DNA from: Microbotryum violaceum
Lineage: Eukaryota
Reading direction: 5' to 3'
Length of the DNA stretch: 64,000 nucleotides
Assembly: GCA_001244265.2 (NCBI GenBank)
Contig: CDLV01000016.1
Location: 682,001-746,000 of the forward strand
Shown here: positions 1 to 64,000 of the stretch, piece after piece
Numbering within the stretch: position 1 is the first letter of the stretch
How the letters are laid out: each line of letters begins with the position of its first letter
The notes under the pieces: model-generated
Told to the model about the DNA's origin: nothing
Database searches by the model: none
Seen by the model: the letters and a program-made list of their open reading frames with translations, nothing else
Translations under genes and position numbers: made by a program

Positions 1-3000
1 AACGTGATAGTCGTTGGCAGCAGCAAGGGCGAGGAGGCAGCGAATGGAAGAGAAACGGGCGACGGGTGCGAACGTCTCCGAGAAGTCAATGCCGTCACGC
101 TGGCGGTTACCCTGCGCGACAAGGCGTGCCTTCCGCCCTGTGATATCACCCTGTGCATTTCGCTTGGTCTTCCAGACGAATTTGGAGGTGACGATGGTGG
201 TGCCCAGTGGTACGAGGAACGAGGCTCGATGGTGAACACTTTGAAATCGTCGCGCATGGCGGTGAACTCGTCGGAGGCGGCTTGAGCCCAGAGGGCGTGC
301 TCGTCGCTGGACATCGCTTTACGCCAGGTCTGAGGGTCGCTAGTGATCGATTTGACCGGCTCAATGGCTTCGAGGGTGGGGTCGTCGTCGTCGGTGGCGA
401 TGAAGGCGCGGTGATGACGAGAGAGGAAATCGATCTCATCAGGGGAGTCGTCGTCGGAGGGCTGTCCGGGGCCAACGGCGGGTGTGGGTGTGACCAGGGT
501 GTCGTCGTCGGATCGATGTACGTCCATCAGGCGGAGGCGAACCGCGGCGTCGGAGTTCAGAAGGTCAAGCGGATCATCCGAGTCCTCGATGGATGGTCCC
601 CCTTGTGAGGACGTGGCGGGAGACGAAATCGGGGCGAGCGACGGAGACGACGAGGGGCTGGTATCTGTAGAATTAAGTAAGGATCCGCCAGTGTACCCTG
701 GGGCCACGTCAACGGCGCTCATGGCAGAATCATCAAGAGGGGATGAGACGTCCATGTGCGCCGACCGTACTAGTGGGGTCCTCGGCTTGACGGCGGGGGC
801 GGGTGTGACGGCGGGGGTGTGCATGTCGGCGGTGTCAGGCGCTGGCGCGTCGGCGGGAATGACAAACTGGCGATCGGCGTCGTCCGCATCGACGGGCGTG
901 TTGACTGGTAGGCCGGGGAAGTCGTCGTCGAGGAAGGTGGCATTTCGGCCAAGCACAACCTTGTTGGTGGAATGGTCGAAGAACCGGAAAGCCTTGGAGG
1001 CGAGGTCGTAGCCAGTAAAAATCACGCGCGCGGCCTTGGGGTCGAGCTTGCTGCGAAGGTCCGGCGCGACCGTGAGCCAGGCCGCGCAGCCGAACGGGTG
1101 AAGGGCGGTGGTCGTGGTGCGTTGGCCGTTCCAAACGAATTGTGGAGTCTGTTTGGCCAAAGCTGAGTGTGAGCACCTGTTTTTGCAATAAACGAAGTAT
1201 GCAGCCGCTTCGTCCCAAAAGGTGGCCGGCAGGTGGGCGTCAGCAAGGAGGGCAAGGATGCCCTCGACGATGGAGAGGTTGACACGTTCGGCACGACCGT
1301 TTTGCTGAGGCGTGTATGGAATAGAGTATTGGCGACGAATGCCCCTGGACTGGCAGAACTCCGTGAACGCGTTGGATCGGTATTCGCCGCCGTTGTCGGT
1401 GCGAAGGATCCGTAGACGCGCGTCCGTTTCTAACTCCACTTCGGCGAGCCAAGTCTGGAAGGTCGGGAAGAGGTCGCTTTTGTGATCGATTGCGTATGCC
1501 CATAGTTTGCGAGAGTGGTCGTCAAGGAAGGTGACAAGATAGCGTTTCCCGGTCAAGGACGGAGTGGGAAACGACAGGACATCGCTGTGCACAAGACCAA
1601 GTCTCTCGGGGAATGTGACTCCGAGTCGGGAAAAGGAAGACGATGGCCTTTGGAACCAAGGCAAGCATTGCAAACAAACTCGTCTACGTCGTTGTCACTG
1701 TACCCGGCCCCAAACCCGTCCAGCAAACCTGCAGCAATCATCTTCTGTATAGAGGATGGAGCAAGGTGGCCGAGGCAGCGGTGGAGGGTAAGTAGGGGCA
1801 CGGTAGACTCAGAGCGTGAGAGAAAGGCAAGCTGCTGACATTTGGTGTGATCCGCGTCCAGGAGGTAGAGACCATCATTAACCCGTGTACCGTGAGCAAT
1901 GGCCTGGCCGTCCTTGGTGATGGCGATGCTGTCGCTGGTGAAGGCAAGTCGAACGCGGTCGGTGTCACAAAGGCGAGAGACGGAGAGAAGGTTGACGTGA
2001 AGGCCCAGTGCGTGCAGAACGCCGCGCAACGTGATCGGGTGTCCGGTGTTGGCAACAAACGGTACATCCCCCATACCAATGGCCGTGATACCGCCGGCAA
2101 TGCCGCCAATCTTGGTGTGTGCCGTCGGACGATAAGTTGTGAACAGGGAGCGGTCGGCGACCATGTGAGTCGTTGCGCCCGAGTCGACTACGAAGGCGTC
2201 GGTCGGGAGTTGGCGGCGGGCAAATAGGCAGGAGGCGAAATATCCGACGTTCGGTCGGTGAGCCGTGGAAGAAGACAAGTCGTCCTGGGCGTCGTCGCTG
2301 GTACGTGTCTGTTGGCCCCGGTTCTTGCAGTCGAGGGCCCAGTGACCTCGCTTTTGGCAGCGGCGGCAGGGGCCGGTGGGCGGATGCTTTGCACGTGAAG
2401 TGCAGTCGCGCAGGCGGTGGCCGGGGGCGCGGCAGGCGGGGCAAGAGGGGCGTCGGCGAGCATGGCCAAATGCGAAGCCGAGAGGCCGGCGGATCGGAGC
2501 TGAACGCGGATACGATCCGTTAAGGTCGTGAGCTCCGGGAGTTCGCGCTGGGCGCGCTGTTCGTCCGTGAACATTAGCCGGAAGCTGTCCAGGCAGGACG
2601 GTACCATGGCGAGGATGTGGGTGGCGAGGACGTCGTTCAGCGATGTCTTGGCGTCACGAATCTCTTGAGCAATGGCCATGTATTCGCGCAGCCAGGTGTC
2701 ATAGGCCTCGACCGAGGCGGGCATCTTCCGAAAGTCCCAAAGGCGGGCGAATAATTCGAGGGTGCGAGTGGCATCGTTCGGGGCGAAACGAGCCTTGAGT
2801 GCGGCGAAGATGCGTGGCGCCGACAGGTCGTCGCTTGGGATGGCGTCGAGGGTTGCCGAGACGTCGGCGGAGTCGATCGAGCCGACGATAATTTCCCGCG
2901 CGGCGTCGTCACGAGCGGCCAGCTGGTCGGCCGTCCACGTCGGGGGAACAACTCCATCAAGGACGTAACCACGAATCTGATTCGGAAGCGTGAGCCGGAG

Positions 3001-3649
3001 CTGGCGTAACCAGTTCGTGAACGACTTGGAGCCGTCTAGGCGAGCGTGCTTGGGAAAGACGACTTTTGATGCGGTGGTGGCGGCGGCGGCGGCGGCAGTG
3101 GGCTGCGAGGCAGCGGCGGCAGAGGCGGGGGCGGCAGGGGGCTGCGAGGCCTGCAGGGCGGCGAGCTGGGCCTGCAGGGTAGCGAGTTGATCGGTGATCG
3201 AAGACGCAAGAGGGCTGGGGTCCCTGGGGGACGAAGGCGTGGTGGGGTCGCTATTGTCCATTGTGCAATGGTGCGATGGGTGGGCGGCTCGAGTGGCTGG
3301 GCTCGAGGAAAATGCGAGCGAGCGGCGGGCTGGTAGCTCGTTGGGCTTATAACCTATTCGATCAACTCTACTACGTCAGCGATGTAGTTCTAGCCAAGAG
3401 TGATGAATCATTACAACATACCTATTCGATCAACTCTACTACGTCAGTGATGTAGTTCTAGCCAAGAGTGATGAATAGGAAGCTAACAGTGTGAGAGCCT
3501 CGCGCCCCCAAGTTTCCAGGCTCGCTCCGCGCGCCTAAGTCCTGAGCCGATGCGCCCAGCTCGCTCCGCGCGCCTAGGCCCTGGGCCGGTGTGCCTGGCT
3601 CGATCCGCGCGCCTAAGTCCTGAGCCGAGCGGAGAGTGGATTCCTCACA
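1..3649 (-). mobile_element. Ty1/Copia element, family A, copy 1 (3' part runs off the window)
   Basis: Gag ATG at 3261, zinc knuckle, protease [13 protein letters not shown]-pre-integrase LHRCLGH, integrase [20 protein letters not shown] start. 5' LTR 3355-3649 followed by PBS-like GGTTATAAGCCC. Confidence 0.95.
3355..3649 (-). repeat. Copia A 5' LTR, long form (295 bp, TG...TA) with a 55-bp duplication and ~36-bp GC-rich tandem repeats
   Basis: Matches 15174-15469 and 24578-24880, and the 68-bp shorter LTR at 10332-10558. Confidence 0.9.
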
Positions 3650-18903
<15,254 letters not shown>

Positions 18904-19538
18904 TATGAAGTTGTCACGCCTGCTCAAGCGGTGGTAAGTCTCTGATCGAAGGACCAAGGGAGACCAGACCAAGAAGTTGCTTGTTACACACCTGCTCAAG
19001 CACTACAGTAAGTTACCACATCTAGAGGGGTGAAAGATGATAGGAAGAGTAGTGCTCACCTGCTCAAGCGGTGGTAAGTCTCTGATCAAAGGACCAAGGG
19101 AGACCAGACCAAGAAGTTGCTTGAGCAGGAGAGAAACCAGAGTGGGGCCATTTGGCTGGGCCCAAGTCAGCCCAGCCAAAGTCAGGCGCACGGACCTGGC
19201 CCAGGTGCAGAGACCAGGCCCAGAGTGGGAGAGCTAAGGTGGTGAAAAGTAGGCCAAAAGTGATCAAAACGAAGAGAGGAGGATGTTGAGGTAGGTACAA
19301 GATACAAGAAGGACATGAAGGAGATATTTGATCTCACACCCCCCTACTTCGAGTATCAGGGAGCACAGATACCGAGTCGACCGCGGTGCCGAGCAAAGAG
19401 GTCGCGTGACAATGCTTTGGTGAAGATGTCCGCTGTCATCTCACCAGTGTTGATGTACTGGACGACGATGTCGCCCATGGAAACCATATCCCGGACGAAG
19501 TGTTCGCGCAGGCGGATGTGCCGAGTCCGAGCATGAAA
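18904..19538 (-). mobile_element. Copia C 3' LTR (18904-19338) plus RNase H end, truncated
   Basis: Near-identical to 7086-7721. Ends where a B LTR begins. Confidence 0.92.
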
Positions 19539-20936
<1,398 letters not shown>

Positions 20937-21371
20937 TATGAAGTTGTCACGCCTGCTCAAGCGGTGGTAAGTCTCTGATCGAAGGGCCAAGGGAGACCAG
21001 ACCAAGAAGTTGCTTGTTACACACCTGCTCAAGCACTACAGTAAGTTACCACATCTAGAGGGGTGAAAGATGATAGGAAGAGTAGTGCTCACCTGCTCAA
21101 GCGGTAGTAAGTCTCTGATCGAAGGACCAAGGGAGACCAGACCAAGAAGTTGCTTGAGCAGGAGAGAAACCAGAGTGGGGCCATTTGGCTGGGCCCAAGT
21201 CAGCCCAGCCAAAGTCAGGCGCACGGACCTGGCCCAGGTGCAGAGACCAGGCCCAGAGTGGGAGAGCTAAGGTGGTTAAAAGTAGGCCAAAAGTGATCAA
21301 AACGAAGAGAGGAGGATGTTGAGGTAGGTACAAGATACAAGAAGGACATGAAGGAGATATTTGATCTCACA
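20937..21371 (-). repeat. Copia C solo LTR, long form, without TSD
   Basis: Matches 7086-7520. Left flank is B gag, right flank is A pol. Confidence 0.92.
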
Positions 21372-24300
21372 TGGGACACCAACCGCGTTCGACTTGCCTT
21401 CACCAGCGACAGCATCGACATCACCAAGGACGGCCAGGCCATCGCTCACGGTACACGGGTTAACGACGGTCTCTACCTCCTGGACGCGGATCACACCAAA
21501 TGTCAGCAGCTTGCCTTTCTCTCACGCTCTGAGTCTACCGTGCCCCTACTTACCCTCCACCGCTGCCTCAGCCACCTTGCCCCATCCTCTATACAGAAGA
21601 TGATCGCTGCGGGTTTGCTGGACGGGTTTGGGGCCGGGTACAGTGACAAAGACGTAGAAGAGTTTGTTTGCAATGCTTGCCTTGGTTCCAAAGGCCATCG
21701 TCTTCCTTTTCCCAACTCGGAGTCACATTCCCCGAGAGACTTGGTCTCGTGCACAGCAATGTCCTGTCATTTCCCACTCCGTCCTTGACGGGAAACGCTA
21801 TCTTGTCACCTTCCTTGACGACCACTCTCGCAAACTATGGGCATACGCAATCGATCACAAAAGCGACCTCTTCCCGACCTTCCAGACTTGGCTCGCCGAA
21901 GTGGAGTTAGAAACAAACGCGCGTTTACGGATCCTTCGCACCGACAACGGCGGCAAATACCAATCCAACGTGTTCACAGAGTTCTGCCAGTCCAGGGGCA
22001 TTCGTCGCCAATACTCTATTCCATACACGCCTCAGCAAAACGGTCGTGCCGAACGTGTCAACCTCTCCATCGTCGAGGCGTCCTTGCCCTCCTTGCTGAC
22101 TCCACCTGCCGGCCACCTTTTGGGACGAAGCGGCTGCATACTTCGTTTATTGCAAAAACAGGTGCTCACACTCAGCTTTGGCCAAACAGACTCCACAATT
22201 CGTTTGGAACGGCCAACGCACCACGACCACTGCCCTTCACCCGTTCGGCTGCGCGGCCTGGCTCACGGTCGCGCCGGACCTTCGCAGCAAGCTCGACCCC
22301 AAGCCGCGCGCGTGATTTTTACTGGCTACGACCTCGCCTCCAAGGCTTTCCGGTTCTTCGACCATTCCACCAACAAGGTTGTGCTTGCCGAAATGCCACC
22401 TTCCTCGACGACGACTTCCCCGGCCTACCAGTCAACACGCCCGTCGATGTGGACGACGCCGATCGCCAGTTTGTCATTCCGCCGACGCGCCAGCGCCTGA
22501 CACCGCCGACATGCACGCCCCCGCCGTCAAGACGAGGACCCCACTAGTAAGGTCGGCGCCCATGGACGTCTCATCCCCTCTTGATGATTCTGCCATGAGC
22601 GCCGTTGACGTGGCCCCAGGGTACACTGGCGGATCCTTACTTAATTCTACAGATACCAGCCCCTTGTCGTCTCCGTCGCTCGCCCCAATTTTGTCTCCCG
22701 CCACGTCCTCAAGGGGGGACCGTCCATCGAGGACTCGGATGATCCGCTTGACCTTCTGCACTCCGACACCGCGGTTCGCCTCCGCCTGATGGACGTACAT
22801 CGATCCGACGACGACACCCTGGTCACACCCACACCCGCCGTTGGCCCGGGCAGCCCTCCGACGACGACTCCCCTGATGAGATCGATTTCCTCTCTCGTCA
22901 TCACCGCGCCTTCATCGCCACCGACGACGACGACCCCACCCTTGAAGCCATTGAGCCGGTCAAATCGATCACTAGCGACCCTCAGACCTGGCGTGAAGCG
23001 ATGTCCAGCAACGAGCACGACCTCTGGGCTCAAGCCGCCTCCGACAAGTTCACCGCCTTGCGCGACGATTTCAAGGTGTTCACCATCGAGCCTCGTTCCT
23101 CGGTACCACCGGGCGCCACCATCGTCACCTCCAAATTCGTCTGGAAGACCAAGCGCAACGCACAGGGTGATATCACAGGGCGGAAGGCACGCCTTGTCGC
23201 GCAGGGTAACCGCCAGCGCGACGGCATTGACTTCTCGGAGACGTTCGCACCCGTCGCCCATTTCTCCTCCATTCGCTGCCTCCTCGCCCTTGCTGCTGCC
23301 AACGGCTATCACGTTCATCAGGCTGACATCGACAAGGCTTACCTTCACGGCGAGCTCGATCGCGACATCTGGATGACGACGCCACGAGGCTTCGACTTCC
23401 CAAGCGACCAGGTTCTCCGGCTGCGGCGCTCGATCTACGGTCTTAAGCAGGCCGGTCGCATCTGGAATCGCCACATTGACACATTGTTCAGGAGTCTTGG
23501 GTACACGGCAACGGGCACTGATCACTGCATTTACTCTCGCATTGATGATCAGAAGCAGCCCCATTATATCGCATTATATGTTGACAATCTCCTCATTGTC
23601 AGCCCCACCCTCAACGAGATTGAGCGTGTCATCTCCGGCCTCGAACAGCGATACGGCGTCAAACGACTCGGCCCTGCAGAATACATCCTCGGCATCCAGA
23701 TTCGACGCCTGGAAGACGGCTCCATTGCTTTATCTCAGGAGCGCTACATCATGGACGTGCTCGCCCGCTTTCACTTCGACACCACAACGCGCGGCGCTAC
23801 GGTGCCAATGACGCCCGGCCTCTCGCTCACGGCAGTACCGGGTCAGGGAACGGAACGCATTCGGTCGTGGTACCTGCAAGCCATCGGCTCCCTCCTATAC
23901 ATTTCACTCGGCACTTGCCCCGACATTGCCTTCGCCGTCTCGTACCTGTCCCGGTTCGCCAACAACCCCGGCCGCCGCCATTGGGTCGCCGTCAAACACG
24001 TCCTTCGCTACCTTTGCGCTACGTACCGTGATGAGCTACTCTACGCCTGCGGTCCAGCCAAAATTACAGGGTGGTTGGCTATTCCGATGCAAACTGGGGT
24101 GCCTGCGTTGACACGTCAATCTCCACAATGGGCTTCGTCTTTTACTTGGCCGGCTCCGCCGTCTCTTGGTCATCGAAGTGTCAGACTCGGGTAGCAGATT
24201 CCACCACTGATGCCGAATACCTCGCCTTGTCGCATGCTGGTAAGGAAGCGATTTACCTTACACAACTCCTCTCTGAGCTCCACGTTCGCCCGGTCGATGC

Positions 24301-24880
24301 GGCTCACATTTTCACGGACAACGAGGCCGCGGCCGCCGTTGCCCACGACCCCGTTCACACCTCTGGCACCCAACACATACGCCTCCGCGAGCACTTTGTT
24401 TGCGACATGGTCCACCAAGGCGATATCTCCCTCTCACACGTCGGCACAGCGAACATGGTTGCGGACATATTCACCAAGGCGCTAGGTCCCAAGATTTTTG
24501 GTGTACATTGCTATGCTCTAGGCCTCCGGACGAGTCACCCACGGCTCAATTCTACCTCGCGTTCGCGTGGGGGGGGGTGTGAGGAATCCACTCTCCGCTC
24601 GGCTCAGGACTTAGGCGCACGGAGCGAGCCGGGCGCATCGGCTCAGGACTTAGGCGCGCCGAGCAAGCCTGGGACTTAGGCGCATCAGCTCAGGACTTAG
24701 GCGCGCGGAGCGAGCCTGGGGAACTTGGGGCGCGCGGCTCTCACACTGTTAGCTTCCTATTCATCACTCTTGGCTAGAACTACATCGCTGACGTAGTAGA
24801 GTTGATCAAATAGGTATGTTGTAATGATTAATCACTCTTGGCTAGAACTACATCGCTGACGTAGTAGAGTTGATCGAATA
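21372..24880 (+). mobile_element. Copia family A, copy 3, 5'-truncated and degenerate, with long 3' LTR 24578-24880
   Basis: Reverse-complement homologue of A copy 2. INT, RT and RNase H motifs, G-run PPT, then TGTGAGGAATCC...GATCGAATA. Confidence 0.93.
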
Positions 24881-25160
24881 CTTTCTGCACAATGTTCTTG
24901 AGTTGCGCAATGGGTAAGTGCGCAAGGCGATGGTGCAGAGTCAGCAAGGAAACTCTGTGAGGGGTGGCAAGGAGAGCATTGGGCATACAGGGTGAGGGTG
25001 CAACATTTAACGCATACAGGTCATTTGCAACGGCTTGAGCAGTGGCAACAACGGTGCCACAGGAGTTGCTGATCTTGGTGCAGCCGGAGCCAAAGGAGAT
25101 GCTGAAACCAAGGTGATCCAAGTGTTGGACAGACAGCAGATTGCATGGCAGGGAGGGCAC
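24881..25160 (-). mobile_element. Degenerate Copia family E fragment (protease end and GAG-pre-integrase)
   Basis: NLLSV...LLTLHHRLAHL. Continues at 34384 across the G1 insertion. Confidence 0.8.
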
Positions 25161-26345
25161 TGTAAGGCGCGCGCCTTACTACGGGCCACAGGCACTAGAA
25201 ATAGAGATCGCATGCACCTAGCTTCTTCAGTTCCCTCCTCATTGGGCTGACACCAGAAGCTAGTTGCAATCCATATAACTTGCACCTGTCAGCTTAGGTC
25301 GCCAGTGAGGCTTGAGAGTGATCTCGTGCCTTTCACTTTTTTTTTTGACAGTGTTGAGTTCATTGGTACCCCGATGATACGGCCTACGTTCATCAGGCCC
25401 GGCCGTATTCAAACCATAAACCCATCAACTAACCCAGATCGGTCGAGGCAAGCCGATCCCACAACCATAGCACGCACACCCCCAGCCCCAGCACAGCCCA
25501 GCACGCCCACACACGCACCGCCTTCGCATGCCTCACCAGCCGCCCCCGCACAATCTCTGTGCACCATGTCCACGTCCACTGCCCCTAGCCCCAGCCCCGC
25601 GTACAAGCCCAATGACCCGCCCCAACTCCACAGCACTTATGCACCGCATCCCTTTCCCCCCTTACCCGTCTCCCTACTTGGTGCTCATGGCCCTCTCCTT
25701 GCCTCCGCCCTAGTTGATTTGGGATTGCCACAAACATTTGTCAGTAAGGAGCTTGTTCAGTAATTGGGTTTGGAAAGGCGCGCCCTGGAACCGCACTCAA
25801 AGTACACCCTTGCAATGCAAATCCAAGTGCCCACTGTCTTCAGCTGCACGCATTTTGTTTGAGTCACGCTCGATCTGGCCAACGGGCTCTGGACCGCAGG
25901 ACCGACGTACACCGAGGTAGCGCCCCTCGGGAAGGACCTTGAGATCATCCTGGGAGGCAACTTCATCTATCGGCACATGATGGAGCTTGGCCTTTTCCCT
26001 CAGCCACACCTTACCTGCAAAGCCAACCCCATACACTCTATTGACCTGCTGGTGCTGTCATCCCAGCCGTGCGTTACCGCGCGGGTTGCCGCAATTGCTC
26101 CGGTTGTTGACACCAAGGAACAGCTCCGCCTTTCCATGCTTGACCATTGCCTCTGAGCGGAGTTTGCCGACCGTTTTCCCGCGGATATCCTGCCTGTACA
26201 CTTGTACCAATCCCCGGTGCGACACCACATTGAGCTTGACAATCCGGCCACTGTCGTCAACCTTTGGGGATACCCCCTCCCAAAGAAGTATCGCAAGGCA
26301 TGGCACTTACTGCTACAGGAACATCTCGCGGCCGGTCGCCTCCGC

Positions 26346-29300
26346 TGTAAGGCCCGTGCGCCTGGGCCTTAGGAAGAGGGGACGCGCGCCTGGGCACTCT
26401 TAGTCTCTCTCCAGCGACTGATACGAGTGTCCAGGTGAGCACAAGGTGGATCAGAAGGCATTGTCATACCAGCGACTGATACGAGTGTCCAGTGTCAATT
26501 CTACATACTTTGGTCCTGTGATCCTTGTCGTCGTCGCTCAGGTGTACACTCCAACGGGGTGTATTACACTTTTTTTTTCACACCGGTCAAAGACGCACAC
26601 TGCCACGTGCGCCAACGACACACCCACGGAACGAACAAACGACAACGAACGGTAACAGACGAACATGGCGCGTGGCAAGAACTCCAAGAACTCCACCGCC
26701 CAACCAGCGCCACCATCGGCACCAGAGGAAAGGGAGGACAGCTCGGACGATGAACAGGAGGTTGCAACGATGCCAAGGGGCATGAAGCTCAACGCGCCCA
26801 AGCTTGCGAACGGCACGAAACTCACTCTCTCCTCGATCTGCGCATTCCTCAACGACATGGACAACATGTTCTTCCAGTACCAAGTGAAGAACATGCGACT
26901 AAAGATAATGTTCATCGCCAACCACATTGAACACAAGGCGCTCAAGGATTGGCTGGTGACGGCGACGGAGGAACGCACGTGGGACGAGCTTAAGGTCGCC
27001 TTCATCCGCAAGGCACTACCCTTGGATTTCGCCTTCACGACAGAGCAGCGTATTCGCCACAGCCACCAAGGCAACCACGACTACGCGACGTGGGCTTCGG
27101 GACTTCGGGCCTCACAGTTGCAGCTCGGCCAGACCGCCCTCAGCGACATCGAGTTCATCAAGATCCTACTGTTCAACATGGACCCTCAATTGAGCGTTGT
27201 TCTACGACAGAACGACCTTCTGTTGGGTACTGGCCTACACCAAGATGATTTAGACTACGTGGCGGCTTCAAAGGCGGCGCTCCCCAAGCTCAAGACATTA
27301 TCTTACGAGGTGTTCGAGCGATTGGCAAGATCCCAATGGAATGTGATCATAGCGGTTCGTCCTGTAGCAACTCCCCGAACGCAAACCTCGACTACGAGCC
27401 CAAAGACCAGCTCTGGCCGACCTTTTGTGACCTCAGCGACCACTCGACGCAGGCCGACAAGACTCACGGACCCAATGAAGGATTATCTCTCGGAGAAGGA
27501 GGGATGCTTTAGCTGCAGACGCATCAACACGGATCACCGCGCGAGCGACTGTACAGCCAACTGGCAGCAGGCACCGGATGTCCCGGAGGGGTGGGCCGAA
27601 TTCGAAAAGAAGACGGCGAAAGCGGCTAAGAACAACACCCTCCATCAAATTGCGGAAAACTCAGAAGACGACATCTCAACGGACGAAGAAAACGAGTACG
27701 CCCCTCAGTTCATCTCCACCATTCCCATCACTCTGCACAACAACACGAAGTCAAAGACGTTGCAGGCACTTGCTGACTCTGGGGCCTCTTCCTCCTTTAT
27801 CGCAGATAAGGTGGTTGAGAAACTGGGGTTAGTCATGCATCGTCTCCCTGTTCCTACATTGGTCAAAACTGCAATCAAAGGCCAAGCACGCGCGTTTCAT
27901 GTTACCTCGTTTGTAAAGATTCCGATCATGCTCGAGAATGGCGCATGGGAAGCGGGACACACGATTCTGAAGGTGGCTAAACTGCAGGAGCCCTTGGAAG
28001 TGGTACTGGGGTTCAACTTCCTTGTAAAACACAAGGTTACCATTGACTTCGCGGCACACAAGATCCTGGTGCCACATCCGACCATGCCTGACGTAAAGAT
28101 CGACCTTCTTGCGCCGGTCTTCGGACCCCACCCCCAGCGAGCCGCGGCGAGGAATGCCAAACGAAGCGATAAAGCTCGGATCAACTGGCGTGCAGTGATT
28201 GCCTACATCGACGGGGTCCAGCAAAGGGAAACGGAGTTGACGGAGTTGCGACGGCGGGAGGCAAAGCTACGGGTCGAGTTCGCGGATCGGTTCCCGGGGG
28301 ATATTCCTCCGGTTTCGACATATGAATCACCGGTCCGACACCGAATCGAGCTGAAGGACGGAGCAACAAAACCGAACTTGAAGGGTTATCGAGCGGCACA
28401 CCGTTACCGGGAAGCCTGGAAGCGCCTGATTGATCAGCACGTTGCCAATGGCCGCCTTCGAAAGTTGTCATCAGAGTTCGCGTCCCCGGCGTTTGTCATC
28501 CCAAAGAAAGGTATGGATAAGGACCCGTCAATCCAACCACGCATGGTCTGTGACTACCGAGTACTCAACGAAGGGACGGTCCGAGATCGCACACCTCTAC
28601 CACTTCCGGACGAGATTCTGTCGGTCTGCTCAAACGCGCGATTCTGGGGGAAGATCGACATGACAAACTCCTTCTTCCAAACCAAAATGGCCGAGGAAGA
28701 CATCCGGAAGACGGCGATTGTAACACCGTGGGGATTGTACGAGTGGACGGTAATGCCAATGGGACTCTGCAACGCCCCGGCAACGCATCAGCGCCGAGTC
28801 AACGAGGCACTCGGAGACCTTATCGGGAGCGTGTGTTTCGTGTACCTCGATGACATCACAATCTTTGCCGACACCTTGGAGGAACATGAACGACGGGTGC
28901 GACTCGTCCTGGAGGCGCTGAGACGGGCGGATCTGTACGTATCGCCGAAGAAGACGGAACTGTTTGCTGCCGAGTGCTTTTTCCTCGGCCACCAGATCAC
29001 TCGGGAAGGCATCAAGGTCGATCCTGACAAGGTGGAGCGGATCCATCAGTGGCCGCGACCAAGGACGGTGAAGCAATTGCGGGGATTCCTAGGTCTGGTG
29101 CAGTATCTGCGGAAGTTCATCGACAAGCTTGCGGATTTGACAGCGGTTTTAGTCCCGCTGACACGGAAAGGGGTGCATGTCGACGAAGGCTGGACGGGAG
29201 AGCACGACAAGGCGTTTGAGGCAATCAAGTCCTTGGTGGGCAACCTTCCTTCTCTACATCCCATTGACCATTCCGACAAGGGCGACCCATTATGGCTGAT

Positions 29301-31459
29301 GACGGACGCGAGCAATTGGGGAATCGGGGTGGCACTCAGTCAAGGAAAGCAATGGCAGACGGCCATGCCGGCAGGCTATTGGTCACGACAGTACAACCCA
29401 GCGGAAGGCAACTATGCAGCCCACGAGATGGAATTGCTTGCAATTGTGGACGCCCTTCATCACTGGCGGGCGGACCTTTTGGGTGTTTGATTCAAGATCC
29501 TCACAGACCACCACTCCTTGGCGGGCTTCATGAAGCAACCAAGCCTTTCACGACGACAAGCTCGATGGACCGAACGACTGGCCGATTACGACTTCGAGAT
29601 TGTATATGTACGAGGTCCAGAGAACACAGTGGCTGATGCATTGAGTCGTTACTCTTTCCCGGAGGAACCCACAGCCGGCCGCCAGGCGAGCGACAATGTC
29701 AATGTGCTGGCGGAGGCAACTCTCGATCCTGCCTTCCTTTGCAAACTCAGGGACGGTTACCGCAAGGACCCGCAATGTCAACAAGCTATCAAGAACATTG
29801 ACTCAACACCAGGCTACTCAGTCGACAATGGAATCGCACGGTTCGAAGGACGGATCCTCCTGCCAAAGACGGGGAACTTTCAGGAGGATGCGCTACATGA
29901 TGCGCATGATGCCGCAGGCCATTTTGGACTACACAAGACGTATGAACACCTACGCCGCAACTTTATCTGGTCGGGAATGAAGGATGCATGCAAAGATTAC
30001 GTTGAGTCCTGTGCTGCTTGTCAGACAATGAAGATGCATGGCACCGGTTTTGCCGGTCGGATCCACAATTTGAATGTGCCTGACCGGCCAATGCGGGAAG
30101 TTGGCCTAGACTTTGTCGGGCCACTTGTACCTAGCAATGGTAATGACGCACTGCTTACGGTAACAGATCGCCTTTCAGGCTACGTTTGCCTCATCCCCTG
30201 CCGCACGACGGACGACGCGACTACCACGGCGGACCGGTTCTTTGAGGGGTGGCATCGACAGTTTGGCATGCCACGAGTGCTGGTCTCCGACCGCAACAAG
30301 CTCTTCACAAGCGAGCTCTGGCGAGCGTACATGGGCCAGCTGGGAACGAAACTGGCAACATCGACGTCTTTCCACCCACAAACGGATGGCCGAAGCGAGC
30401 GAACGAATCGGACCGTGATCCAAGTCCTGCAAACAATGGTCAACCGACGGCAAAATGACTGGTCAAAGCACTTGGCTACGGTGGAGTTTGTGATCAACTC
30501 CAGTATGAACAGGTCGACGGGGAAGACGCCATTTGAAGTGGTACTTGGGTTCACGCCGGAGCTGACACCGATCACCCCAGTGGAGGGCTCAACCACGTCA
30601 CAGGCAGTCAAATCCATCGTGGAACAACGTGAAGCAGCGGTTGCGGAAGCCCGAGACAATTTGGCAATTGCAAAGATCCGACAGGCCAACCAGAGCAACA
30701 AGACGAGGAAACCGGAGCCCGGGTTTGCAGTGGGCGACATGGTCTTAGTCGACTCGCGGGATCGACGACTGCGGTACAAGGCCGATGGGGAAGCACGGTC
30801 AGCCAAACTCTTTCCCCGGTTTGACGGCCCCTACGAAGTCCTAGCAGCACGACCCGAAACCTCAAATTACAAGCTGAAGCTCAAGGCGGGGGACAAGTCG
30901 CACAACGTCTTCCACGCCTCCAAGCTCCGACGCTGGGTAAAGAACAATGGGTGGTGTTCCCAGGACGAGAGGCAACGGAACCAGCGGCCATTATTGTCCA
31001 AGGAAACGAGGAGTGGGAGGTAGAACGGATTGTGGACGAAAAGGGGAAGGGGTCAAGGAAGAGGTTCTTGGTGAAATGGAAGGGGTGGGCAGACAGCGAC
31101 AACACATGGGAGCCATGCTCACACCTGGAAGACACCGCAGCGTTGGAAGAATGGGAGAGTGGGAAGGCGGGGGGAGGACAAGGCAAGGAGGGGAGGGTGT
31201 AAGGAGGGAGGCGAGTTTGGTTTAGGTGGTGGAGAGTGTAAGGCCCGTGCGCCTGGGCCTTAGGAAGAGGGGACGCGTGCCTGGGCACTCTTAGTCTCTC
31301 TCCAGCGACTGATACGAGTGTCCAGGTGAGCACAAGGTGGATCAGAAGGCATTGTCATACCAGCGACTGATACGAGTGTCCAGTGTCAATTCTACATACT
31401 TTGGTCCTGTGATCCTTGTCGTCATCGCTCAGGTGTACACTCCAACGGGGTGTATTACA
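26346..31459 (+). mobile_element. Ty3/Gypsy chromovirus-like element G2, full length, nested in G1
   Basis: 223-bp LTRs 26346-26568 and 31237-31459 with 2 differences seen. TSD TCCGC. Confidence 0.97.
26665..31202 (+). pseudogene. G2 gag-pol polyprotein (one stop at 29488, one frameshift near 30950)
   Basis: CFSC..H...C knuckle, LADSGA, YLDD, TDAS, HHCC integrase, GPY motif, chromodomain [13 protein letters not shown]. Confidence 0.92.
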
Positions 31460-34383
31460 TCCGCCCCTCTCGGTTGTCATACTCATCACCTCGTTCATCA
31501 TCCCAAAGAAGGGCTGCAACGTGGATCCCACAATTGCACCGCGCTGGGTGAATGACTACCGCGAGCTCAACAAGCACACCGTCAAAGACCGCACACCTCT
31601 GCCCTTGCCTGATGACATTCTCTTGACGTGCTCCAATGCGCAATTCTGGGCCAAGATCGACATGACCAACTCCTTCTTTCAGACCAAGATGGCAGAAGAG
31701 GACATCCCTAAGACGGCCATGTCCACACCTTGGGGTTTGTACGAGTGGACCGTTAGGCCCATGGGCCTCTGCAATGCCCCTGCCACCCACCAACAACGTG
31801 TCAACGAGGCACTCCAAGGCTTGCTTGGCACCATCTGCTTTGTCTACCTCGACGACATCACCATCTTTGCGGACACACTGGAGGAGCACGAGGCCCGTGT
31901 TTGCCAAGTCATGGAAGCGCTGCGCTGTGCCAAACTCTACTGCTCTCCAACCAAAACCAACCTTGCCACCGCGGAGTGCTTGTTCCTTGGCCACATCATC
32001 AACCATGCCGGTGTGCATGCTGATCCCAAGACAATCCAGCGCATTGAAGACTGGGCCCTACCTAAGACGGTCAAGGAACTCAGGGGTTTCCTCGGGCTGG
32101 TGCAGTATCTTCGCAAGTTCATCCCTGGCCTCACTGAGCACACCGCCGCGCGACTCCCTTGACATGCCAAGGACTCTCATCTATTGCCACACTCTGGACA
32201 CCCAACGAAATTCGCCACTTCAAAGCCATCAAGGACATTGTCACCTCACTCAACTGCCTTTGGCCGCCCGACCACTCCGCGGACGCCACTCCGTTCTGGG
32301 TGATGACTGATGCAAGCAATCACGGAATTGGTGGTGTCCTCCTCCAGGGTCAGGAGTGGAAGATGGCTTGCCCCATTGCGTACTGGTCCAGGCAATACAT
32401 ACCCGCTGAACGCAACTACCCCACTCACGAGCAGGAACTCCTTGCCATTGTCAAAGCACTCAAGGAATGGCGCATCGACTTGCTTGGCGGTCACTTCCAC
32501 ATCCTCACTGATCACTCCACACTCGAGCACTTCCAGACCCAGCGCACCATTCTCTCTCGCCGACAAGCCCGTTGGCTGGACACGCTGGCCAAATTTGATG
32601 ACAACCTTCGGTACCTGCCCGGCAAGGACAACATTGTAGCCGACGCCATGAGTCGATACTCCTTCACCAATCCACTGCCCACCCTAGTGGCCTCTGTCTC
32701 CCATGTCAAGCTTTCGGATGCTGTCAAGCAGCAGATCCTCAACGCGTACGAGACCGACCCATTCTGCCAGCAAGCCATGGCTAACATTGGCTCGGTCACA
32801 TCGGACTTCAAGATTGTTGATGCATTGCTGTATTTACGGGGCCGGCTTATCATTCCATCACTAGCCCCGCTCTGTGAGTCCATCCTTCACAATGCTTATG
32901 ATGCGCAGGGGCACCTAGGTGATATGAAAATGTACCGGACCGTTCAGCAGGCATACTTCTGGCCAAACATGTCCCGGGACGTCAAGCACTACGTCCAAAA
33001 ATGTGATTCTTGTCAACGGAGGAAGGCTCGTACCACTTGCATTGCCAGCAAACTCCACTCGCTACCTGTCCCGGCACAACCCATGGCCAACATTGCCATC
33101 AGTTTTGTCGGACCGCTTCCCGCCAACAAAGGCTTCGACCGTGTGTTAACAATCACCGACCGCCTGTTGGGGTATGTCCGTTTGGTCCCTGCACACAAAG
33201 CTGACACTGCAGCGGAGGTTGCTGCGCGCTTCCATGAAGGATGGCACCGCCTCTTTGGCCTCCCTCAAAGCATTGTCTCGGACCGGGACAAGCTGTTTAC
33301 AAGCAAGTTCTGGACTGCCCTACACAAGCGCCTGAACACCAAGCTCCAGCTCTCTTCGGCGTTTCACCCGGAGACGGACGGTCGCAGCGAGAAAACGAAC
33401 AAGACTGCCTTCCAGATTCTTTGAGCGCTCGTCAACAAGGAGCAATCCAACTGGGCGGAGTGCCTTGCTGTCTGTGAGTATGCCATCAACTCGTCTCTCA
33501 ATGTCGCTACCGGGAAAACCCCCTTCGAGCTTGTGCTTGGCTACACGCCCTCCCTTGCCCCACTTGCCCGTGTCAACGGTGATGACAACTTGCCGTCCGT
33601 TGAGGAGTTGCTTGCCCTTTGATTCCAAGCCTGCAAAGATGCCCAGGACCAGCTTGCCATTTCCAAGGTTCGGCAGGCAGCACAGTCCAACAAGAGGTGT
33701 CGGGATGAACCCTCTTGGGCTGTTGGGGATCTTGTACTTCTCAACTCGAGTGATCGCCGAAAGCGGCTCCACACCCACAAGCACCGCGCAGCCAAGCTCA
33801 TGGACCGCTTTGACGATCCCTATTGCATCATCAAGGCCCAACCGTAAATCTTGTCCTACACCCTGCAGCTGAACGGGGACGATGCAGCGGTACCATTTTT
33901 TCACACGGGCAAGCTCAAGACCTACTGCAAGAACGACACAGCCCTGATCCCCAACCGTGAACCTGCGCGACTGGGCCCAGTGGATGTAGGTGGCGAGCCA
34001 GAATACATCATTGAAGACATTGTTGACAAGAGGATCCGTGCTGGCAAGCAGCAATACCTCGTCTCGTGGGTCTCGTGGCTGTCAGACAGCGATTCATGGG
34101 AGCCTGCCGAGGCACTGGAGGATACGGAGGCATTGGATAGGTGGGAGCGTCGGAATGAGGAGTAGGATTTTCGACCGGAGGAGGGGATTTGTTTCAAGGC
34201 GGGGAGAGTGTAAGGTGTGGGCCTTACTACGGGCCACAGGCACTAGAAATAGAGATCGCACGCACCTAGCTTCTTCAGTTCCCTCCTCATTGGGCTGACA
34301 CCAGAAGCTAGTTGCAATCCATATAACTTGCACCTGTCAGCTTAGGTCGCCAGTGAGGCTCCAGAGTGATCGCGTGCCTTTTA

Positions 34384-35083
34384 GGCACCAAGAGGACGTC
34401 GGTCGCCACAACGGGGCCAGCTGGAGTCAATATGCGGACAGAGCCACAGCCGGTGGAAGGAAGGGAATCGGCAACTCCAGCAACGGGTGGGCCGGCAAAC
34501 AAGTGCAGCATCAAGAAGAGTGTGCTGTTGTTGGCCATGTGACAATTTGCACTGGAGTCAAGGAGCCATGCCAATTTGTGAAACGGTGACGGGGTGGCAA
34601 GTAGACAGGCGGTGAACATTGTAGGCTTGGGCATCTCGATAACGGCAGGGGAGGCAACGGCCAGGGAGCCCTTCTTACGTCCTCGCAAACTCGCTCCGGT
34701 GGAAGCCTTGCGGGCGCGGAAAGTGGCGGCCCAGGCGGTGTCTGAACAATCTTTGAGCCAGTGCAGTTGGCAACATGTTGGGTTGGTGGATGGTCCGGGA
34801 GGGGCGCATTGCTGGGGGGTAGCAACAGCAACAGCCGGAGCTTCAGCCGGACGAGCCTTGATCTCTTGATAGATGCGGTCGAGGATGTCAGCCGCGGGGG
34901 GTAAAGTGCCGGACATGCCCTGAGAATTCACAAAGGTCGTGCACCATGCGGAAAGAGATGGCGGCATCCTCGCGAGTAGGTGAGACGCAAGTAGGGAATC
35001 CGTGGTGACATTGGTGTCAGCCAGAAGTTGAGGATTGTTGTCAAAGCGGTCACAAAACTGGAGGAATGCGTAGGGGCTGTTGG
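34384..35083 (-). mobile_element. Degenerate Copia family E fragment (gag end, knuckle, protease)
   Basis: C..C...HWLKDC and WLLDSSANCHM in ORF 34308-35231. Confidence 0.78.
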
Positions 35084-36840
35084 GCAGACTGGTGACTTGT
35101 ACTTTGACACTGGTGGGATATTGCTCGGGAATTGATCCGCAAATTCCGCTTGCAGCATCACTTCCTGTTGTCGCAGTTCCGCGTGCTCTGCTTCCTCTTG
35201 CTGCACCCGTCAATGTACGCGATGACAGCATTCCAGTTGATCCGCACCTTGTTGCTCCGCTTGGCGCCCCTTTCCGTGCGTTGCTGGGGATGTGGTCCAG
35301 ACATTGGTGCGCACAGGTTGTTTGTCATGTTGGGAGCCTCAGGGTGTGGGACCAGGATCCGGTGATTTTTGCAATCAATGTTCACCTTGTGCTTTGTGAG
35401 GAAATTGAGCCTCAACACCACTTCCAACAGCTCCTGCAGCTTGGCCACCTTCAGAATTGTCTCTCCGGCTTCCCAGGCCCCATTTTCCAACGTGATCAGG
35501 ATTTTCACAAATGAGGTAATGTGGAACGCGCTCTGTTGGCCTTTGATTGCAGTTCTGACCGTTGAAGGTACAGGCAAACGGTACTTAACTAACCCCAGTT
35601 TCTCAACCACCTTATCTGCAATGAAGGAGGAAGAGGCCCCGGAGTAAGCAAGTGCGTTGAACGTCGCCGAGCCTTTGTCGTTGTGCAGAACCATGGGAAT
35701 CATTGAGAGAAATCAAGGGGCGTACTCATTTTCTCTGTCCGTTGAGAAGTCGTCATTGTTGCAATCAGCAATCTGGTTGAGAGTCTCCTTTGGGCCTGCG
35801 TTCGTCTTTTTCTTCTCCTGTTTGGCCCAGCCTTTGGGAACATCCGGCGCCAAGTGCCATTCAGCCATGCAGATTCGCAAGAAGTGGTCGACATTGATTT
35901 GGCAGCAGCTGACACATCCGTTGTTGCGTCGCAGGTAGTCCTTCATTGCATCGGTGAGCTTGTTCGGCGTGCGGCTGGTGTCGGCGGTCGTGGTGGCAGA
36001 AGCCTGGTAGGAGTTCGCCTTCGTTGCGGTGACCGCCATCGCCTGAGGTCGTGGAGCGGCTAAATTTCGGATTGCCGACATCATGTTCCATTGAGACCTT
36101 GCAAGCTATTTGAACGCTTCATACGAGACCGCCTCTGGTTTGGCGAGTCCTGCCTTTGATGCTGCTATGTAGTCCAAGTTGTCTTGATGCAGACCGGTAT
36201 TGACCAGGAGATCGTTCTGGCGCAGTACTACACTCAGTTGGGTGTCCATGTTGAATAACAGGATCTTGATGAACTCCGCGTCGCCGAGAGCCGCCTGTCC
36301 GAGCTGGAGCTGAAGGGCGCGAAGTCCCAATGCCCGCGTAGGGTAGTCCATGTTCCGTTGTTTGGAGTCCCGGATTTGTTTCTCCGGTCGAATGCGAAGT
36401 CCAGAAGTAGTGCCTTGCGGACCATCGCAACCTTGAATTTGTCCCACGTGCGGTCTTCCGTCGACGATACCAGCCAGTCCTTCAGGTGGTCATGCTCAAC
36501 ATGGTTCTGTATGAGCATGATCTTGAACCCCATATCAGAAACGCCATGTCGTATGAACAGGTTGTCCATGTCCGTCAGGAAAGCTCGGATTGAGGCAAGG
36601 GTGAGTGTGCCGTTCGTAAGCTTGGGGGTGATGAGCTTTAGTCCCTTCGGCTTCGTCAGCACCGGCTCCTCGTCCAAACTTGATTCGGCAGTCTGCTCTT
36701 GTTGGTTTGACACTGGTGGTGGTTTCCCTTGGGCCTTCTTGCCACGCGCCATCGTTGTTCGTTATCGTTTGTTGGGGCTTTTGTTCGTTCCGTTGGGGTG
36801 TCGCTGGCGCACGTTGAGGGGCGTGCGTCTTAGACCGTTA
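35084..36840 (-). mobile_element. Gypsy G3 (relative of G2): 5' UTR, gag and protease, truncated
   Basis: MARGKK gag at 36752 aligns with G2 gag. The 5' UTR matches G2 26581-26664. Confidence 0.92.
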
Positions 36841-39617
36841 CTACCTCTATATATATAAAAAGGTGAGTTAAGGAATGTACCTAAAATCGCTGTTTTTAAC
36901 TAGGTTGCGGCCTGGAGGGCCGCCTGGGGTGGGTCTACCAGCATACCGTTGTGTCTGCCGCACCTGTCTGTGGTGTCGGGGTTCCGATCAGAAGTCATGT
37001 ACAAGCCCTGTGGTGACTTTTGTATTTTCCGCGCCGTTCCAACGAAGCTACAGCGCTCCCAGTATTTTCCTTCTTTTTGTCGCTGACATAAAACAATACT
37101 TCCACTCATATGGTATTTAATGAACCGCAAGCGCGTGGCTTTGCATGATATTGCTTCTACAGCAGCGCTCTGCCTGACGCGCGAGGCGAGGGCTGGCGTT
37201 TGTCACGTGATGCGGTGCGCCGGCGATGTCAGTGTCATTCCGGCAGTCGACCAGCGGCATTAGGGGCTGAACAACAAATCAAACCACGTAAATAATCCTG
37301 CGTCACTCCCTCGAACCTTTCCTTTCTCCCTCTCACTCTCATCCAATTTTAGTGACACTCATTCAAGAACAAACCCTCGCTGCTATGTCCCGGTCCCAAG
37401 GTCGCCAGGGTCTCAGGGAGGGCCATCGCAACCTTGCCAAGTTTTGGGCGCGAGGGTAGCGCCGTACCATGGGCCACCATGGGCCTGCTCGAGCGCCCGC
37501 TGCTGGGCGCCCCGAGGCTCGACCCTCCTCTTCGTCCCGCTCCGATCAACAGAATCAGCCCCCGGCGCGTCATGACAACAATTTAACCGATCTTGGCATT
37601 GCGACACGTATACGAGCCTGCCGTGCAGCCGTACAGAACGGACAGCGTGGTCAGCGCGATGGCCAACTCGACGCTGGGCTCGCCCCACCACCACCTCCGC
37701 AAAGGCGAGTGCGCCGGGCTCGAATCGCGCTCAAACCCCTCAAGCCCCACGTTTTCGCAGGGCAAGGTGCGGCTACCTCCCCCTCCCCAGCCCAATCTCG
37801 AGTATCGGCAGCTTCTTCAAGGCTCGGATAGCGGTCAGTTGCTCCGTCCAACAACATTCGTCTGCAGTAGACCCACATGCTGAACTGTTCTACCCACCCA
37901 CACAGAAGCTAAAGCATTCCGCGAGAATGCCCGGTCTTACAATAACGCGTTGTCCTTTACTTCGCTCGCTGCCCACTGGACCAAACCCAAGTGGGCACTC
38001 TAGGACCTCCCGTGTTTCGTGTGTTCGGCCGCCTCTATCATTGACTCGGTGCCCTGATCCCTGCCGTGAATCAACGCCCAGCCTTTGCCCAGACATGGCT
38101 GATCGACCCGGCCGAGGCCACCGACACACGACTTCAAGGACCCGACAGCGCAGGGACTCGCATTCAAAGATCAACGCTGACCAAGCTCGAGTCCATGTTG
38201 CGCACCGGCAATCGCTTTGTGAGGGAGTTCGCATCGGCCAAACCTCGCGCAGGTTGGGATACGGCCAAAGAGTGGATCCTGCGCCTCTGCCTCCCGCCAG
38301 GCCGGGACCGACTGTCATGAACCAGTAATCCTGCAATTCCTAACTCGCTTCATTGGGGGTTGGCCATACATAGTACCAAGCTGTCCACTCCTTTCAGAGT
38401 GGATATTGTACCCCTTTGAGGTCAGCTTAGGCTAGTGGTAAAGCTTGGACCCACTCCTGACACCGACGCACCCACAACCCTCCTACATCGAGCACGGAAA
38501 TGGCGATGCTTATCTGCGATTCCGACACCAACACGGGGGATCGTGGACGTCAAGACCTTATTTTCCAGGTGCACGGTGATCGATGTCCCGAGGGTCGGCC
38601 CACTTGGCAAGTACCAAGTCGTTAGCTCGCTCCATCCGTCTGCGATGCCTCTCCGTTACCCACTGCTTTTTCCTGCAGGGGAAGATGGCTTCCACCCCAA
38701 CATTCCTCTTTGCGGGTTCCACCAAGCCAGGCCGCCAATCGCCAGAAACTGAGAGCAGATCAACAATGGTGTCCAATTGCGCGAGGTACTTGCCGGTCTC
38801 GGTCTGGATGACGAAGACGAACAGGAGGACGAAGACCGCGACAATGAGGATGAAGACGGCGAGGAAGGGGACGAAGAGGATGGTGATGGCGAACGTACGC
38901 GTCTTCGGCTCTTTCTCTGATGTTCCATTCTGCCGAAGGCGCAAGCACAGACTGACGTTGAACTTTTGAACACCTAGGACGAAGGTCAAGTAAAGGGGTC
39001 GAGGTGGCGAGTCTCGCGTTCACATTCTTTGCGCACTACTTGCCAAACGCGACGAGTACTTCTCAATCCCGCATTGCACCCAGCGTCCCTTCCTGGAGTC
39101 TGTGATTTACGGATGTACTCCCAAGTCGAGACCGATCGACTCAACAAATCCGGCTGCATCAAGAGAACCTACGCCTCACCACGACCCAAGGCATCAACGG
39201 CTTGACCCCGAACCAAATTGGACGTTCCATGACCTTGGGCTCAACGTTCAAGAATAGACCGCGCGACATCACGTGGCAGCGATACCAGGATGCGATGGCG
39301 TGCGTTGTCAAACATGGAAAGCCTCCGCTGCTGATCACGATGACGTACGACCCCGACTCACCGGAAATCAAGGCTGCACTGGGGCCGTTAAAGCATGCAA
39401 CCGTCCGGATCTCATTGCACGAGTGTTTGAAGTTAAGTCCGGCAACAAGCGACATGCAGGCTGTTTCGGCACTGAATGTAAGATGAATGGATTTTGTTTC
39501 TTTGCTGTATTTCGTATTGTGTTTTTTTAACCTCTGCGCTGATATCATGTAGACTGTTCAATTATCCTGCTATTTTTTGAATTTCATCATCCCGTTAACT
39601 TAACGGGTTCCCACTGG
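36841..39617 (+). mobile_element. Internally deleted Helitron, copy 1
   Basis: Rep N-terminal remnants (YNNALSFTS, YPLLFP.GEDG, YQDAMA..KHGKP..ITMT, RPDLIARVF). 3' hairpin cccgttaa-c-ttaacggg at 39591-39607, then CTGG. Flanked by A and T. No helicase. Confidence 0.9.
38313..38462. repeat. 150-bp solo LTR (TGTCA...TGACA) in Helitron copy 1
   Basis: TSD CCGAC on both sides. Interrupts the Rep frame. Confidence 0.88.
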
Positions 39618-41000
39618 TTGAAGCATAGCACGACAACATGATCCCATGCTTATTTCTCGACGAAGACCTGGACTGCTATTTGAACAGACGATGACTTCGA
39701 TCGATTATCGCCGCTCACCAACATGACGATCGCCGAGCTCCTCGCCTTCGGTGTATCATGTCGTTCCTGCCGACGCGTCTCTTCGCACCGAGTTGTCCAA
39801 AGACAAGCCCACCCAGTAATCGACCTACGGATACCTACCCTACCCGACTCTCCAGACCAGGGACGTGTTTCTCGCCACCGATGCTCTGATCAGGATATCG
39901 ACCTTTGGCCGTCGCGTTGACAAGCAGTACGGAGCGCTACTAGTAGCACATCGCTCTCGTCATTTTGGATCGCTAGACGGAGTTGTAACCACTGCCACAC
40001 CATTGGAGATCGGATCTCTGATTTGCTTTGACCTCAAGCGTGGCATGCAGCTGCGATCAAATTGCTTATGAAGAAGAACCGCTGTCCATAGAGGCTTCGC
40101 TTCATCAAAAAAGCATGCTATTTCACTCACATTGATGGTACTATGCCATTTCGCATGATTGTTCCGCATGATTGATGGTCGACAGGTCATCGAGTCATTA
40201 GGCCCGCCAACGATTACATATTGTCCCACAAGGATATTACCTCATGTTACCCCGACGAGCGCATAATCAGCACGTGCGCACGTGCCGAGCAAAGATTGCC
40301 GCCCTTCGGAGCGTGCCCGGGCCGCGAGCACTGGACACAAATGCCACTTGATACCAATGACTAGTGTGTCGGACCGACACAGCACCGTTCGTGACTGATG
40401 AACTACTCCACGGTGGAGGAGGGCTGTACCATTAGCTACTGAGATGTTGATGTTCGCACACAGCTATCAGACGAGGCCGAAACGCACGCCTAGTACAGGA
40501 CTTTGCACTCCGTGCCATTCGCCGCCGTTCCGCTCTGTGCTGGTCTGTGGCGGCTGGCTGTAGTGTTGAGACTGTCGTCAATTTCCCAAATTTCCCAAAC
40601 TCGCGGCGCCTCCCAAGCCGCCCCCCAGCGTTGAGATCGTCTTCAATCTGCCAAACTCCGGCGCGCCTCAAGCCGCCCCCGGCGCTGAGACCGTCGTCAA
40701 TTTCCCAAGCTCGCGCCGCCGAATTTTTCTGGAACAAACCTTCAGCTCTAAAGAGCTTCAGGGATATGTTCTCCGAACTCTTCCAATGTACCACTCAAAA
40801 TAGACACAAATCGACCCCTCAGACACCTTATCCCGATGTACACATCGGCCTAAAATCGCTGTTTTTCGAGACGCACATTGGGCTGAGCTTTCCCGGGTCC
40901 TACTATAGCGTCGGCGAATCGACGGGCTGCGCAGGGCTGCGCTAGGACTGCGCTAGGCCTCGCTCTGCGTCGCTAAGCGGTCGCTAGGCCTTGCGAGGCA

Positions 41001-41264
41001 GGACCCTCGAAAGCCCAGCCTGAGGCGCGTAGGTAAAGAGTGCACAAAATTCTTGGCCCTAGAAAAGCCAAAATCGCGATTTTTGGTGATGTTGTAGAGC
41101 ATCTGAAGCAATTCTAGAGCTATTGTTGGACGACCGTAGATGGACTGGACATTTGAAGGTCATTTTTGGGCGAATACACCAAAAAAGGGTGGACAAATGA
41201 GGTCTAAAATTCGGAATTTTGGCCGATTTTACCTACGCGCCTCAGGCTGGGCTTTCATGGGTCC
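41001..41264. repeat. Inverted repeat with ~37-bp arms (41001-41037 and 41228-41264)
   Basis: gaaagcccagcctgaggcgcgtaggtaaa is the exact reverse complement of tttacctacgcgcctcaggctgggctttc. Confidence 0.8.
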
Positions 41265-41433
41265 TTGCGAGGCAGCGCTCGGCAGCGCTCTGAGCTCGTC
41301 TGAGTGTCTGAGCCTGTCTGAGCTTGTTACCTCTCGAGCCACTGGAGCGTTGCGGCGCGGTCGTCAACTTGCAGGTCGTCACTCGACCAACTTCTCGCAC
41401 CACGGCGAACAAACGACCGCCACCAGGTGATTG

Positions 41434-43443
41434 ATGGCGCGGAAGCGGTCCGATTCGGTCAAGGAAGCTTTGCGACAGCTTGAGCCGACGTCCTACAGCA
41501 CTGAGCGCCGCAATGGTCCGACGGGAGCCCAACATCCGGCCTCCGCCGTCGCATCGCCATTCATACGATGGCTCGTACAGCCCACGGAGAGCCTCAAGCT
41601 CATTGCTCTGACATCTGGAGCGTGGGCTGCGATCGAATACACTCGACCGGCCAAGCTCATCAACCCCTTGTCGCCACTTCTCTTCATCTCGTATCCGCTC
41701 GTACCCGCATTGAACGAGGACACGCCGCGATTCGACAAAGGTCCTCTCGATCTCGCATTTGTACTCTTCTACATTGTGGTGTTGTCATTTATGCGTGAGG
41801 CGACAACCAGGTTCATCGTACGGCCCATCGCCCGCCGCCTCGGGCTCAGCTCGGAAGCGAAGCTTCAAAGATTCTTGGAGCAAGCCTATGCGATTGTCTA
41901 CTTCTCTGCGTCCGGGTCATTCGGTTTGGTACGTCCGGGCATTCATTATCCCAAATTAGTGCTGTTGTCCAGAACCGGGGCTTGGCGTGGCCCGAGTACG
42001 AAGCTCTTGATCAATGGACAGATCCGACCTGCGATTAGATTTGCAACTAACAAATCTCTTTCCTCATCTCAGTGGGTCATGTCACATCAGAAGTCGTGGT
42101 GGTACAATACGAAGCATCTATGGCTTGAGTATCCTCACTGGTAGGCCCACAACGACTCTCCCATGCTTTTGTACCGGTGGGTCAATCATTGATGGCTTGA
42201 TGTGGCATCCTGTCTGGTCAGGCGGATGGAAGGCCGGCTTAAGAGTTACTACTTGTTGCAGCTGTAAGTCACTATGAGCTCTCGTCACTTTCGGTACCGA
42301 AAACCGGTTTTTGTCGACTGTTTCTCACTTCCAATCCAGAGCTTATTGGTGTCAACAAATGCTCGTCTTGATCCTTGGGTGAGTGCGCAAAGCACCCTTC
42401 TTTCTGCATGAATCTGATCGACCCTGCATTGCTTTACAGCCTCGAGAAGCCCCGATCGGACTTCAAGGAGCTTGTGATACACCATGTGGTTACACTTTGG
42501 CTTGTGGGTTGGAGCTGTGAGCCTTGTCTCCCTGCCTCCCGACACACTTCGAACCGCTCATTTGTCTCGAGGTCGTCACATGCAGACTTCCTCAACCTCA
42601 CCATGATCGGGACAGCTATCTTCGTCTCCATGGATTTGCCGGATATCTGTCTTGCAGTATGTGCTGAGCGGAATGAGAGTCGAGTCCAAAGTACTGACGC
42701 GGAAGTACCTGAAATAACACGCGCAGCTGTCCAAGTGTCTCAACTATCTCAATCTCCAACGAACATCAGAATGCAGCTTCGTGTTGTTTCTATGCGTTTG
42801 GAAGTAAGTCTCGATTTCCCTCTCATGGATGCGCTCTCAGCAAGCCAGCAAGCATGCGACCAAGCATTTTTCGTTTGTTGACGTGCCTCTACTCCGTTTC
42901 CGACATTCTAATCAGCTATATGCGGCATTATCTCAACATACGCATACTCTTTTCCGTTTGGAATGAGTTCGATTTGATACCGCATGAATACCGAAGCTGG
43001 ACTGCCGCGGCAGACCATCCCAACGGCTGGTGGCTGCTCTACGGCCGGCAGACTCTGGTATTGCCTCCTTGGTTGAAGTAATTGCAGCTGCTTCCTTCAA
43101 CGTATTTCACGCGCGCTCGCCGAGGAGAGCTGACACCGCTCGACACAACCCTTGTCCGAACCTACGCACAGATATCAAATATTCGCTCCCATCATGGCCT
43201 TGCAACTCGTCAACACATTCTGGTCCTTCTTGATCTGGAGGTGAGACGACACTGAACCGTCCGTCGTGCCGTCGCCTCCGCTGATAAAGATAAATGTTGT
43301 GCGGCAGGATTCTCTGGAGAATGATCGCGGGTATTCCCGCAGTCGACATACGCGAGGACGGAGAAGGAAGCGACGATGGGCGACAATTGATTGACAGGTC
43401 CGCTACTGCCGTCTCGAGGAAGACCATCAAGAAAATGCAGTAA
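41434..43443 (+). CDS. Ceramide synthase, LAG1/LAC1 (TLC domain) family, multi-exon
   Basis: Spliced exons give the Lag1 motif EKPRSDFKELVIHHVVTLWLVGWSYFLNLTMIGTAIFVSMDLPDICLALSKCLNY. Short GT-AG introns (first 41929-42072). Stop TAA 43441-43443. Confidence 0.92.
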
Positions 43444-43572
43444 GAATCGAAGGTCCACGTCGGCGTAGGCGGAGGGTTGAATAGACGTAGGGTAATGAGA
43501 TGCCTGGAGCTGCATTGACATCGGAGAATATACATAGTATAGAAATAATACTGTCAAGGATGATTGCTGTTG

Positions 43573-44660
43573 TTAACCCCTAGCGTGGCCGGACGAAAGT
43601 CGTGCCAGTGAATCTTCGCTGGTTTCGGCTTCCTCGATTGAATCGCTCTGACCGACCTGCAAGAAACAATCAAAACCACGTCAGCTTATCTTGGTTTTGT
43701 GACATTGGACCACATCATCTGCTCTGACTGACCGCACGCAAAACCGACTTTTTGCTCGACTCTTGCATCTCGCCCGCTATGATCAATTCATCAAGAATCT
43801 GTTACGAAAGCCGTCGAGCTCGAAGCAAACCGTCAGTTTCAGTTCGAACTGGGCTGCTCCACTTCGAAAGATGAGAGTTACCGAGTACGCTTTTTGGAAA
43901 TTGAAGATTCTGGAGCAATGATGGGCAGACTATTAAGCTTTGCGCAGATGACCGACAGGCTTGGCCTAGAGACGCCGAATGGCTGAGCACCGGACTCACA
44001 AGTCCAGCTCGCAAACATTGCCAAAGTAGCGATCCAAGACCTCGACATAGCTGTTAGAAGGGCAGGCACATGTTCAGTGCACTGGCAACTGAGGCTTAGC
44101 GAGGGTGGGGAAACCAATTACCGATGAATGATCTCAAGTGTTATAAGCTCGTTGTCGCTGTGGCCGATACCAGTGACGAAGAATAGACTTGCATATCTTC
44201 GGTACACCACTTTGGAATCTTTGTGACGAAGACGGATCAGCCGTCGCTTTGTGCTCGCCGACCTCCTAGCCCCGACCGGGCCTCTTCGAGGTTTCCATCG
44301 ATGTCCACGCACCTTTGTACTCGAGGAAGTTGCACATCCGTGTCCGCCGGGCAAGGACAAGTTGTGTCACGTCTTTAATGATCTTATCTGTATATCCAGA
44401 GCATGGTTAGAGACGGTACGTCTGTTCCCGGCCAACGTTGCCGATGAGTAGGAGGATGGAGTTCCACGTGGGTTCTTCTTCTCCCTGGCTAGCTTGTCTG
44501 CCAGGCAGTCACATTGCCATGCACGCGAGGCAATGCCGCTATGCTATGCATGAGGATGCAATGACGCACTCTTGTTCCTAGTCGACATCGTTGTGTACCA
44601 TTTGGCCAGGCGCACCCTTCCTTGCCGGCTGATCAGTAGCAAGAACGAGATACCATTAGG
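43573..44660 (-). CDS. aps1: Clathrin adaptor sigma subunit, AP-1 sigma-like, multi-exon; start codon unresolved
   Basis: [35 protein letters not shown]...[27 protein letters not shown]. Confidence 0.85.
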
Positions 44661-45806
44661 TCGGTCGTGAAGTTGGGTCGACCTGTGAAGAGCATTGGGG
44701 AGGCTGTCAGTGTCCTCCTCTAGCCAATTATTGATGATGGGACCAGCTTCGGAAAAGCGACGTGCATGTGCGTCACAACAATTGTGGCTTGAGTTTGGCA
44801 CCAGATCAGCACGTTGCGCAGATGACAACGGGTCGTGCACGCTGCAGACGCGTCCGCCAACGTCGGCCCTTAAGGCCTTAAGCTCGACGCCCCTCCCTTT
44901 GCCACCTTCAGCCCGCTGCTCTCGCTCGTCTTGGTACCAATGGCTCGTCCTAGCGGTGTTGCAGAAGGCTTTAACCAGTATCGGCACCACGGACCTTTCG
45001 ATATGCATGGCTTTACATGTAGTGATCACTAGTATCAACTTCGTTGAGCCCTCCTGCGGCGCTGGCTTCAGTGCCCGAAGGGCCTTGTAGCGCAGCTTGC
45101 GTCTCAGGCCAAGTCACATGTCAAGACTAAACCATATCCAAATCTCAAGGGATCTCCACCTTGACCTTGGAACCATGGCTTCTCGAACAGCCCACGCCCC
45201 AGCCCCCGATCCCCCATCCTTTTTTTGTCTCCCCCCGCACCGTCCCGCACTCGAGCAGCCAGTGCTTTCGGACCTACTCATCTATGTGCACCCTCTTTGC
45301 GAAGGGACTTATGCATCGGTGACTCGGCGTAAGCTCGAATATCATAGTGGAATGATGTTGTTAGGGCAGCGCGTGGCTTCAATCACTTCGCTCGTTCCTC
45401 ATCTTCCGCCGCCGTTTTCTGACGTGATCAATCCACGCTGGTAAGGCCGTGACCTGGCTCACGGCACAGTACCTGCCTTGATAACGTTCGTTCTGACCTG
45501 CGCACATGGCATCCATCATTAAGACTGTCACCAAGCACCAAAGAGTGTTGACCTATTCCACTGAGGGTCGATTAATTCCGGTAATACCGATTCTGAAGGG
45601 TATTGTCCCGAGCGCGCCTGGGTATTACCGGCGCGCGGTTTTAACCCCACCCAGGGCATTGACTCTCTGACGGGTATTACTCATCTTGGATGGCTATTCC
45701 CCCGGCCTCCGGGTTTCCGTACGTGCAGTGTAGTTATTACCGGGTTTGGGGGTTATTACCACCGCAATACCACCCCATGGATGTCTAGAACTTCTCTCTA
45801 ACACTC

Positions 45807-46013
45807 TGTGAGGCCCGTGCGCCTGACCCTTGGGAAAAGAGATGCGCACACCTGGACACTCTTACTGAGGAGAGACTAAGTGGATCAAGAGGCATTGTTG
45901 TATGAGCGACTAATGTAGAGTGTCCAGTGTCAATCCTACATACTTTGGTCCTGTGATCTTATCGTTGTTGCTCCGGTGTGCTACGGGGTGTATTACACTT
46001 TTTTTTTTCACAA
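45807..46013 (+). mobile_element. Gypsy 5' LTR (45807-45997) plus C-T10 tract; probably the detached 5' end of G3
   Basis: Diverged homologue of the G2 LTR (TGTGAGGCCCGTGCG...GTATTACA), followed by cttttttttttcacaa. Confidence 0.88.
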
Positions 46014-48859
46014 CCAGTGGGAACCCGTTAAATTAACGGGATGATGAAATTCAAAAAATAGCAGGATAATCGAACAGTCTACATGATATCAGCGCAGAGG
46101 TTAAAAAAACACAATACAAAATACAGCAAAGAAACAAAATCCATTCATCTTACATTCAGTCCGAAACAGCCTGCATGTCGCTTGTTGCCGGACTTAACTT
46201 CAAACACTCGTGCAATGAGATCCGGACGGTTGCATGCTTTAACGGCCCCAGTGCAGCCTTGATTTCCGGTGAGTCGGGGTCGTACGTCATCGTGATCAGC
46301 AGCGGAGGCTTTCCATGTTTGACAACGCACGCCATCGCATCCTGGTATCGCTGCCACGTGATGTCGCGCGGTCTATTCGAACGTTGAGCCCAAGGTCATG
46401 GAACGTCCAATTTGGTTCGGGGTCAAGCCGTTGATGCCTTGGGTCGTGGTGAGGCGTAGGTTCTCTTGATGCAGCCGGATTTGTTGAGTCGATCGGTCTC
46501 GACTTGGGAGTACATCCGTAAATCACAGACTCCAGGAAGGGACGCTGGGTGCAATGCGGGATTGAGAAGTACTCGTCGCGTTTGGCAAGTAGTGCGCAAA
46601 GAATGTGAACGCGAGACTCGCCACCTCGACCCCTTTACTTGACCTTCGTCCTAGGTGTTCAAAAGTTCAACGTCAGTCTGTGCTTGCGCCTTCGGCAGAA
46701 TGGAACATCAGAGAAAGAGCCGAAGACGCGTACGTTCGCCATCACCATCCTCTTCGTCCCCTTCCTCGCCGTCTTCATCCTCATTGTCGCGGTCTTCGTC
46801 CTCCTGTTCGTCTTCGTCATCCAGACCGAGACCGGCAAGTACCTCGCGCAATTGGACACCATTGTTGATCTGCTCTCAGTTTCTGGCGATTGGCGGCCTG
46901 GCTTGGTGGAACCCGCAAAGAGGAATGTTGGGGTGGAAGCCATCTTCCCCTGCAGGAAAAAGCAGTGGGTAACGGAGAGGCATCGCAGACGGATGGAGCG
47001 AGCTAACGACTTGGTACTTGCCAAGTGGGCCGACCCTCGGGACATCGATCACCGTGCACCTGGAAAATAAGGTCTTGACGTCCACGATCCCCCGTGTTGG
47101 TGTCGGAATCGCAGATAAGCATCGCCATTTCCGTGCTCGATGTAGGAGGGTTGTGGGTGCGTCGGTGTCAGGAGTGGGTCCAAGCTTTACCACTAGCCTA
47201 AGCTGACCTCAAAGGGGTACAATATCCACTCTGAAAGGAGTGGACAGCTTGGTACTATGTATGGCCAACCCCCAATGAAGCGAGTTAGGAATTGCAGGAT
47301 TACTGGTTCATGACAGTCGGTCCCGGCCTGGCGGGAGGCAGAGGCGCAGGATCCACTCTTTGGCCGTATCCCAACCTGCGCGAGGTTTGGCCGATGCGAA
47401 CTCCCTCACAAAAGTGATTCTTGGTACGCAACATGGACTCGAGCTTGGTCAAAGTAGATCGTTGCATGTGACTGTCTGCGCCGTCGGGTTCAAGTCGAGT
47501 GTCGGTGGCCTCGGCCGGGTTGATCAGCCATGTTTGAGCAAAGGCTGTGCATTGATTCACGGCAGGGATCAGGGCGCCGAGTCGATGGTAGAGGCGACCA
47601 AACACGCGAAACACGGGGGGTCCTAGCGTGCCCACTTGAGTTTGGTCCCAGAGGGCAGCGAGCGAAGTGAACGACAATGCGTTGTTGTAAGACCGGGCAT
47701 TCTCGCAGAATGCTTTAGCGTCTGTGTAGGTGCATCGCACAATTCAGCATGTGGGTCTACTGCAGACGAATGTTGTTGGACGGAGCAACTGACCGCTATC
47801 CGAGCCTTGAAGAAGCTGCCGATACTCGAGATTGGGCTGGGGAGGGGGAGGTAGCCGCACCTTGCCCTGCGAGCAGCCCGTGCTGAAGTGTCTGGTCGAC
47901 TTGGACCTTTCGCACTCCCAGTGCCGAGCCTTGCAGTGGGTGCACACGGCCGTCTGCGGGCCGAGGTCGTCGCGGATCGAAACGTGGGCTTGAGGGGTTT
48001 GAGCGCGATTCGAGCCCGGCGCACTCGCCTTTGCGGAGGTGGTGGTGGGGCGAGCTCAGCGTCGGATCGGCCATCGGGCCCTCGTGGACCACGCTGTTCG
48101 TTCTACAAAGCTGTACGGCGGACGCTTATACGGGTCGTAATACCAACATCGGTCGAGTGGTTGTCATCACGCATGGGGAGCTGATTCTGTTGATCGGAGC
48201 GGGACGAAGAGGAGAGTCGAGCAGCCGGCTCAGCAGCATGCTAGCAGGCGCTGGAGCAAGCTCGAGCAGGCCAGTAGCAGGCCCATGGTCTCCGAGTCCC
48301 ATGGTACAGCGGTACGCTATCCTCGCGCCAGAGACTCGGCGCGGTTGTCACGAAAATTCGATGAGTGGGAGGGAAAGGAAAGAATTAGAGAGAGTATCGC
48401 GGGACTATTTACAGCCCCTGGAAAATCATGTCGTTGTTCAGCCCCTAAAACCGGTGTCGCGTTGTAAACAGTACGTCACGTGATCGACGGCGCATAGGGC
48501 AGCGTAAGCCGCGCCCGCAAAGACAGCGGGACCACGCCCGAGCGCTGTAGAAGAAGCGTCATGCAAACCCACGCGCTTGCTATACATTAAATCCCAAACA
48601 AACTGATCAATAGTTGGGTACCCTGCCAAAAATCAACGAAAATTGTCCTCGGGCTGTAGCTCGACTTTTATGGTGCAGAAGATGTGGAAAGGGTCGTACA
48701 TGACTTCTGGTCGTGACGCCAATATCACAGGCAGGTGCGGCAAACACAATACTGTAGTGGTACATTCACTATAGGCGGCCCTCTGGGCCGCAACACAGTC
48801 AAAAACAGCGATTTTAGGTACTTGGGTCGCGGATCGACCTTTTTTTTATAAAGAGGTAG
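46014..48859 (-). mobile_element. Internally deleted Helitron, copy 2 (inverted relative to copy 1)
   Basis: Reverse complement of 36841-39617 with the same termini (CTACCTCT... and hairpin plus CTGG). Confidence 0.9.
47166..47315. repeat. Same 150-bp solo LTR in Helitron copy 2
   Basis: Reverse complement of 38313-38462, TSD GTCGG. Confidence 0.88.
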
Positions 48860-48923
48860 TTCCGTAGGGGGTTTTCTCGTCTTGCAAATTAGCGATGAGT
48901 TTCATACAAAAAAAAAAAAAAAA

Positions 48924-49045
48924 TCACTTCACTTCACTTCACTTCACTTCACTTCACTTCACTTCACTTCACTTCACTTCACTTCACTTCACTTCACTTC
49001 ACTTCACTTCACTTCACTTCACTTCACTTCACTTCACTTCACTTC
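48924..49045 (+). repeat. (TCACT)n microsatellite, about 24 units, after an A-run
   Basis: Directly visible. Confidence 0.97.
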
Positions 49046-49101
49046 GAAATCGCCCTACCGCAGTCTTCGATACTCGAGTTAACAAGTGATACACCGACAA
49101 G

Positions 49102-51350
49102 ATGTCTACAGGAGACCCTGGGTCCCCACCGCTGGCACCGCCACCACCGGTGTCCGCCACCAGCGTCCAGCCACCTCGTGACCAGATCCCGATAAGCTCG
49201 AAGAAGACGCAAGCCACGGGCCCCGCCACCGCCGCACCCAACTATGCCGCCGCTGCGAGTCAGGCGACTCAGTCACCTGAACAACAGCAACAACAACAAC
49301 AGCGTTCCAAGGCTCTGGGCAGCCTCCTACAAGCCATGGGTGCTGTACCCGGAAACCGCATGGATCGTTGGGTCCAGGCCATCTACTTCGCCGAACTCTA
49401 CCCCGTCGCCACCGCCACATCGCTGAAATTCTCGGCCTTGAACGCGAACCGGTCTGTCGAGAACATCTTTGATTACGCCCTTGAAGTGACTCTGACTCAC
49501 CAGAGCGCCTCGCGAGCGTCTCATGCCGACAAGACCGATCTCGTGGCCTGCGTCACGAGGCTGTTATTGCCGATCTCTCCTATCTGCTTTGAGCCTGGAG
49601 TTCCTCTGCCGGACCACCTTGCAGCCTATCGACCACAGATCCTAGGCGTACAACATTCATCAATCCTGCGTAATGGGGCGGCTCACCATCGCGTTACCGT
49701 TGGGTTCGTCACCGGCGAGGCACGTGACGCTGCGCTTACGACGCCCCCTGCTCTCACTTGGCGATCGGCGAAGGCCCGCTTCGCGAAATCTCACAGGTTC
49801 CACCATAACATGGTCGAGCTTCGAATCAACGTCGGTGTTCAAGGAGTGCCTTCCATGGATGCCATCATCAAATCGTTCCAATTACTAGTGCAGGACTTGT
49901 CAGGCAAGGGACATTCGTGCCAACTTGTGCAGGTTCTGCGCATTATCAGCGTGGACAACGCCTCGGCCTTTGCCCACGTTGCCGGAGACTACTCAGCTTT
50001 CCTACACTTCGATGACGACTCCCTGTTCAAACGCCCTAACACGACCTTGAAAGAGATCCTACCTTCGAGAATCGGCCTTCCCACTCGAGGCATCCCCGTC
50101 ACCGCCCTTCGCCATGACTATGAGAAGGAGGCGGCTTGCGGTAGGTGCCACTTCGTTGGTCACGTGGGAACCTGCGGACTGGATCAGGAGAGCAAGCGAA
50201 AGGAGGCTCACAACGGCAACGGCAACGGCAACACCAACGCCAACAAGAACACCATCACCAACGACACCAACATTGCGGAGGCCGAGGCCCCCATTCCTGT
50301 GCCGGTTGTTAACAGGATCGCATCACAGAATCGCTTCGCCGGGCTCGAGGTTGAGGAGGGACAGGAGGAAGCGGTAACTGGCCAGAGCGGACAGGGGCCA
50401 GAGGAATCGGGGGAGGAGGACGCTGGTGATAAGGCGGATGACGAGGACTCGGAGGACTCGGAGATGGAATCAGAGGCGACCGTGAAAACGGAGGTCATCA
50501 AACTTAAGAGCGAGGACGAGTCGGTTTTAGTGGACTGCGGAGGATCCGATGGAGAGGTGATTGATGAGGACGAGGTGATGGCGGATGGAAGGGGCGAAAC
50601 AGAAGGCAAGGTGGCGACGGAGATGGAGGAAAGGGAGGTGGCGACGGAGGTGGACGATGTGGACGAGGCAGGGGGAGCGACGAAAGCGGAGAACGTGGAA
50701 GCGACGGACTTAGGGGAGACGAACAGGCTGGACAATGACGACGACAGCGACGCAACCGCAACCGCCGCCACCGCTTCCCGCGAAACGACACCCCACGAAC
50801 CAACCCCACCTTTGTCACCCGAAACTCTTGCCAAGTCGCTTCGCGAGGGGAGGAGTGGGACAGGATCAGAGCTAACTGGGTTGAGCAGGCACGACTCGAG
50901 CGGGACCAAAGCATCGAGAGGAGGCTCGACGCTGAAACCCCTTTGGTGCGTCACAACTTTGCCACGTGGGATGAGGACGGTGAGATACGTTCCATCAATA
51001 TCAGGGGGACCGCTTCGAAGTTCAAAAAGCCGGTAATGAAGAGGTCGCAGACTGCGGCGGACCTCAGTGACCCGAGTGACGAACCGACCGACGCCAAGCG
51101 AGTGATCATCAAAGGGAAGAGCCGCGTCGTTGTCAAGGATGGAACAGAGGGGCGGAGGGTGACGAGGTCGATGTCAGCGGCGGCGGCGATGCCGGTTGGC
51201 GTGACGAAAGTGGACCGAGGGAAAGCAAAGGGGGTAGCCGAGGAGAAAAGATGGTCCGACCACGAGCCCGAGGACGATGTCCTGCCCGCCCTCCCCCTCT
51301 TTGAGGACGTCACCACCGCCAAGAGCGCTTCGACCTCAACTACCCATTAA
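49102..51350 (+). CDS. LINE ORF1 (CCHC-like knuckle, acidic tail; frameshift near 50945)
   Basis: [13 protein letters not shown] motif. Lies directly upstream of the APE ORF. Frames 49102-51036 and 50943-51350. Confidence 0.75.
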
Positions 51351-54300
51351 TGATTAAGCACACCATCATCACCTGGAACGTGAGGAGGGGCATGGGGGTC
51401 CCGGAGAAACGACGTGACATTTACAACTACCTATCCCTTTTCAAAGCATCGGCCATTCTCATACAAGAGCACTTCATCAGACCGCACCTCTGGCAACTCA
51501 TCAAGGACGAGTACGAGGGCAAGCTCTTCATCAACCAACATTGCCTGACTCTAATTCCGGCTGACTCCCCCCTGATCGACGCCGAGCTCTTGCGCACCCA
51601 CTCGGCACTCGACGGCCGGCTCCTCGTCACGTCCTTTCGACTGCGGGGCGACATCAAAATTCTAGAAATCAACAACGTTTACGCGCCCGTTGACCCAAAG
51701 CAACGAGCGAAATTCTTTGACAAACTCTTATTTCACAAAACACAGAAATCCCACCTCCGACTCCTTGGCGGTGATCTCAACGACTGCCCGCGCCCAGAAG
51801 TCGATCGGCGGAACCAAAGTCGGCGCGGCCACCACTGGCCAATCCTGATCGGCAAGCTCGACTCGGCCTACACGGACTGCATCCGCTACAAACACCCCAT
51901 CACCCCATCCTTCACTCGACCTAATCCCAATCGCAAGCGACCCAACTCCTTCTCCCGGCTTGACTACTTTCTCCTGCAACGGACACACCAAAAAAGACTC
52001 GATCAGGCCTCGACGATCTACGACTATCCCAAGGAGCTTTCCGATCACCGACCGGTCTTGATTGTGCTGGCTCTCTCAGACGATCCTGATGCGACCCTCC
52101 CACAGCTCAGCCTACCTACCACATCAAACCAACTACATCGAATCAACACCACAACCTTTAAGACGGTGGAATTCCAGCGGATGATGGAAGGATGGTTGGA
52201 AGGGGCAAGCGGGGAGGAACCGGTGGGGGAGCTCGAGGTCATTCTGAAGGCGTGCAGGGATAGGGGTGGGGAGATGGCGAGGAGGCTGCATCGGGAGCGG
52301 ACGGAACGGATGGAGTATTTGGTGGGGAGGGTGCAGGATCTGGAGGCGATACCGGAATGGGGGAGGCGGAAACGGCAGGATGGACAAGGACGTCCGAGGA
52401 ACTCAAGCGGGCGGTCGAGGAGCGCGCGCGCCTACTCCGGATCCGAGCCCACGTACCCGAGATCGCCTCCGAGGAACGACTGTCGCGGCCGGTCCACGCC
52501 AAGCTCGCGGCGCGGAACTCGGACTCCAAGATCACAGCACTGCGCTTGAGCAACGGAGAGCTAACGCATGACATTGATGTCGCTCTTGACCACACGCAGG
52601 CGCATTTCCAGCGCCTCTACCGCATCGAGCCTCGTGACCCGGACCGCGTCGACCGACTTCGGGACGAATTCCTCGCGCCGATCAGGGCGGCGCGGACTTG
52701 CGACGACCCGCGCTCGGATCCTCTCTTTCTGCGCCGACTCTCGGAATCGCAGATCGACTTACTCCAGCGACCAATCACCGAGGACGAGGTCGTGGCCGCG
52801 ATCGGGACGACGCACCCGGGGCGATCGCCGGGACCGTCGGGCGTGCCCTACGAACTCTACCAGACCGCACCCAAGGCGTGGGCCAAGGTGCTGACCAAGG
52901 CCTACAACACGATGATAGAGCGAGGCTCACTCTCTCCCAAGCAGGGCCAAGGACTCGTGCGCCTCATCTTCAAGCGACACAAGAAGAATGCCGATCGCGC
53001 CGAACTTTCGTCGTACCGGCCGATCACCCTGCGCGAGTGCGATTACAAGATCTTTACCAAGGTCTATGTCGCCCGTTTGAACCAGATTCTACCCGATCTC
53101 CTCCCGCCGCAGCAGCACGGATTCGTCAAGGACCGCCGATCGGCTGACGCTGCACTACACCTTCGTCTCCTGATCGAGGAAGTTGGCGCGCGCAGGACCG
53201 AGTTCCCCGCGGCCGCACTCTTATCTCTTGACCAATCGTCCGCCTACGACCTCGTCGAGCATGACTGGATCTTTGCCATCTTTGACGCTCTGGGCGCTCC
53301 TGCCACCTTTCTTCGCGTGCTGATGATGCTCTACTCGGGTGACTCGACCTCGGCCCGCTACATCATCAATGGGTTCTTGACGGCGCCGGTACGACTGACA
53401 TGTGGGCTCGGCCAAGGGGACCCGGCGTCGTCGTCGGTCTGGGACATCGTGTTTCAGCCGTTTCTGGATGCTCTACACCGTCGAAACATCGCGCTGAATC
53501 TCTCCATACCTGCACTTCATCCGTACCCACAGAGCCGCGCCATTACATCGCTTGCTTTTGCCGATGACGTTGTCGTCGCCGTCGCGAGCTTGGGGTCACT
53601 CAACTTGCTCGATGACCTGGCGCTCGACTGGAGGCATGCAACGAATGGCCGGCTCAACACGGACAAGACGGTCGTCCTACCGATCGGACGCCGCTGGGAC
53701 CCGGGGCAACGCCCGCTCGTCGTCAAGGCCGCAGGCGAGTCGCTCGAGTGGATCGGCCTCCCCTTCGACCCGAGCGGCGACACCGAACTCGCCTACGCGA
53801 ATCTCATCGAACGCCTCGAGGCGACGCTGGAAGGGGTTCAGCATCGCTGGCTCACACACCACACCCGTGCCTTTTACGTCAATCGGTACGCCATCCCCAA
53901 GATCCTGCACTTCCTTGCAGCCGACATCCCGCCGCCCGAAGTCGTCAAGAAGCTCGATGACATGCTCGTCGATTTCGTCCGTGGGGGCAAGGGCAGGACC
54001 AGCTACGGCAGAGATATCGTGTTCACAGCCAAGCTCAAGGGGGGACTCGGGGTGATCAGGATGCAGGACGTCGTGTACGCGGTTGCGGCACGGATCTGGG
54101 ACGTTCTTCTCGGCGGTTCGGGCGCGATCTGGCAAGGACTTGCGCGCGCGGCACTCCAGCGAGCTCAGTCCGACCTCGACCTGGCCACCGATCTCTGGCC
54201 ACATCCATCCACTCCCATCCCCAGCGACCTCCATCCCCGATGGCGAGCAGCTTTGGGGGTTCCGAAACAGCAAGACGCGCAGGTCAACCCGAGGACCTTG

Positions 54301-55368
54301 ACCACCGCGAACCTGCTCGCGCTTCCCACCTTGCTCGGCAGCCTCCACACCCCCATCAGAGGGAGACAGACCATCGACGCGGTTCATATACCTGACTACC
54401 TTCGTCTCCAGGGCTACCCGAAGGTGGCGGATCTTTACCGGCGCGAGTTGTATGCGGGTGGGGGGTTTCACCTTTGGACGCCGCCGGCGGATGTGCTCGG
54501 CGACAACAGCGAGTACGATCGACGCGGGCTCCCGCAGCGACTGGCAATCGCGGCCTGGTACCGGTTCACTGTCGATCGACACAAGAACACGCCCTTGGCG
54601 GTGGCGGTGGCGGCAGGACGGCTCAACGTGCCTCCACGGATCGGCACCAGCGCACCACTCGAGGCGATTCTCCCCAAGCCCGTGGCCCGCTTCGCAATGG
54701 AGCAGCGCCTTCCGGACCCGGTGCTTCCACAGCAGGCGAGCCAGTACAAGCTGCTGAACATGGCTCGACCGTACACCATCCGTCGCATCCGCCGGGTCCT
54801 GAACGCGAAGGCCTTTACCAACACGCTCGGGCTCAAGGGACCACCGCAGCCGGACGACCTCAGGAGCTTTTGGAAGGCGGTCAACTCGAAGGCACTGACG
54901 GCGAGGGAGAGGGAAGTTTGGTTCAAGCTGATTCTCCGCTTCACCCCGACGCGCAAGCTGCAACACCAACAGAATCACGACACTTCTCCCGCGTGCCTCG
55001 TCTGCAAAGCGCCGGTGGACGACACCGACCACTACTTTTTCGACTGCGTTGACTCTGGGAACGTTTGGATCGCGGCAAGGAGCGTGCTCTGCGACGCACT
55101 GGGGCTCGACACGATCGACAACACACATTACACGGCTGTTCAACGCATGTTCGGACTTCCGAAGCTCAAGGCCAGTCTACGCGATCAAGAAGGAGCGGGG
55201 AGGACGATCGAAATATTCACCGGGCTGGTCTTGGAGATGATCAGCAGTGGGAGGTGGGGGATGCAAAAGTGGGGGACGAGGATGGAGGGTGTTGGGAGGA
55301 GGAGGATCATCTTGGAGGAGAGGTTGAAGCTGAGGGCGGGAGGAGCTTGGGGGAGGAGAGGGCAGTAG
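51350..55368 (+). CDS. LINE ORF2: APE endonuclease, RT and C-terminal Cys-His finger (frameshift in a G-run near 52360)
   Basis: TWNVR, QE, GDLN, RLDY, SDH; SPGPSG, YRPITL, QGDP, FADD; CLVC...HYFFDC. Confidence 0.93.
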
Positions 55369-56029
55369 AGGCTGGGTTCGACTTTCCCCCCACCACCACT
55401 ACACACACACACACACCAAATTCTCGTGACATCATTTTCTCCTACTGTACACTAAATAGATCGCTTTCATCTTTCATTTGTTACAGGTTCATCGTTGCGG
55501 ATCATGGACCATCTCGCGATTTGGCGTCGACTCGGTGTGGCTCGCGCTCTTCGGCTTCGGGGTTCTGAGTCAAGGGAGGGATCAGCGGACACAGGCAGAA
55601 AGTCGGCTTTGAGGGGCCAGGGACTGCCGATGGGGGAGGTTTTGAGGGACCTTCACCGCGTCTTGTTGTGACTGAGCAGAGACTTGGAGCGTCGAGGGTC
55701 GTGGTGGTTGCGCAGTCGTGCTCTTGTCTTCGTCTCGACCGAGTGGGAAGTGGCTGTGGGGTGGGCCTTCTGTCGTTAGTACATTTCTTTTCTTTCTTTT
55801 TCTCTTCATCTCTCTTTCTCTCTCTCATTAGTCTCCGGGGGGGAGCAACCGCTTGGCTAGGGCATTTGAATCTGAATCTCGGATTGGTGGACTTGGCTCG
55901 TTTCTCGCACTTTTGCGGGCGGTTTGTGTTATCATCGTAGTCTTCCATCTAGTTTTTCCGTAGGCCAAAACAGGGGGAACAGGAACTGGGGGCAATATGA
56001 TGAACGTTTTCTACAAAAAAAAAAAAAAA

Positions 56030-57304
56030 TACATTCTCCGTCGCATCCGCAAAAAAAAAATCCGCCGAGTCCTGAACGCGAAGGCCTTTACCAACACGCT
56101 CGGGCTCAAGGAACCACCGCAGCCGGACGACCTCGGGAGCTTTTGGAAGGCGGTCAACTCGAAGGCACTGACGGCGAGGGAGAGGGAAGTTTGGTTCAAG
56201 CTGATTCTCCGCTTCACCCCGACGCGCAAGCTGCAACACCAACAGAATCACGACACTTCTCCCGCGTGCCTCGTCTGCGAAGCGCCGGTGGACGACACCG
56301 ACCACTACTTTTTTGGCTGCGTTGACTCGCGGAATGTCTGGATCGCGGCAAGGGGCGTGCTCTGCGACGCACTCGGGTGCGACACGATTGAGGACGCCCA
56401 GTACACGACACTGCAACGGCTCTTTGGCCTCCCCAAGCTCAAGGCCAAGCTCAGCGAACAGGAAGGGGCGGGCTGGACGATTGAGATCTTCACGGGGATG
56501 GTTTTGGAGATGATCAGCAGTGGGAGATGGAGGATGCAGAAGCACGGGACGAGGATGGAAAGCGTGGAGAGGAGGAGGGTGGTACTGGAGGAGAGGATGA
56601 AGTTGAGGGCGGGAGGAGCAAGGGGCGGGCGAGGGCAGTAGAGGCTGGGTTCGATTTCCCCCCACCACACCCCACACACACACACACCATCACGCTTCAT
56701 CTTCCAACAAAACACTGTATACTAAATATCTTGCTTTCATCTTTCATCTATTACAGGTCTGCCTTCGTTGCTCATGGACCGGCTCGCGATTTGAGATTGA
56801 CTCGACGGTGACTCGCGCTCTTTGGCTTTGGGGTTCTGAGTCAAGGGAGGGATCAGCAGACACAGGCAGAAAGTCGGCTTTGAGGGGCCAGGGACTGCTG
56901 GGGTGGAGGTTTTGAGGGGCCTCCACCGCGTCTTGTTGTGACCAAGCATAGACTTGGGACTTCGCGGGTCAGGGTAGCTGCGCAGTCGCTCTCTTGTCTT
57001 TGTCTCGACCGAGTTGGGAAGTGACGGCGGGGTGGGTCTCTTGTCGTTAGTCAATTATTTTTGTACTCTTTCTCTTTCTCTCTCTCTCTTCTTCTCTCTC
57101 TCATATTCGTCTCCTGGGGGGCGCAACCGCTTGGCTGGGGCACTTGAATCCCAAGTATCGGATTGGTGGACACCGGCCCGTTTCTCGCATCTTGCGGGCG
57201 GTTTGTGTTATCATTGTCGACTTCCATCTAGTTTTTTCCGTAGGCCAAATAGGGGGAAAATGAATTGGGGGCAATATGATGAACAGTTTTCTACAAAAAA
57301 AAAA
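56030..57304 (+). mobile_element. 5'-truncated related LINE in tandem
   Basis: Homologous to 54775-56029 and ends in poly(A). Confidence 0.92.
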
Positions 57305-58271
57305 CACATTGGGAGCCATGGCGGGCGGACTGGTGCACGGTCACATTGACTTCTACTGGAACTATTGGAATCTAATCCCTAACAGCCACTGCACTAATAA
57401 AAAGATCACAAAAAATGACTAGTGACCTGTACAAGCGCCGCGAGCATTGCGACGCGCGTCTCGAAGCGAAGGCAAACGGGCCCAAAGTAAGCTCAACTAA
57501 GCCCTCCCTCTGGGAGGGGCTTAAGAGTTATCGGCGCGCTTTGCCCAGTTGCCCTCCGAAATTTCAGGGCCATTTTGGGGTGGTTCTCTGTAATTTGGCA
57601 AGTAGGCGCATTCATGCAAAAGTGAGGAACGCTGTTTTTCTTTGTGCTCTAAAAATGACATACCCCAACTGGCGAGATCTTTCATAAGCTGTGGGTGGAG
57701 CTACAACGATCCAAAGTCTGCAATTTCGGTCGATCGGGTCTCAGATGGTCCGAGCGCATCGTGTAATTGTCGCTCTCATCATCGGCGAGCCTGCTCCGTT
57801 TGGCTTGATCCCCTTGCGTACGCTTTGCTGTTCTCCTCTTTTCACAAGGATCGTTGGCCACGTCAAGCGCAACAATATCTGAAACCAAAAGTGACACAAA
57901 CAAGCAGACGCCATACCTCATCAACTTGCCAGAACAACCGCCGCGAGGCGGATCCGTATTTGCTGAATTTTGTAGCCGCAATCTTTCGCTATGTCAATAC
58001 CTGTTGTGGTACTTCAGCCCTTCCACACGCTTTGAAGGCGTTCAAACACACCGACCAAAGCTGTTCAACAGCAACTGGTCCAGCTTTAAGCGTGTACTTG
58101 TTCTCATTCTACGGTTTGCACGTGAAGATGGCGCAGAGTCAAGAACTTGAAGCCGACTAAATCTATGACTGGATCGCCAAGCAGGTGGACAACACTTCGT
58201 ACTTCTCGGATTGATTCTCCGGATTCAATAAAGCTACTGAATACTTGCCTCATTCGCCTGCAGGCCAACTC

Positions 58272-61200
58272 TTTTGAAACTGAACAGCGATGTGCTGAAC
58301 GAGTTGGCGGCAGGGACGAGCCAATGAGTTCGTAATCAAGTGAAGAAGAGGAGACAAAGACGCAAATTGCGCGCGCGACTAATATAAAGTGGAGACGCGC
58401 GTAGTGCGGATTTAAGGCAAGAGTAATTTACTTCAACACCCCCCCTTGCTCTTGGCCTGAAATTTGCCGAAGGCCAATAGCGCGCAATGACGCTGGAAAA
58501 TTGCTTGAGGCAGCGCCTTGGTGAAGATATTGGCCACCATGTCATGGGTAGGGATGTAGGTGACCAAGATCTCTCCATTTCGAACGTGCTCCCGAACAAA
58601 GTGCTCCAACATGCGAAGGTGTTTGGTGCAAGCATGGAAGACCGGGTTCTGGGTGAGCGCAATAGCGCCTTGATTGTCTCCAAGCAGACGAAGGGGCAAC
58701 GATGTGTCAAGGCCGAGCTTGGTGAGGAGCGAGCAAAGGAAGACTGCCTCCTTGGCAGCGTGCGAAAGACCCAGATACTTGGCTTCCGTAGATGAACACA
58801 CCACTCGGGATTGGAGACGGGATGACCACAATATTGTGCCACCAGCCAGTTTGAACAAGTAGCCCATTGTTGACCTCAACGTGTTCACGTCGGATCCCCA
58901 GTCCGAGTCAGAATACCCCTCGTATCCCAGCAAGGGTTTGTTGTTAGCCATGTAATGGATGCCCAGATCGAGCGAGCCTTTGATGTACCAAAGGACGTGT
59001 TTGACGGCCTCGAGATGCGCTGCCCCCGCTTTGCCAACAAACCAGGAGAGATACCCCACAGCGTGTGCAAGATTGGGTTGGGTGGCAACAACGGCGTACA
59101 TGAGGGAGCCGATCATAGAACGATATGTCGAGTTGTCGGCTTCATCGGGGTCGATCTTGGGCAACAACTGGAGGTTGGCCTCCATTGGCGATTTGCAGGG
59201 ATTGCAACTGGACATGCCGAAACAAGCCAACACGTCAACAAGGTATTGGCGCTGCAGGAGGGTGATCCCGCCATCATCATGCCGTACAACCTGAACCCCT
59301 AGAATCCAGTTAGCCGGGCCGAGACATTTTACGCCATAAAGGGTGTTGAGTTGATCCAGGACTCAATCAATCTCCCCAAGGTCGGGACCAAAGAAGAGGA
59401 GGTCGTCTACGTAGAGCGCAATGTAGTGATCACCCAAAACGTTGGCGCGCCTATAAATGCATTCATCGCAGGCAAGACGGTGGTAGCCAAGATTCGCTAG
59501 AGTGGTGTTGATTTTATTGTTCCAGACTCGACCGGCTTGCTTGAGCCCGTAGATGGAACGGTGAAGACGGAGGCACTTGCCGTCATAGCCTTAGATGCCA
59601 GTGGGGACGCGCATGTAGATCTCTTCCTCCAGGACGCCGTGGAGGTAGGCCTTGTCCACGTCGGCTTGTATGATGTGGTGGCCCCTGGAGGCTGCGTGCG
59701 CAACGAGAACGCAAATGGAGGTGAACTTTGCCGTTGGTGCAAACGTCTCGTCAAAATCACCTGCCTGCTGTGCGCATCCCCGAGCTATGATGCGGCTCTT
59801 TAACGACACCATTTTGCCCGCCTTATCGCGTTTGGTCCGAAACACGTGGCGACTCGGCAAGATAGTGGCTGCCCTGGGAACAGAGGCAAGGTCAACCACG
59901 CTGAACACCTTGAAGTCATCCTTCATCAAGCGGAACTCCTCAATGGCACCAGCTTTCCAACCTTCCGCATGAGGGTGGCGCATGGCTTCCTTCCAAGTAC
60001 TGGGATCGCTGGTGGGAAACGTGAAAGGATCTTCGGGCTCGGAGAGAGGATGGTCCGCCTTTGAGACATTGATGCCGGCCTCCGCAAGATTGGCAACCAG
60101 CGCAACAACCTCGTTGCCGAGTGAGAATGCAAAGGCAGAAGGCGTCGAGCGCAAGGATGCAAGGGCTCCATACTGAGCCGGCGGATTGCACACACGTGGG
60201 CCTGCGGGTGGCTGCCAGGCCGGGCCAGGGGCGTCGAAACGCAAGGCAGCCGGTGGGTCAACGTGCTCGGGGGGAATAATGACGACCCCGCTGTTGTCGT
60301 CCCCTGCGGCCGGAAGCGGGGGCGCTCGGATACCCGTTGCTCGAGCAGGGAAGTTGTCCTCAAAGAATGTGACACTGCGGGACTTGAAGACCTGTCTTGT
60401 GTTGGGGTCCAGCAGTCTGTACCCCTTGGACTCGAGGTCATAGCCAACAAAGACAAGTGGGATGCCTCGCGGATTGAGCTTGCTGCGCGGCTCGGTGGTA
60501 GCGGCCTTCCATGCTCGACAGCCAAACACGCGTAGATGGCCAGCTGAAGGTTTGGAACTGTACCAATGTGTGTGAGGCGTGGTGCCCGAGTTTGCAGAGT
60601 GCGGCGAGCGATTTTTGACGTAGATGTACGTTGCCAATGCCTTGGCCCACAAAGCGTGAGGTAGGCCCAATTGGTGGAGCATTGAGCGGACACCCTCGGT
60701 GATCGAACGATTTGCACGCTTGGCGACTCCATTCTGTTGAGGCGTGTCAGGGATAGAGAGCTGACGAGTAATGCCTTGCTCCTCCAGAAATCTGGAGAAC
60801 TTGTTCAACATGAATTCGCCCCCATTATCCGAGCGGACAGCAAGGACTTTGCGTGACGTGGAGCGCTCCACCTTCGCTAGCCAGGATTTGAAGGCCGCAA
60901 AGGTGTCGGACTTGTGTGACATCGGAATTGCCCACAAATACTGAGAATGGTCGTTCACGATGACAAGAGCGTATCTCGCACCCCCTAATGACACGGCACC
61001 GTCAAACGCAAGGAGGTCCATGTGGACTTGTTCGAGCGGCTGAGCAGAGCAATTCGATGCGACAGCAGGGAACGGGTGATGCGTAATTTTGCCAGCTTGG
61101 CAAGTGTCACATTTCAAATCCTCGTTTGGATCTACCTCCATGCTGACTCCCGACACGGCTTCAGTCGAAATCAACTGTCGGAGGGCGCGTGGGTGGAGGT

Positions 61201-62740
61201 GAGCGAAGCGTCCGTGCAAGACCGACATGGGAACGGCCATGAGCGCACGCGGGAACGCACCCGCTTGATGAACAAGAGCAGCGACGTCGACGAGCGAGGC
61301 CTGCATGTGGTAAAGTCCGTTCTTGAGCTCGCCAGTGTGACACACCGTGTCAGCAATGGAGACCGTTGCCTTGGCCCGAGTCAGACGGATGTCGTTACCC
61401 CCGATGTCGGCACGACTGGCGGAGAACAGGTTGACCGGAGCGGTGGGCACGAACAAGGCGCCGTTGAGTTGGCCAATGCTGCCGTCGAAGGAACGAACAA
61501 TTGCGGAGCCGACGCCTTCAATGGAGTTGACAACTTCACCAGTGATGCTTTCGAGCGGAGCTGGCTTGCACTTGCGGAAGGACGTGAAACATGCGCAATT
61601 GTTGACAATGTGGTGCGTTGCCCCGCTTTCCAGGATGATGGAGGGCCTGGCCAAGGTGGACATCGTAGCTGTGAGGTAGCCAAGCACAGGACCGTCAACC
61701 AGCGTCGAGATATCAGGCGCAGTGACGAGCGAGGCGGAAGGCGCTGAAGGAGCCTTCGTCTTCTTCCCCTTGGACCCAGCCTTGTTGTCTGGGCACTTGT
61801 GATTCCAGTGCGGACCTCCGCAGTGGTGGCACGGGGAGAAAGGAGGCGCGGTAGACTTGTCCGCTGTCGCAATCGGGCTTGCCACCATGGCAACGGGTTT
61901 GGGAGCTGGCGTCTGATCCGCCTGCGTGTGGAGCGACTGGAGGACCTCCGTCGGGCTCAGTAGCCTATCCAATCCTTGCCGAAGTGTTTGCGTGTAGTAT
62001 TCACGGTACAGATCCTTGCCAAAGTGGACAAGGCGGAACGACACAATCTGCTCGAAAGTAAGCTCGTGTCCCAAGAGCGTGTTAAATAGCTCAATGGTCG
62101 TCGCTTAGTACTTTGCGAAGGCGTCCATGCCGGTGGGAGGGGGTCCCACGTCGAGCAACGCTTGGAGACGGATGAGAATGTCAGCCACCGTGCCGGTACC
62201 GACCGCCTTCTTGATCATCTGTAAGACTTCCGCAGGAGTGTGGTCGTAACCATCCTTTATGTGTTTTCGGATGTCCGGTGAGACAGAACGCATCAGCAGC
62301 GCGACCGCTTGGAAATTGGCGTGATCGAGATCCGTGCGCGTGTTGGGTGATTGGACGGGCGTCGCGAGGGTGCAGTTCCAATAGTCGCCGCCAAGGGCGC
62401 CTCGCACGTCGTCGATCCATTGCGACCAGCCCCCAGCGTTTCGCAGATGGCATGATGGGTCAACATCGCGTGGTTTGACGAGGACAATAGGGGTTGTTCC
62501 CCCTGTGACCATGAGAGGAGTGCTCATGTCTTGATGACTTGAATTGGCTGGCCGCTCGGTTGGGCTCGTAACCTATTGAAACTGAACAGCGATGTGCTGA
62601 ACGAGTTGGTGGCAGGGACGAGCCAATGAGTTTGTAATCAAGTGAAGAAGAGGAGACAAAGACGCGAATCGCGCGCGCGACTAATATAAAGTGGAGACGC
62701 GCGTAGTGTGGATTTAAGGCAAGAGTAATTTACTTCAACA
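58272..62740 (-). mobile_element. Copia family D, full length, degenerate
   Basis: 167-bp LTRs 58272-58438 and 62574-62740. PBS GGTTACGAGCCC, PPT, TSD AACTC/GACTC. Gag ATG 62527; VRSDNGGEF, YVDD, YSDSDWG. Confidence 0.95.
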
Positions 62741-63270
62741 GACTCAATCATCATTAACGAGATGAAGCATGAGTGTCTCTGACCCTAGCTCGGCTGGGTA
62801 TCGCAGCGAACTGACACCAAAAATCAACACGCTGGCCGCAGCTTTACCGCAGCTTTACCGCAGTGTCATGGGTCAGATCGCATTCGCTTGCAACCGAAGG
62901 AACAACGCCATGCAGCATCGCAACAGTCTCATGACTCTCGCATGTGGAGCGAACGACCAATTGACAACATTTCTGTACGATTGCGGCTTGATGACTGACA
63001 TCTCGCTGGGCGACTCTCCAGGTAGCTGCGAGCTTGACGAAGGCGAAGGAGGGCTCGAACAAGTACTTCCATGTGACCGTTGACAACGTTGACGTCACAC
63101 GTCACGTCAACGATCAGCAATTGGATCGACGAACCGAGCTGCTTCATGGAACTTTTGGTTACGCCCACATTCAGAACGGAGATATTGCCGGCGCTTACAA
63201 CCCTCGAGCGTACTCTGCACATCAAGCATCTTTATCGCGAGTAATCTCCAGCATCTCCTCCCAACTCCCC
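62741..63270 (+). pseudogene. Degenerate coding fragment resembling fungal DUF6589-type (probably TE-derived) proteins
   Basis: IAFACNRRNNAMQ and VDNVD...LLHGTFGYAH motifs, recognised from memory only. Confidence 0.45.
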
Positions 63271-63504
63271 AATCCGACTCGTCATTTACAACCGGGCTCA
63301 AAGTTCAGATATATCGAGCGCTTGCTCGACTGGTTCCTCATCTTGGTCTCAGTCTTCGCGGTCCTCAATGCACACCACCTCCTGTCCTCGTCATAGACGG
63401 GCAACTTGACGCGCTCTCGAAAGGACTCCTTAAAGATCAACTTTGCCCAATCTGCATTGTTGATATGCATTTCAGGAGACTTGACACGCAGCAAACAGGA
63501 AGGC

Positions 63505-63715
63505 AAATTAACACATATTTGACGAAAGGCATAATAATTGAATAAGCATCATGAAAATCGTATACTTCAAATACAAGCATATTATGACTTGCATTATTGT
63601 ATACATTACCACAATTAAAGAATTTTAAGGAGTTCATTAAGTTAGCATCTCGAACATTTTGAGAAATTTGAGGTTTACGATGTAATGACGTTTTTCGTTT
63701 TTGCAATAAACGAAC
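63505..63715 (-). pseudogene. AT-rich LAGLIDADG homing endonuclease fragment, probable NUMT
   Basis: QISQNVRDANLMNSLKFFNCGNVY...FEVYDFHDAYSIIMPFVKY, with an abrupt drop in GC. Confidence 0.7.
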
Positions 63716-63972
63716 CGTCACCTGAGGTGTTTTTGTCTAGAACAAAAAGGACAAAAAGGACAAAAAAGAGCAAAAAAAAAAACAGGAATCGGCTGTAAAA
63801 AGTAAGCAGGGGCGTCGAGCGTAGGTTTCCCCCTTTTGTGTAGTTCAGTCTCGGTCCTCTTTCTCTCTTTTAGAGGAACACAATCATTCGGAACCGATCT
63901 GAAACAACGAACACAGTCAATAATACCATTTCGAATACGACGAATCGATCGGCCCAGTACTCGCGATCCTTC

Positions 63973-64000
63973 TGTAAGGCCACCGGCCTTACACTTCGGG
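63973..64000 (+). repeat. Probable start of a G1-like Gypsy LTR at the window edge
   Basis: TGTAAGGCCACCGGCCTTAC resembles the G1 LTR start TGTAAGGCGCGCGCCTTAC. Confidence 0.45.

Follow-up and report, generated by a model that had tools for sequence, protein, structure and literature searches.

The DNA analysed here (the window) is a stretch of 64 kb with 57% G+C and no N; it comes from a Microbotryum species and contains nested transposable elements. Microbotryum is an anther-smut fungus and belongs to the basidiomycetes. The element of main interest, Copia A, encodes a polyprotein that in protein comparison shares 93-96% identity with M. silenes-dioicae proteins, the best relatives all being from Microbotryum. 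Its Pfam domains occur in the order gag_pre-integrs, rve, SH3_retrovirus and RVT_2 (2e-57), with the integrase ahead of the reverse transcriptase, as in elements of the Ty1/Copia type. A segmental duplication of 7.7 kb (1-7722 = 11821-19539, 99.77% identity, period about 11.82 kb) could be a true tandem arrangement or an effect of the assembly; parts of Copia A and of the families Copia B and Copia D were copied together in it. Elsewhere the window holds a Ty3/gypsy element (26346-31459; protease, RVT_1, RNase H and integrase) flanked by LTRs of 223 nt that share 99% identity (26346-26568 and 31237-31459), another gypsy fragment (32138-33424), and a LINE-like element (51305-55368; endonuclease/exonuclease/phosphatase domain and RVT_1) that is adjoined by a (TCACT)24 microsatellite (48924-49045). 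A 1.2-kb tandem duplicate (54787-56024 and 56060-57304, 85%) and inverted duplicates of about 2.1 kb (37517-39620 and 46011-48222, 85-97% identical, with ORFs that have no Pfam match) are also present.

The copies of Copia A, and the parts of the duplicated LTR end in copy A1, are the following.

3355-3649, minus strand: 5' LTR of copy A1, 295 nt, two-repeat form, TGTGAGG...GATCGAATA
3420-3476, minus strand: repeat R1 of A1, 57 nt, with A at 3448 and GGT as its last bases; the proposed exon 1 ends at 3422
3409-3419, minus strand: filler of A1, 11 nt, ATGTTGTAATG, which forms GTATGT with the preceding GT and adds two upstream ATGs
3352-3408, minus strand: repeat R2 of A1, 57 nt, with G at 3380 and CTGAC at 3379 to 3375, made up to its end by the LTR end and the GGT of the primer-binding site (PBS)
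3354-3421, minus strand: predicted leader intron of A1, 68 nt, GTATGT...CTGAC...TAG
3336-3354, minus strand: PBS of A1, GGTTATAAGCCCAACGAGC; the gag ATG is at 3261
10332-15469, minus strand: copy A2, a complete element
15174-15469, minus strand: 5' LTR of A2, two-repeat form, with the intron-like interval at 15240 to 15173
10332-10558, minus strand: 3' LTR of A2, one repeat only, followed by the target duplication GCCTG
24577-24880, plus strand: 3' LTR of copy A3, two-repeat form with the same filler as A1, ending in GAATA followed by C, without AG

A1, the copy on which the original prediction was made, is part of a segmental duplicate of A2 and not an independent insertion. A3 is truncated at its 5' end and about 96% identical to A2. 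The borders of the LTR are given by A2, which was inserted into a family-B LTR: the 5-bp target duplication CAGGC (plus strand) is found at 10327-10331 and 15470-15474, the empty site is present as an uninterrupted LTR of the Copia B copy B3 (19647-19651), and a G-run, the polypurine tract, precedes the 3' LTR. It follows from the empty site and the target duplication that the Copia A LTR reads TGTGAGG...GATCGAATA, that the LTR of A1 ends ...GAATA at 3355, and that the G at 3354 lies outside. Contigs of other runs agree with these ends: their breakpoints, at 3354/3355 and 3650, lead into the polypurine tract or into unrelated flanks. In their upstream region, presumably U3, the Copia A LTRs have about three tandem 39-nt units that are 83-94% identical (3516-3628, 10425-10537, 15335-15447 and 24593-24720), with a 47-nt variant in A3.

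On the minus strand A1 reads ...GATCGAATAG/GTATGTTGTAATG ATTCATC...CGCTGACGTAG...GATCGAATAG/GTTATAAGCCC, in which the slashes mark the borders of the intron-like interval. The set of signals that had been predicted, GAATAG/GTATGT...CTGAC...AG, is complete and canonical over 68 nt. The accompanying direct repeat, described earlier as 55 bp, is present, its length being 57 nt (3476 to 3420 and 3408 to 3352), so that it extends 3 nt into the PBS. The two copies are 56/57 identical (BLAST E 1e-23) with a period of 68, and each comprises the sequence of the last 54 LTR bases and of the first 3 PBS bases, GGT, which might mark the end of the plus-strand strong-stop DNA. The branch candidate CTGAC has its A 22 nt before the end of the interval. 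The acceptor AG is formed, as had been noticed, by the last LTR base (3355) and the first PBS base (3354), the LTR end being fixed by the target duplication and the empty site of A2. Since both borders lie inside the repeat, removal of the interval recreates the LTR-PBS junction exactly, and this junction is indeed that of the one-repeat copies. AG dinucleotides end 5, 8, 10 and 22 nt past the branch A, the proposed acceptor being the one at 22; the spliceosome might use one of the three nearer ones, in which case the junction would not be exactly restored. The RNA fold of the leader (3476 to 3262) revealed no special structure (z-score -0.11). Tandem Repeats Finder did not list the LTR-end units, which have fewer than two copies, whereas a direct-repeat search did.

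It had also been proposed that an acceptor completed by the PBS would confine splicing to the 5' LTR, and base 24880, the last of the A3 3' LTR, is followed by C as stated. Nevertheless, the restriction appears weak for four reasons. The U5 of a 3' LTR is normally absent from the transcript, according to established LTR biology. The 3' LTR of A2 is followed by a G that is there by chance, since it stems from the target duplication GCCTG, and this LTR has a single repeat anyway. In Copia D, finally, the corresponding interval ends 15 nt inside the LTR, which makes its acceptor independent of the PBS.

An intron-like design of the same kind is found in Copia B, the coding region of which is about 75% identical to that of Copia A and the PBS of which is of the same type.

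19539-19918, plus strand: 5' LTR of copy B3, two-repeat form; the PBS starts at 19919
19796-19852, 19853-19864 and 19865-19921, plus strand: R1, filler (12 nt) and R2 of B3
19851-19919, plus strand: intron-like interval of B3, 69 nt, GTATGC...CTGAC...CATAG
3803-3875, plus strand: copy B1, one repeat, then the PBS as in B3
15622-15694: copy B2, one repeat, a segmental duplicate of B1

B3 reads ...CTCATAG/GTATGCTGAAATAG-ACCACTTC...CCTGAC...CTCATAG/GTTATTTGCCC, and its repeats are 57/57 identical with a period of 69. CTGAC lies 22-23 nt before the TAG in both A and B.

The third family, Copia D, was found through its repeat structure alone. Its LTR reads TGTGAGATC...CTTCATA.

7086-7520, minus strand: LTR D-a, two-repeat form, behind a polypurine tract
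7305 to 7241, 7166-7240 and 7165 to 7101, minus strand: R1, 75-nt filler and R2 of D-a
7241 to 7102, minus strand: intron-like interval of D-a, 140 nt, GTGAGC...CAG
20937-21371, minus strand: LTR D-c, two-repeat form, with R1 at 21156 to 21092 and R2 at 21016 to 20952
9987-10281, minus strand: LTR D-b, one-repeat form

The repeats of D-a and D-c are 65 nt long and 140 nt apart (64/65 and 63/65 identical). The final base of repeat 1 opens the donor GTGAGC, and CAG/G closes repeat 2, 15 nt before the LTR end; a CTRAY branch was not found in D under the strict pattern. The D filler shows no significant similarity to the A or B unit (p 0.47 and 0.77). D-a and D-b flank a truncated internal region, which runs from the integrase C-terminus to the reverse transcriptase; over 285 nt their identity is 99.6%. 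With unequal repeat numbers and without a matching target duplication, they may or may not stem from one insertion.

Three Copia families thus carry an unstable duplication of the LTR end with the signals of a short fungal intron, the branch signal being strict in A and B only. The extension of this intron-like design to a second (B) and a third (D) family is what is new here. We interpret the unit as a candidate leader intron that arose by duplication of the R-U5 end, a reading that we hold with middling confidence and in which splicing is predicted from the signals.

The instability of the unit is evident from its distribution. One-repeat copies exist in all three families (the A2 3' LTR, B1/B2 and D-b), and one-repeat DNA copies with the restored junction are present in B, probably also in A. 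Such DNA copies are not to be credited to splicing, because any 68-nt deletion within the direct repeat gives the spliced sequence. According to the established model, moreover, both U5 copies of a new insertion derive from one strong-stop DNA. The two-repeat 5' LTR and one-repeat 3' LTR of A2 form a combination that splicing cannot produce and that the model derives neither from a spliced nor from an unspliced RNA, and another process (template switching, slippage or recombination) must therefore change the repeat number. In line with this, among the contigs of run X14 one joint skips 67 nt and another goes back 69 nt, which is what an unstable tandem repeat would give if it existed in forms of 1, 2 and 3 units; the compared runs are contigs assembled from 31-letter words, which cannot bridge a 57-nt repeat.

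These observations also suit the main alternative explanation, which we consider possible though doubtful: a neutral, unstable tandem duplication made by reverse transcriptase or by host replication and repair, of which units are gained and lost by template switching, which is spliced not at all or at the level of noise, and of which the signals have no role. The differing repeat number, between the two LTRs of A2 and among the copies of all three families, agrees with it, as do the X14 joints, which fit 1- and 3-unit forms. The presumed U3 part of the A LTRs likewise has other tandem repeats, of 39-nt units, and retroviral reverse transcriptases are described as efficiently deleting sequence between direct repeats (PMC3678115, PMC3187697).

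Close direct repeats (at least 30 nt, within 300 nt) form 8 families in the 64 kb, of which 4 are the LTR-end pairs of Copia A, B and D; the remaining 4 are a microsatellite, a coding repeat and two families of 39-nt repeats in the presumed U3 part of the A LTR. For the chance test, 20,000 duplications of equal geometry were simulated from the sequence of the window. A junction-restoring GTNNGY...YAG intron was obtained in 1.3% of the cases for the 57+11 geometry and in 1.5% for the 65+75 geometry; with a CTRAY branch 8-45 nt upstream in addition the figures were 0.32% and 0.30%, and for a donor situated in the final three bases of the repeat 0.075% and 0.08%, respectively. A and B show all three features, whereas D shows the first and the third and lacks the strict branch. 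GTNNGY, the donor consensus of the basidiomycete literature and not one derived from this host, is matched by GTATGT (A), GTATGC (B) and GTGAGC (D). For A and B the simulation overstates the case, because the LTR end ...ATA and the PBS start GGT give AG/GT to any duplication that spans the junction; in these two families the neutral duplication has its AG/GT for free. Copia D, on the other hand, is a fair replicate for the test since it was found by its repeat alone, and its independent possession of a GTNNGY donor at the edge of the repeat together with a terminal CAG (1.5% or 0.08% of the simulated cases) argues against a duplication in which the signals are accidental.

A second argument comes from the relation between A and B. 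Their repeats are only 59% identical, but across the junction and the filler 14/17 columns match, and of 20,000 random 12-mers of the window only 14 equalled the B filler in their alignment with the A filler. The homology of the two fillers indicates that the two-repeat design predates the split between A and B. A and B therefore share ancestry and are not independent cases. A contig of another species (run X17, read as reverse complement) contains a third variant of the filler, in which AG/GTATGT is kept. Within single elements, the identity of the repeats ranges from 52/54 LTR bases (A3 3' LTR; 53/57 with the three flanking bases) to 57/57. Near-identical copies within an element despite the old split between A and B point to concerted evolution. 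The conservation of GTATG in the homologous fillers of A and B speaks against neutrality, and so does the survival of the two-repeat form since before the split: provided that the unit is often lost and that a one-repeat copy cannot regain the filler, this survival suggests that transposition of the two-repeat form at least equals that of the one-repeat form.

The similarity of the filler to an LTR start suggests another origin of the unit, namely from an LTR-LTR junction of a circle-type or tandem LTR. Copy 1 with GGT would then represent the end of U5 plus three bases of the PBS, and the filler with copy 2 a strongly shortened second LTR that starts TGTTG.... GTATGT would have arisen incidentally where ...GGT and TGT... 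were joined with one base between them. The comparison involves a further family of the window.

58267-62740, minus strand: Copia C, full-length, with LTRs of 172 nt that are 96% identical and flanks GAGTC/GAGTT

Copia C has a PBS of the Copia A/B type (GGTTACGAGCCCAACC) and no duplication of the LTR end. Its LTR start, TGTTGAAGTAAAT, resembles the fillers of A and B (A filler TGTTGTAATGA, with a TGTTGAAATG-type variant in a related species), and in a search of the window for templates of the fillers it was the only match besides the known copies. The B filler together with R2 can be aligned with the start of the B LTR in 18/23 columns (p 0.004 and 0.025), and in A as in B the repeat reaches exactly three bases into the PBS. 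Among 12 tests of fillers against LTR starts, however, B against B alone reached 0.004 (A against C gave 0.034), and against whole LTRs the p values were 0.37 for A and 0.12 for D. The junction origin also leaves unexplained why copies 1 and 2 are identical while the start of the supposed second LTR has diverged, and why the D filler starts like a donor. We regard it as quite unlikely; as it concerns the origin only, it is compatible with splicing.

The conservation of the filler between A and B might also reflect some other cis signal, for instance one for 3'-end formation in the 3' LTR (UAUGU and an A-rich word), with copy 1 as R and the filler plus copy 2 as U5. The filler holds words of the TATGT/TGTAA type, which may resemble the efficiency elements of fungal 3' ends. 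However, the filler is entirely missing from LTRs of the one-repeat form, among them the 3' LTR of A2, a complete element, and the D filler is unrelated (p 0.47), which makes a signal of this kind highly improbable.

The PBS next to the duplicated end deserves separate description. It starts with GGTTAT..GCCCAAC and not with TGG. The variants at 3336-3354, 3857-3875 and 62558-62575 (TATAAGCCC, TATTTGCCC and TACGAGCCC) vary at two to three sites, which are predicted to lie opposite the anticodon loop of a tRNA, with conserved flanks; priming by the internal, anticodon-loop part of the initiator tRNA is known of Copia/Ty5-type elements (PMC5371799). No tRNA gene was found in the 64-kb window. 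A metagenome scan with the LTR-end/PBS pattern gave at least 120 matches in at least 119 loci, most of them by chance. Among the matches listed the commonest filling of the pattern was TTATGAGCCCAAC (25 of 120), the complement of which holds CAT; none of the matches listed fell within a tRNA gene, was accompanied within 200 nt by a second, tandem copy of its last 28 nt, or belonged to a relative of these Copia elements.

Leaders that lack the unit, 147 nt long in A and 82 nt in B, have no ATG before gag. With the fillers, one or two tiny upstream ORFs appear in the leader; these read ATG TTG TAA in A, ATG CTG AAA TAG in B and ATG TGG TAA in D. Each repeat starts with YA and is preceded by a CT-rich tract, and the start of repeat 1 might be the start of transcription.

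Taking these features together, the proposed leader intron can be outlined as follows. The 68 nt would be the downstream unit of a duplicated R-U5 end in a Ty1/Copia LTR, joined to copy 1 by the 11-nt filler. Duplication of the LTR-PBS junction ...ATAG/GT would have placed AG/GT at the ends of both copies, the filler completing GTATGT and copy 2 supplying CTGAC and the TAG acceptor. Transcripts of the 5' LTR, if they start upstream of copy 1 as we suppose, would be partly spliced; with a transcription start downstream of 3421 there would be nothing to splice. If the last AG is used, the spliced RNA would have the leader of a one-repeat element, without upstream ATG, and the unspliced RNA would carry the unit to the progeny. 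Template switching of the reverse transcriptase from one copy to the other, or among spliced and unspliced RNAs, may keep the copies near-identical; such switching would often delete the unit and sometimes add one, to give a mixture of one- and two-repeat LTRs. A benefit might lie in intron-dependent accumulation of the mRNA or in removal of the upstream ATGs, and a spliced, translated pool next to an unspliced, packaged pool would be a reasonable model. For C. neoformans, another basidiomycete, a mean intron length of 56 nt is given, and splicing works best at 40-100 nt, the usual size range (PMC11913375). Removal of introns greatly lowers mRNA accumulation in the same species (PMC3744415).

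A more far-reaching version of the proposed leader intron is that the intron renews itself. Its removal would return the ancestral leader, and co-packaged spliced and unspliced RNAs would recombine during minus-strand synthesis, so that copy 2 is overwritten with copy 1 while intron-less one-repeat progeny recur. Overwriting of copy 2 by copy 1 would account for the identity of 96-100% within an element against 59% between the families. The two-repeat masters would be kept by a promoter-proximal intron that raises mRNA accumulation or removes upstream ATGs, with the unspliced pool as the genome. We consider this version rather unlikely.

Among the papers listed on introns in LTR, U5 or R-U5, as represented by titles and the opening parts of abstracts, no U5 intron of a retrotransposon was found, and the titles and abstract openings of the Microbotryum transposon papers listed contain no pointer to such an intron. 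The passages of PMC4469406 on intron, splice and copia do not mention the LTR-end unit, although element annotations may be contained in supplements; the paper describes public Microbotryum RNA-seq data. If the unit is spliced, it shows how an intron persists in a retrotransposon, an element that loses its introns whenever spliced RNA is copied. It would then be a natural, recurrent and still polymorphic case of intron birth by duplication, adjoining a primer-binding site, and the one-, two- and three-unit forms would be a readable record of template switching in reverse transcription. If it is not spliced, the unit is an ordinary unstable repeat of the LTR, and its splice-like look is a warning for intron calls made from sequence only.

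The candidate may be compared first with introns born by tandem duplication of a segment that contains AGGT, as described by Hellsten et al. 2011 (PMC3265369) and for a potato RdRp gene (PMC4974935). As in those introns, so far as they are characterized in the accounts cited, direct repeats flank the interval, the predicted donor and acceptor are two copies of one AGGT, and removal restores the sequence as it was before the duplication. The one-repeat copies B1, D-b and the A2 3' LTR show this restored single-copy form. Unlike the introns in those accounts, the unit lies in the non-coding R-U5 leader next to the PBS, is polymorphic, occurs in three families and has splicing that is predicted only; and unlike in a plain head-to-tail duplication of AGGT, the copies are separated by fillers of 11 (A), 12 (B) and 75 nt (D).

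The leader intron of HIV-2 lies in R-U5, upstream of the PBS. This 5'-UTR intron of HIV-2/SIV measures 140 nt, and its removal is reported to give a better-translated mRNA with enhanced Gag translation and an unchanged coding region (PMC3315320, citing Strong et al. 2009); the same source has spliced genome-length RNA of HIV-2 excluded from the particles. The likeness, as far as that account goes, is a 5' leader intron in an element that is reverse-transcribed, for which the fungal Copia unit is a candidate. HIV-2/SIV, in contrast, is a primate retrovirus, its intron as described there is not a duplicated U5, and the fungal elements are known from sequence alone. If the unit is spliced, a fungal Copia element would have in it a simple means of switching between RNA for translation and RNA for packaging, in parallel to the leader intron of HIV-2.

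Drosophila copia has a spliced gag mRNA. For BARE of barley, separate RNA pools for translation and for packaging are described (PMC3735527). Both, by these descriptions, are Ty1/Copia elements with spliced and unspliced RNA pools of different fates; their introns remove coding sequence to yield a Gag-only mRNA, whereas the fungal unit would remove 68-140 nt of leader. With the template-switching systems of reverse transcriptase, as portrayed in PMC3187697 and PMC3678115, the fungal elements share near-identical, close repeats, the number of which varies between copies and between the LTRs of one element. Template switching of the kind portrayed there would by itself not predict that two unrelated fillers both have a donor hexamer at the edge of the repeat, or that the two-repeat form persists for long. 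The closest known kinds, judged from the accounts cited, are thus the introns born by duplication and the leader introns of retroviruses, and the unit described here would be a variant of these rather than a new category.

Follow-up and report, generated by a model that had tools for sequence, protein, structure and literature searches.

The 64,000-nt stretch of the Microbotryum violaceum genome analysed here (the window; CDLV01000016.1:682001-746000) contains a Gypsy LTR retrotransposon, G2, on the plus strand (26346-31459). Two 223-bp LTRs with TG..CA ends (5' LTR, 26346..26568; 3' LTR, 31237..31459), separated by two differences, bound the element, and the target site duplication TCCGC flanks it (26341-26345 and 31460-31464). 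The gag-pol region (26665..31200) was found by Pfam to encode protease, reverse transcriptase (RT), RNase H and integrase, in that order, and a chromodomain, and a purine-rich tract lies 5' of the 3' LTR (31216..31236, plus strand). This copy is disrupted by a stop at 29488-29490 and by a frame change ahead of the chromodomain (PF00385, E 5e-15, 31014-31157), the frame of which differs from that of the integrase. The C-terminal chromodomain, TG..CA LTRs, 5-bp target duplication and purine tract are those of a Ty3/Gypsy chromovirus, and the true LTRs and rve integrase separate G2 from Penelope-like elements, which are recognised by a pseudo-LTR and a GIY-YIG endonuclease. The closest named RT is that of Microbotryum saponariae (84%), followed by those of Rhodotorula and Rhodosporidiobolus.

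In Tf1-type self-priming, the 5' end of the RNA is complementary to the primer site. A C followed by nine T residues (26569..26578, plus strand) occupies the place of a tRNA primer-binding site in G2, and the LTR contains no A-run able to pair with it, as priming of that type would require. A C and T-run instead of a tRNA primer site was also present in G1, the Gypsy element that hosts G2, and in 42 of 80 metagenomic relatives, and it is possible that the poly(A) tail primes such elements. The T-rich stretch without a tRNA site matches the account of SM-Tcn1 in the relevant part of PMC2864245, which leaves its priming open. The Tcn1-like chromoviruses known from fungi and from non-seed plants (PMC2864245, PMC6317226) share with G2 the Gypsy domain order, the chromodomain and the T-rich stretch, but the intron passages of these two papers mention no LTR intron. 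G2 is, from its sequence, a chromodomain Gypsy element, and calling it Tcn1-like refers to the T-rich primer region only, the RT tree having been built without any Tcn1 reference.

The window holds several further repeats. A G2-like gag region (69% identity; 35087-36837, minus strand) adjoins a stretch (36840-37002) that replaces its 5' LTR and is present again at 48696-48860. Inverted repeats of about 1.9 kb with 97% identity (37755-39620 and 46011-47872) flank about 6.4 kb, and the two ORFs tested had no Pfam match. A (TCACT)n array (48924-49045) follows an A-run and lies directly ahead of a LINE-like element with endonuclease (51305-52549) and RT (52264-55368) regions.

Analysis of the G2 LTRs revealed an exact 24-nt repeat arranged as an exon end and the tail of a short intron would be. 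In the 5' LTR, copy 1 (26411..26434), the putative exon 1 and 5' R, ends in CAG and is followed by a 58-nt unit (26435..26492) that starts with the donor hexamer GTGAGC (26435-26440), continues through a unique middle (up to 26468) and closes with copy 2 (26469-26492), which contains the branch-like motif CTGAT (26476-26480) and again ends in CAG. A CT tract (26404..26410) lies directly ahead of the presumed transcription start, and the remainder of the LTR (26493..26568), the putative exon 2 and U5, terminates in a predicted hairpin. The 3' LTR has the same arrangement, with copy 1 at 31302-31325, the unit at 31326-31383 and copy 2, the candidate landing site for first strand transfer, at 31360-31383 (all plus strand). 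The repeat, its place before GTGAGC and at the end of the 58-nt segment, and its occurrence in both LTRs had been claimed in the preliminary description, and we confirmed each of these positions. The copies match exactly with no extension to either side, the longest exact repeat in 300 shuffled G2 LTRs being 11 nt versus the 24 observed, and the middle of the unit is not a copy of the sequence 3' of copy 2.

The splice-like signals of the unit agree with those of host introns, with its size at the short edge. The host set comprised 41 distinct introns deduced by spliced alignment of tubulin genes, of which a few calls are doubtful, after duplicates and one 1253-nt artefact were dropped; the MET8 locus, considered as a splicing control, had no apparent intron. 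The G2 donor matches host donors, which were GTGAGT in 13/41, GTGAGC in 4/41 and hence GTGAGY in 17/41, and CTGAT and CAG are likewise host signals, representing 8/25 branch motifs and 25/41 3' ends, respectively. The donor-to-branch distance of 45 nt falls within the host cluster of 42-52 nt (25 introns with CTRAY), whereas the branch-to-3'-end distance of 13 nt is below that of 24/25 host introns (20-47 nt in those 24), and the length of 58 nt is below that of 40/41 (median 81 nt). A putative intron is the best reading of the unit.

Copies of the G2 LTR elsewhere in the genome retain this arrangement. A similarity search, in which 40 of 195 candidates were scored, returned near-identical copies. 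When the whole genome was counted by pattern, 136 LTRs matched the two-unit form exactly (across the three subfamilies), 12 the one-unit form of G2a with at most two mismatches, and four had three units. Inspection of 146 places assigned 97 to G2a, 22 to G2b and 26 to G2c, with one spurious. Both copies change in concert by subfamily, reading CTGATACGAG in G2a, CTAACGTAGAG in G2b and CTAACACGAG in G2c with few single-copy exceptions, and GTGAGC, a CTRAY (CTGAT or CTAAC) and CAG are constant across the three subfamilies while the middle of the unit varies. The LTR at 45807 (45807..45997, plus strand), a 5' LTR, does, as had been noted earlier, carry one diverged unit with no donor behind it. 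It was rejected as an ancestral single-unit state, being a rearranged member of the sister subfamily G2b in which copy 1 and its donor are missing and a 15-nt segment (45867-45881) is inverted; most of the other G2b LTRs retrieved (19/22 by donor count) are two-unit and keep GTGAGC as donor. Differences among 76 G2a LTRs concentrate at CpG (76/134), and the unique middle of the G2a unit has no CpG.

Two candidate signatures of splicing and strand transfer were sought among these copies. For eight of the 12 one-unit LTRs a partner LTR could be traced, and it was two-unit every time (the 3' LTR was the short one in five and the 5' LTR in three), with agreeing target duplications in 7/8 pairs; the others comprised two solo LTRs and two without a partner within about 10 kb. 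Elements collapsed at both ends, considered as proof of splicing, numbered 0/8, and unit loss by itself says nothing about splicing, since a deletion running from one repeat to the other yields the identical product. A second signature, errors of strand transfer where copy 2 begins, was likewise rejected: five non-CpG changes occurred at three sites in 76 LTRs, and the partner LTRs, compared by eye for a subset, did not share them.

The preliminary description had likened the G2 LTR to Copia LTRs of the same design, and the layout, a repeat followed by GT and a second repeat copy ending in AG, was indeed found in three Copia families of the window and, in other genomic copies, in a fourth. Copia A (7102..7305, minus strand) has a 64-nt repeat then GTGAGC and a 140-nt unit, Copia B (3354..3476, minus strand) a 55-nt repeat then GTATGT and a 68-nt unit, with the last G of the acceptor AG falling outside the LTR, and Copia C (19796..19919, plus strand) a 55-nt repeat then GTATGC and a 69-nt unit. 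The Copia D LTR in the window (62573..62740, minus strand) is single-unit, as were 25/40 scored Copia D LTRs, several at both ends of the element, in a search whose single-unit query favoured such copies; two- and three-unit Copia D LTRs elsewhere have a 52-nt repeat then GTATGT and a 78-nt unit. No sequence is common to G2 and the Copia units, whose local alignments to it score 14-23. The 140-nt unit of Copia A contains an inner 68-nt GTGAGC..CAG piece (7241-7174, minus strand) that closes with a 10-nt repeat remnant and precedes GTGTGT, as if two introns surrounded a zero-length exon, and one metagenomic element (L161, minus strand, 8641-8789) resembles this nested unit. Nested Copia elements also make up a 7.7-kb segmental duplication (1-7722 and 11821-19539, 99.8% identity).

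Both LTRs of G1 (25161..25335, plus strand, and 34209-34383) are single-unit in the window. From an arm upstream of this unit, like that described below for G2, we noted the prediction of a two-copy form with GTGC before searching, and two-unit G1 LTRs were then found elsewhere in the genome, with a GTGAGT donor, CTGAC and TAG; the predicted fourth base was wrong. Thus, from repeat scans and genomic copies, an AG/GT boundary closes the repeat in some copies of 6/6 examined LTR families of the window, compared with an AGGT background of 0.003-0.004 per site, and the branch-like motif is CTGAC in G1, Copia B and Copia C. In 2/23 two-copy G1 LTRs, copy 2 is extended leftward by 6 and 14 nt, and the added nucleotides match those preceding copy 1, as variable transcription starts would produce; the constant right edge in this analysis is a script artefact and no evidence. 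Unit number differed between G1 5' LTRs (12 two-unit, two one-unit) and 3' LTRs (six and nine; Fisher p 0.02), and the corresponding value for G2a alone was p 0.50. In discordant G1 and G2 elements the 5' LTR tends to exceed the 3' LTR by one unit, which suggests a reverse-transcription event rather than symmetric slippage.

An RT alignment search of metagenomes gave 560 confirmed stretches, of which the best 80 were fetched; among these, 42 had a poly-T site, and for 35 of the 42 at least 150 nt of the LTR was available. A repeat of at least 16 nt was present in 5/35 assessable LTRs (L116, L119, L121, L122 and L127), and all five end in AG/GT with a spacing of 50-65 nt. A sixth relative, L115, displays the layout in its 3' LTR, also with AG/GT. 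These six share 52-61% RT identity with G2, have LTRs that cannot be aligned to it (local alignment scores of the repeat units, 14-23) and represent three or four lineages, since L119 and L122 are close and L121 and L127 related. The plain tandem repeat of L140b served as a control, and L120 (a 20-nt repeat then GTAGAT, 300 nt before the RT at a contig start, with no recognisable LTR) was excluded from the counts. In a quick RT tree the layout-bearing relatives fall in two non-sister groups, requiring at least four changes of layout with G1 coded as lacking it (before its two-unit form was found) and L126 perhaps a collapsed copy. The 30/35 LTRs without a repeat are an upper bound because metagenome assemblies may collapse such repeats. 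A GTGAGT/C hexamer lies in the last 110 nt of 16/30 repeat-less LTRs (L131, L133, L134, L136-L138, L140, L141, L143, L157, L161, L168, L170, L173, L181 and L186), mostly 37-61 nt from the end; a donor without an exon copy is perhaps an older U1 switch.

These data bear on the earlier suggestion that Gypsy and Copia elements converged on the layout. Convergence is plausible, because 30/35 related Gypsy LTRs have no such layout, but is unproven, and an old exchange of an LTR module or shared ancestry with losses may apply instead.

A second feature of the G2 LTR is an arm in U3 (26384..26405, plus strand) whose sequence complements both copy 1 and the donor and which would be contained only in RNA that includes U3, as at the 3' LTR. 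None of 500 dinucleotide shuffles gave an arm as good, and the predicted cost of opening the donor in nascent RNA was 14.5 kcal/mol with U3 versus 2.8 without. The arm beat shuffles (at most 1/500) in G2a, G2b, G2c, G1, L115, L116, L119, L121, L127 and Copia A, was weak in L122 (35/500) and was absent in Copia B (127/500), Copia C (480/500), Copia D and the control L140b (223/500). The 3' LTR of Copia B lacks the last G of the acceptor, and therefore an arm would be unnecessary there. Across the arm-bearing lineages, opening of the donor in nascent RNA was predicted to cost 11-16 kcal/mol when U3 was included but 1-4.5 when the RNA began at copy 1, a gap that shrinks as the RNA lengthens; at equilibrium the donor was often paired even in long RNAs beginning at copy 1 (0.42-0.99). 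The donor hexamer was mostly no better paired than other hexamers starting with GT: a fraction of 0.03-0.44 of the 256 paired equally well, rising to 1.0 in L122, Copia B and Copia C. TATA-like boxes occur 30-33 nt upstream of copy 1 in L119, L121 and L127 and 44 nt upstream in Copia D, and no TATA was found in the LTRs of G2, L115 and L116.

Assembled contigs were compared at another G2 5' LTR beside host genes (L083:300-7110), to which four contig sets were aligned. Contigs of X2 and X5 join across a 93-nt GT..AG host intron and hence behave like RNA, and those of X13 like DNA. The plain 58-nt skip was absent from all four sets at this locus, including X13, and its absence is uninformative because the DNA-like X13 also lacks the joint even though the genome has 12 joined copies. 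One X5 contig (depth 55) runs to LTR position 74 and, after four letters, resumes at position 124, which we read as a unit-less form with a 13-nt duplication, U3 included; its sequence had no match in the genome. The contig is compatible with splicing and equally with a genomic variant, the sample having no matched DNA; if spliced RNA, its U3 would argue that closure of the 3' LTR is incomplete. Among the contig rows listed, none ended loosely in poly(A). The G2 insertion at this locus lies near an Argonaute/Piwi-like gene (L083:382-2849, minus strand), and paralog-like contigs of that gene are deep in the RNA-like X2 and X5. The RNA junction 26434/26493, put forward in the preliminary description as a test, proved to be confounded, because spliced RNA with its 5' end at copy 1 would read exactly as the genome does from 26469 onward, and 12 LTRs of the genome are already in the joined form; splicing of such LTRs would escape ordinary RNA-seq mapping.

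In sum, the LTR module is real and conserved, and it is very probably built around splice signals. We propose, with a probability of roughly 0.55, that the G2 unit is a spliceosomal leader intron rebuilt by reverse transcription. Transcription would start at copy 1 or a few bases before, so that in the 5' LTR copy 1 would be both exon 1 and R and the 58-nt unit would be spliced out. RNA of the 3' LTR would include U3, and the predicted fold of the arm would cover the donor such that the unit is retained, with the RNA ending within or after copy 2. Strong-stop DNA of the minus strand, copied from the spliced leader and consisting of exon 1 and U5, could then anneal to copy 2, and its extension across the middle of the unit, then copy 1 and finally U3, would return the intron to both new LTRs, copy 2 being rewritten from copy 1 in every cycle. 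The likely benefit would be intron-dependent accumulation of mRNA, U1-dependent suppression of a putative 5'-LTR poly(A) site or both. Such renewal would explain the concerted change of the copies, the AG/GT edge, the location of the arm ahead of the repeat and the leftward extension of copy 2 in G1, and it predicts that marks in copy 1 transfer to copy 2. It does not explain unit losses from one LTR or the 3' bias of single-unit LTRs, and mis-landing on copy 1, which should strip the unit from both LTRs, was seen in 0/8 traceable G2a elements. Other points that weigh against it are the plain 58-nt skip seen in none of the contigs, the shortness of the unit and of its branch-to-end distance, homogenisation of the copies that unit gain and loss could achieve by themselves, the many single-unit Copia D LTRs, the weak or absent arm of L122 and Copia B, C and D, the donor pairing at equilibrium and the TATA that G2, L115 and L116 lack and that is distant in Copia D.

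A different use of a genuine intron would be one in which, as in HIV-2, unspliced RNA is reverse transcribed and spliced RNA is translated, with recombination between the two and unit gain and loss keeping the copies alike. The one- and three-unit LTRs beside 136 two-unit ones indicate that unit gain and loss could homogenise the copies without splicing, and the common occurrence of such LTRs, the predominance of pairs with an extra 5' LTR unit, as expected from copying of unspliced 5' ends, and a short unit and branch distance that may render splicing inefficient all favour this scheme, as does the HIV-2 precedent in the part of PMC3315320 concerned. We nevertheless consider it unlikely, for it gives no account of why the intron tail equals exon 1 in each lineage, including those with unalignable LTRs, or of how copy 2 acquired sequence from upstream of copy 1.

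Two further explanations dispense with splicing. If AG/GT were a foamy-virus-like switch that binds U1 without catalysis, U1 at the 5' LTR would block polyadenylation, whereas at the 3' LTR the U3 arm would conceal the binding site; the repeat would then be a second strand-transfer or structural element. The logic of such a switch is described in PMC3694450. The arm over the donor as the best-conserved additional feature, the indistinct branch motifs of L119 and Copia D, the AAG 3' ends in four relatives and the GTRAGY near the end of 16/30 repeat-less LTRs are consistent with such a switch, but most spacings, at 50-78 nt, keep to the size of fungal introns, copy 2 ends in AG without exception and CTRAY is preserved through sequence changes. 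We consider this explanation improbable. A plain tandem duplication of U3/R sequence, homogenised by template switching and slippage and carrying splice signals by chance, would accommodate unit numbers from 1 to 3, single-unit elements such as G1 and Copia D of the window and the missing 58-nt skip in all four contig sets. It does not accommodate the closure of the repeat by AG/GT in 6/6 window families and 6/6 metagenomic LTR repeats at the low background frequency given above, a unit middle unrelated to the sequence after copy 2, or the lack of an arm in the control tandem repeat; chance tandem duplication is strongly disfavoured, and we regard it as very improbable.

Comparison of the renewed leader intron proposed for G2 with published systems revealed partial parallels. 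The foamy virus LTR, as presented in the part of PMC3694450 concerned, has its major splice donor in R, U1-dependent suppression of 5'-LTR polyadenylation and a 3'-LTR donor hidden by an alternative fold; the G2 donor likewise lies within the LTR and is tentatively predicted to be accessible in the 5' LTR and covered in the 3' LTR, but that part of the source mentions neither an exon-copy repeat nor a short LTR-internal intron. According to sections of PMC8557442, the Penelope pseudo-LTR has a 75-bp 5'-UTR intron and Chlamys-3 a 398-bp intron, so that in these elements, as is presumed for G2, a leader intron in a terminal repeat adjoins the start site; in contrast to them, G2 is an integrase-type Gypsy element with true TG..CA LTRs and a target duplication, and the same sections leave the mechanism of retention open and do not mention an exon copy. 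HIV-2, in the part of PMC3315320 concerned, has an optional 140-nt 5'-UTR intron within the leader part of the LTR, as the G2 unit may be, but its particles exclude spliced genomic RNA, which the G2 model takes as template. In split-intron retroviral vectors (Ismail et al. 2000, as outlined in the review PMC3182074), LTR copying during reverse transcription positions a donor much as the G2 model places its splice signal, although that system, so far as the review outlines it, is engineered and one-way, removes the packaging signal and does not restore the same intron. Introns born by segmental duplication, as covered in part of PMC3265369, resemble G2 in that the intron tail duplicates the upstream exon, but they arise in one event and then diverge, whereas the G2 copies remain matched and copy 2 has no GT after it. 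LTR-derived introners, as characterised in part of PMC12130899, share spliceosomal recognition of LTR sequence with the G2 reading, but there an entire element or solo LTR forms the intron of a host gene, whereas the G2 unit makes up only a portion of the LTR and lies in RNA of the element itself. None of these comparison systems, in the parts of the sources bearing on them, uses an exon copy as a device for intron renewal. Among titles and abstract openings of mostly open-access literature, no published description of an exon-copy LTR intron layout was found, and mentions of introns or splicing in papers on Microbotryum transposable elements yielded nothing relevant.

Retroelements shed introns when they pass through spliced RNA. 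Penelope-like elements are a noted exception whose mechanism is unexplained in the relevant part of PMC8557442. In Cryptococcus, also a basidiomycete, intron removal strongly cuts mRNA for most genes tested, according to the corresponding part of PMC3744415, and therefore an LTR element in such hosts would gain from an intron. A more general proposal, which we advance tentatively and at slightly less than even odds, is that in both superfamilies of fungal LTR retrotransposons exon 1 is R, the copy in the intron tail is the landing site, splicing at the 3' LTR is blocked either by a hairpin in U3 or because the acceptor becomes complete only with the primer site, the intron is rebuilt in each cycle and the genomic RNA is spliced as host mRNAs are, with independent origins in Gypsy and Copia elements. 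If true, the rebuilt intron would represent a new role for first strand transfer and would account for the expression of such elements, and it would give fungal LTR retrotransposons a general escape from the rule of intron loss by which the decay of intronless transcripts is avoided.
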